This document shows, one piece after another, positions 1-64,000 of a stretch of 64,000 bases of DNA. Origin of the DNA: Takakia lepidozioides. Taxonomy: Eukaryota > Plantae > Bryophyta. Both the position numbers and the translations under genes were made by a program. The stretch covers positions 20,708,001-20,772,000 of the forward strand of contig CM060734.1 of the NCBI GenBank assembly GCA_030704615.1. The letters run 5' to 3'. The notes under the pieces are model-generated. The model had not been told where the DNA came from. It was given only the letters and a program-made list of their open reading frames with translations, and did not search any database. How positions within the stretch are numbered: position 1 is the stretch's first letter; each line of letters starts with the position of its first letter.

Positions 1-402
1 AAATAGCAGCCTGCAAGTCTGTGCAGACTTGCCGGGAAAATATCCGAGAGGTCTATATACCTCCCGGATATGGACGGCCGAATGGCAATGGCTGGCAGTC
101 CGGGAGTGGGTGCCGCATCACATGGCATGTGCCATTTCGGGGCGCTCCACGTGTCGTGTAGGCACCCGTTGGGGCCTACGAAGTAGGAGGCGTCACCACA
201 AAGAGTCCAGCAGCATACCGCCTCTTCACCTTCGCAGGTGCTCCTTCAGTTGTTCATTCGCTCCACTGCCACATTTTGCCCCTCGTAGATTGCTGGTGTG
301 CTTCGGGACGATTTCGAAGAGACGCGATTGTTTTTTGCTGCAGCCATGGAGATGATTGGTGAAGATGACCCCGACTTCTAGCCCGAGAGACCTTCGCAAA
401 GC

Positions 403-1190
403 GTGTTGAGGAACCGCACCATCATCTCCAACTCACAGAGCAGTGAGCAGGTGCGTGGGCGTGGGAAGGGACGATTGAGCGGCAGAAAAGGGCAATCTTC
501 ATCTGCAGACGTTGATGCACCATCGTCTGCTCAACAGCGTCATTCCGCAACATCCCAGATGTCCGTTTCAAATCGCTCTTCGCCTGGAGCTGGAAGCTTG
601 CATAGGGGACAACATGCACGAGGTCCAGCGGCACCTTCTGTGGGTGTGATGCTAACTGCCGAGAGATACCAGAGGGCTCTGAAATCATTGAGAGACAGTG
701 CCCTCAATCATACTTATAGTTCAATTTCGCATCTTCTCCGCGCTGGCCACCCTCCGCGTGTTCCGTTGTGCAGAACGAGGACGCTACCTGCTGCTCGGCG
801 AGCTAAAAGGCCAAGGATAGATAAGCTGAAGCTGTATTTTGAGGGAGATGATTACAACGACACCCTTGCCTCCTTTCTACTTACAACAAACAACACCGCT
901 GGAATGGCATCTGCCATCACGGCCGAGGATAGAGCGACCTGGAATATGCATTGGCAGGAAATGGACCGCTGGTTCGAGGAAGCGATCAAAGGCACCACTT
1001 GGGAGTTTTTGAGCAACAAGTTGTTGTACATCTATGATGGCAACCACCGGTACTTGGCGTGGATGGAGGTCATAGCAGAGCAACATGTAGACGACCCAGA
1101 ATAGCACTATGCAGTGAACTCGAAGATTCTGGATGTGAAGAAAGAGGACGTCGCCTTGGTCAGAAGGGCCATGAACCGCATGAACGTGTA
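403..1190 (+). pseudogene. ORF with a ParB/Sulfiredoxin-like N-terminal domain, probably transposon-borne, with a premature stop
   Basis: Translation contains YIYDGNHRYLAW, the DGxHR signature of ParB/Srx folds. The frame continues past TAG at 1102-1104 (HYAVNSKILDV...AMNRMNV), consistent with a TGG>TAG change. Confidence 0.5.
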
Positions 1191-1769
1191 AAAATGCTAA
1201 CGCATATTGGTAGTCTGCTCATATGAGCATTGTTGGCCTCATTAGTCATTTAGAAGTCTGCTCACATGAGCATACTTAGCTTTGCCAACTCGGCCGGCAG
1301 GAGGAGGTGGGAAATCTGGGCCGATTTCCCAAACCCAGTGAGGGCGCTGGGAAGTCTATGCCGACTCTCTACCATATCAGGAAGTATGTGCCGACTCTGC
1401 ACAGACTTCCCGGATCCCCGCGTGTCATAAGTCTATGCCGACTTCTCGTGTTCCTCCGCCCTCAGCCCTCAGCTAAGTTTTCCACAGACTATGTGCTGCG
1501 CGGAAATAGGTGGTACACCTAATACCGTGCATTTATTATTTAGTAGGGATAAAACTGTGGTCATTTCAGCTTCACACACATCCCGAACCAGATCCGAGCC
1601 TGGAAGCTGGCTTCGGGTTTGCTTCGGATCAGGTTCGGCAACTCTGCTCGTGGTTCATGGCTCATCTGCTCATCGCTCATGGAAAGACAACCCCCAAAAT
1701 CCAGGGGCAAAAACAAACAGGGCCATGTATTTGCACCACATATATGGTGTGGCTCCCATTTTTAAGTGA

Positions 1770-4700
1770 CAGCGTCCTCGTTGTCCATCACCTTGCTATG
1801 TTTCATAACCCCTTGCACATACAGCTTGAGGTCACGCCTGCTCGTTGTCCATCACCTTGCTATGTTTCATAACCCCTTGCACATACAGCTTGAGGTCACG
1901 CCTGTTGCGGACCCATGCCTTGCCAAATCCATCTTTCAACATGCATCTGCGTTCAGCTTCCCGTGCAAGTGTTTGTGTTTCACGATCCTTGTATCCCAAG
2001 AACGAGTACAGGCCCACCTATGGGCTGATCATAGCACCTTGCTTCCCTGGTCTGATCATCATGACTACATCCCCAAGGGTCAGCTCCTCATATTTGTGAC
2101 CAGTATGCTTTCTTTCATAGTCTCGTGCTTGCTGCCTTTGGCCTTCCATGATATTGACCTTTATCTTGTCGTGCAGCTCAGAAAAGAAAAGCACCTTATC
2201 CCTCATCATCTTTGACATGGCCGACAACCAAGTTGTAGCCCAGTGGTAATGGGCACATACCACCTCGAAAGTGGTTGTGGGTTCAATCCACCTTGGTGTC
2301 ACAAGGTGTCCACCTTCCTAGCGGAAGGCCCTTCGGGGTGAAGAGACACAATAATTTACGCTTCCTTGGGGAGGCGTCAAATATTATTATATCATATTAT
2401 TTTTTGACATGGCCTCAGGGCAGTCACTCCGCTTTGCTGGTTCCAACAACTTTCTCAATTTATTGTCAATGCTCAATCTTGGCTCTCTTCTTGTTAGGAC
2501 CCGATAAGGAGAAAAATTGGTAGTAGCACTGAACCCCCATTCTATATCCCATGTGTGCTTGGTACATGTTACTATCCCAATTATCAGAATTGTTCTCCAC
2601 TCCCAGCATTGTGATGCTCATTTTGAGAGATTTAATCACCCCCTCTATCATACCATTGCACTCTGGCCAGTAAGGGGCACTGTGCTCTCCTATTACCATA
2701 CTTCGTGCACACCTGCTCAAACTCCCCTTTCCACTCAGTGCCGTTATCAGTGAGAATGAAACGAGGGCATCCATACCTGCTGATTATTTCTTCCTCTAGG
2801 AATTTTGCTGTGAGAAATGATGAATGATCAGCCACAGGTGCTGCCTCCACCCACTTTGAATAGTGGTCAATTGCCACACTTGTTGCCACGAGTGGTCACT
2901 GGCAATGGGCCCGCTGTATCCATAGCTATCTGATGGAAGAGATCAACTACTGGAATGCTGTTCAGCCTGGAAGATCCAGATCTTATAAGACCTTTGTCCT
3001 TTGTGCTCTGACATTGGTGACACCCTAGCAGCATGCTACGGACTTGTTCAGTGCGGTTATGCCAGAAATATCTACGAGGGACTTCTTCATGTGTTCTCCT
3101 GATGCCAAAATGTCCCATGGCAGAATGAAGCTCCTTGATGATTGAATTTATGTCCTTTCTGGCAGGTACCAACTCAACATCATCCAAAGCATCTTGTTGC
3201 AGCTCCTCCGTCGATGTGACCATGAATTTTTCAGGGCTGATCTGGTTGTGACCCCACACCCCCCCCCCCCCCAATTATCTGCCTCCTTGATCAGAGCCTC
3301 TTGCTCCACTTCGGCGGGGGCCAGCCACAACTTCCTTGATGTTTCTTCCTTGAAATGCTGGGCTATCTGGTGACAGGCTGATGTGCGTATGTGTCCCTTT
3401 CTCATCTCACAGTGCCGGTACCTTTGCTTCCAAAATCCTGATGTTGCTGCTCCTCATTGCTGTCCGCCTCTCCCTTGCTGTCAGAGCTCACCGACAGCTC
3501 CTTGGCCTTTTCTTTTCCCCTTTGTTCAGGTGTGGTTGTCTCTGCTCATGACACTGGCTTCCCTTCACTGGATTCAGATGAAGATGTACTTTGGCTTTGT
3601 ACCGGCTTGTGTTGTTTTCGCCCTCTGGTCTGAACAATGTTGATTGAGGGCAGATCATCGTAACTCATGGTGCTGCTCTGACCAGCACCCATTGTCTCCT
3701 GAAGTGCCCTTCAAAGGGTCTATGCTGTAAACACTCTCAACACCCCCACTCTCATGGAATTCCCTTGTCAAATTTAATCCCACCATGGCATCCTGAATTT
3801 CTCTCCTCTCAACAAAACCTTCATTTCTATTGCTTTCAACAGAATTCCCTTCACTATGAGCTGAAGTTCTCTCACCCCACCCCCATTTTCTCTCAAAACC
3901 CAGGTCAGTATCCCAGCTGCCCCCATCTACAAAATCAAAAGAAAAGCCTTCCAGCCCATTGGTACCACTATGGTATCCCGAGTACAACCACCAATAAGGA
4001 TCCAAGTCAGTCTGAATCAAGAAGTGCTGTCCCACCAGAGTGTGTCTAAAACACCAGAGGGCCCAAACACAAATGAAACAGTCTTCTATCTTGAAAGACA
4101 TGTGGTTGCTATCATTGGTGTGCTTCATTTGTCCTACTTACCTGGGACACAAAAGCCTTTCTACCTTCCCCACATTGGTACAGAGTAGCTTGAGCCTCAC
4201 TATCCTGCCTGCTGATGGACAAAACATACTTACCAGACCCCCATTCTATCTTCTTGGCAGTCAGGATTGGTACAAAATAGCACTTCTAGTTCCTCAGATT
4301 CTTTGGCTGCCCCGACTGGATATCTGCTCAAGGCGTCAACATGGGAGTGCTTGGAGCCAACCCTATGAACTATCTTGAACTCAAAAGTCCTGCAACATCA
4401 TTATCCATCTTCCCCTCCTCCCATAGGATCACTTACCGTAGCCAGCCATTCAAGTGGCTTATGATCGGTTCTAATGATGAAATGAGTGCCATAGAGATAC
4501 TACCGGAAACGAATAACACCCCACACAAGAGCATAGCACTCACCTTCCATGGGATGGTATTCAGACAAGGCCTTGCTGGCATATGCAATCATCTGCTCTT
4601 TCCGCTGATTTTTCTAAGATAGAATGGCCCCAACTCCTTTCCGTGACCAGTCTACATCTAAGATAAAGGTCTTGAAAAGTCAGGGCTGGCTAAACATGAG

Positions 4701-7700
4701 CAGTCATCAGTTTCAAACGCAGACACTCAAACGATGGGTTGCTTTTCTATAGTTATCTTCTCATGTACCGTTTAGTGTGTTTCATGTATCCTTGTGTATC
4801 CTCCATGTCATTTGAATCATACAAGTTCCACCCATTGGGATGGTAAGGACAAACAGAGATAGAGGATCCTTTGGGGAGGGATGAAGCAACCAAATATGAG
4901 AGGTCAGAAAGAAGTAAAGTGCTTGAGCAGACCATTTGGAAAACCACATCCTTCTTGGTGAGATTGAAGAGAGGCACATAGATTATGGAAAACCCTTCAA
5001 CATATATCCTGTAGTACCCACATATCCACACAAAGACCCTTACCCCCGTGGTGTTCTTGGAAATTGGAAAATGCTGAATAGCAGCAATACTTGCGGGCTA
5101 TCTTCATTACTCTCTTCCGCTCTTTCTTTTCCAAATAGTCACTGGGTGTGCCAAAGGTGAGAAGGTGCATCACCTTGACATCGTCCAAGACATCTTATTG
5201 CAGTTCCTCTTTGTGTGGAGTCCATCCCTTCTCTTGGCTGGACAGATCATACACCCCTCCCAATTGCTCAGCTTCTCTGATTAGGGCCTCTTGCTCCAAT
5301 TTTGTGGGAGTTGACCACAGCCTTCTCGACGTCTCCCCTTGGAAAATATTATGGCCAATCTGCTGGCACGAGGCCATCCTTCTTTTTGCTGCAGGATTTG
5401 TTAGGATCAGGCCTCACCCCCAATGAAGAAACAACATGCCCAAGAAAAACCAACTCCTTGCTCCCAAAGCTTATCAGGGTTCAGTTTCAGATTTGCAGCC
5501 CTGAGCTTCTGGAAAACCTTGCTCAAATGCTGCAAATGCAGCTCCCAATCGTTACTATGCACGTTTACATCATCAACAAAAACCTTAGCACATTCCTTAC
5601 TCCGAAGCCAGAATGGTATTCATAGCTCGCTGGAGAGTAGCACTGGTGTTTTTCAAGCCAAAGGGCATCACAAGCCACTCATAGAGACCTCTCTTAGTTA
5701 TCACATCAGTTTTCTTGCCATCACGTGGATCCATCTTAATTTGCCAAAAACCACTCTGCAGGTCTAGTGCTAAAAAACACTCAGCTCTGCCCAGTTGGTT
5801 TAACACATCCCGAATCAAAGGCATGGGATAGGAATCACGTCTGGTAAGGCTGTTCAAGGGCCTATAATCTCCACAAAATCATTTTGACCCATCCTTCTTT
5901 GGGGGTAGTGTGACAGGGCAAGAGAATTCAGACTTGCTCTCCCGCATTTCCCCCAGAGAGATGAGAGACTCGATTTGTCTCTGAACCTCCCATTCTTCCC
6001 ATTTTGAAAGTCCACTGGATGACTTCTACAAGGAGGAAATCCTTGGGTATCGATCACATGTTCAACCACAGAGCAAAAATCTAGTTCAGACTTAGAAAGA
6101 GCAAAGCAGTCCAGGTTATTATGAAGCAAGTTTTCAAGATCACACCTTTGCTCATCTGACATTTGCTGACCAAAAGTCAGTTTGGTTTTCAGATTCCGCT
6201 AGCAAATCTCAGCCTCATTTTCCTCAGATTCCAGACTGTTCACACTGAATGTATGTGCCTCCATCTTTTCTCTCTATTCCCTGGAGGTAATCAGATTCCA
6301 ATCATAGAAGTCATCTTCTATGTCAGCATTAGTGTTCACCAACTACCCTTCCCATGCCTTTTCATACACCTCATGAATGATAGAGGATGCCATGCTCTTG
6401 GGTGTTTCTTCTTCAAGGAGAGAGGAAAGCCCTTGATCCTGCAGCACTTCCTCAATGCCCTCCACAATCTCTATGGCCTTTCTGAGCTCCTCCTCACCAT
6501 GAAAGATTTCCACATCCTCTGCCAGTTCATCTCCGGAGGCACTCTGCCAGTCTTCATCTCCAGATTCTGAATCCTCGAAGACTTCTTCTTCTTCACTCTC
6601 CTCAGATTCCACATTTTCCAAGTATGAAGGAGTGGACAGATTCATGATATCTTTCTGTCCCAAGTAAGATCCAGATACACTTCCCACAGCAGAACGACTT
6701 CCCTTGGCAGAATCTGCTCTCCCAGAATCACATTGGTTTATAGTGTGCAAGGGGAAATGAGCCACATCCTTTCCTGGGCCACAGCGAATCCTCATAGTCT
6801 CTGTCTTAGTATCAACTACAGCTTCAAACTTTTTGAGGAAATCCAGCCCAAGCAACATATGATACGAGTCTGTATCAACTATCATGAATGACAAGCGATT
6901 GGTGAGCTCACCCACAGTGACCCTCAAGTGTGCCCATAGCTGTTTCCACAGCTCCTGAAGCAACCCGGTAGGTCATAACCTTGTCGTTAACCACTGATCC
7001 CATTAATCCCAGGTCACACACCGTACTGGCAGCCATGACAGAAAGCATAGCCCCTGTGTCCACTTGGCCCAACACTTGGTGTCCACCAATATTTACCATG
7101 GCATGTAGGGCTTTCACCCTTTCCAAATATGCATAGGCAATCTCTGATCCAGCCCTTCTCATCGTATTTGCCACCGGAGCAGGGTTGCTTGGCTGAACTC
7201 CTGGTGCAGCCTTGCTGGTGTGACAACATTGGTGGCTTCCTTCTGCTGATGTACAGCTCTCTCTACCACCTTCACAAGACCCTTCAATTTCTCCAACTCA
7301 CCAGGTACAGACATTATCAAATCCATTGGGGAGAGGGATATCCTTCCCTTATAAAAATGGTTAAGAATTTGTGATTTTGTACCTCCTTTCACATTTCTTG
7401 GTGTACGTGGGGCAACTCTCTCACTGACTAGTGTTACAGGACCTGAACTGACCTCCTGACCTGATATTGATCCACCAGGTGCATCAGAATTCGGCAAAGA
7501 CATAGGTGTTATGTTCCTGGGCAGCCTCACTTCATTGACATCTCTCTCCTGTATCAGGGCAGTCATCTCCGCCAGGACCTCGTCCTCGTTCTCACAATAC
7601 ACTTCCACATGATTTGTTCCAGGGGTGCTGCCAGTGGTTTGCTCCATCTTGCGGTGACAAGAACTCTCCAAGTGCCCCAACATCTTGCAAAACGAACACC

Positions 7701-8490
7701 TCACACCACACATCTCCGTAAGGTGGCCCGACCTGTGACATTTCCAACAAGTAACCTGAACTCTTCCCGTTGGGTGGGTGGGTGAGATATGCCCATCTTC
7801 ATTACAAGCATTGCTGAAGCAAACCTGTTTGGGTGTTGCCCTACTGCCCGAAGCTTCCCCAATGACATTCCCTTTGTCAAAATACCTTTGCAGGGTATTT
7901 GTGAGACAATCAAGTGATCTCTTGTCCACCGGATTAACATAGAATGCATCATCAGCATCCTCCCCTTCCATAGGTTCAAGAGGTGTCTCTCCCAGTTCAC
8001 CTAACCCTCGCTCGATTTCAACAGCGGTTTCCAAAGCCTCATCTACATCAGTGAATCTTCTGCCCGACATAGATCTCATAATCTCGGGTCTATAAAACGC
8101 CTATCTGTTCCAAGTCAGGGATTGCTCCCTTCATGAACAGTCTGCTCAGTTTATCAAAATATGCCTGGATCCTTTGTGTCTATTTTCTTGCTTAATAGCA
8201 TCCAGTCTCATCTTGATCTCAGCCAAATCAACCACACCGAACTTGGCAGTGATTGCTGTCTGAAAATCCGCCCAGATTCTGGTTTGGGATTCTGCTTCCT
8301 AAACCACTCATCAGCCTTAGATCTGAGATTCAATCTAGCTACTTTAAACATCTTATCCTCTGTCAGGTCTTGAACATCCCCAAACATCTGGATGCGATCA
8401 ACCCAATCATGCACATCTTCACTTTCATGACCAAAGAAATGTGCCTCGATGCCAGTAGGACTAGTTATCCTGACAAACAAATGAAGCAAT
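1770..8490 (-). mobile_element. Degraded Ty3/Gypsy retrotransposon internal region (gag-PR-RT-RH-INT); LTRs not identified
   Basis: Gag zinc knuckles CWKCHRSGHLTEMC and CSFCKMLGHLESSC (7159-8079). Protease QVDTGA (~7050). RT LDLQSGFWQI...MPFGLKN (5597-5857). RNase H FILDVDWS...IAYAS (~4570-4680). Integrase HSAMGHFG...CHQC, MDTAGPLP, TDNGTE (2466-3274). Many stops, frameshifts and small insertions. Confidence 0.9.
1777..1904. repeat. Perfect 64-bp tandem duplication at the 3' end of a Gypsy integrase
   Basis: ctcgttgtccatc...gtcacgcctg occurs at 1777-1840 and 1841-1904. Confidence 0.9.
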
Positions 8491-8564
8491 CAAACAGCAA
8501 ATGAAATCACTAAAACCCTAGCAAACAATCAGACCAAATCCGCAAGCATTCAAAATGAAGAGCC

Positions 8565-8876
8565 TTAATTCTGCCCACGATACCATTCCCACATACCATC
8601 AAGCAACATTTCGACATGTCCACCCCACGTTACCTCTCGGGCCATCGTGCTTATCTTCACCCATCGATTATTCTCACGTTTCCAGAGGGCTATAGTGCTC
8701 CTTCCGCCAGCATGGATCACCCGCAGACACAACTCCCCATCAAACAAACGCCAAGCAGGATTGAAGAAATAGAGTCTAGGTTCTGGGTGTACAGTACTTC
8801 CACGCTGACAGAAGCAGATTATGATATCACCAATGTTAGGCTCGTCTGGGATCAGGGTATGATCTCGACCAGCCAT
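8565..8876 (-). CDS. Small ORF upstream of gag, weakly resembling an F-box-associated beta-propeller segment
   Basis: 103-aa ORF. GELCLRV...IALWKRENNRWVKISTM resembles the GxLCxV...IxLWxL...WVKx pattern of plant F-box C-termini. Confidence 0.25.
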   Translation of the reverse strand: MAGRDHTLIPDEPNIGDIIICFCQRGSTVHPEPRLYFFNPAWRLFDGELCLRVIHAGGRSTIALWKRENNRWVKISTMAREVTWGGHVEMLLDGMWEWYRGQN

Positions 8877-9933
8877 TAAGGCTTGTCATGAAACAAGCAC
8901 AAAGACCCAAAACAGCAGAACAACATGCGAACCAACAAGATCGGAACGCTCCGATACCAAAAAGGGGGGCAATGGGAAAATACCCTAGTGCAACATTATC
9001 ATGGTGACACTTCCGTTCCGCACCTGCTGCCCTGCAGCGGAAGTGAAGAGGCAGCAGATGCTCATCTACTTTTGTCTCTGACTCCAGTGATTGCATATGC
9101 CAACTCGACCTTCATGAATAAACAGCAAAATCAGAAGGCGTTAGCATACTCGTGGCAGTTATCAAATACAAGTGCCTCAATAGCTTTTTTTCATGACATG
9201 ATCTTGGCCTAGTGAGCCATGGAATTGCTCCAAATCTCTCTCTCTTTCAATCTTTTTCTTCCCTCAGCCCTTTTACATTCAAGATAGTCTCCAGCGAATC
9301 AATCCCTCATGACTTCCCAATGATATTCAGACCTCCACCAGCTCAAAGCAATTTCCGAGCAAGGAAACGTTGAATCCAAGGCAGCCTCCCTCGGGCTCCA
9401 TCATTCAATCATTCCCTTAAGAATCATGGGATTCTTCCTTCTCCCTTGTCTCTGACTCGCTCATCGTTTTGGGACAGGCTTTACTGTTTAATGGGCTTTA
9501 GGACAGTTCCTTACTTGCTGCTTCTCCTGGTTTATTTGACATTCACAGCTCATCTGTGACCAGACAGTATGTTTAACAGGGCTCCCTGTCCTGCTCTGCG
9601 TATAGCTTAGGTTCTGTGCAGTTGATTCCTTGTCCTGCATGCACTTTAGGATGTTTTTTTGCTCAGTAGGTTTGCAGTTAGAGACTTCTGCTGCAGAAGT
9701 CTAGCCTTCAGCTTAGATGGCCTTATGTGCTTGTTTTAGTTATTCACTCATCTTTTTGGGCAGTATTCATGGCTCGTTGTTCTCTCAGAACAGTGAATTA
9801 CTGTCCGTTAGTAGAGCTTCCCCCTAGGTGGACCAGTGCTGGGTGTTATCCGTCACTATCTGATGTAAGCCTTCATGGCCTCCTCTCATGGTTATTTTTT
9901 CCATGATTATTAAAGCCTCTCATTTTTTAATAA

Positions 9934-10555
9934 TAGGGTCATGAATGCACGGGCGGGCCCCGCCAATACGACCCTTGGGGTGAGCTCATAAGCCCACCGC
10001 GGATTCACCGGGTCGGTGAGATTCTGAAATTTTTCTAAGTCCTTGTTCATCTACCGTGGCGGACCTTCTAGCGGACTGGGCAGACCCTCCAGCAGACCGA
10101 CGAGCGGACTGGCACCTCTCAGCAGAGTGGGCAGACCCCCCTCCAGCAGACCGGCAGACTTCCCAAGCAGACCCCTTCCAGCAGACTGGCTTGGACCCTC
10201 CAGCAGACCGGCAGACCCTTCGACAAAATATATATTTAATAACACACATTACTGCCGGGACATCCTGACGAGATTAGAACACTAAACCTCATGTTAATCA
10301 TTCATTGATCTTATCCACCACACTACCTACCATTTTCTACAAACTAATGCAATAACTAATGCTTTATGTGCATATTGTGGACCCCAGCAGACTAGCTCAT
10401 GTGTTTTGTGGGCCCCAGTAGACCAACTTGTCAGGCAGACCGAGTAGCAGACTGGCGGGGATTGGCGGGGTCCGGGTAGGGGCGCTCCCACCTTCGTGAC
10501 CCCCTCTGCCACACGCGGGCCCCCGCAGCCACACGCGCGGGCATTCATGACCCTA
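9934..10555. mobile_element. Non-autonomous TIR DNA transposon (MITE, hAT-like)
   Basis: Terminal inverted repeat TAGGGTCATGAATGC ... GCATTCATGACCCTA, with imperfect inverted similarity extending outward. Many internal GCAGAC/CAGCAGACC motifs. No coding capacity. No clean 8-bp TSD. Confidence 0.7.
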
Positions 10556-10610
10556 TTATTGTTAAATGAGAAGCATTATTAAATATGACTTACATGGCTT
10601 CCTCCCCTTT

Positions 10611-10631
10611 TATATATATATATATATATAT
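10611..10631. repeat. (TA)n microsatellite
   Basis: tatatatata run. Confidence 0.9.
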
Positions 10632-10796
10632 TTTAAACTAGGAAGATCGATAAAGGAAAAAAAAAACCGAGGACAGAAAGCCGAGGACAGAGCTGAGAGC
10701 AGAAGCCAGACTACTAAAAAACTAGAGTTATGAGCTAGCCAAGAGCAGAAGCTAGAATTTCACCTCCCGATCAGCACCATCAAAATTGGTGGCCAA

Positions 10797-12503
10797 AAAC
10801 CCCAATGGAAGGCAGTGCAAACCTATTTATTGGCTTAAAATTAATTTAAATTCAATTACATTCTGGAATGGCTTGAGGGGTGAGCGCGTCGATGGGGAGG
10901 CAAATGATTCATTCGTCTGTTGTTTCTCCGTACATATTCAAGCACATGGGGGCAAAAGAGGGGCTTCAACCACATCCGTTCAATGGGTGCAATAGTCGTG
11001 CACGCATTGCATGATTTCTTTTTTCGCATTGAACAAAAATCAGATCACAAGTGAACGCCTCATTGGCCCATCGAACGAATTTCGATTGATCTCATATTAC
11101 ACTGGGACGTATCAGAGGGTACATTGAACACACTGGCCAAGTCTCAAAGGGAACGAAAAATCATTTGGATGGGCAACCATCCGTTGGCCCATTGAACGAA
11201 TTTCGATTGATCTCATATTACTCTGGGGCCTCTTACATGGTACATTGAACATAGTGGCCAAGTCTCAGAGCGAACCAAAATCATTTCGATGGCCAACCAT
11301 CCGTTGAGCCATCGAATGAATTTCGATTGATCTCATATTAGTCCGGGACCTATGAGAGGGTGTCTCGAACGTACTGGCAAAGTTTGGAAGCAAACAAAAA
11401 TGATTTGGATGGGCAACCATCCGTTCACCCGTTGAATGTATTCCGTTGGATCTGCTATAACTTTAGGACTTGTTGGACTGTGTTTCGCGTGCTCGCGATT
11501 TTTTTTTTCATTCCATTTTTGAATGGGGCGTGTAATGACTCCTTATGCAACGTGCATGCCAAATTTGGGAGCGATCCTAATTCATTTGGACCCAAAACCA
11601 CAGTTTCTTCCCTGTTTTGTACTCCAAACTTGATTTGTGTTCTACTTCATGCACTCTTCATAGAGAGTTCTGCAATAGTGAGCGAAGAGAACACTTTTTT
11701 TGGGGGGCATTTTTTATTGGTCCAAATTCTGGCGGGGGAGTGGCGGTGGGATGCTTGAAGCCGCAGAACAAAATTGAGCCAAAAACAAAATCGATACGTG
11801 CCAGAAACCCCCAATGAAAGGCAGTGCAAACCTATTTATTGGCTTAAAATTAATTTAAATTCAATTACATTCTGGAATGGCTTGAGGGGTGAGCGCGTCG
11901 ATGGGGAGGCAAATGATTTATTTGTCTGTTGTGTCTCCGCACATATTCAAGCATATGGGGGCAAAAGAGGGGCTTCAACCACATCCGTTCAATGGGTGCA
12001 ATAGTCGTGCACGCATTGCATGATTTCTTTTTTCGCATTGAACAAAAACCAGATCACAAGTGAACGCCTCATTGGCCCATCGAACGAATTTCGATTGATC
12101 TCATATTACAGTGGGACGTATCAGAGGGTACATTGAACACAATGGCCAAGTCTCAAAGGGAACGAAAAATCATTTGGATGGGCAACCATCCGTTGGCCCA
12201 TTAAACGAATTTTGATTGATCTCATATTACTCTGGGGCCTCTTACATGGTACATTGAACATAGTGGCCAAGTCTCAGAGCAAACCAAAATCATTTCGATG
12301 GCCAACCATCTGTTGAGCCATCGAATGAATTTCGATTGATCTCATATTAGTCCGGGACCTGTGAGAGGGTGTCTCGAACGTACTGGCAAAGTTTGGAAGC
12401 AAACAAAAATGATTTGGATGGGCAACCATCCGTTCACCCGTTGAATGTATTCCGTTGGATCTGCTATAACTTTGGGACATGTTGGACTGTGTTTCGCGTG
12501 CTC
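10797..12503. repeat. Two ~700-bp direct repeats at ~1009-bp spacing, each with ~117-120-bp internal subrepeats
   Basis: About 10797-11494 matches about 11806-12503 closely. The motif aatttcgattgatctcatatta recurs three times per copy, with (g)caaccatccgtt motifs between. Confidence 0.9.
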
Positions 12504-13195
12504 ATGCATCGTATAGATCCACGGCCAGCATGTTGGATATTCATCACCGCAACGTCAGCTTAGCAGTTGTTCACCGCGCAAGCATGGTTGACTCTACTGG
12601 AGGATTCCTGTTGAGTGTATCAAAAATAAAGCATAGAAACGATATCATTTCGGCTACAACAAGGGATGTCGTGACCTCTTGGTGGATTACGCAAACACGC
12701 ATCAGCCCGAATTCCAAAGATGTAACACGGAAGCGGCTTGCTGCGTTTGATTACGATGTGAAGCCCACCCATTATTGATGGAGCCACAAGTACATTCAAC
12801 TCTTGTAGTCCACGAGTAGTTGTTATGGAAGAATGAGTGTCTTCCTGACATTTAGGCTTTAGGATAGCAAGTTGTGGAAATTAGGGTATGGCCTTGTTGT
12901 CCATGACTGCAGTGTAGACCACTTATCTGAACTGAATTGGACTTAGTGAAGTTTTTCCAAATTAGGTATATTTGTATGGAAGCATAAGGTTGCTTGGAGA
13001 AGCGTCCATCTCCATAGTCATGGTATAGCAGAAATGTGAAAATTTTGGTAGTAGCAGTCCATAGTTCCACTGTTGGTTCCAGTTTATGGAGACACGTGGA
13101 TCGTGTATGGAGAAATGTGGATTGTATGTGGGCTTGTGGACTTGCAGTCCACAAGTGTACCTATTTTTTCAATTTCATGGATAGGTGTGGAATGT

Positions 13196-14818
13196 ATGTG
13201 GTGCCTGCCTTCAACCCTGTTGTGGAGTTCTTCGAAGAGTTGAGAGGGAACTACCAAGGGGTGAGGACAGAGAAGTTGCGGAGCTTGCAAGAGTTCCAAC
13301 GGAAGCCTACTGAGAGCTTGAGGGAGGCTTTCACTCGCATGAGGCGCTTGATAAATGTAACCCAAGGGGTTACGGAAGCTCAGGCAGTCCAATTCTGGTA
13401 TGGGATATTGGACAAGGAGCTGAGGAGAAGGGTGCGGGATGCAACTCTCCTACAAGCGGCCCAACCCACTTTAGCAAATGTGTTTTTGCTGGCAGAGCGG
13501 ATAGAACTCAACATGGTGGAGGAACGAGTGGTCATGGTGGGATTTGCTAAGGAGACACCACGGGGTAGTGGTGCTCCTAGCCAACCACTACCTCAACGTG
13601 CTCAAGGCAAAAAGGGGGTCCAGGTAAAGCCCAGGGAAGGACAGAGAGGACCTCAGATGCAGAGGTCTTTCCCTTCATTTGCAGGCCAACAACGGGCGGA
13701 GGTGGTGTGTTGGACATGTTGAGGACCCCATGTCAAGAAGGATTGCCCAGGGAGGCAAAGGGCCGGCATATGCACAGTCTGCACAGTTGCAGTGTGGGCA
13801 TTGTGGCAAGCACGGGCATGGAGAGGCCCAGCGTTATGGTTTGCATCTTGCGCCCAGGCCAGTTCCAAGGGAACAATGGTGGCCGGGGCGAGGTGGAGCA
13901 GCCCAGAGAGGACGAGTGGCCAGGCACGGGGTGCAGGCCAAGGGCAAGCTCAACATGGCCAAGGACATGGAGGTCAGGGTGTTGACCAAGGCATGGCCAA
14001 CCGGCTTCAGCAGCTAGAGCAGAGGCTTGCTGCCATGGCTACAGCTCAAGTGGTACCGGCGCCAAGGCCGGATGGTCCACCTCCTGCTCCTGAGGGAGGA
14101 GATATGGGAGGCATGGGATTCATGTGCGGAGCAGCACTACCACTAGTGCAGGTGGAGTCTGCTGCAGCCGTGACTCGAGGAAGCAGCACGAGTTCCTGAG
14201 CCACGAGGTGCAGAGGTGGAGTTGGATCCACAGTGTGTGGAGGCAAGCCGTCATGCTAGGCTTCCTCAGTCATTTCACATTGGCGGAGACAATGTCGACG
14301 CCATCCATGGCACCTAGTTCTCGCCCGATTGTTACCGAGGCGGAGGTTACTATGCCATTGGGGAGAGCTACACGGCAGCACCACTACCTAGTGTTTCCAA
14401 GGCTATGGCAGCTAGTGTGCAGCTGGGAGTGGCCACATCTGTGTGCCAGGCTCCATTGTTCTCGGCTACCATGATTGCGACACCGGGGGTAAGACCAGCT
14501 GAGGTGTTCAGGCTGGCAGCTACACTCTGTGAGAGTGGGGAGGTTACTTCATCTTCTGCGGAGATAGTGGGAGGTGTAGTGCCGGAGGGATCCTCGGATT
14601 TGAGGGTCAAGACTGCCACAGCGGCGCCATGGCAAGCTGCAGCTGCCAGGTTGATGGAGCTGCCAGCTAGGCCAGCCATTGAGCGCGTCATGGTGACACC
14701 TGGAGCTGTCATGTTAGACAACCAGGATGGCATTTTCTATTTGAGTGGACCGACAGGCAAGAGGTACTAGCCACTGCGGGTCTTGTTGGACTCAGGAGCT
14801 CAGCCATTGATGCTGGGA
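13196..14818 (+). mobile_element. gag-protease fragment of the element C (DNMT-PHD Gypsy) family
   Basis: FNPVVEFFEELRGNYQGVRTEKLRSLQEF..., zinc knuckles, and ...RVLLDSGAQPLMLG, all closely similar to 28818-30733 (-). Confidence 0.9.
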
Positions 14819-16890
14819 AAATATCATCAAGGCCCAATTTCTCTTTGGCCAAGTTGTTCCAAGCCAAATTAAACCATGAACGACCTTCTGTATCATGACT
14901 TTCGCATCATAAAGATACATATGGGGTGGAATTGAAGGTAAGACCCAATGATCTCCACTGGAATAACTCAGAAATCTTGACTGCATCTTCTGCTGCTCAA
15001 TGTGATAACGCGCAATGAAACAAGCAGCATAGTATAATCCACAGCCCATGACAATACTAGATACTTCCTTGGTCTTGGTGTAGATGTACCCATGAACAAT
15101 CTGGAAGGCAATTAATTCCTTCAACATGGTGCCTGCCTCAGACCAGTACCTTGCAAAATGATGATCCTCAATGGGTCGATTGTTCGGGAGAACCTTAGTC
15201 CGAGTTGCCACTGGCAACCAAATGCGCATGATCTGGTAATAATGTGCCAAAGACTGTGGAGGACTAAATTCCTTCCAAGCCAAATCCATCACAATGGGAA
15301 TTTGGTTGAAGGGCATAATCATAGCCCGATTGTCAGTGTGGCATATTGGATGGTCATTTTCTGATGATGCAACTTGCCCTCATGCTTCACCTGCCAATTG
15401 GTATAGCTGTTGCTTATGTTCTTCATGCAACTTCTCCTACTCCAGACCCGCTTCAATCAAATTCCCCTTTGCCAGCTGCAGGGCAGCCTTCGTGTCCTTC
15501 AATTCTTCCTGTAACTTGAGGTTGGCCTCCACATCCACCTTGTTTGCACACTCGGTGGCAATTCTAGCCTCAAACTCCTGCTTGAAATCCTCCCTCAAAG
15601 CTGCCAATTGTGTAGATGGAACATGGGATTTCACATAAGTGCCCAACAAATTGAGTGTCTTGCTTATGGAACTCATAAGCATGGCCTGTTGTGGGTCTTC
15701 ATAGTGAACTTGCTGCTGTTCTCCCTGATCCTCCACAGTTTGATGTTTCACAAACCAATCAGCCTGCTCCTGAGCCACCTGATCCTCCATAGGTGCTGCA
15801 GTGCCCTGACAGTCTACTCCTGGAACCTCCGCCACAGGTTCGGGTATCACATGCACAGCAAGGACTTGCTTGGACAAACTCTGCATCTTGGGTACCACTG
15901 GTTCCCTGACCAAGCCAGATTTTTCATAGAGAAGGTCACCCTTCTCAATTTCTGCCACTACCTGTTCTGTAGTGGGAATGTCCAACCCTTCTCCTTCCAC
16001 AACAATAGGCTCTGGTGTAACAGCATGGACTAACTGAGTGACCCTTGGAACAACTGAGTCATGTGGCTGTGGTGGTTGTGGTATCGAGGTGACTTCTTCC
16101 TCCCTGTCCAAAGGCCGTGCTTCCAGCAATAACAGCCCCTTGTGCTACTGCTCCTCATCCTGCACAAGCGCTATGGAAACATCATCTTATGGTTTCCTTG
16201 AAGCTAGTGGATCTGCCACAGTCGTATCCCACTTCTGCCTCTTGGACTGGTGCTACCCCTCCAATCCACCTTCACCATGTGAAGAGCCCTGCTCCTCAAT
16301 TGCAGTGGTTGCTGTCTCAAACACTCCCATCTCCTTACGTTCTCGCGCATCAAGTATGCAAGAATCAAGGATAATTTGCGCAATTATTGGGCCAGACACT
16401 ATGATCGGAGACTTAGCAACAGTGCCTTGTAACCGCTTTATCTCTTCTACCAGACCATTGTACATCAACTTCACCCAAGCTACATCCTCTCCCCTCAAAG
16501 CTTTCAGTATTTCCTCCGTGAATGATCTGCTCAAGTATTGTTGGTTCTGTTTCATGGCAAACTAAATGTTCAGTATTTGGCCAACTTCTCTTAGCCCTGG
16601 ATACTCGGCCTTGGTGCAGGTGTATCATTGAGTCTTAAAGAAACTCCCTTCTTGGAACAAATTCCCTATCTGCAATCTTGTCCTGTGCTCATCCACATCC
16701 ACATGACCCGATGGCAAATCGAACAATTGCTGCAAGTATTGGGGAGTAATTTCTATATCTACTCCCCTCACCTGGGTAACTCCTGTCCCGGCTCAATTCT
16801 GAATAATTGAATCATATACTTCCGATGATGCAAGGACCAGTCCTTGCGTAGCAGCCCTTCCAATCGCAACTCCTTCAGCAGCTGCACTAT
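14819..16890 (-). mobile_element. Internally deleted fragment of the element B family 3' accessory-ORF region
   Basis: ORFs 14792-15322, 15437-16129 and 16253-16555 match 22204-22908, 35619-36469 and 36466-36936 (e.g. MKQNQQYLSRSFTEEILKALRGE, QQAMLMSSISxTLNLLGTYVKSHVP). Confidence 0.85.
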
Positions 16891-16896
16891 GAGCAA

Positions 16897-17700
16897 TTGG
16901 AACAGGAAGGTGTGAGACCAGACATGATCATGTTCATCTGTGTTCTCAATGCGTGTGCCAATCTTGGTGCCCTGGAAAATGGCAAAGAGATCCACGCTGA
17001 TATCATCAAAGCTGGAATCCCATCATATATGAATCTGGAATATACCCTTGTTGATTTGTATGCCAAATGCGGGGGCATGAAGGAAGCGCGGGTACTCTTC
17101 AACAACATGAATCAGCGAGATGTGGTCCCATGGAGCTCCGTGACTGCAGGATATGCCCAGCATGGTTGTGGTAGGGAAGCTTTTGAGATGTATGTACAAA
17201 TGCAATGCGAAGGGGTGCAGCCCGACAGTGTAACATTCATTTATGTTCTCAGTATGTGTACCACTCTTCCAGCCCTGGGAAAGGACAAATGTGTCCATGC
17301 TGACATAATCAAAGCAGGGGTGAAGCCCAACCACATCACGTGTGTGTGCATTTGCCATGCTTGTGCAAGCCTGGCAGCCCTGGAGAAGCGCAAAGATGTG
17401 CATGTTGACATCATCAAAGCTGGAGTGGTACCAAATGTTGTCTCTAGCCTCAAACTTGCAAATAAGCTGCCAGGTATGTACACGTTCCCTGAATTATCAG
17501 GCATGGAGTTTCATGTTGTTATCATCAAAGCTGGCATTATGCAAAATGTCAATTTGAAGACTGCCCTTTCTACCATGTATGCCAAATGCGGGAGCTTGAA
17601 TGATGCAAGCCATGTGTTTGATGACACGCTGAAACGAGCTGGGTTCTCATGGAGTACAATGATAGCTGGATATGCTGAAAATGGATCCGGTACAGTGGCT
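16897..17700 (+). pseudogene. PLS-class pentatricopeptide repeat (PPR) gene fragment
   Basis: Repeats such as GVRPDMIMFICVLNACANLGALENGKEIHADIIKAG, LVDLYAKCG...ARVLFNNM...DVVPW, TALSTMYAKCGSLNDASHVFD. Bounded by TE-derived sequence on both sides. Confidence 0.9.
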
Positions 17701-18025
17701 TTCTTGAACTCACGTCATTGGAGGCCCTTGATAGAATTTCTTACAACTTATGAGCTCGATCACAGGAAGCTGATGGGGCAGCTACTTGATCATGGTGTTA
17801 ATGCAACCTCCCCCCTCCTTTTCTTTTCCCCAGAGACCTATGCCCTGAATGCTGGCAATGAGGCCCTTTTAAATGCACATAGCCAGGATTATGAACAGCC
17901 AGCCACATTACGCAGCCATACAAGCCCTTACTGGGATATGACTCGACCAGTCTTGTACGAGCACATTCTTGCTGAGGTAGGCTCCTGGCGAAATGAACCT
18001 GGACAGGTCATGGTCGCATGCCATG

Positions 18026-19452
18026 TGTAGAATAAAACTAGAATCAATCCTAAAAAAGGATCAATTAGTTCTAAGGTTTGTTCGCTGGGGAAAGCACTAT
18101 ACGACTAATACATAATGATGCCAGACTATTCTATCTCTCTCTATCCTTTCTTTGAAACAACTTCTACCAACAGTCACGATCATCATTCTTCCAGATTCAT
18201 GAATATTCTCTCCATCTTCTATTAACTCTGTTCCATCGGCTGAAATCAAATACCATTGCTCCACTATATTCTTCCTCCAATAATCTCTCTAATACAAAGT
18301 CAACAGCTCTCGATACCATTCTTTATTAACTAACCATAGATTGATTATCTCCCTGACGCTACATTGTAATCTTTTAAAGATATCTAGAGACCAACTATGA
18401 GGCAGTCCAGTAATCAATTCTACAGGATATACTATCTGTTCTTCTTCACACATTGCTAGTGATCGTTCTTCACCACCAATTCTGTTTCTCAAGTCGTTCC
18501 AGGGATTTTCCCTCACCAAAGTTATGATTCCATTCTTTCATAAGTTCAGGATAGCCTTTAAATGGTCTATACCACTTCTGCAACCAACTATACTTCCAAT
18601 AACAACTCCGGTATAGAATGGATATCTCCCTATGCCATCCTTTATTGACCAATTGCAATAAGAATACTTCTTTATCACTACACAAAATTTCTGAAAGATT
18701 GTTATCGATAAATGGTCTGGTAATCCAGAGATCAATTCTGACACTTCCTTTATTCCTTCACTATTGCTCTCCACCATGCAAATGATTTTAATTCACTGTT
18801 TCATTCCTATCATGAATCCAATTGAAAACCCTCTCTCTGTCTTCTTTTCCTTAATCGGCTCCTTCTTGAGCTTTGAATATCTCTTTATCGATATTCCTCT
18901 TGATGGACCAGAACTAATCCTCACATAGAATTCTTATCTGTTTCATTTATGCGCATTCTCATCATCTCATATGGTTCTTCAGTTCTTACACACAAAAACA
19001 CATCCTCATTCCATCACTCCATTCTTCACACGTACACAAAGTGAATTGCACTTCTTTTTTCTTCTTCTTCTCATTCATAAATCACAACACCGCAAGAACG
19101 CAGTACTAAATCTACCATTGCAGAATAACTCTATAATCTACCTCCTACTCACTCTACTCCCTCTACTCCCGGTCACGGCTCTCCGGCTCAATTGACACTT
19201 TCTGCTTCTCATTAACGCTTTATATAGCAGAGTATTTCAATAACTGTAATAACCGCTCAAAAACTTCTTCATCCATCCTTTACAATTTTTCATCCATCCC
19301 TTCTATCATTCAGTCCAAGATAGACTATCGATTGTATACAAGATATCGAAGAACATTGCTCTATCGCAGCAATATCGAAGGTATCGCAGGCTAGAAAGAT
19401 ATTAAAAAGTTCTGAAAATTGTCATTAAGTCAGAAATTCCTATTATTCTACA
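18026..19452 (-). repeat. 3' LTR of element A
   Basis: TG...CA ends; near-identical to 53855-55283; purine tract AGGAGTGGGG (minus strand) immediately internal at ~19455-19465. Confidence 0.95.
18289..18777 (-). pseudogene. Two tandem paralogous F-box-like mini-ORFs inside the element A LTR (second copy at ~53993-54620)
   Basis: ELISGLPDHLSITIFQK...LLQLVNKGWHREISILY and ELITGLPHSWSLDIFKRL...LWLVNKEWYRELLTLY fit the F-box pattern LIxGLPxxLxxxIFxRL...LxLVxKxW. Confidence 0.55.
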
Positions 19453-19504
19453 TAGCCCCACTCCTAATTGTGCAGCGCCCCCGCAAACACTATATCCTCT
19501 GCAA

Positions 19505-20509
19505 CTAATTTCTTGGCAGCTTCTCCCGCCTCCCCTCTGACTCATGCGATCGACGATGGTCACGCTCATCCCCTTCCTTCTGGAACTGCTTGAACGCCAT
19601 ATAGGGGTGGTATCGCGAAGGCCCCCTATCATCGTACATAGCAGAATCTGCACACTGAAGAAATTCAGTCAAGCACATCAATTCTAACACCCGCATTTCC
19701 CTTGCCGGGTGATGCAATAACTTGGCTACTATCCCGAATTCATGTCCTCCCAACATAGACCTGTTAACATCAACAACAACATGGTAGTAGTGACACCACT
19801 TAGCCAAAACCCCACAAAAAATGGCTGCCATAAAACACAAGGGATCAAAATGATTCGCATGCAGCCCCTGAAAGGCTTTGTACGCTGTTTCACAATAGTC
19901 CGCACTGCGGAACTCTCTTGGAATTAACGGCCAATTGTAAGGTAAGGACGTCAAGTGCTCATTCTCGTGCCATTGACCACGACGCGCACACATGCATACA
20001 CCAAATCGGCCTGTAATATTCCGTGGCCACGGTCCACTGATTGGTGTCAATCGAGTGCCCATCTTCAAAATCGATTCTCCCGTCGCAGTGTGGCCATAGT
20101 CCTGCCCCATCCATAACAACACTTCCCAACATGGCAGCACCTTATCGTCAGAATCCGCATAGACCTTCTCTGTTTTGCCCAAAAACTCTGAGTACTCCCA
20201 GTTAGTAGGAAAGTGGCATCGTTCGAATATCGCGAAGCCCACCTGCAAAACTTGTGTAGCACTGGGTTGATTGATGTACAAGTCCTCCATCCATCTGGCC
20301 GTCAATAACTCTGGCCAAGTTTTTGCTTCCATCCACTTGCTTACCCTTTGCTGAATTGCAGTGTGCGTCCAGACATATGCAGATCCATGTAAACACTCTG
20401 GAACCAGCCGATACCTGCGATGAACTCTCTCCAACATCGTATGGAAATGGGCCTCGTCCAATACTTGAGCCACCAGAGGTTGCACCATATCTAGGTACCT
20501 CGGCAACAA
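19505..20509 (-). CDS. Element A 3' accessory ORF, C-terminal part, function unknown
   Basis: 334-aa ORF between integrase and the 3' LTR, same strand as pol; the upstream part is displaced by the element B insertion. Confidence 0.6.
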   Translation of the reverse strand: MLPRYLDMVQPLVAQVLDEAHFHTMLERVHRRYRLVPECLHGSAYVWTHTAIQQRVSKWMEAKTWPELLTARWMEDLYINQPSATQVLQVGFAIFERCHFPTNWEYSEFLGKTEKVYADSDDKVLPCWEVLLWMGQDYGHTATGESILKMGTRLTPISGPWPRNITGRFGVCMCARRGQWHENEHLTSLPYNWPLIPREFRSADYCETAYKAFQGLHANHFDPLCFMAAIFCGVLAKWCHYYHVVVDVNRSMLGGHEFGIVAKLLHHPAREMRVLELMCLTEFLQCADSAMYDDRGPSRYHPYMAFKQFQKEGDERDHRRSHESEGRREKLPRN

Positions 20510-20754
20510 TTTGTCATCTAGCCTTGGAATAGCATAAAGAAAACCACAAGCATGTACTCGATTCCAGTGTCTATCGCGGAGGTAAGATTGTCAGAACGCC
20601 TCCAGTCTATCTTCCAATTGTTTATAATACCAAAAACAGCGACTGACAGGATCTCCAACAGTAAACAAAAACTGTTCTGGATGGGCGACTGCTATGTCTC
20701 CCCTCACCACCATCTCCACGGCCAGATTCTCCATGCAATAGTTGCACAGGTCTT

Positions 20755-21229
20755 TGTCGCGCGGCTTTTACTCACCCATCCCTTCGCTATCCGAGGCGGG
20801 AACTCCAAGATAGAAGAGTTGGAAATCTCTAAGCACTCAGCCCGCTCAGAACAATCAGTCATGACCTACAACTAGTGTATCATGGGGGTGTTTCCTATTT
20901 GTTTTCCTTCCCGCATTCATGTTAGCTAGTTACCTTACTGTTGGTATTTAAGTATCAGTTTGCTTCAGCAATCTATCGGATTCCATCAACTCATCCATTC
21001 ATTCCACAGCTTCACTCAGATCTCTCTACATAGTGTGAGTATGAAGTATGTATCAGATTAATATCTATCAAGTATCAGGCTGAAGCCATGGTATCTCTAT
21101 TCTGCTCTACATTACAACTCTATTTCTTGCATTCAGCAAGTATCAACAGATCGTTCTCCTCCTACTCCGTGCTCTCCCTCTTTCTGCTCAGAGATGCGCT
21201 CTCCCTCTCCGCTCATTTCCAAGTTCTGA

Positions 21230-21271
<42 letters not shown>

Positions 21272-21746
21272 AAGTCCTTCCAGAAGTGATGATTTTCAGT
21301 CCTCGCTCCTGGCTTTATCTTCCTACCCGTTGTTCTAACCGTTTTCCTCACTAACCGTCATCCATGAACTAACATGTTCCATTCGCAGATGTTGTTCCCC
21401 ACAGTCGTTCCCTGTCCTGCTATCCGTTCCCTATGGTCGTGACAGCTGTGTCAAGCTGTGACTGGCTGTGTGAAACTGTGACGGGCTGTGACTGGCTGTG
21501 CGACTGTGTTGGGCTGTGTCAGGCTGTGTCGAGCTATGACTAGCTGTGCGACTGTGTCGGGCTGTGACGGGCTGTGTCGGGCTATGATTGGCTGTGCGAC
21601 TGTGACGGGCTGTGTTGGCTGTGTCTCTCCCCCCTAAAGTCTGTTGCTGTCACCCCTAAGGCTCCTATTGGTCTCAGTCTGTGTAAAAATTAAGGGTACC
21701 CCACAGATCCCGTAAAAGCGTCTAAGTCCCAGACAGTCCTCTAACA
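20755..21746 (-). repeat. 3' LTR of element B, containing a C40 run and GGCTGTG-type short tandem repeats
   Basis: Matches 44707-45653; poly-C at 21231-21270; ~10-bp ggctgtg(tc/ac) repeats at ~21445-21625. Confidence 0.95.
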
Positions 21747-21784
21747 TTACCCCTTCCCCTCTCAAAAAGTCGTGTCCTCACGGT

Positions 21785-22908
21785 TTACTGTTTGGGATTA
21801 GCAAACCTTTGTGAGCGAGCACCCTTCTGACGTTGAGAGTCTCGTGAAGGACTCTGTGTGCGAGCCCGAGGTCTGTCACTGGTTGACGGAGATGATTGAA
21901 CACTACCTGGATATGTCAGTCCCTCTGGAGGCTGATATCGAGGTAATCTTTCAGGCATAGGAGACCCCCGTCGCTTCTTCTCTGCCATCTGAATTGCATA
22001 GTCCTCTGTCATGTCAAAAGAGTCCGCTGAAGAAACAGTTGTATCAAAATCCTCATCGCCTCTCAGGTGTTTTAACGGCCGAACTTTTTGTGGAATCCTC
22101 TGGGGCATACAATGTTGTCCCACCATGTCTGGAAGTTTAAACTGCAAAACTTGCTGTAAGCGTTGAATGGCAAAATTGGTGAAGACCCTAAGCTCCTTGT
22201 CTGTCAAGGTGAGTGGGGTACCAATGACTTGTGAATTGTGCAAGTATTTCCATGCCTCATGTCCCTTAAGAAAAATATCGTCAGGCCGAATTTCTGTGTT
22301 GACAAATTGTTCCAGGCCGCATGAAACCATGAACGAATCTGAGAATCCTTTTGCATGATAATTTTTGCCTCATATAGGTACATATGAGGTGGCACTGAAG
22401 GTAAGACCCAATGATCCCCACTGGAATAACTCCGAAAGCACGTTTGCATCTTTCTGCTGCTCAATGTGATAACGTACCAGAAAACAAGCAGCGTAGTATA
22501 ACCCGCAGCCCATGACAATACTTGCTACCTCTTTGGTCTTGGTATAAATGAATCCATGTACACTTGGAAGGCAATTAATTCCTTCAACATGGTACTTGCC
22601 TCATGTCAGTACTGCGCAAAGTGATGATCCTCTCAATTGGTCGATTGTTCGGAAGAACTTTAGTCCTAGTTGCCAACTGGCAGCCAAATGCGCATGATTT
22701 GATAGTAATGTGCCAACGACTGCGGAGGACTAAATTCCTTCCAAGCCAAATCCAACACAATGGGAATTTGGTTGAAGGGCATAATCATAGCCCGACTGTA
22801 CTCCCGTGCAGCAAGAGTTTTAGGTGGGTTAAAAGCAGCATTCCCCCATACCTTAGGCTGTGGTGGCTGTGGTGTGGCTGTAGTAACAAAAGGGTCAGCT
22901 ACTGGCAC
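21785..22908 (-). pseudogene. Element B accessory ORF region, distal part
   Basis: Frameshifted minus-strand ORFs 21785-22330, 22204-22518 and 22666-22908, conserved in the second copy at 14792-15322. Confidence 0.6.
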
Positions 22909-23137
22909 AGTGATTGTTGTGGTGTTGGTAGCACTGGTTCTTGTACCATTGGCATCTTCTGCACCCCCTGCGAAGAAGACTGAAAAGCCAAAGTTCTGGC
23001 TTGTAAATAAGAAGCCATCAGTTGCTCCTCAGGTACAAAGACTCCTTGGTCAATATTTGATGTCAGGTCCTCTACCTGAGTCTGCAGGCCGTCTACATCC
23101 TCTTATAGCTCCGCTATCCTACTATAGACATTGTCTA

Positions 23138-23637
23138 TGTCGTGCGCATACATATCGCTACACAACTACATCGCTGTCCAAACCACACCACACATATATG
23201 CACAATAAAGTAGTCTAAGAAAACACACTGTTCACACAAGAAACAACATGAATCCAACAACATCACTCTTAAAACAGAAGTCGAGCCAGGGGCACCCCAA
23301 GCTATGGGGACTCCACCCCACAACAACCTACACTCCCATCATGAGCACACTCAGTCCTAAACGCATGAAGGAGCTCGGTCGCGCAGGCTCAACTCGAGAG
23401 AGATGAGCTGCGCGACTGCCGCTCTCGTGAAGATAAGACGGTTCAGGTGTCAAACTAAACTACACCTGATTTAACACTTGACCTAAATCCAAGTGTTAAA
23501 TACAAATAACTAGCTTTATTCTAGTTGTTTTCACACTGTGCTTATTTAACTTGACAGCTGTCGTGCGCATACATATCGCTACACAACTACATCGCTGTCC
23601 AAACCACACCACACATATATGCACAATAAAGTAGTCT
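23138..23637 (-). repeat. 3' terminal B1-(GC)-A2-B2 repeat block of element C
   Basis: 79-bp B repeat identical at 23138-23216 and 23559-23637. ~342-bp A repeat at 23215-23556 matches 34613-34957 with about 8-9 differences. Confidence 0.95.
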
Positions 23638-23902
23638 GCCACAATCGCCCCCCTAGCTGGTGGATAGGTCCCTCTACTCCAGATAGCTACAAGATGTAAT
23701 AGCCACAGCCGTACTAAGTCCTCTATCACTGTCCCTATTGTACTCAAACTCTATAGACCAAGAGGCCGGGTACAAGAGTAGCCCCATCGTTAGTCGCCGT
23801 CTTGCAATCTGTGAACTTGAGCCAGGACCTCGTGTGTTCAAGGTCTCCTAGTAGCTGGGCCTTGCGTTTCTTGTTAGCCTTCCATGGTTGTATCCACTCC
23901 CA

Positions 23903-24055
23903 CTATCCAATGCAATGTGGACATAACCAATCCCCATCCGGAACCATCTCAAGAGGTGGAGTCAAGCATCCCATATGCCAACCTCTAGAGCATCGATCAC
24001 ACACCAGCATGGTGGCTGCCCCTCTAGCAGACCCACACAACATGCACCTCAAACC
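23903..24055 (-). CDS. PHD finger at the C-terminus of the element C integrase
   Basis: Manual translation: CMLCGSARGAATMLVCDRCSRGWHMGCLTPPLEMVPDGDWLCPHCIG*, a canonical C4HC3 PHD with the W-x-C-x2-C ending. Confidence 0.93.
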   Translation of the reverse strand, partial: GLRCMLCGSARGAATMLVCDRCSRGWHMGCLTPPLEMVPDGDWLCPHCIG

Positions 24056-26880
24056 TGCAGATACCACTGCCAGGTTTGGTCAATCCTGCCATCGACATTC
24101 GGAAGGTGACATGGCGCACAATTACGCACATGGTCCTTCCAAGTTATGCCATCCCGACCCTCCAAGACCAAGACGCCTGAGGGCAAGACCTCTCGAACCC
24201 TCAAAATAACACGTCCTGCAGTCACATCCAAGGTCGTAGGAGCAGTCTGCTGCAGATAGACATAGTCACAGGGTTGAATCTCCGAACCCCAGGACGATAG
24301 CCCCCACCACGTATGGTAGCATACCTCAACGTATCACGGTGTTGTGCAATGGCAAGGTTCTCGAAAGCCATGGGCATGACTTTCTTGAACAACTCTGCAC
24401 GCTGCTCACATGCACGTGCCCACACGTCCGGATCGTCAAGGTTAAGAACTGTAGCAGCTTCTCTGCGAATGGATGTAGGCAAATCCGGCTCTCGGCCAAA
24501 GAGAAGAAAGTATGGTGAGAAGAGGCAAGTGATGCTTGCTTGCTGAACCTGTAGCCCATGGCTAACCAGGGTAACTGAAGGTCCCAATCTCCTAGGTGTC
24601 CCTTCTGCAAGCCATACTTGCGCAAACCCCTCTTTACTGTCTGAACAACTCTCTCTGCCAAGCCATCGGCCTCAGGATGATCCCGAGAAGTGGTGCGGTG
24701 GTCTATCAAGGCCTTGTCACACAAAGCCTGAAACTCCCCAAGAACTCTCTCCCTTGGTCCGTGAGTACCTCAGCTGGAGCACCGAATCGGCTAAGCACAC
24801 AATCCAAGAATGCATACGCAGCTCCCTCACTAGCCTTATCAGGCAATGGAACCAATTCAATCCACTTGGAGAAGTGCTCCACCATCACCAACACGTACTT
24901 GTTGTGGCGCATGGTCAGTGGCAACGGCCCTGCGAAGTCAAGACTCCACCTGTAGCCCAATCCCATGATCGGAAGAGGGTGCAATTGTGGAGTAGGGGCG
25001 TTGAATGAAGCACGCACCCTGTCACACACACCATGCACCTAGCCACAAATTGTTGCACCTCTGTGTGCATACCACGCCACCAATACTGCCCCTGCAGTAG
25101 ACTATGAGTGCGTCGCACCCCAAAATGCCCCAACTCCTCATGGGCATGCCGCACTAACCGTGCCCGCTGTGTTGGGTGAGGCACAATCCTCACTCGACCA
25201 TCCTCCCACACTCGGAGCAGGTGTGTCCCCTCCCACTTGAACCTCTTGGCTCGTTGTAGGATCCGATCCCTCTCCTTGGCAGTCACAGTGGCTGCAGTGT
25301 CTCCAGTGCGGAGGTAGTCCAACACAACTGAATCCTCATGTATATCTTTGGCGACGCCACCTTGCTCATTGTGCTGCCTCAGGTCCTCAACACTTGATCT
25401 ACAGTCATCCCTGTTGCAGGTCCAACCTGGCCTTCCACTGCCAAATACACAGAAATAATGCGATGCATGCCATCCGGGCACCATCTCCTCTCCGTCTCAC
25501 CATGCCACCGAGCTCCAGTGTCATCCTGCTGGCTCGTGCATGGATTGCGACTCAACCCATCTGCATTGCGATTGACAAAACCCGGTCGATGCACCACCTG
25601 AAAGTCATACTCTTGAAGGATGAGTGCCCACCGTGCAAGCTTCCCCGTAAGCTTGTCTGACTCCATCAACCACTTGAGTGGTTGGTGATCCGTGACAAGG
25701 GTGAAGAGATTGCCGTATATATAGCACCTGAAGTGTGCCACACGGCCCACACTGCAGCTAAGCATCTCCCTCATATGAGCTATACTTAGACTCTGCAGCA
25801 TTGTTTTCGGCTAGCATAAGCCACTACGAACTCTCTCCCTCATCATCCACCTGTGTGAGCACCGCTCCAAGCCCCAGCATGCTCCAATCTGTTTGCAGCT
25901 GAAAAGGACGCCCCCTGAATAGGTCGTCTCAAGATGGGCGCCGAGGTCAACCTTGCCTTGAGCTCTTGAAAAGCTTGTTCTTGCTCATCTTCCCACTGCC
26001 ACTCCCTGGTCCACCTTGGTCAGCTTGGTTAGAGCCTTTGCAATGGCACTAAATCCCTTAACAACCGTCTGTAATAGTTTGCTAACCCCATGAAAGCTCG
26101 AACTCGGCTCACATCCGTGGGGCGTGGAACCTGTGCAATGGACTCTACCTTAGTCTGCTGTACCCCAATCCTCCAGGATATATCATGTGACCCAGATACT
26201 CAATCTGGTTGTGGAAAACTTGCACTTTCCCGGATGTAACTTCAATCCGTGCGCCCTCAAGCGCTCAAATACCCCCTGAAGGTGTCTCTCATGCTCCTCC
26301 ACCACCGTAGCACTAAGATGATGATGTCATCTATGTAGCACGAGCAAACTCCACCCCTGCTAGAATCCTGTCCATGACTCTTTGAAACTCAGCGGAGCGT
26401 TTTTAGCCCAAATGGTAAGAACCGCCACTGGTATAGGCAATCCTTCCCGTGCTCATTGATCCCCCAGAATGCCGTCTTTTGCTTTTGCTTATCCGCCTCC
26501 TTGATCGGCAACTGGTGATATCCGGATCGTAAATCCAACGTGCTAAAGACCTTGGAATGCCCAATGGCATCAAAGATCTCCTCTGGTGTCGGCATGGCAT
26601 ACCTATCGGACTTGGTCTGACGATTTATAGGCCGGTAATCACCGCACATACGTCTCTCCGTCAATTGCCATAGACATCCTTCTTGGCTGGCATCAACTGT
26701 GGCTGAAGCATACTCTCCACCAGAGAGCTCCACCAAACCTGCCTCCCAGAGATCTTGAGTCCTCATCTGAATCAAAGACCTCTCCATGTCACTGTATCTA
26801 TAGGGTCTCCGAAAGATTGGCGTGTCAGTGGCCAACTCAATACGGATCTCTTGACCCTTCAGTGCTCCCAAGTCCTTCAA
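24056..26880 (-). pseudogene. pol: Element C RT - RNase H - integrase (frameshifted)
   Basis: RT LDLRSGYHQL, PFGLK, CYIDDII (~26320-26340). RH FQLQTDWS, TDHQPLKWL...GKLARWAL. INT HEELGHFG...CMVC, SLDFAGPL, TDQGREF, GLAERVVQTVKRGL. Confidence 0.93.
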
Positions 26881-27319
26881 ACTGAAGGCAAAGCAATTCT
26901 GTAAGCCCTCAGGAACCGCCGTATACGTCGTCTCTCTCCTCCGGTGACAATGGGTCCAATGTCAGGCTCCCAATTGTCCTCCGTAACTGCAACCTTAAGT
27001 CCAGTGGGCTTAGAGGTAGAGGACGCGTCCCGTGGTTGCTATGCTGCACCTCTTGAGCAGTACCCCCCTTCCTCAGTCAATGACAAGGCCTCATCCTGCC
27101 CCCATCATCTCATCATTGAGAACCTCCTCATCCCGAGAAGAATCCCCAACCTCATCCATCACAGCTGCCTTGGCTGCCAACTCCCTCTGAACCTCGAGCA
27201 CCTCCCACGTGTGCCATGGATGTCTACACCCCGTGGTCCTCACCGGCTCGCCCCCACTCGCTGCCTGTACCGTCTCGGTAGGCAGAGAGGTCAAGGGAAG
27301 TGCACTCCGCACTCTACGT

Positions 27320-28260
27320 TGCTCAGCCATAGCCAAGCTGATAATCCAGGTCAAGCAATTGAGATCCATTGCTTGCCCCAACACCTGACGACGTGATGCC
27401 TGAGAAAGAGAAGGCACCGCCGTGGTCCCAGTGGAAAATCCCCATAGCCCGCTCTCGCTCGTCGGCATTAGGCTCCACTAACTGCTGCAACTGAGCATCC
27501 ACAGAGGCCAGGTCCACCATCCCGAAAAGCATGGGATCCTGGGAAGCTGAGCAGTGTAGGTAATGCTGCTCGTGGTTGACCCACCCTGTTGACCACTGCC
27601 AAAGGCGAACGGTCATCGTGTCTCACACGTTGAGACTGCCTCCCTGTGTCCAAAATGCCATCCACGGTGAGGTGTGCTGCCGCTGCACCCCATCAAATGC
27701 ACGCTTGAGCAGTGCGGGTGGCATCAAGTTAGTCCACCAAATCGTGGACGATGAGCCCGTGACCCCACTGCAGCTGCATCCAGCAACACTGCTGACCCAG
27801 CCACGACCGGACTTGATGCACACTGGCCATCACCCTGGCCCGAGAATCACCCATCAGTGGCACATTCTCCAAGATGTATGCTGAGATACAGCTTGATGAA
27901 GCTGCAGTGGCGCAAAATCCGCACCATCTCCCAAAACAGACTTGTCCTCGAGTCTCGCAATCCATTGCCATGTCCGGCTGATGAATGCCCTTGGCAGGGC
28001 CAACCTGCCACTACCAGATCAATGGAGCCAACCCGCTCCAAATCCTGCGCCCCCAACAACGCAATGTCTGCTGCAAGGCCTGCTGATATCACGAACTGCA
28101 GACATCGGCAACAAACAGGGTACTGCTGTACCATTGAGCAACATGGCGCAGTGAGACGCGTCGTGCAGTCTCATCCCTCTCCACATACAGTAACGCAACA
28201 CACCTGCCTGCCACTGCAGCCAATCCAGTGCTGATCCCGCCAAACAAGTCCAGAAGGCAT
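27320..28260 (-). pseudogene. DNMT3-like C5-cytosine DNA methyltransferase domain embedded in pol between PR and RT (frameshifted)
   Basis: Motifs in canonical order: I LLDLFGGISTGL; II YVERD; IV IDLVVAGWPCQG; GLRDSRTSLFWE; VI YILENV; VIII LLDAAAVGSRAHRPR/WWTNL; IX-X ERERAMG/FSTGTT...SRRQVLGQAM. Confidence 0.92.
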
Positions 28261-28699
28261 GCGTTCATCCGGGCACTGCCACACAAGAGGTGTGGTGTCC
28301 AATGGCGACAACTGAGGTGGTCCTGGTGCAATCCCCACACTCTCCTCCTCTCCTGACGGTACAAAAGCCTCTACCCAGGCTTGTTGCACCCGTCGATCAG
28401 CAACCTGCTGCAAATCCTTGCTCGTACCCCACAATGGAGTGTGAGCAACCATGGCAGGCAACTCCGCCATACCATGCATGTCATCCTCCTGCTCTGCTGG
28501 AGGTGGCACATCCTTTGCATGGGCATTGCCTTCCAGCAACTCTCCGGCCAACTAACTGCAGCTGTAAAGGCGGCTAGTGTTGGCATCTTGCCCGTTGGGC
28601 AGCCGCAATACCCCCAATGAATGTCACAGGGAGCTGTGCACGACGACCATCCCCTGACTGCCATCCAGGCCTGTAGAATGCTGACTCCTCCCAAAAGTC

Positions 28700-31168
28700 C
28701 AGGGTGAAGCCCATGGGGTATAACACTGCCCCACCAACGAGGACATCGTAAGAGACCCGTCTGTCACATGGCCTTGGCTCGCATTACTGAGCCATCGTAG
28801 GATGATCCGGCTGCAGTCTAATGGCCAACTGATGCCGTGTCATGCCCCGAGCCTGCTCTGATCCTCCCAGATGTCTGTATCTGGAAAGGACAAGGCTCCA
28901 TATCCGCCTCCATGAGGCCCAAACCTGCAATAGCAGCTCTGCCCAACATCAGTGGCTGAGCTCCCGAGTCCAACAAGACCCGCAGTGGCCGGTACTTCTT
29001 GCCTGCCGGTCCACTCAAAGAGAAAATGTCATCCTGGTTGTCTAACAAGACAACTCCAGGTGTCACCATGGCGCGCTCAAAGGCTGGCCTAGCTGGCAGC
29101 TCCGTCAACCTGGCAGCTGCAGCTTGCCATGGCGCAGCCGTGGCAGTCTTGACCCTCAAATCCGAGGATCCCTCTGCCACTACACCTTCCAGTAACTCCG
29201 CAGAAGATGAAGTGACCTCCCCCCCACTTTCACAGAGTGTTGCTGCTAGTCTGAACACTGCAGCTGGTCTTACCCCCGGCGTCGCAATCATGGTTGCCGA
29301 GAACAGTGGGGCTTGACACACAGAGGTGGCTGCCCCCAACAACACACCGGCTGCACTAGCCTTGGCAGCAGGTGTCAGTGCTGCACGTGTAGCTCTCCCC
29401 AATGGCATAGTAACCTCCGCCTCGGTAACAGTCGGGCGAGAACTAGGTGCCATGGATGGCGTCGACACTGTCTGTCTCGCCAATGTGAATGACTGAGGAA
29501 GCCTCGCCTGACGGCTTGCCTCCCCACGTTGTGGATCCAACTCCACCTCTGCACCTCGTGGCTCAGGAACTCGTGCTGCTCCTCGAGTCACGGCTGCAGC
29601 AGACTCCACCTGCTCTAGTGGTAGTGCTGCTCCGCACATAATCCCATGCTCCCATATCTCCTCCTCAGGAGCAGGAGGTGGACCATCCCGCCTGGGAGCC
29701 GGTACCGCCTGAGCTATAGCCATGGCAGCGAGCCTCTGCTCTAGCTGCTGAAGCCGGTTGGCCATGCCTTGGTCAACACCCTGACCTCCGCGTCCTTGGC
29801 CATGTTGAGCTTGCCCTGCACCTCGTGCCCGACCACCTCGTCCTCTCTGGGCTGGTCCACCTCGCCCCCGGCACCATTGTTCCCTTGGAACTGGCCTGGG
29901 TGCAACTCAGGATGCAAGTCATAACACTGGGCATCTCCATGCCCATACTTGCCACAATGCCCACACTGCAACTGTGCAGGTTGTGCTTGTGCCGGCCTTC
30001 TGCCACTCTCTGGGCAATCTCTCTTGACATGGGGTCCTCCACATGTCCAACATATCACCCCTGGTTGCTGTTGGCCTGCAAAAGATGCCATGGGCCTCTG
30101 CACCTGAGGTCCCCTGTAAGCTCCATGGAACTTGGGTTGGGAAACCTTGCCCCCCTGACCACGCTATTGGGCAGTCCCTTGTGCCTGTGGGCTGGCAGCT
30201 GCGCCTCGTGCAGGCATGTCCTTGCCAAATCCAATGGTAACAACTCGCTCCTCCACCATGTTGAGCTCAATCCGCTCAGCCAGCAGAAACACATCTGCTA
30301 ATGTGGGTTGGGCTGCTTGTAACAGGGTTGCATCCCGCACCCTTCTCCTGAGCTCCTTGTCCAAAATGCCATACCAGAACTGGATTGCCTGAGCTTCAGT
30401 AACCCCTTGGGTCACACTTATCAAGCGCCTCATACGAGTGTACGCCTCTCGCAGGCTCTCATTGGGTTTGCGCTGGAAGTCTTGCAAACTTCGCAGCTTC
30501 TCTGTCCGTACACCTTGGTAGTTCCTCCGCAACTCCTGGAAGAACTCCACCACCGGGCTGAATCTAGGCACATGTGTTGTGGTCGTGGGAGGATGAGTAG
30601 TGGCACCTTCTGCAGAAGTACTGGCACTACTTGTTCCACTACTAGTGCTAGCTGTGGAAGGTATTGGTGCTGATGCCACTACTGGTCGCGTTGTTCCTCG
30701 AGTAATGGAGACGTGGTCAGGTGACCAATACATCCTCCACTCTTCAATTTCTGCTTCATGTCCTCGCCTGAACTCGTGTTAATCGTCCATAGGCGGGCCT
30801 TCCAAATGCTGGAACAATCCCTTCCACATGAATGGGGTGAACAGCTGTGGATTGCGCATCTGCTGCAAATCACACCAACTGTCGAACTCCTGGATAAAGT
30901 CATCCAGCTCGATTGTGCCCACAGCTCCAGAGTATCTGCGAGGTCCCTTGGTAGCTCCATACATCTCCTCCATGTCGTCCCACAACAATGGCGAAGAAAA
31001 CTGCACACTTGTTGACGAAACCTCCGGGTCTGTGTCAGACTCTACAGTAGTTGAGGGTGGTGGTGAAGGTGGTCTGAACCGAATACCTTGTCTTGTGAAC
31101 CCACTCTCACTGTTACTGCCTGTAGCCGTACTCCCCCTCAAAACCCTTGGGTAACTCCGTGATGACAC
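28700..31168 (-). pseudogene. gag: Element C gag and aspartic protease
   Basis: IELDDFIQEFDSWC capsid-like region; zinc knuckles CWTCGGPHVKRDC and CGHCGKYGHGDAQC; protease VLLDSGAQ (~28960-28985). Confidence 0.9.
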
Positions 31169-33690
31169 TCACAATGTGCACCTCCCCCACGTGACACTAT
31201 AAGGCTCTAGTACTATTTCTAATGGTGACATGGGTGGGCACCTGTTGCAGTTTAAGGGTCATATCCCACTGGCTCAGGGCACCTGCACCTGCATCCACCG
31301 CAAGAACTCCTATGGTTGGCTGGTCATCAACCCAGTCTCACCATAGAAGAAACACTGGTGGTCTTGCTGGTCATCACTCCAGCCTCACCCACCGACAGCA
31401 TACTCTAGGATTGACCGGTGATCAAATCCGGCCTAATCCCTATGAAAGCAAGCGCCCACACAAAACCAACATGGCGCACAGTCAAGCATACAGGTGTTGG
31501 GGGGATCCAAACACAAGAAATCAAAACATCAACACCCCCCACCCAAAATCCAGCTGCAATGCTGATCCTGTAGAATAGCCCAACCCAAAACCCTGGACTG
31601 ACTGGCCTCCACCAAGAGAGGCTTTGGCAACTACAAGTACAAGGTAATGAAAATAGTACAGTGATGGAGGGGAAGAATAGAAGCCCGACCAAGCAAGATC
31701 TAATCTTGATCTATGCTATCAACTGCCAGACTTCTCTCAAAGTGCCTCGTCTGCATGATGGTAAGGTGTAGGAGGTATATCTATGTCCAGAAACCTGCCA
31801 CTAACCTTGTCCCAAGCTACAGTAGCTCGCTCTAACCAACCCTCCTCCTCTTTCTGCCAGGTAGAGACAAAGCAATACTCCCCTATCTCCCGCTCACTGA
31901 ACACTAAAGAAACAAAGGTAGGGTCTGATAGTCTCTCAACTCGAAAACTTTGAGACGGTTGCGGGTGTCCTCATTGCAAATGATTGCATTTCCTTCACGC
32001 ACAACAAACATGTCATTGCTAATGAACCCCCGCTCGTGGTTGCTCTGTGTAGAGCGTATCCGGCTGCAACCATGTCTGATTGCACAAACTTGTGTAGCTC
32101 CTGCTTCTCTGCTCCAGTACACCACGGCCTTGTGGCTGAACACCTTGTCCCCGGGGCTGTCTTTGGCTGTGTTCCAAGCCTAGCTTCACACCACTTTGGT
32201 ATTTCACCTACAGCTGCAGAACTACTGGCTCCAACAGAGTTCTGACTGTCCAAGGCGATATTGAGGCCCTCAATGCCAACTACAGCAGTCTGTTGTCTAC
32301 TGCTAATGCCTGACTCCCAGTATGCAATCAACTCGTCCAACTGTTCTCCACTCAAATCAGTCTGAGTTCCTTGGGAAACATAAATCTTGTCCCCTTGGGT
32401 GCACAGGCTAAGAGAAGAGACCTACCCTTCAATTACGTCCTCATTTCCCCCAGCCATACAAGGAGTACATCCCCAGATTTATCTCTCATGTAGACCAGAA
32501 CAGGTTCTAGAAACAGGATTGTGGATCTTTCATGGCACACTCACACTCTAAAAATTCCATAGATTTTTAGCAGAGTCCCAAAAAAAACAAAAACCAGGTG
32601 TAGATAGGTAGATATCCCTTTTCTGCAGCTATCCCCCCAAAAACTGAGTCAAACAGAGCTCATTTGACAAAGATATGACCAACTAGGCTCTTTAAACATA
32701 ACACCTTTTTCTTTTCTTTTCCCTTTTTAAAAAAAATAAAAAAAAGACAAAACAAATACAAAGAAAACTCCTTTTTCTTTTTCTTTTTCAATACTTGTCT
32801 TGGTTCCCTGTTCCCTGGTTATCTACGGGTTCCCGAGGCCGTTCCCCTCCAGGTCTATGCAAAATCAAGCTGGTGCCGACAATGCTCAAGTACTGAGGCA
32901 CTCAGGATTGAAGACCCAAAGTGCTTCTATCTCGTCTCACCAACAGCCGACTCTACTGCCCGACTCTACTGCCTGCAGCAGCTCTCTCACCAGCAGGGCT
33001 TGTACCCGCAGGCCCTTGTCTCAAGCGATTCTCCAGCACCATCAACAACGAAGGCAGCTCGTACTCCGAATCACCGAATCCTCGAAGGCGCCAGCTCTCA
33101 ACCCCCACTGCAATTGTGGATGGGCTACCAGGTGCTCCAACAGCATGCGCTGGACATGGAACCAGCTTCAAAACGTCCAACTCCAAGCCTCGTTAAAGGG
33201 TCCAAAGCGCCTCGTTTATCTACAATGAAGGTGCACACCCTTTTGCAACCCTCAACGCAGCAGTGACATGCTCCCTTCCACTGGCCATCAGTATTTTTCT
33301 CACCTCTGCAGTGACACCCCACCTGCCAGTTGCATCATGAATCCAGAGCTTCTCCTCGTCTCTGTTTTCGGTTTTTGGATTTCTGCCTACAATCCCATAG
33401 GCAATTGAATGTTGAAACACTTCGGGCGACCATAGATCTCCCCATGGAGCAGATGGCGTGCTGCTTATATCTATAAGCTGCGAGCTTGGAGTGGTCTCAG
33501 AAAACCAACAAAATGCGGCTCAGCAGCCAGCCTCCTCAGAACAAGCCAACCCTGCCAAGTAGCTTCAATGCACTAGGAGAAACCTTAGAACACGGTGTTT
33601 TTCATGCCCTACTTAGGAGGAACAAAACAAACCTACAATACCGGCAGTAAGCGCCACTGTTGTGGCGCGGACAAACTCCTTCACGGCAGC

Positions 33691-33982
33691 GGACGGCTGG
33701 ACATGCTCGACGCGCACATGGATGCGCTTCCGAATGATCCTGGGACCAACCTGCTTATTAACAACTACACCAACAGCCTGCTTGGTGACAGACGATACCA
33801 GTGCGGCCATGGTAGAACTTGTGGGGCATGCCCTTGTGCACAGCGCCATTCACCTTGATGTCCACATAATCTCCAATCCTGTAGTTTCTCAGATACGTGG
33901 TCAAGTGAATGTACCCCTTTTGCCTGAATGGCCGCGAGAACAGATCCCTGGTGCGCGATCGCAATCCATGACCTGCCGGCAT
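33691..33982 (-). pseudogene. RPL21: Captured, intronless 5' part of 60S ribosomal protein L21 (eL21) inside the element C leader
   Basis: [62 protein letters not shown], then a frameshift, then [33 protein letters not shown]; truncated at the C-terminus. Confidence 0.95.
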
Positions 33983-34612
33983 GGCTCGTGCCTTCCCTCT
34001 CTCACCGCCGCTGCACATTGACACATTCATGCGAGAAACTCCAAGTGCATAAAAGCTTGGACAGGCTCATTCATGGGAGAGTGCTTGCAAGTCACGGTGG
34101 ACTCAATCTGAAGCCACACAATGAGCAATATACAGCATGTCCAAAATCAAAGATGCCGAACAGGTTTGTGCGTAACTAGAGCAGCTCCGTGCAGCTGGTG
34201 GGTGCACTAAAGGCTGGCAATGAAGGAGCACAGGAAGCAGCACTTGAGGCTTTGTTCCTCCTACTACGTCAAGCCTGGTCCTCCAGTCCTGCCGAGGTGG
34301 GAAAAGCACAAGCCATAGCAGCGGCATAAGCCATTCTTATGCTGCAACTGTTGATGAGGACAGGCCCCCCACGCTTTCAGGACAAGGCAGACAGCCTGTT
34401 GCAGTGCATGCCAGGAAGACGAGAATATTGTTAGCTTTGAACTGCTGCAGCGACACTTTGAGTGTTTCCCGTCTTCCTGTTATGCTCCCTAGGCTAGCCA
34501 GTCTAACTGCAGGCTCTCGTAACCAAGCTATATTATAGTTTTTAAAAGAACGTCACATCTAGCTTAGCACTAGAAACTAGATCATTTTCATCTATCTCGA
34601 GTGATAAACAAG

Positions 34613-34957
34613 CTAAGAAAACACACTGTTCACACAAGGAACAACATGAATCCAACAACATCACTCGTTAAAACAGAAGTCGAGCCAGGGGCACCCCAAG
34701 CTGTGGGGACTCCACCCCACAACAACCTACACTCCCATCATGAGCACACTCAGTCCTAAACGCATGAAGGAGCTCGGTCGCGCAGGCTCAACTTGAGAGA
34801 GATGAGCTGCGCGACTGCCGCTCTCGTGAAGATAAGACGGTTCAGGTGTCAAACTAAACTTGACACCTGATTTAACACTTGACCTAAATCCAAGTGTTAA
34901 ACACAAATAACTAGCTTTATTCTAGTTGTTTTCACACTATGCTTATTTAACTTGATA
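34613..34957 (-). repeat. 5' terminal repeat A1 of element C
   Basis: Matches 23215-23556; lacks the B segment; not followed by a TGG tRNA PBS. Confidence 0.95.
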
Positions 34958-35139
34958 TCTATAGTAGTTGTGGCAATGTTCTGCACTTGCAGTCTAAGCT
35001 CATTCATCTCGCTTTGGGTGAGCTTTCGTGGTGCTTTGCCCTCCACCGGCCCTTGTGCTAACCAGACCTTCATAGGTGGTTATCCACCAAGTTGCTTGTG
35101 GCACCCTGAGAGTCTGCTCCTCTGTGAGCCTGTACACAT

Positions 35140-37268
35140 CTATCTGCTGCTGTAAAACCCCCCATGCGCTTCGCATGAGTCAACCAAATCGCATAGCAGC
35201 GCCAGATTATTGGCTTCCTTCCAAGCCTTGTTAGCCACAGAGTTCATTTCTATTGGCATGAGCGTTTGTTGCAATTCCAGGATGTACCTCTCTTGGTCAG
35301 CTTCAACCTGCCTATATTGCTTGAAGGTATTCTCATTGCGACAGATTGTATTCTTCATATCGACAATGAGTTTTCGCTTGCTCGACATTCTCTCTGCCTC
35401 TGCCTTCGTATCTTTCCACTTGACTGTTAACTTCTAATGTAGTGTGCTCAAGCGTAGTTGTGAGTGTAGCACATTGTATGGCCATCCTGTCATGCACTGT
35501 CTGCAACTCCGTATGTAGTGCATTCACTTCTTGCAACTTGCTTTTCATGCTTTTCACCTGCATTTGGTATAGCTGTTGCTTATGTGTTTTGTGCAACAAG
35601 TCTTGCGCGAGGCCTGCCTCAATCAATTGTTCCTTGGCTAATTGCAAAGCAGCTTTTGTACTCTCTAAGTCTTGCTGTATCTGAGAGTGAACCTTCATCG
35701 ACCTTGGTTGTACACTCAGTGGCAAGTCGAGCCTCAAACTCCTTCCTGAGTTCCTCCCTCAAAGCTGCCAATTGGGTAGTTGGAACATGGGATTTGACAT
35801 AAGTGCCCAACAAATTAAGTGTCATGCTTATAGAACTCATAAGCATGGCCTGTTGAGGGTCATCATGGTGAGCTTGCTGCTGTTCTCCCTGATCCTCAAC
35901 AGTGTGATGCCTCACGAACCATTCAGGCCATTGCCCCACCAGATTTTCTTCCTGAACCACTTCATCCGTCATAGGTGCTGCAGTGTCTTGACATTCTACC
36001 TATGGTACCTCCTGTCACAGTGTGTGTATTATATGCACCGCAGGTTTCCCCTGGACAACCGCTGCACCTCCGGAATCACTGTTTCCTGACCAGCCAGAAT
36101 TTTCATAGAGAAGGTCCCCTTCTCAATTTCTGCCACCACCTGTTCTGTAGTGGGGATATCTTTCTCCAAATCAATTATTTCTGGTGGAACTGCATGGACA
36201 ACTTGTGGTAACTCTGTGACAAGCCGATCATCTAGCTGTAATGGCTGTGATACTGAAGTAACTTCCTCTTCCCTCTCTGAAGGTCCTGCTCCCAATAATA
36301 GCAGCTCTCTGTGCTGTTGTGCCCCTTCCTGCACAAGAGCTTGGGAAACATTATCATGCGGTTTTTGTGAAGCCAGTGGATCCGCCACTATAGTCTTTCC
36401 CCGCCTCTGTCTCTTAGACTGGGTTGCCCTGCAGTCCACCCTCACTGTGTGAAGAGCCTTGCTCTTCATTGCAGTGGTTTCGTCTCAAACACTCCCATCT
36501 CCTTTCTTTCCCGAGCATCAAGTATGCAAGAATCAAGAATTATTTGAGCAATGATTGGGCCAGACACTATGATAGGAGACTTTGCGACAGTGCCCTGTAA
36601 TTTTTCATCTCCTCTACCAGTGCATTGTACATTATCCGCCCATGCTACCTCTTCTCCTCTCAGGGCTTTGAGTATTTCCTCTGTGAAGGATCTGCTCAAA
36701 TACTGTTGGTTCTGTTTCATGGCAAACAGAACGTTCAATACTTGGCCTACCTCTCTTAGCCCTGGGTAGACGGCCTTGGTACAAGCATAACCCTGAGTTT
36801 TAAAGAAACTCCCTTCTTGGAATAAGTCCCCTATTTGCAGTCTTGCCCTGTGCTCCTCCACATGCACCTGACCTGATGGCAATTCAAAACATTGCTGTAG
36901 GTATAGGGGAGTAATTTCTAATTCAACTCCCTTCACCGTTGTTGCTCCTGTCCTGTCCTAGGCTCAAAGTTATGCAAGAATTGTAACATGTACTGCCTAT
37001 GGTGCAATGTCCAATCTTTGCTTTGCAATCCTTCTAATCGCAGCTCCTTCAGTAACTGTACCGCCTGTGGAGTAGCAATCGTTTGTTTCTGCAGGATTGT
37101 GGTGCTCTTCACCCTGATTTCTTCCATTCCTCTCACTCTCTTCATTCTAGACCCACAGAAAGGTTTTGGCTGTAACAATTGAAGAAATGCCTGCAGGGCA
37201 CAAAGCATAAACGTATGGTTGCCACAAAATGCTATGGGTAATTTCTTGTAAGCCTGCGGGGCTTGCAA
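35140..37268 (-). pseudogene. Element B 3' accessory ORF, proximal part, with a coiled-coil-like C-terminus
   Basis: Chain of frameshifted minus-strand ORFs (36933-37268, 36466-36936, 36029-36469, 35619-35972, 35333-35737, 35140-35388), conserved in the copy at 15.4-16.9 kb. Confidence 0.7.
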
Positions 37269-38099
37269 GCATCGATTAAGAGAAAGATACTCTCTGTTCT
37301 TCTATCCCCGTGCCACTGCGTAAGTAGTATCGCGAGCGTATAGTCTGTTAGTTCCTCCATAGCTTCAAAGCTATAGCATTGATGGTCTGTCCCGTCGAGA
37401 CGCCCGTTACTTGGAACGACGCCGACTCTTGCGCTTAATTCCCCTCCATTTCTTGATTCTGCTTCTGGTTTTTGATTGGCTGTAACTGCTGTGACTGGAT
37501 TTTTAGATTTCATTTCCTTCCATGGATTTTCCACTCTGGACTGTCCACTAGGATAGCACATGTGACATGGATTTCGCTTTTGGTACTTTTAAGGGTTCCG
37601 TTACCCTTTTCCCTATGCATTAATGGGCCCATAATAAGTTAATGTGTCGGGTAGGTACTTTGACGGCCAATTTTGTCTTTTTCCTTGATGACAGTCACCC
37701 TTGCAATCCATGTCCGCTGTGTGTCTCGCCCTGGCGTTCACGTGTTCCATTTCTAACGTGCCTTGTCCACTTTTCCGCTGGCCACTCTCCGGATGTTAAC
37801 CCACGTCCACCTGTCACTGATCCTATGGATTGTGTAACCCTAGTAGGCTGTGTTTGGCTGTGACAGGCTGTGTCATACTGTGGTACGCTGTGATAGGCCT
37901 TGTGGTAAGCTGTGATAGGCTGTGTGCATGGGTGATAGGCTGTGTTGCGCCGTGCTGGGCTGTGATATGCTGTGTCGCGCCGTGCTGGGCTGTATAGGCT
38001 GTGTCGCGCTGTACTGCCCGCCCTGGTCATATACGCTCGGCCTAGCGACAAGTGCTCCATACTCTGTTGGTATCACTGGCGCAGCCCGTGACTGCTTTT

Positions 38100-41000
38100 G
38101 CGTTTCAACATGCAAATCATGCTGCAATGGTTTGTCATGGATACCACTGTACCCCTTCAACTTATTGGCATTGACTCTTCCCAGCATCTCTTTGTTAATG
38201 GTTTGTAACATGGCGGTGTTGTTATCATACATCTTCTGTATGACATAAGGTCCTTTCCATGGTGATTTAAGCTTAGAAGCTTTAATCTTTCCCTTCTTCT
38301 GCAACCAGAGAACCAAATCCCCGTCTTAAAAGTCTTTAACTTGCCTTCATCAAACTGTTCCTTCTCTTCATCTGAATTCTGGTCATATTATCAGCTGCAT
38401 CAGCACGTACTTCTTCCACATGGTATAATTCATGTTTCCTGACCTTAATTGAATCTTGCAATTCCATTCTCTTTCCCCATTCCGTTCTCATGGTAGTAAC
38501 AGGAATTCCACTGGAAGTAAAGCTTCCATACCATAAACTAATTGGAATGGTGTATACTTAGTGGACTTTATATGAAGTCCTGTATGACCACAAAGCTGTC
38601 AGCAGCTTTGTATCCCAATCCGTTCTGTTTGCATTGACTATCTTAGCCAAGATAGTACATAGTATTTTGTTGGTAGCCTCTGCCTGCCATTACCCTGTGG
38701 GTAATAGGTTGTACTCTTCCTATGCACAATCATGAACTCTTAGTCAATAATTCAATGGTCTCATTAATGAAGTGACTTCCCTGATCACTGATAAATTCCA
38801 AGGGACAGCCAAATCGTGTAAGTATGTTCTCATACAGGAACCTTGTTGTGGACTTGGCTGTGTTGTCCCTCAAAGCTTTAGCTTCCACCCACTTCGTAGT
38901 ATAATCAGTGGCTGTAATTATGTACCTGTTCTGTGTATTCTTGGCTGGTGGGTTAATTGGTCCAACAAAGTCTAGTCCCCATTTCTGAAATGGTTCCGTA
39001 GGCATTGTAGGATGCAAAGCCATCTTCCCAGATCTCTGCAAAGGTCCTAGCCTCTGACATTCATCACAACTCTGACAATACTTGTGTACATCTTTGAACA
39101 AAGTAGGCCACCAGTAACCTGCATGTAGTATCTTCCTACTGGTAGTCTCTTCTCCAAAATGACCTCCTGCCACTCCTTTATGAACTTCCTCCAAAACTTT
39201 ATTAACTTCATGGTGGTATAAGCATCGCTTCAGCACTCCATCTGGTCCTAGCTTATACATTCTGCTCCCTACCATAGTGTAAGGTAGAGCCTTGATAGCA
39301 ATTCTCTTTTTCTGCTCCTTTCCATAACTTGGTGGGCACTGACCATGAGCAAGGTAGTATCTGATTGGCCACTGCCAATCTAACCAGTCATCTGCACTTC
39401 CCTGCACCTCCACTGCAAATAGACTCGCATCTGGTAATTGATCATCTACTCCCGTGGCTGGTTCTCCTGTTGATAACCGTGACAAGTGATCCGCCACAAG
39501 ATGCAGCCTCCCAGGCTTGTAAACAACCTCGAACTCAAACTCGTGCAAGATTATCAACCATCTTGCTATTCTTCCGCTTATCAGAGGTTTGTTTTACCAG
39601 GTATATCAGAGCCTGGTGATCCACATAGAACATAAACTTCTTGCCCAACAGGTAATGCCTGAATTTTCTTCACTGCATAGATCATTGCCAATGCTTCTCT
39701 TTCCGTTGTGCTATAATTTCTTTCGCATTGTTCATCAAAAATCGGCTAGCATAGTAGTACACAGGTGGATCTATCCTTCCTGTAACATTTTGGGCTAACC
39801 TGCTCCTCTGTGCTCCTCCAGAAAGCATCACAGGTGAACATGAAATATTTCCTGCCAGTGAGGATTAATCAGCATAGGTGTAGTTATTTACGGACAATGT
39901 AAGTTCCTCAAAGCCTGTTGACATTCAGGTGGCCATGCAAACACTTGCATCTTCTTTCTCTTCAGAAGTTTGGCTCAATGTGCTGCTATCTGTGCATACC
40001 GTCTGACAAATCTTCTGTAATAACTGGTTTGCCCAGGAATCTCCTTAGACTCTTAACATTCACGGTGGTGGAGAGGCTTTAATGGCCTCGGTTTTCCTGG
40101 GATCCACAAGAAGTCCCTCTTATATACACAATGGTGTCCCAGAAGCACCCTGAGTTCACACATAAAGTACACTTCTCTCTGGATTCAGGCCCAGACCTCT
40201 CATCCTACATCTGGCCAGACATAACTCCAATTTATGCAAGTGCTCATTCTTAGAGCTGTACACACTGAAATCAATCCAGAACACCTGCATGAAATCATCC
40301 AGATACTCATGAAAAGATTCACTTATCACTCTCTGAAAGGTTGCTGGTGCATTACAAAGTCCAAAGGGCATGACTTTGTATGCATAAGCACCCCAGTCTG
40401 TGATGAAAGCTGTCTTTCCTTGGTCTTCTTCTGCCACTTGCACTTGATTATAACCACTGAAGCCATCCATGAATGAGTACATCCTCATGGCCTGCCACAG
40501 TGTCCAATACTGCTTCTGTGAATGGCAATGGGAAAGGATCTTTCTTCGTACAAGCATTCAGCTTCTTGTAGTTCACACAACTCTTAGTTTACCATTCTTC
40601 TTGGGAACTATCACAATGGGTGACAACCATGTTGTATACTCTATTGGGTATATAAACTTAGTCTCAGCCAACTCTTGATCTCTTCTCCAACCTTCTGTGC
40701 ATAGTTGGGATTCATTTGTACCTTGCCTGCTTGATTGGTACTGATCCCAGTTCCAGTTCAATCTTATGGCTGACAGATTTCAGGTGGTATCCCTTTTAGA
40801 TCCTCATAGCTCCAAGCAAATACATCTCTGTATTTGATGAACAAACTCTTAGCTTCTTCAAAGAATTCTGGCTCCAATTCAGCAGCTCCTACCTTCACCA
40901 TCCTTGGTTCCTCTTCAGTTCCCACATTCACTTCCCTCACCTGCTCATCAGCTGTGATTGTCCAACCAGTCACACTTCATCCTGTAAACTCACAGTGGGT

Positions 41001-44000
41001 GGTTCCTCTAGGATTTCCATTTCTCCTTCTCTTTCTTCATAGAAATGTGTGGGTAACTGCTGGTTTCCTCTTCAATTCGGTGTTGCTGACACTACACCAC
41101 AGCAGATCCTTCTTAAACACTTAGGCCTTCCAGCCGCATCTCTGCAACTACTCCCACTCTGGTGTGCAGCGAATAGGGTAGCTTCCTGCTCCTCATCCAG
41201 TCCTCCTCTCCAATCATACTCTCTGACTCCTCCCCTCGAGGTCTTCTCGTAGCAGGTAATCTACTAGATTTCTTTGTGGTAATTTGTATCTCGTGCATCC
41301 CATTATGCACGGTTAGTAACTGAGAATTCCAGTCATGGAATACCCTGGCCTGTTTCAGCCACGGACGTCCCAATAATAAGGAGTAAGCCTCCATGACTTC
41401 ATCCATCTTCAACACAGTTACTGTGATCATAAAGATCATCTTCTGTATCTATCTTAACTCCTCTTATCAATCCCAATGGTTGTACACTTCTTTGATCTGC
41501 CATTGTTACTGTAAATGGGGCTGGTTTCATGTTACTTAGACCAAGCTTCTTCCTTAATTGGTCTATCATGATATTTACTCCAGAGCCTCCATCTATCAGT
41601 ACATCAGTTAGTTCTGTACTTCCAATTCTCAATTGGATTACTGGCATAGAATCATCAAAGTCCATGACTGTTTCTCGCCCTTCCGGCTCCATAATTATAA
41701 CTGGTCACCTTGCTGTTCAGGTCTATGTTTCCTGTCTCCTGGGCAATTCGATTGATTGCTTGATACAGCCTGTGTCTACAATAGGCCACAGCCAATAGCT
41801 GTCCAATGGTAATCTCTGCTTTGGTCTGGCATATTACTTCAGCCAAAGTCTCTCTTCATTACTTTGCATGTCTGCATCTTCTTTCTTCCTTTCATCCTCA
41901 CTCACTTCTTTCTCTCCATCAGAATCAGAGGAATCTACCACAGGAATATCAGTACTCTTTGCATTTCCCTTATGGTATCTGCCACTTCCCTTGTGCAGTT
42001 CCTTCTCATCTCTCCAAGCCTCATCATCTTCAGGCATATCACTGCCACCTTCACCTTCATTATCACCATCTTCCTCAACTATTGGAGGTATTAGTTTGGC
42101 TTTGCTTCTTGTTACTATCATTGTACTTACTTCTGGTACAACACATGGCCTAACCATGTGAGCTGCCCACTGGGCCCTCATTCACAGGAGCTCTCATCTC
42201 ATTCTGGTGTCTAATCCAGAATGAACAGGCTGCCTTGCGATGTCCTGGCTGATTACAATAGTAACACAGTTCTTCACCATTGGGTCCTCGCCCTTGGTCT
42301 GCTCTTGGATTATTTCTGTAATCCTGATTCCCTGGCTGGTAATTCCCCCTTGGATTACCCTGATAGTTGCCTCTGGAATTTCCTCGGTAATTCCCTCTTG
42401 AATTACCTCTCCCTTCCATGCCATTGTTATAACCACCAGGCCTACCATAGTGGTCCTGATCATTGTTTCTTCTTGGCTTGGCTGGGGCACTTGATGCACC
42501 CTTACTTGCCTAGGTTCTCTTGCAGCTGTCCTTCTGTTGTAGTAACAATTCTCAGTACAAATGGTTATCCATTTTACAATAGTACAGTGTGTTTCTCCTT
42601 CATGTGGCATTCAGTGGTGGTATGGCCTTCATTCTGGCACTTTGCACACCAAACACCCTTCCTCCAATGTGTTGCAGCAGTGTTCATACTTCTCAAGATT
42701 TCTTCTAATCTTTTCTCAGTTCCCTCTTCAACTTCTCCTTTCTCTTACTCTCCTTTTCTTGCTCTTCTTCTCATCTGACTCATCCTCAGAGTCCTCATCA
42801 TCCCTTTTCTCTCTCCTGAGCATTCCCAATGCTCAATTATGTTCAGTTTCCAAATGCCTCCTCCATGTAGGTAACATACCACTTCTGCAACTCGGTCTTA
42901 GTCCCTCACAAACCAAGTCTTCTGTAAACCTGGTGCTGGTACTGCCAACTTTTTCATCATCAATTCCATCTTTTCCATATACTCCTCAACAGTTTCATGC
43001 TTCTTTTGCTTTAACTATGTAAACTTCCACACACTTCATCCTCAGTTTTACTTGTCCTGAACCTATTTCGGAATGTTGTATTCAAGCCATTCCAGGTTAG
43101 GAAATGATTATCAGGGAATCTTGCATACCATTCACTTGCTTTCTTGATAAAGTGAACAAGGAAACAATCTCATCTTGGCATCATCGCCATTCTCATTGTT
43201 CACTACACATGTGCTCAAATTGGCTAATGTGTACATCGGGATCCCCTTTTCCTGAATATATTGGAAAAGGTTGTTTTGCCCGTGTTGGTTGTAACGCCAT
43301 CTGTGGCCCTACCTTCTGCCCACTGACAGGTGCTTCAGGACCTGTTGTTGTTGTGGTGGATCTTCCACCAAGTGGTGGCCCTTGAGCACTCCCTGCTACT
43401 GGCCCCATATTCACAGTATTCCCAGCTCTAGTTGCACTACTTCCTACACCCTGTCCCCCCAGAGCCAGATCCAGGCAGCCCGCCTGATCCCCCTGAGCCG
43501 ACACCTTCGTTGGCCTGTGATCCAAGTGCTCCACTTGATCCAGGTCCAACGGGTTGGGATGTCCTGGTTGTAGTCTCAACCTCAGCTGTTGGGTCTACTT
43601 CTTCATACTCTTCTCTTCCAATTTCTTCTCTCTATTTTCATCCTCCAAGTTCTGCCCTTGGGTTTCTTCTTCACTCATGTAACTCAACTGTAATGGTGTT
43701 GGAGAGTCTGAACTCTCCGTTGGCTCTGCCACATCCTCTCCTCCTTCTTCACCTTCCGCTTCAGAAACTGGAGTTCCTGCTTTTGGTGTTCCATGCCAAC
43801 TCTTATCAAAGATTTCTGTCAAATCTTTTATCCAGGATGTACCTCAGATCTTTCACCTCGTGATTGATCTTCTTCCCGTACCAATTCCCTTAATCTTTCT
43901 TGCAAAGAAAAAGAAGGAGTGGCATCCAACTCTAGTTCTTCCGGTATGGGTGATGTACTCTCTGATCTTAATGGTGTGAGAGGTCCAGATGATTCCCCTA

Positions 44001-44100
44001 TGTCTATTCCTCTCTCCCAAAGATATGGATAATTAGCTTTCAGATAGCTTTCTCTTTTTGCTGAATATCTCTGGCGTTTATCTTCTCTTTCATCACTCAT
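38100..44100 (-). pseudogene. pol: Element B gag-pol (frameshifted)
   Basis: Zinc knuckle CYYCNQPGHRKAAC; PR VLIDGGSGVNI; RT FMDGFSGYNQV...MPFGLCNAPATFQR; INT HKGVAGGHF...CDEC, WGLDFVGP, SDQGSHF; WKGPY. Confidence 0.93.
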
Positions 44101-44685
44101 GTCCCATGTCTTTCATTTATTTTAATGTGGCAATAACCAAACCTCTCTTCTGTAATATCTCTCGTATATGCCTGGGTTTCTTCAAGCTTCAATGCACCCT
44201 TGGCTATACTAGAAGTCTCCGTTACCATATAACCATATGGCAAACAAGTCTGGAAAGCTGTTCTTGGTGTGAGTTTGATCCACAAAATATCCTTTGGAAT
44301 CCAATTTTTACCAGTACAAGCTCTTCATGCATAGAGAAAACATTCACCTTTCTTTCTTCCTCCCAGCCTTCAAACTCTACTCGCTTAATGGATAGCAATG
44401 TTATCACATAAACCAGTGTTGGTAACCACGTGCTCTTCCTCTACAGGCCACCTGATAAATCTTTATCACTCATTTCTCCAGACCCCACTTAGGGTCAGCA
44501 TCATGCACTCTCTTAAGAATGTTTTCTTTACAACCGTCTGGCAATTCCAAGAACCTCTGAAAGAATCGTTTGGACAATCTTTCCTTCTCAGTTTCACAGG
44601 GAATTTGATTCACATCAAATTCTTTAATTCTCCATCCACCATGATCCCAGCAGATGCCTGTCACATCTGGTTGTTCATGACCCAA

Positions 44686-44704
44686 GTTCCCCATATGGTC
44701 GCCA
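44686..44704 (-). promoter_or_regulatory. Primer-binding site of element B (tRNA-Arg-like)
   Basis: TGGCGACCATATGGGGAAC, 2 nt downstream of the 5' LTR end. Confidence 0.7.
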
Positions 44705-44706
44705 AA

Positions 44707-45653
44707 TGTCGCGCGGCTTTTACCAACCCATCCCTTCGCTACCGAGGCGGGAACTCCAAGATAGAAGAGTTGGAAATCTCTAAGCATCATCAGCCCCTCA
44801 GAATAAATCAGTCATGACCTACAACTAGTGTAATCATGGGGTGTTTTCCTATTTGTTTTCCTTCCCCATTCATGTTGCTAGTTACTTACTGTTGGTATTT
44901 AAGTATCAGTTTGCTTCAGCAATCTATCGGATTCCATCACTCATCCATCCATTCCACAGCTTCACTCAGATCTCTCTACATAGTGTGAGTATGAAGTATG
45001 TATCAGATTAATATCTATCAAGTATCAGGCTGAAGCCATGGTATCTTTATTCTGCTCTACATTACAACTCTACTTCTGCATTCAGCAAGGATCAACAGAT
45101 CATTCTCCTCCTACTCCGTGCTCTCCCTCTTTCTGCTCAGAGATGCGCTCTCCGCTTCATTTCCAAGTTCTTGATCCCCCCCCCCCCCCCCCCCCCCCCC
45201 CGCCGAAGTCCTTCCAGAAGTGATCCTCTTCCCCCAGAAGTGATGATTTTTCAGTCCTCGCTCCTGGCTTTATCTTCCTAACCGTTGTTCTAACCGTTTC
45301 CCTCACTAACCGTCATCCATGAACTAACATGTTCCATTCGCAGATGTTGTTCCCCACAGTCGTTCCCTGTCCTGCTATCCGTTCCCTATGGTCGTGACAG
45401 CTGTGTCAAGCTGTGACTGGATGTGTGAAACTGTGACGGGCTGTGACTGGCTGTGCGACTGTGTTGGGCTGTGTCGGGCTGTGTCAAGCTATGACTAGCT
45501 GTGCGACTGTGTCGGGCTGTGTTGGCTGTGTCTCTCCCCCCTAAAGCCTGTTGCTGTCACCCCTAAGGCTCCTGTTGGTCTCAGTTTGTGTAAAAATTAA
45601 GGGTACCCCACAGATCCCGTAAACGCGTCTAAGTCCCAGACAGTCCTCTAACA
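44707..45653 (-). repeat. 5' LTR of element B
   Basis: Matches 20755-21746; C26 run at 45176-45201. Confidence 0.95.
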
Positions 45654-45860
45654 GTCTTCCCACTCTGCCTCCAAGTCAATCGGCTCCTCTCCACCATTGA
45701 AAAGCAATTACAAAATAGTACTATCATACAAGTATCTTTGACCAAGACTCTGAGCATAGCATACCTCATGCCATCATCGCAAGACACTGAGTCCAACAAT
45801 TTCTGCAGGTCTTATCGTCTCTCTGAATTGTTGTAACTCGGACATTTGTGCCTTCATGGT

Positions 45861-47051
45861 CTATTCCATCACATCCATCTCCCCTTGCTGCTCAGCGCGA
45901 TAAGAATCAAATTCCTGCTGCAAAACTACATATCGTTCCTCAGGATTGACTATGGTGGCAGGTTGTTTCCCCCTCTCTGCTACTTGCTTGGTAATCTTTG
46001 CCAATTGACTCTCAAATTCAATGACACGAGCCTCTTTTGACCTCATCTGCTCTGCCTGTGTAGCAATGACTGCATCCTTTTCAACAATAGTCTGCTGCTG
46101 ACGAGCCTCTTTCATCTTCCACTGATCGTGGAATTTGTGGAGTTCTTTTATATCTGCTTCTATTCTCTTCTTCGCATCATCCCACGCAAGCTGCAACTGT
46201 TGATTCCGTGATAAGGTGGCAGTATGCACAACCCTCAAATCGGCCAATTCTTTCTGCACGTCCTCATGATCCAGGGCTTCTGCTGCTACCAATTGCAATC
46301 CCTCAACCAAGTCACGAAGCTTTGTCGCAAAAGACGATTGACTGGCTACATTTTTGCCTCCTGATTCTATCAATGCAACAGTGGTAGTATCAGTCACCAA
46401 TATTGAGGCTTTTTCATTCGCCCTGCTCGACTCCGGTCTGTCAATAATCTCCGTATCATTTGTATCGACAGAAGGTGGCACCTTCAATCGATGTTGCAAA
46501 ATCATAGACAAATAGGTTGCACAAAACAAAGTATCGGTCTTACCAGCCTTCCTCTTTGCTACTATCTCCTCATGGATCTTTCCACACACAAATCCTGCCC
46601 AATCAATTTGCAGACCCATGAATGTCACTACTACTGCATTGAGTTGCGATGACGCGACATACGTAGCAGCCTTCTTCAGGGCTAACCGGCTCACTGCAAA
46701 TTTCATCCACTCCATCAATTCTGGATTCGCTGCTTTAGCAACTGCCCAACCCCCAGTTCGATTGAGAGCACCCTCCTTAAAATGGTTTGCAGGAACAAAA
46801 GACTCATCTTTAAATCCATCAACTTCAATCCCTGGTGAGGGTAAAAGCAAGACCTCTGTTACAGTGCGGGCATCAACAATGATAGGCGAGCCCTTCACTA
46901 TTCCACTCTTTGAGTTAGGATCATAAGAATTGTAAAATTGCATCACTAATGTCATGCTAGGCTTCGGCAGACCCTTCAAACAAATAATCAAAAATTCCAT
47001 CATCTGCGCTTGTCTCCAAAACGCTTTTTGCTCTCGTTCACCCAAAATCAT
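45861..47051 (-). CDS. Element A 3' accessory ORF (396 aa, coiled-coil-like C-terminus), at the Athila env-like position
   Basis: Long open ORF downstream of integrase, same strand as pol; no clear transmembrane envelope features. Confidence 0.65.
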   Translation of the reverse strand: MILGEREQKAFWRQAQMMEFLIICLKGLPKPSMTLVMQFYNSYDPNSKSGIVKGSPIIVDARTVTEVLLLPSPGIEVDGFKDESFVPANHFKEGALNRTGGWAVAKAANPELMEWMKFAVSRLALKKAATYVASSQLNAVVVTFMGLQIDWAGFVCGKIHEEIVAKRKAGKTDTLFCATYLSMILQHRLKVPPSVDTNDTEIIDRPESSRANEKASILVTDTTTVALIESGGKNVASQSSFATKLRDLVEGLQLVAAEALDHEDVQKELADLRVVHTATLSRNQQLQLAWDDAKKRIEADIKELHKFHDQWKMKEARQQQTIVEKDAVIATQAEQMRSKEARVIEFESQLAKITKQVAERGKQPATIVNPEERYVVLQQEFDSYRAEQQGEMDVME

Positions 47052-47499
47052 ATAAATGTCACAACTCCTTCATTCTTCTGCCATCATAGAAACCGGCGGT
47101 GGCAATGGTTGCTGCACAGCTTTCTTCACCATCGTGACGGATTGACTTGGAACACTGATTTGCTCCCCAACACTCACTACACTCAAAACTCTCTATCGCT
47201 CAGTACTCTCACTTCTCACTGTGACATACTTTGCGAATTGCAAGAACACTGGCAGAGAACAAAAAGGATAACCAGAAGAATGGCAAGAAGAGCCCCACTC
47301 CTATCTATCGCTCAGGGTAACCTGTCTTAACAGCTGGCAAATACGGAGTCAATCATTAAACCCTAACCGCCACCCCAACATTGTAACAGATTGTACAGCC
47401 AACGGCGTAACGGCGTAAATATACTCATAATGACAATGCTGACAGACACATACGTATTGATACCCCCTCCGACTTAACCTAAATTCTGCCCACAGAAAC

Positions 47500-50400
47500 A
47501 TTAGGTCAAGTACAACTTAAGACGATCACCGTTAATGCGGGTCAGCAATGGGTCGCCAGTCATGGTAGCTAATTGTATAGAGCCATTTGGAAAAGCTTCC
47601 ACCACCCGATAGGGCCCGAGCCACCTCATCTTCAATTTACCAGGAAATTTTTTGAAAACGTCTATCATAAAGGAGAATCAAATCTTGAGCTTTAAAGATC
47701 TTGGGCTTAAGGCGGCTATCATAATAATCCTTCCGCCGCAGTTGGGTGACTTCAATGTTCTGTAACGCCTGCCGCGAAGTTCATCCATCTTAACCAATTG
47801 CAACAGACGAGCCGATAGGGATGGAACATCGCCCAAACGATCCTCAATAGCTATGCGTAGGGAGGGAATTTCAAGCTCGATAGGCAATATTGCCTCTTGG
47901 GGACATAAACCAACTGGAAGGGAGTAAATCCGGTAGTAACTTTAAATGCAGTCCGATAGGCCCATAATGCAGAAAATAATTTAGTATCCCAATCGCCGCC
48001 AGTACCATAAATTGTCTTTGTTAGGATACCACAAAGTAACCCATTGGTTTTCTCCGTCTGACCATTAGCCCGTGGGTGATAAGGAGTAGTCTTCTGATGT
48101 TTAATGACATATTTGGCCGTCATATGCTCAATAATAGAATTTAAAAAATGAGTACCACGGTCGCTCACAAGCTCTCGAGGACAACCAAATCGAGTAATGA
48201 TATTCTCATACAAAAACTGCGCCACAACCTTGGCCGTATCGGTGCGAGAGGCCATAGCTTCAGCCCACTTAGTGACATATTCAGTTGCAACAAGAATATA
48301 TCGTTTCTGACCATTGCGAGAGGCAGGGGCGATAGGTCCAACAAAATCGATACCCCACTTCTCAAAAGGTGCATGTGCAAGGATGGGAACCAGGGGCATA
48401 GAACTCGATCGCGCAGGTTTGCCAATACGTTGGCATGCATCACAACGACGCACATAAGCAAAAGCATCTTTAAATAGGGTAGGCCACCAATAACCTGCCA
48501 ATAATACTTTCCGTCCGGTGGCATCCCCTGCAAAATGGCCACCACAAGAATCGGCATGGCACCCCTCAAGTATCGTTGGAACCTCGGCTTCCAAGATGCA
48601 ACGATGCAATACACCATCATTCCCGAGCTTGTATAATGTGTCGCCAATAATCGTATACGGCGCAATCTTCTCTACCAGCCGACGCTTCTGCTTCTCAGTA
48701 TAACCCTCTGGAAATTGTTGTAACAATAAGTAATTAAAGATGAGAGCATACTCTCCTGTCATCACATCAACCACAAAAAGGGCAGCATCTAGGAAAGAAT
48801 CATCTATCGGCTCCTCGCCGACTTCCTTCGATAGACGACTTAAATGATCAGCATTGGCATGCTTGCGCCCAGGGCGAACCACAATTTTAAAAGTAAATTC
48901 TTCTTGCAATAAAATAACCCACCGGGCCACTCTGCCACTCAGCTGAGGTTTATTAATGAGATATTTTAGTGCATCATGATCAACATGAAAAACAAATGGA
49001 TAACCCAATAAATAATGGCGATACTTCTGAACCGAATAAATCATGCCCAAACCTTCTCATTCAGTGGTAGTATAATTTTTCTCTGCCGCAGCCAATTGAC
49101 GACTCGCATATATCGGATGATCAAACAACTTTTCATCCTTCTGACTCAAAACGCTACCAATAGCATAGTTTGAAGCATCCACATAGACCTGAAACTCCTT
49201 AGTCCAATCGGGGGAAATCAAGATAGACGCCTTTATCAATCGCCCTTTTAATTCTTGAAAAGAATGCTGACACTCCTTTGTCCACTGTTGCTCTGCATCG
49301 TGTTTCAATAATTGAGTCAATGGTAGGGCAATCTCAGCATATCAACGGATAAAACGGCGATAGTACCCCACATGGCCCAGAAAGGCACGCACCTCTGTTA
49401 CCGTTGTGGGGGTAGGTAATTGGACAATAATCTCAATCTTAGTGGGGTCAGTTGATATCCCTCGAGTTGATACAATATGGCCTAAAAGCTTCCCCTTGGT
49501 AACCAGAAATTGACATTTTCCGGCATTCAGAGAGATTCCATACTCTTTACATTTTAGAAAGCACAGCTCCAACATCTCAGCATGTGTTGTTTTGCTGCTA
49601 TAGACACAAAAATCGTCCAAGAAAATCTCCATAAATAGATGCAAGTAATCCTGAAAAGCAGCAGTCATTACTCGTTGAAACATAGCAGGAGCATTGCAAA
49701 GTCCGAAGGGCATGACTTTATAGGCATAAGTGCCCCAATCGGTGGTAAAAGTAGTTTTAGGCCGATCCTCTTCTGCGATCGTGATCTGATTATAACCAGA
49801 AAAGCCATCGAGGAAAGAATAACACTCATGGCCCGCTACTGCATCCAGAATAGTATCAGTGAAAGGTAATGGAAAATAATCCTTCCGAGTCACAGCATTA
49901 AGTTTCCGGAAATCTTGACAGATTCGTACTTTGCCCGATTGCTTTTTGGGTACGACCACTATAGACGATACCCAATAGCTATAAGGTACAGGATAAATGA
50001 ATCCAGCAGCTAACAATTTGTCCAATTCTTCTTTAACCAACAGAGAATATTTAGGATTCAATCGATGTTGGCGTTGCCGTACTGGCATTGCTCCTTCCTC
50101 CAATATAATGCGATGCTGGCAGATTTCTGGGGGTACACCCCGAAGGTCAGTATAAGTCCATGCAAAAGTCGTACGATGTTTATGGAAAAACTCCTTCCAC
50201 ATAGACAATTCATTTGATGGGATTGCCGCAGAAATTATAATGTCATTGGGCTCAACAGCTGTATTCAAATTCAAGGTTTGGTAAGGGTCCTTCTTTATCA
50301 ATGGAGCACGGTTGTCATCAGCCGAATCATACCACGCGATATCCTATGACGTGGTGGCCTCTTCCCACTCAGATTCATGCTGCACCATATAAGAAGTTCG

Positions 50401-53269
50401 CTCCCTCCCATCGCAAGATAGCATGATCAGAGTCACTATCAAAATCACCATGCCAAGAGTATTTTCCTAGATTAGCACAGCGGTAGATCCGCCGGCTCCG
50501 TGTATGTTTAGGTGACAATAATAGGGTTTGAAGATCACTATCGGTGTCACTGGTCCTCTCGTCAGCTTCAAAGGTAAACTCAGATTCTATCTCCTGCGTC
50601 TCCCCATGATATGCTACTGGGTACATTTGCAACACCACCTTTTGTTCTCCTTTTCCCAGAGTCAAAGTGCCTTTCCCCCAATCATTTTTAGCTTTAGATT
50701 GGAACAACCATGGTCGTCCTAATAAGATGGGGTAAGAATAGGCCGAGACATTTAGTCGGAAGACCACATAATCAATGGAATACTCAATAGCAGCAATTAT
50801 AGTTGGGACGGTAGTCAGGACGCCCATTGGTTTGACACGGCTTTGATCGCCATCCGTAACACCAATCGAGTGTTCTGTAAACCACCAAGTCCTAACTCCA
50901 TTGTGTCGGAACTCATTAGATTGACACTAGAACCACCGTCAATTTGAACTCCAGTAATAACAACGCCATCTATTGTTACATCAAGGACGGGGGCACCTGG
51001 ATCCGGTTTGAGTGTGGATATACTCACTTCATGGACGTAGTTATTCGTTGCCTGTTTCCGCACTAGAGATGACTGCAAAGAAGCCCGGCATTGAGGTGCG
51101 ATAGCCAACAACTGTCGCAAAGAAATAGCAGGTTGCAACGTGTCCAGGTCTTTAGGTATATCATAATGAACCAAGCCTTTAGTCAGTGCCATGACCCTTT
51201 TTCGTCGAGACCCCTTGGGGTGTCCTATCTTGCCATTGCCTATTTTCGGACCAGTATACTTCTCTTTATTTCTCTGCTGGACTGGCTCCGTTCTGGATTG
51301 GGGTGTCACAACTGAGATGACAGAATCCGGGTCGATAGGGTCCATGATCGTGGAAGGTGGATGGACAACCAAACTAGGTGATATCATCGTTGGTATCGGA
51401 TGAATATCGGGCATAATGGGCAGAGATCGTTGTACCTCCTCAATTGGCTTGGACTTCATGCTATCGGGGATTTTTAAGGTAGAGTCTTCCACGATAGGGT
51501 CCATCGGCAATAACTTACGAGCTCTGGTGGTAACCCCTTTAACCATGGGCTTATCTGTCTCAGCATTAAAATAATAAGATTGCAAAGGGGTATCGGCTGC
51601 TTCCATCTTGCCTTTGCCTTTCAAGGTGGCTATTTTATCAGCCAAATTCATATCACTCACACATTCTTGCACTGTTACTCGGTTCACAACTCGATTGGTA
51701 TTAGTGTTTCCAAAAGAATGTGACGGCCCTGCAGTTGGTGGTACTGGTCCTGAATCAAGAAGTGGAGGGATTGATGAAGTTTGCTGATGGATGGGATTTT
51801 GGGGATATGGACTCTCACATTGTTCAGCAGTATGTCCCTGACCTCCACGACGCCCACAAAGCGGGATATAATCAACCGGGGCTTTTGGATTAGGGCATTC
51901 GCTAGCAATATGTCCCATCTCATGACAACGATAGCAAATCGGGTATTGACCATTCCTCAATCGTTGAGCAGGCGGCCGATAAGGAGTATTAGTTTGTTGT
52001 GGATACATCTGCTGCCGTTGGCCTCCTCCGCCCCCATAGGTTTGACCATAAGCTCCCCGAGGTGGTATCCCCCGCATTTGCTGTCAAATAGGCTGATTAG
52101 CCGACTGGTACCAGCTCTGGGTCCTCGAGTTGGTTCCAGGGTTGCTGAGTCTGAGGAGGTGGGTCAGACCATTGAGCAACCACATGCTGGTTAGCAGATG
52201 GTGGGGCCAACCCGATTTGATTGACATCCCAACCCGTCCTTGATTTATTCTTTATTGGGGTTAGACCCATAGCTGATTGTAAATGCCAACACTGTAATAT
52301 CACATGTCCTGTTTTACCACAATAACCACATTTAGCAGCAGCTCCATTAATGGGATTGGTCACTGGGCCCACTGGGCACTCATTAGCAAGATGTCCATGA
52401 ACCTGGCAATTAGAACACCACATATTGGATCGCTGATTATTTGGCTTGGGTCTCCCATCTCGTCTAGAAGCCAATTCAACGAAGAGTTCCTCCATTTTCT
52501 TAGTTAAAGCAGCAATATGCACTTCTTGCGGGTCAACTACGACACCAGCTGGTAGTCGATTTTGCAAGGATACAGGGGCATACATTCCCACAGTAGACTG
52601 ATTTGAAGAAGGAGAAATAGTCACTGGAGCTGACGATGCTTGTGGGGCCCAAGAATCAGTATCAAACATTGTCGTGGGCCCAACTGAATAAGTAATGATA
52701 TTAATAGTCTCCCATAACTTAGCCCGATTAATTGCGGCCTGTAAATCGGCAGGAATACCCTCTTTAACAAAACGTTTCAGTTCTGCTGGAGCCAACCCTT
52801 CTACAAATAGGTCCATCTGTATATGGTTAGGAATATTATGATTATTCCATCGTTGAAGAATATCCTCTAGGTGGCCTGCAAATGAGTCGACCGACTCGCC
52901 TTTCACCATATGAATTTTTGTCAGTTGCTCCCGTAGACGATCGGTAAATCCCAAGGGTCGAAATTGTGTTAGGAAAGTTGTCTTTAAAGTGTTCCAATCA
53001 GGAAATGCTCCATGCTGTTGTCGATCATACCACTGAAATGCTAAGTCCCGCAAAGTGGCAGGGAACATCGTCAACCAACAGAATTCCGTCCTGGCATTAT
53101 TAGCAATACAAGCTGTCATAAATTGAGCCAAATGGAGGTCAGGATCTGACCCTTGCAGCCCCGTAAACTGTGGCAGGGGCGATACATTGACAGTTCTATC
53201 GTTAGGCGTTCCCACATTCACCACCACTGGAATTGATTGGAGAGCAGCTGCAATTGGTACTGCTGCCAT
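47500..53269 (-). pseudogene. pol: Element A gag-pol (few frameshifts)
   Basis: gag 52097-53269 with CSNCQVHGHLANEC and CGYCGKTGHVILQC; PR VQIDGGSSVNL; RT FLDGFSGYNQI, FLDD; RH YVDASNYAIG; INT WGIDFVGP, SDRGTHF, NGQTE. Confidence 0.95.
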
Positions 53270-53830
53270 TGGTACTAGTACAATAGGTGGTACAATAGGT
53301 GGTGCAATAGGGGATACGATAGGTGGTGCCGATGCAGCTGCCTGTGCGGTAATAATGCTCGTCGTGCTATCCTGACTGCCAATCGATCAGATCTGGCTTT
53401 AGCCTTATGCTCGGCGGTTACGGGAGATTCCCTCATACCCCATAATCTCTTCTTCTTAATTGACAATACAAGATGATCTCCTCGATTTCTTGCAACAGTC
53501 AATTCAATTGTTCTTGACGTTTCTTCTTGTTCCGGCAATAGTTGAATCTGCTCCTCCTGTGCTATCGCCAGAGCTAGCATCTCCACTTTTTATTAACTGA
53601 GAATAAGGAGGCTCATTCGTTTCCCGCGCCTTGATCTGAGTCCAAAAACATTCTGGGATCTCTGCCTTCTTATGCTGCTTACATAAACTATAATAAGGAC
53701 ATAGTTTGAAACCAGGTGGAGAAACCTTACTATTACGAATGACTTCCCTCGTCATCTCGTAATCCTCTCTACAGAAAGTAATTATCTTGAAATTTTAGTA
53801 AAGCATCACTATAGCAAACCGCATCGTCTT

Positions 53831-53848
53831 TCCCCGGCAGCGGCGCCA
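53831..53848 (-). promoter_or_regulatory. Primer-binding site of element A (tRNA-Asp-like, Athila type)
   Basis: TGGCGCCGCTGCCGGGGA, a few nt downstream of the 5' LTR. Confidence 0.85.
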
Positions 53849-53854
53849 AAAAGA

Positions 53855-55283
53855 TGTAGAATAAAACTAGAATCAATCCTAAAAGAGGATCAATTAGTTC
53901 TAAGGTTCGTTCGCTGGGGAAAGCACTATACGACTAATACATAATGATGCCAGACTATTCTATCTCTCTCTATCCCTTCTTTGAAACAACTTCTACCAAC
54001 AGTCATCTTCATCTAACACGATCATCATTCTTCCAGATTCATGAATATTCTCTCCATCTTCTATTAACTCTGCTCCATCGGCTGAAATCAAATACCATTG
54101 CTCCACTATATTCTTCCTCCAATAATCTCTCTAATACAAAGTCAACAACTCTCGATACCATTCTTTATTAACTAACCATAGATTGATTATCTCCCTGTCG
54201 CTACATTGTAATCTTTTAAAGATATCTAGAGACAAACTATGAGGCAGTCCAGTAATCAATTCTACAGGATATACTATCTGTTCTCCTTCACACATCGCTA
54301 GTGATCATTCTTCACCACCAATTCTGTTTCTCAAGTCATTCCAGGGATTTTCCCTCACCAAAGTTATGATTCCATTCTTTCATAAGTTCAGGATAGCCTT
54401 TAAATGGTCTATACCACTTCTGCAACCAACTATGCTTCCAATAACAACTCCGGTATAGAATGGATATCTCCCTATGCCATCATTTATTGACCAATTGCAG
54501 TAAGAATACTTCTTTATCACTACAACAAAGTTTCTGAAAGATTGTTATCGATAAATGGTCTGGTAATCCAGAGATCAATTCTGACACTTCCTTTATTCCT
54601 TCACTATTGCTCTCCGCCATGCAAATGATTTTAATTCACTGTTTCATTCCTATCATAAAACCAATTGAAAACCCTCTCTCTGTCTTCTTTTCCTTAATCG
54701 GCTCCTTCTTGAGCTTTGAATATCTCTCTATCGATATTCCTCTTGATGGACCAGAACTAATCCTCACATCGAATTCTTATCTGTTTCATTTATGCGCATT
54801 CTCATCATCTCATATGGTTCTTCAGTTCTTACACACGAAAACACATCCTCATTCCATCACTCCATTTTTCACACGTACACAAAGTGAATTGCACTTCTTT
54901 TTTCTTCTTCTTCTCATTCATAAATCACAACACCGCAAAAATCTACCATTGCAGAATAACTCTATAATCTACCTCCTACTCACTCTACTCCCTCTACTCC
55001 CGGTCACGGCTCTCTGGCTCAATTGACACTTTCTGCTTCTCATTAACGCTTTATATAGCAGAGTATTTCAATAACTGTAATAACCGCTCAAAAACTTCTT
55101 CATCCATCCTTTACAATTTTTCATCCATCTCTTCTATCATTCAGTCCAAGATAGACTATCGACTATATACAAGATATCGAAGAACATTGCTCTATCGCAG
55201 CAATATCGAAGGTATCGCAGGCTAGAAAGATATTAAAAAGTTCTGAAAATTGTCATTAAGTCAGAAATTCCTATTATTCTACA
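53855..55283 (-). repeat. 5' LTR of element A
   Basis: Matches 18026-19452. Confidence 0.95.
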
Positions 55284-55649
55284 CCATGCTAGTGCAAAAG
55301 ACTGTGATATGAGCGGGGTTTGTGTCATCAAAATCTGCCTCCACATTCGAGACACCATCTCCACCATTTGTCAAGACCTACCTAAATCCAAGGCTGCGAA
55401 AAGGTGGCCTAGCTTACTGAAGAAGGCCGGGGCCTGCACTGATCGGCGTTTGTCTGTGATGAGAGCAAGGATTCAAGCAATGAAGCAGCATAAAAAGATC
55501 AAATACGCCACAGATCCAGACTGGGGAGGGTAGTTTGGAGAAGTGGGAGGGTAATTGCCCTGATCACGGTGCCGGCCATTTATGCCCCTATGTGCTGGAT
55601 ATATCAACCAACACGTGACTACTTACATGTAACTCTCCATCATGCACCA

Positions 55650-56115
55650 ACACCGCAAGTGAGACCATCCAGGGAAGTCACCTTACACGCTCTGTGTGAT
55701 GCCAACTTTACCACCCACTCCTATTGTCGAATGCCACTGTATGTGCTTGGTACTTATAACATGAAATCTCAAACTCCACATTTCTATGTTCTAAGAGCCT
55801 ATACCTCCAATGCTGCCATTATCCTGTCGACATCTGATACTACAACTATTGTTGTTTATGCGTCTGTGCATCCGCCACCAAGTGCTGCAAATATCCGCCA
55901 ACAATCATGCCTACAACTCTCCAGCCTGCACCAACACCACAAGACATGCCATCCAGGGAAGTGACCTTACATGCTCCGGTTGCTCCCTACACTGCCTCTA
56001 ACTATAGATGTCAACTGTTGTTGTTCGTACTTAATACTGGTCCCATGAAATCTCACACTCCACATCTCTATGTCCTACAAACCTACACCCTCAATGTTGC
56101 CATTATCTTGTCAAC
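55650..56115. repeat. Diverged ~284-bp tandem duplication upstream of LINE ORF2
   Basis: catccagggaagt(c/g)accttaca at ~55667 and ~55950; atgaaatctca(a/c)actccaca at 55761 and 56045. Confidence 0.75.
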
Positions 56116-57238
56116 TACTAGCTCCCTTTCCCTTCGCCTGAGAGAAAGCTACAACACTGCCATCTACCCTAATTTCTGGTGCATTGTAAGGATGTCTGTA
56201 CTGCAGCCCGCATGTGGATCACAAACCCCGCCAACAATCAATTTATGTTGCAAGCTACTAGCCCCCTTCGACTCTGCCGATTGGAGTCCCTGCCTACCAC
56301 CTTGCTCGTGTACTTCCCCGACTTGCTGCGCTCCCTCACATGCGCCAACCTACTGCGAAGCACTGCGGCTCAATTTTGCTGCACCGACCACCTATCAGAT
56401 CATAGGCTTGTTAGATATTGAGCTGCTGTTATCACTAGCTACCCTTATTGGCTTCACTCACAAATCTCCATCTCTCATCCTCCACAACTTCAACTCATCT
56501 TGTACTATATTTTTTCCCAAATAAACACCCCCAACAAGCTTCTCTATCTCGTCACAACACGCCCCCTCAGGTGTCATATATCTGCCATATCTACACCCTC
56601 ACATTTTCAGCCCCCTACCTCATCAATTCTTGTGATATCAAATCAATCACACGGTCTCTTTATCACCCCCTCTAGCATCCTATTCTTGACAGCCATTTCT
56701 CCTCAACCTTCCCACCCTCTCAGCTGCCAAGCATCTACCACAATCCAGATCCACTTACCATCACCCAACCCTACCACCACTCCACACTGTACCTCTATCC
56801 CACTATCTATATCAAGGCCCACTGAACTCATTCATCCATGGATGTTGTCCACTTATCCTCTTTCCCCCACTCTAGTTAATTATACACTCTCTACCCACCA
56901 TACACCCATATTAAATTTTTATCCCCATCATGAGAGCTCATGTACAACAAACCTCCTTCATGACCCCCAGACGAACCCACACACTAACCCATAGGCAATA
57001 CCTCCCCCACACACACACAAGCAACTAGCTCCACTAGTACCCACTATGCTAACACCAACTCTACCCCCCTCATACACTTTCTCCACAACTACCCCCACGC
57101 ACCCCCACCCCTCACCCCCTCAAAATCCAGCTTATAATCCACTGCCCACATGGACAATATCACCAGAGACCCCTTGCATCCAAACACTCCTCTCACCATC
57201 CACCATCCCACTTTAAGTCCTATCTACTTGCCTATGAA

Positions 57239-59960
57239 ATGCTTACACTACTTCACTACGGCGACATTCACCCAAACCCACACCCCTATACCATTACTAA
57301 CATCATCAACAAGCTTCCAAATGATCATAAAGACAGATATGAATTATACTTCCAAACAGACACTGCCACGCTCGTGCCTGCATATCAACACCTTAGTGAC
57401 CACTTCTCTCCCTTTCTCTCTAACCCTCCTACCAATAACCGTAAACCCACGCACCCAATTGCCACCTTTGGGCTCCCTACCTGCGAACACCCATCCCTAG
57501 TCACTGCCACCTATAAACTTAGCACATACCCCCCACAACATCTACTACTCTCACTAATCGTTGTCATCTCTCCAATCCCCTCAATATGCAATGACTACTT
57601 TAGAACCCAACCAGACATACACATACGTTTGCTACTACACCAACTGCATGAGCTACCCACACTACCTCACAGATACCTAGCACCCCCACACTACCTACAC
57701 AATCTCCACAAATCCCTTGACCTACTACAAGCCAAGCCCAAAGTAGTTCACAAGATTCTTGGCGAACACCTAGCGCACCCAGCTGCTACCATACACGAGC
57801 TAGATACTCTCATTCCCATTCATTTCTAAAAATATTTTCACTACACAACCCTCCATGTCAAGACAAGCATCCCTGGATATCAACCCCCTCCCATGATACC
57901 GCCACTAGTCATCACACCTTGCTTGCCCAGCCACACCAATGACCCACCTCCAACACCCCCTAGACCCAACAGTCCCCCACACGCCCCCTCCTCCCAGCAA
58001 GCACACGCACTCAACATACTCACCTGGAATGTAGGGTCACTTGCTACCAGCATTCAAAGCCTTATCCATCTAATGGACTCTACACCTCCGCATATCATTC
58101 TATTACAAGAAACTAAACTCAACACACACGGTCCTAACAGCTCCTACATCAACAATCTCCTTCACAGCCGCACAATGCCTACTTAGACGCTCCACGCCAT
58201 ATCATCCCACTCGGGGCAGAGTGGCTTTTGGTATTCTTCGCACACATCACTCCCTAGCACCACGGTCAAAATACATGTTGCTCTCTCCCTCCGATCACAC
58301 CTTCAAATCATCAAGCTACACCTCCCCGCTATCCCTCCCATTATCCTTATCCACTTGTACATGCCCTCACATGCCGAAGATCTCCCCCTGATCCTTGATA
58401 TCCTACTCACCATCTCTAACACACTCACACAACCCTCTAACCAATCCCAGCACTACATCCTAGCAGGCGATTTCAACAGGGACATTGCCCTCATGGGCCA
58501 CACATACAATGGTGTTCACAAACCTCCATCCCCCGTTGACCATGAATGGGCAAATTCACTCACTCACCTCCGTTATATACCGGCCGATCACCATTACTCC
58601 AGACAAGGTGGACTTAACTACTCATCCCTCAGTCTTCTTGATGTTTTCTACTTCAAGACACAAAATGACATCCCCTCATACCTCAACAGTCATGTACACA
58701 TTAAATAGTTTATGCAACTCTCCCGTCTCAGTCACCATCCCAGCATCCATCATTCCCTTTTGACCTATCCCACCCATACATGTTCCACCGCCGCAATCTA
58801 GAATCTTATCCCCACTTCCCCACAATAACATAACCGCCTTTCTAAACACTTCCAGCCAACATCCTTACACCTCATGCTAAGACTCTCCGATATATTCTCC
58901 GAAACAAACCTCGCGCAGTCCCTGACAAAGCATGGAACGATGCCGAGACCATACTCACAACTTCAATGCAAGAAATGACCAAAAGTGTGATTGCCACCTG
59001 CTCTGCCCCCCCTGAAATCCCACAAATTGCACGCTCAAAACAAAATGGTGGCTACCTTACCCGTACTCAAAATCGTATATGGACATCACATCTTAACACA
59101 TACCACACGATCAGGCGTGCCCTCGCTATTATACCCACCACTACCCCCATTCACCATGGGAACAACTGGACATCGGATCCACGTATCACTTGCCTAAATA
59201 CCTTAACAACGTGTCAAGTACTAATGCCACCACCTGCCAATCTTCAAGATATTCCAAAATGGACAGCTGCTCTCTCCAAAGTTGGCAGAGATGCCAAAAA
59301 AGCCGCTTACAATATTACCAAACAAAAAGCCGTCGATAATCACAAAAAATTTGTCTCCTCTTTTAACTAATTGCTACGCGACCACCCCAAAAAAGCTCAC
59401 AAAGCCATCTTTAACCCTGCCCTCAACCCACCCATTGACTGTCTCAAACACAGACACGGCCACTTGCTAACCAATCCAGCGGACATCAACCAAGAAATAT
59501 GGTCACAAGCATCCTCAACATACACACCTGCAGTTTCAAACTGCTTACATCCCCGTCTCCACTCTACCAATTGCATGTGTAAAGCTAAACACTATCCGTG
59601 GCATGATATAGATGGCTTCTCGATTGACAATAGAGGATCCCCAATGGATTGCATCATAGACCTATTCACAATTGATCTTTACGAATCATGTCTCAAAAAA
59701 CTATCAAAATCTAAAGCCCTGGGCCCCGATCTTATACCCAATGCTATACTTCAAGCATTAAACCCTCAACTTCACTACCTCCTTTTTAAATTCTTTCAAC
59801 TCTGTTACAAACAAAAGGAATCCTACACTCCTGGAAACACAGCCGGACCATTCTATTCTTCAAAAAAGGTGATCCTACAGATCTCAATAATTACAGACCC
59901 ATAGCATTGGCCAACACCATATACAAGCTATTCACCAGTACACTCACCACAATGCTATCA
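57239..59960 (+). mobile_element. LINE (non-LTR retrotransposon) ORF2: APE endonuclease and start of RT, 3'-truncated and decayed
   Basis: LNILTWNVGSL, IILLQETKL, LYMPS, ILAGDFN (APE). KALGPDLIPN, KKGDPTDLNNYRPIALANTIYKLF (RT N-terminus). Strongly C/A-rich sense strand. Confidence 0.9.
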
Positions 59961-60146
59961 AGATGACGATGACTCCGATGACCAAGCAGACTTGCAGCTT
60001 GATGAGGACGAAGAAGCTCTGGATGATGATGTTCAAGTTGATTAGACACGTAATCAAAGCTACATAACAATTCTCGCACATAATTATACCCATCCCTTCA
60101 ATTGATTGTACATGTACATGCATGTAGCTTATTTCTATGATTGATC

Positions 60147-62795
60147 TGTCAAGTTATTTTATCACTAGTGTGAAGTTAGCTAGGAAATAGCTAGCTTTTA
60201 TATATTGACATTTGGGATTGACCCAAGTGTCAATCCAGGGGCCAATACATATTTGGGCACCTGGCGTTGTTATCTTCACGGCAGATCGCGGTGGGCTCAT
60301 CTTTCTCGAGTTGAGCCTCATCGCGTCTAGCTATGGCGCCGTAGTGTGGATTCCCCATGGCGTGGGGTGCACTTGGCTCGACTTAATATATGAGTGATGT
60401 TTTCATGTGCAAGTATGTGAGTTTGAGAGAGTTTGTGTGCTTGTATCATTCCTTTCCTTATCACTCGAGAAAGATCAGCTTGAGTCTGTGAGTGCCAGGT
60501 TCGAGTTGTTTTGTAGCACTTGTATTTTCATGAGAAGCAGTTCAGCCTAGAGTGCAGGGATCCATGCATGAGCCTATCCAAAGTGGATAGAGCGCAAAGG
60601 CGAACATGTTGTAGGTTTGCAATGGATAGAGAGGTGGGTAGCCTATGTTGAAGAGCGGCGTTGCATAGCTCAACGCTATGGCAACCAAGTTTGGGCTTCT
60701 AGTGTGAAGCGGATGAGATGCTGGCCACGAGTGGGTGAACATGCTAGCTTCCTATGTGCAGCTCACATTTCTGCAGCTCCTTAACTCGGCCTGCAGCTGA
60801 AGAAGACGACCACCATGGAGATGATATGATCAGCTCCAGATATTTCTACCCGAAACTAGTTGGTGCGGGTAGATGAGAAGCAGCTCAATGGTGGAGCTGC
60901 AAGGGGATGTATCGCAGCCCGTTGGGAGCTTCAGCTCCAAGCTCATGAAGAGGTATGAGTGAAGAGAGGGGGCTGGTCTCTCTTGTGTGCAAATCAGTGC
61001 ACTTGTGAAGCATGTGCTGAGTTGGAGTTTCAATCTGAAACTCAGCAGTGTAAGGGCTGGAAGGGCAGCAGTAGGGCGTCCTAGAGCCAGGGAATGTGTA
61101 GTAGAACTGCAGGTACACCAAGGTTGTAAAGGTGTGTATTTTCAGATTTGTTTTTGTAAGCTTCATAGAGAAAATGGAGCTTGTTGGGCAGCATATGGCT
61201 TGCTTGTTGAGTTGGGGGCACTTCTAGTAGGCCGTGAGAGCTCAGGAGTGCAGGGCGACAGGAGTGATGGCTCCGCAGAAGCCATAGCTCGTCGGCAGCA
61301 AGTGCTGGAGCAAACCCCAGCTCGGGGAGAGCTCGGGAACACGTGGGAACGCCGGGAATGCATGGGAACTCATTGGGAGTTCTAGGGCACGCATGGAACA
61401 GTGGCCGCGATGGGCCGTGGGGGCAGTATCACAAGATACCACAAGCCCAGGCCGTGACTGTTGACCGTGACTGTTGACCGTGACCGTTGACCGTGACCGT
61501 TGGAAGCCATGGTGCGGACACAACGGGTTGGCACGGTGACCAGATCGTGGGGATGGTGGGCCGTGAAGGCTCGTGGGAGTGGTACCACGGGGTATCACGG
61601 GGCAGCCCGTGGCCAACAAGCGCCCAGGGCGGGCCGTGAGGAGTCGTGGTTGTTGGAGCCACGGAAGGCCGCGAACAGGTAGAGTGGAAATATATATAAT
61701 ATATATATATTTTCATTTGTTTCGTGGGACCTTGATGGGGAGGCTGGGCTTTGTAGAACAACGGTTTTTAGCTAGTTGATCTGGCAGAAAAGTCGGAATT
61801 GCCTCTCTGTTGCGTTTTAACAAAGGGGATTACTTCCCTGCAGGTGCAGGTGCAGCAGGCTATGTTAGGGACCTAGTATTCCAAACCATAAGCCGCATCA
61901 GGTTCTCTACCCGGATACCTTGTGGAGAGGGGGTTAGAGACAGGTTCATGACCGGTTGAGTGTCAGTTTGTCAACACGGAGGTGCCACTAGTTGCTGGGG
62001 AAAGTGCCGGTACGAGCACTAGCGATATTAGCGGGTATACGAGACAAGGTGTGCGGTTTAGGCCACCTTCACCTCCTGCGTCTTCTACGGAAGGTTCTGA
62101 TTTGGATTGTGAATCAGGAGGACTCACACCGGCGGTGCAAGTTGTTTTCTTGCCATTGTTGTGGGACACAATGGAGGAGATGTATGGAGCCACCAAGGGG
62201 CCACGTAGGTACTCTGGGGCGATGGGCACCATTGAGTTGGATGATTTTATCCAAGAGTTTGATAGTTGGTATAACTTGCAGCAAATGCGCAATCCACAAC
62301 TATTACGCCTTTTATGGCATGGAAAGGGCTGTTTCAGCACCTTGAGGGGCCGCCCATAGATGATTACCATGAGTTTAGGCGGGTGTTGAGATCGAGGAGT
62401 GGAGGATGTACTAGTCACCGGACTATGTCTCCATCACTAGAGGCACTAGAGGCACAAGGGCAACAGCCACACCGGCAGCTGCATCAGCAGCAGCAGCTAC
62501 AACAGCAGCTTCCACGAGCAGTAGTGGGACTAGTGGTACAGCAACTACGACGTCCACCCAAGCTACTGCTGCACCAGCACCAGTGGCGGTGCCTGCCTTC
62601 AACCCTGTTGTGGAGTTCTTCGAAGAGTTGAGAAGGAACTACCAAGGGATGAGGACAGAGAAGTTGAGGAGCTTGCAAGAGTTCCAGAGGAAGCCTACTG
62701 AGAGTTTGAGGGAGACTTTCACTCACATGAGGCACTTGATTAATGTAACCCAAGGGGTTACGGAGGCTCAGGCAGTCCAGTTCTGGTACAGGATA
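60147..62795 (+). mobile_element. 5' part of another element C family member (terminal A-type repeat, leader, gag), interrupted by an LTR insertion
   Basis: Starts TGTCAAGTTA like element C. Shares TTATCTTCACG, CTCGAGTTGAGCC, GGCTCGACTT and TTATCACTCGAGA in the same order. gag LLWDTMEEMYGATKGPRRYSG...TEKLRSLQEF is closely similar to 30164-31168. Confidence 0.85.
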
Positions 62796-64000
62796 TGTCG
62801 CGGCCCTTTGCCTTGAGGGCAGGGGGTCGGGACGCAGAGGGGCTGCCCCTGTGGTGGGGGCAGTGGCAGCAATAGGTACGGGGGGCTGAAGCACCCTTGA
62901 GTGCCCAAGGCACTCAAGGAGGCGGAGGCGCTCACTAGGTGGAGCCCCGCACACCGGGTTGCGGTGGGGGTGGCTCCACAAGGGGTGGTGGTAGCTTAGT
63001 GGGACTTAGTGGGGGATGGCATAGGACTCACCATGGGGCGGAGACCTGGTGGTGGGAGTCGTGGGGAGTCTTGGGACTCACCACGGTCCAATGGGGCTGT
63101 GGTGGGTGGGCCAAGACTCACCGCGACTCATCACCGGGAATCGAGGGTCTTCGTGGTGGTTCGCCATAAAATGGCATGGTTGTTTGTGAAACCCCCGCGG
63201 ACAGTCACATAAGTATATATAGGGAGTAGTAACCCCGAGAATGGTGCAAGCCCGTTGGTGACCAAAAACTAGTGAGTAAGCAAGCGAGCCGGAAAGCGAC
63301 CAAAGAGTGGGGAGCTATTCTGGACTGCCATCTACCAAAGGGAATTTCCACTAGGCCCAAATTGGTGGAGGGTCTGTTGGGGGAAGAAAGGGGGACCGTT
63401 ATGTCCTGGTGAGCAGCCGAAGCTCCGAGTTGGCCCGGCGGCCAGGTTGGGAGTTAGGCGCACGCATCAAAGCGAGTAACTATGACTTGAAGGGGAGCTT
63501 ACCGAAGTGAGGTGCGCGACACTTGGTATCAGAGCTTAGAGTTCAGTACGCGATCGTCATTGGGATCGGCCTCATCATGGGGTCGGGCAAGCCAAAGTGA
63601 AAGCGGAACGACCCGAAAGATGATGATCCTGGTGAGCCCGATGGGGATGACGTGTCACCGAAGCGGCCATTTGAGAAAGCGATGTATGCTTTTGAAAATG
63701 AGGCCACTCAAGAACGGGAGGAATCTGAGGAGTCGGAGCCCGAGGAATCTCTGAGAGCTCCGACAGACCAACAGATGCCTCCCATGCCAAAAGCCTTTTG
63801 GGAAAGGTTGTTGGCGCAGTTTGGTGGGACGTTGAAAGACGTGTTGAAGGCGGCTAATGTCACTTCCACTAAGGCAAAATTTAAGGTGAAGCCTAAGGAA
63901 CCCGGCACCTTCGAGGGCATCCAAAATCGGAAGGCACTCAACACATGGCTCTTGGAGCTAGAGCAGTACTTCCGGGCGGCCAAGTTGAGTGATGAGGAAT
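62796..64000 (+). mobile_element. Chromovirus-type Ty3/Gypsy element: 5' LTR (62796-63521), iMet PBS and start of gag, running off the window
   Basis: LTR TGTCGCG...CGCGACA; PBS TGGTATCAGAGC at 63524-63535; gag KVKPKEPGTFEG...LNTWLLELEQYF; inserted into the neighbouring gag after QFWYRI. Confidence 0.85.

What the first reader, a model, noticed from the sequence alone, without database searches (positions are those of the whole stretch)
23138..34957. DDE-integrase Gypsy-type retrotransposon with split direct repeats and a pre-formed end-to-end junction instead of normal LTRs
Seen: on the coding (minus) strand the layout is A1 (34957-34613) - leader/gag/pol - B1 (23637-23559) - GC - A2 (23556-23215) - B2 (23216-23138), flanked by a 4-bp TSD TCTA. 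The B copies are identical (79 bp) and the A copies differ at about 8-9 of ~342 bp. The internal B1/A2 junction reads ...CGACA-GC-TGTCAAG..., the element's own right and left ends abutted across 2 bp in a GACAGCTGTC palindrome. No tRNA PBS follows A1. A G-rich PPT-like tract (AGGGGGGCGAT) lies just upstream of B1. The independent relative at 60147 also goes from the A-like repeat straight into TTATCACTCGAGA, with no room for B and no PBS. Established: A...BAB split direct repeats characterise tyrosine-recombinase retroelements (PAT/TOC1/Ngaro), which are thought to integrate circles. IS3-family DDE transposases integrate circles through abutted ends separated by a few bp. Inference: this family may replicate without a tRNA primer, via a circular cDNA whose CA-GC-TG junction is processed by a Gypsy DDE integrase. 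I do not know this arrangement as described for Ty3/Gypsy elements.
Basis: partly seen in the sequence, partly recalled or inferred. Interest (0 to 1): 0.95.

Follow-up and report, generated by a model that had tools for sequence, protein, structure and literature searches.

The report
Gypsy retrotransposon with circularly permuted LTRs
This is a decayed plant jumping gene of the Gypsy type whose end repeats sit in the order A...B-A-B instead of LTR...LTR, and relatives from green algae to liverworts share this. The DNA copy therefore seems to be joined end to end and reopened at a conserved 10-bp palindrome before it inserts.

Summary
On the minus strand the unit reads TAGA | A1 | leader, gag, PR, DNMT, RT, RH, IN | G-rich PPT | B1 | GC | A2 | B2 | TAGA. 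It is 11,820 bp long and its reading frames are broken.

It is not a one-off. Six further elements have the same layout: Calypogeia, two Closterium families, Cymbomonas and two metagenome contigs. All share the invariant palindrome GACAGCTGTC at B|A. Where both ends are visible, all have 4-bp target duplications. Another accession holds this copy's empty site.

The sequence right after A1 is complementary to a stretch inside A in every element tested, which indicates Tf1-like self-priming. The PPT lies directly before B. The reverse-transcribed LTR is therefore B-GC-A, and the A2|B2 boundary is the two cDNA ends joined. That joint is precise in four elements, 20-21 nt shorter here, and 6 nt longer in one.

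Best reading (0.6): cDNA ends are joined, as in a 2-LTR circle, and the DDE integrase opens one internal palindrome.

The layout had one line of prior mention (KnitGypsy-Dnmt3, 2018). I found no published mechanism. This scan had already found the same thing on other DNA of this genome.

The parts
34958..34961 (-). 5' target-site duplication, TAGA
34613..34957 (-). A1, the part of the LTR from the palindrome half-site (TATCAAG, mutated from TGTCAAG) to near the U5 end. It contains the promoter and R-U5.
34791..34805 (-). Predicted start of R, the self-primer segment in A1 (TCATCTCTCTCAAGT). The A2 copy lies at 23392-23406.
   Evidence: Complementary to the PBS at 14/15 positions, 0 of 200 shuffles. 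A related copy in run X7 has an 18/18 match.
34603..34612 (-). U5 tail CTTGTTTATC. It is present after A1 but missing from the A2|B2 joint.
   Evidence: Other copies keep it at their A|B joint (table 5c).
34588..34602 (-). Self-priming PBS, ACTCGAGATAGATGA
   Evidence: The same design is seen in rel60146, L007, L008, L010 and L011.
33691..33982 (-). Intron-less, frameshifted fragment of ribosomal protein L21e in sense orientation inside the leader
   Evidence: Pfam PF01157, 2.6e-29 and 3.5e-10. Sequence.
30167..30778 (-). gag remnant
   Evidence: Retrotrans_gag, weak at 2e-4. 70% nucleotide match to the relative's gag at 62030-62788.
28959..28976 (-). Aspartic protease motif LLDSGA
27340..28301 (-). 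C5 DNA methyltransferase (DNMT) remnant between protease and RT
   Evidence: PF00145, 1.9e-11. tblastn to P0050 residues 968-1287.
25475..26910 (-). Reverse transcriptase and RNase H remnants
   Evidence: RVT_1 and RT_RNaseH. tblastn.
24309..25364 (-). Integrase remnant: HHCC zinc finger plus rve DDE core
   Evidence: Integrase_H2C2 1e-15, rve 6e-12, tblastn. HHCC and D,D35E are conserved in intact relatives.
23646..23654 (-). Polypurine tract AGGGGGGCG
   Evidence: A G-run directly before B is also seen in L003, L007, L008, L010 and L011.
23638..23645 (-). U3 head ATTGTGGC. It is present before B1 but missing before B2.
   Evidence: Other copies join the U5 end directly to this head (table 5c).
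23559..23637 (-). B1, the 5' part of the reverse-transcribed LTR. It ends in CGACA.
23553..23562 (.). Palindrome GACAGCTGTC, with the GC spacer at 23557-23558. This is the proposed integrase cleavage site, where the element's two integrated ends abut.
   Evidence: It is invariant in 7 elements while its flanks are not conserved.
23215..23556 (-). A2, starting TGTCAAG
23138..23216 (-). B2. The A2|B2 boundary (AG at 23215-23216 shared) is the end-to-end joint of the cDNA. Here it lacks 20-21 nt, and the missing stretch is bracketed by a 2-nt AG repeat.
23134..23137 (-). 3' target-site duplication, TAGA

Best explanation
The unit 23138-34957 is one decayed insertion of a Ty3/Gypsy-type LTR retrotransposon that carries a DNA methyltransferase. 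It belongs to a clade of green algae and bryophytes whose normal inserted form is a circular permutation of its LTRs.

Shown:
- The layout is A1, genes, PPT, B1, GC, A2, B2.
- The unit is bounded by TGTC...GACA and a 4-bp target duplication.
- The 10-bp palindrome is conserved.
- The PPT lies directly before B, and a self-complementary PBS lies directly after A1.

Inferred:
1. Reverse transcription is primed by the 5' end of the element's own RNA, as in Tf1. It yields a normal linear cDNA whose LTR is B-GC-A.
2. The cDNA ends are not integrase substrates and become joined head to tail. A host-ligated 2-LTR circle is the most likely form. This joining creates the A|B joint.
3. The DDE integrase cuts both strands after the two CA dinucleotides of the palindrome in the 5' LTR. 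The result is 3'-recessed ends with 2-nt GC overhangs, as on a processed retroviral DNA.
4. The opened molecule inserts with a 4-bp staggered cut. Transcription from A1 through B1-GC-A2 then regenerates the full LTR in the next round.
For: - Same layout in independent elements. Calypogeia fissa L011 has TSD AGGT. Closterium L010 has TSD GAAC. Closterium L003 shows the 3' end only. Cymbomonas L007 has TSD CGAT, confirmed against a paralogous uninterrupted repeat unit. The HiFi metagenome contig L008 also has the layout.
- GACAGCTGTC is invariant in 7 elements while its flanks are not conserved.
- Self-priming pairing lies directly after A1 in 6 elements. Matches are 14/15, 14/15, 13/13, 12/13, 13/13 and a 12/12 core. 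Shuffles reaching these values were 0-8 of 200. A related copy shows an 18/18 match.
- The A2|B2 joint equals the U5 end at the PBS border (plus 0 or 1 nt) joined to the first nucleotide after the PPT in L003, L007 and L011. In L010 the same holds, with 2 nt (CA) shared by both sides. The same joint is seen in other copies of this genome.
- The joint carries a 20-21 nt loss here and a 6-nt filler in L008. That variability is typical of joined ends.
- In this copy A1 keeps the U5 tail and B1 keeps the U3 head that the joint lacks.
- The empty-site allele shows the whole unit entered in one event.
- Intact relatives conserve HHCC and D,D35E. No tyrosine recombinase was found.
- Precedent: foamy virus and HIV-1 integrases cleave palindromic LTR-LTR junctions (PMC1180852, PMC1905944).
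Against: - No circle, transcript end or enzyme activity was observed. All mechanism steps rest on comparative anatomy.
- A 2-LTR circle has two equivalent palindromes, yet all 6 independent elements show A...B-A-B and never A-B-A...B. If the choice were random, the chance is about 1/32 to 1/64. Either there is an unexplained preference or the intermediate is different.
- The Calypogeia copy has an extra B-GC-A unit.
- The 20-21 nt loss in this copy could be a later deletion.
- The read evidence came from short contigs of a highly repeated family.
Confidence: 0.6

Rival explanations
1. The layout rules are the same, but no ligated circle is involved. Reverse transcriptase itself makes the head-to-tail joint by jumping from the end of its template to the other end. 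This gives a linear LTR-genes-LTR-(part of a third LTR). The integrase then pairs the A half-site of the first palindrome with the B half-site of the last.
For: This would explain why only A...B-A-B is seen in all 6 independent elements. It would also explain the extra unit in Calypogeia. The plus 0 or 1 nt variation and the 6-nt filler at the joint fit non-templated addition during end-to-end template switching.
Against: It requires cleavage far from DNA ends at two separate sites, and it has no known precedent in LTR elements. The 20-21 nt loss bracketed by a 2-nt repeat in this copy looks more like cellular end joining.
Confidence: 0.2
2. The layout is a one-off rearrangement or a misassembly of an ordinary LTR element.
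For: The reading frames are shattered, so the copy is old enough to have been rearranged. No listed contig spans the whole block.
Against: The same layout, palindrome, PPT and PBS placement and 4-bp TSD occur in six other elements from four other organisms and two metagenomes. The empty site shows a single clean insertion. Other copies in the same genome carry A|B joints.
Confidence: 0.02
3. A DIRS/PAT/Ngaro-like mechanism operates. A tyrosine recombinase, encoded here or supplied in trans, integrates a circle, and the integrase is irrelevant.
For: The A1...B1A2B2 layout is the hallmark of PAT, Ngaro and TOC elements (PMC4157794). The 2018 paper calls the repeat structure DIRS-like (PMC5890265).
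Against: No Phage_integrase domain was found in any ORF piece of this copy, on either strand, or in the relatives (and the precomputed Pfam lists). The 4-bp TSDs in four elements fit a DDE integrase, not a tyrosine recombinase. The HHCC and DDE residues are conserved in intact relatives. The unit ends in TG...CA.
Confidence: 0.03
4. The element is an ordinary one whose true LTR is A-B (TG...CA). The 5' LTR lost B and the PBS, and a stray B-GC was added before the 3' LTR.
For: A-B has canonical TGTC...GACA termini.
Against: The PPT lies before B, not before A. The PBS lies directly after A, not after B. Both hold in every element examined.
Confidence: 0.03

Closest known systems
KnitGypsy-Dnmt3 of Klebsormidium nitens (de Mendoza et al. 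2018, PMC5890265)
   Same: A Gypsy-type pol with a DNMT3-like methylase in the polyprotein. The Fig. 4c legend states that the repeat structure is that of a DIRS element while the domains are Gypsy.
   Different: That paper gives no junction anatomy, palindrome, PBS or mechanism. Here the layout is also found in liverworts, Closterium and Cymbomonas. It also occurs in a relative without a DNMT (L008) and in one whose DNMT lies between RNase H and integrase (L007). I could not compare directly with K. nitens DNA.
PAT, Ngaro and TOC1 tyrosine-recombinase retroelements (split direct repeats A1-B1A2B2)
   Same: The same order of repeats. An inferred need for an end-joined or circular intermediate.
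   Different: Those elements encode a tyrosine recombinase. This clade encodes an HHCC-DDE integrase, makes 4-bp duplications and has a Gypsy domain order. The resemblance is convergent.
Cleavage of the palindromic 2-LTR circle junction by foamy virus and HIV-1 integrases (PMC1180852, PMC1905944, PMC4372172)
   Same: A retroviral-type integrase cuts a palindrome made of two abutted LTR ends and produces 3'-processed ends ready for integration.
   Different: In retroviruses the palindrome is the ligation joint itself, and this route is a side path. Here the palindrome is built into each LTR with a 2-bp spacer, the ligation joint lies elsewhere (A|B), and the route appears obligatory.
Tf1/Sushi and Tcn1 self-priming Gypsy elements (summarised in PMC6317226)
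   Same: There is no tRNA PBS. A stretch at the predicted start of R is complementary to the sequence directly after U5.
   Different: Those elements have ordinary LTRs and chromodomains. This clade carries a PHD finger in intact relatives and permuted repeats. The phylogenetic relation was not tested.
IS3/IS30-family insertion sequences with circle junctions
   Same: The two ends abut across a 2-3 bp spacer and form the substrate of a DDE enzyme.
   Different: Those are DNA transposons with no reverse transcription, and the junction is formed by the transposase itself.

Membership tests
Ty3/Gypsy LTR retrotransposons | pol order PR-RT-RNase H-IN with an HHCC-DDE integrase | tested here: met
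   Pfam hits lie in that order on the minus strand. tblastn to an intact relative agrees. HHCC and D,D35E are conserved in relatives.
Ty3/Gypsy LTR retrotransposons | Two complete identical LTRs flanking the internal region | tested here: not met
   The inserted form is A...B-GC-A-B, here and in 6 relatives. The inferred cDNA would still have two B-GC-A LTRs.
Ty3/Gypsy LTR retrotransposons | PPT before the 3' LTR, TG...CA termini and a 4-5 bp TSD | tested here: met
   The PPT lies directly before B. The unit ends are TGTC...GACA. The TSDs are TAGA, CGAT, GAAC and AGGT. An empty site was found.
Ty3/Gypsy LTR retrotransposons | tRNA-complementary PBS | tested here: not met
   There is no TGG within 40 nt after A1. 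A self-complementary PBS takes its place. No comparison with a tRNA set was made.
Gypsy-Dnmt3 (KnitGypsy-Dnmt3 type) | C5 DNA methyltransferase domain inside the pol polyprotein | tested here: met
   PF00145 at 27850-28170, lying between the protease and RT.
Gypsy-Dnmt3 (KnitGypsy-Dnmt3 type) | Sequence relationship to the K. nitens elements | not tested
   No K. nitens sequence was available in the tools used. The closest named relatives were from Calypogeia fissa and Closterium.
DIRS/PAT/Ngaro tyrosine-recombinase retroelements | Split direct repeats A1...B1A2B2 | tested here: met
DIRS/PAT/Ngaro tyrosine-recombinase retroelements | Encodes a tyrosine recombinase | tested here: not met
   No PF00589 hit in ORF pieces of either strand or in relatives.
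Tf1-type self-priming elements | The 5' end of the transcript is complementary to the PBS next to U5 | tested here: inconclusive
   The complementarity is strong and recurs with different sequences in 6 elements. The transcript start was not mapped.
Integration through a circle junction (IS3-like, or retroviral 2-LTR cleavage) | A circular or end-joined intermediate, cleaved at abutted ends by the DDE enzyme | not testable with these tools
   Only its predicted scars are seen: the variable A|B joint and the conserved palindrome.

The most novel reading that the evidence does not exclude
A whole clade of DDE-integrase LTR retrotransposons, from prasinophyte algae to liverworts, must pass through an end-joined (2-LTR circle) cDNA. 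Its integrase opens that molecule at a 10-bp palindrome built into the LTR. The circle, long regarded as a dead end in retroviruses, would then be the regular integration precursor of a natural retroelement lineage. The DIRS-like repeat layout would have arisen convergently, without a tyrosine recombinase.
Probability: 0.55. Interest if true: 0.85.

Novelty: new variant of a known kind. Interest (0 to 1): 0.75.

Why it matters
LTR retrotransposons and retroviruses are textbook examples of integration from the two ends of a linear cDNA, and circles are treated as by-products. A conserved clade whose integrated form can only be explained by an end-joined cDNA reopened at an internal palindrome would be a natural counter-example.

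It would also explain how a DIRS-like repeat layout can arise without a tyrosine recombinase. It would give integrase biochemists a natural palindromic substrate.

There is a practical consequence as well. Standard LTR finders expect two identical LTRs and a tRNA PBS, so they will mis-annotate or miss these elements in algal and bryophyte genomes.

Tried and rejected
- Metagenome contigs L001, L004 and L005 were too short to show the ends.
This is probably because a short-read assembly collapses the repeats. I used it only for the palindrome alignment.
- L006 (Closterium NIES-53) is interrupted by other insertions and has no palindrome match. I set it aside.
- L009 appears to be the counterpart of L003 in the sister strain, so I did not count it as independent.
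- P0132 returned no DNA.
- The 362-aa ORF piece 28821-29906 gave no Pfam hit. It is mostly low-complexity sequence ending in the protease motif.
- The leader of this copy could not be aligned with that of the relative at 60146.
- Only Logan contigs were available for reads. No raw reads and no confirmed RNA run were on offer, so transcript ends could not be mapped and the copy-specific A2|B2 joint could not be shown in a single listed record.
- I considered a 5-bp TSD with shifted ends. I rejected it after the paralogous target in L007 and the empty site here both fitted 4 bp with TGTC...GACA ends.


Full report
**1. What is in the window**

Repeat search and direct reading confirm the reported anatomy on the minus strand. 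The order is:
- TAGA (34961-34958)
- A1 (34957-34613), which starts TATCAAG
- a 3.8-kb leader
- coding remnants
- AGGGGGGCG (23654-23646)
- eight bases, ATTGTGGC
- B1 (23637-23559), which ends CGACA
- GC
- A2 (23556-23215), which starts TGTCAAG
- B2 (23216-23138), which ends CGACA
- TAGA (23137-23134)

The B copies are identical over 79 nt. The A copies differ by six transitions and two indel events. The palindrome GACAGCTGTC occurs once in the 64 kb. The unit is 11,820 bp long.

**2. What it encodes**

All reading frames are broken. Pfam scans of the minus-strand pieces, together with tblastn against an intact relative, give this order:
- gag
- an LLDSGA protease motif
- a C5 DNA methyltransferase
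- RT
- RNase H
- the integrase HHCC finger
- the rve core

No tyrosine recombinase was found on either strand. The leader contains an intron-less, frameshifted fragment of ribosomal protein L21e in sense orientation.

**3. Is the layout a one-off?**

It is not. I searched the RT piece against the protein representatives and then searched an intact polyprotein. I fetched the DNA around relatives and found the same layout each time.

| Element | Layout seen | TSD |
|---|---|---|
| Calypogeia fissa, liverwort (L011), 71-77% nucleotide identity to this copy's pol | A1...B-GC-A-B-GC-A-B | AGGT |
| Closterium sp. NIES-54, family 1 (L010) | full copy | GAAC |
| Closterium sp. NIES-54, family 2 (L003) | 3' end only | not visible |
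| Cymbomonas tetramitiformis (L007) | full copy | CGAT, checked against a paralogous uninterrupted repeat unit |
| HiFi metagenome contig (L008) | A1 cut at its 5' side | not visible |

An alignment of the B|A junction from seven elements shows GACAGCTGTC invariant while its flanks are not conserved. Intact relatives conserve the integrase HHCC and D,D35E residues.

The layout is wider than the methylase-carrying group. L008 has no DNMT hit. The Cymbomonas element has its DNMT between RNase H and integrase.

**4. Evidence from public runs**

Only short Logan contigs were on offer. They still gave three useful results.
- The family is highly repeated in the source species.
- A contig of run X5 (same species label, different study) runs from the 3' flank through a single TCTA into 14 letters that are the exact reverse complement of the 5' flank. 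That is the empty site. The whole A1...B2 unit therefore inserted in one event with a 4-bp duplication, and the insertion is polymorphic.
- Contigs from other copies join the A tail to the sequence just after the PPT. Read on the sense strand, they run ...TATC(A) and then directly ATTGTGGCAGACTAC.

**5. Where the LTR really begins and ends**

The sequence directly after A1 is complementary to a stretch inside A in every element tested.

| Element | Match | Shuffles reaching it |
|---|---|---|
| This copy | 14/15 | 0 of 200 |
| Relative at 60146 | 14/15 | 0 of 200 |
| L007 | 13/13 | 0 of 200 |
| L008 | 12/13 | 4 of 200 |
| L010 | 13/13 | 0 of 200 |
| L011 | 12/12 core (12/15 window tested) | 8 of 200 |

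The sequences differ between elements while the pairing is kept. A related copy in run X7 shows an 18/18 match. This is the design of Tf1-type self-priming, which is known in the Tf1/Sushi and Tcn1 groups (PMC6317226). It explains the missing tRNA PBS.

The PBS lies after A and the G-rich PPT lies directly before B. The LTR made by reverse transcription must therefore be B-GC-A. The palindrome lies inside that LTR. The A2|B2 boundary is then the U5 end joined to the U3 start.

That is exactly what is seen:
- In L003, L007, L011 and the other copies of this genome, the joint is the U5 end at the PBS border (plus 0 or 1 nt) followed by the first base after the PPT. In L010 the same holds, with 2 nt (CA) shared by both sides.
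- In L008 the joint has a 6-nt filler.
- In this copy the joint lacks 20-21 nt. The missing bases are the U5 tail that A1 still has and the U3 head that B1 still has, and the lost stretch is bracketed by a 2-nt AG repeat.

Joints that are precise, trimmed or filled are what joined DNA ends look like.

**6. Mechanism (inferred)**

1. A linear cDNA with B-GC-A LTRs is joined head to tail, most simply as a 2-LTR circle.
2. The integrase cuts after the CA on each strand of one palindrome. This leaves 3'-recessed ends with GC overhangs.
3. The opened molecule inserts with a 4-bp stagger. Opening the palindrome of the 5' LTR gives exactly A1...B1-GC-A2|B2.
4. Transcription from A1 through A2 restores a full LTR in the next cycle.

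There is a precedent for the chemistry. Foamy virus integrase cleaves the palindromic LTR-LTR junction of 2-LTR circles (PMC1180852), and HIV-1 integrase cuts the equivalent palindrome (PMC1905944).

**7. What does not fit yet**

A circle has two equivalent palindromes, yet all six independent elements are A...B-A-B. The Calypogeia copy also has an extra unit.

One rival would explain both points. In it, reverse transcriptase makes the head-to-tail joint by an end-to-end template jump, giving a linear molecule longer than unit length. I rate it at 0.2.

I reject three other readings on the evidence above:
- misassembly or a one-off rearrangement
- a tyrosine recombinase acting in trans
- an A-B LTR with a damaged 5' end

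**8. Comparison with what is known**

The only prior mention I found is the Fig. 4c legend of de Mendoza et al. 2018. It says the repeats of KnitGypsy-Dnmt3 are arranged as in a DIRS element although the domains are Gypsy. A 2026 preprint merely names Gypsy-DNMT3.

Searches for split direct repeats with Gypsy and integrase, and for circle, palindrome and self-priming combinations, found no description of the mechanism. The PAT, Ngaro and TOC elements share the repeat order but use a tyrosine recombinase (PMC4157794).

**9. Earlier notes of this scan**

Other agents reported the same layout on other DNA of this genome, and they pointed me to the 2018 paper. I reached the self-priming reading, before seeing that note. 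I re-tested the paper, the methylase, the liverwort affinity and the clade-wide layout myself.

**10. Limits**

All comparisons are between natural copies.

Noticed in passing
window 33691-33982 (minus strand): An intron-less, frameshifted fragment of ribosomal protein L21e (it starts [15 protein letters not shown]) lies in sense orientation inside the element's leader. No poly(A) tail was seen after it. It is probably host mRNA picked up by template switching during reverse transcription. It helps explain why this leader is 3.8 kb against 1.9 kb in the relative at 60146.
   Followed up: partly
window 60146-64000 (plus strand): A second, diverged family member (about 70% identity in the A repeat) starts with TGTCAAG. 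It has its own self-priming PBS and a gag at 62030-62788. It runs off the window, so its 3' repeats cannot be seen.
   Followed up: partly
window 13201-14817 (plus strand): A fragment 85% identical to the gag-protease part of the element (element positions 4395-6024). It is a further, truncated copy.
   Followed up: no
window 2689-5965, 38509-40485, 47905-50085 (minus strand): Three other Gypsy-type pol remnants of different families were detected by tblastn with the intact relative.
   Followed up: no
L011:12925-13900 (Calypogeia fissa): This liverwort copy ends in B-GC-A-B-GC-A-B, one unit more than usual, with identical A|B joints in both units. The cause could be unequal crossing-over or an intermediate with three LTRs.
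   Followed up: partly
L007 (Cymbomonas) and L008 (metagenome): The permuted layout is not tied to the methylase. L008 has no DNMT hit. In Cymbomonas the DNMT lies between RNase H and integrase rather than before RT, which suggests separate captures or shuffling. L008 also has an unexplained 404-aa ORF after pol.
   Followed up: partly
window 23134-23138 and 34958-34975, run X5: An empty-site contig shows that this 11.8-kb insertion is absent from another sample with the same species label, although the copy's reading frames are badly broken.
   Followed up: partly
L007:6038-7109 and 19139-22707: The Cymbomonas element sits inside a long array of roughly 300-550 bp tandem repeats. This allowed its target site to be read from a neighbouring unit.
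   Followed up: partly
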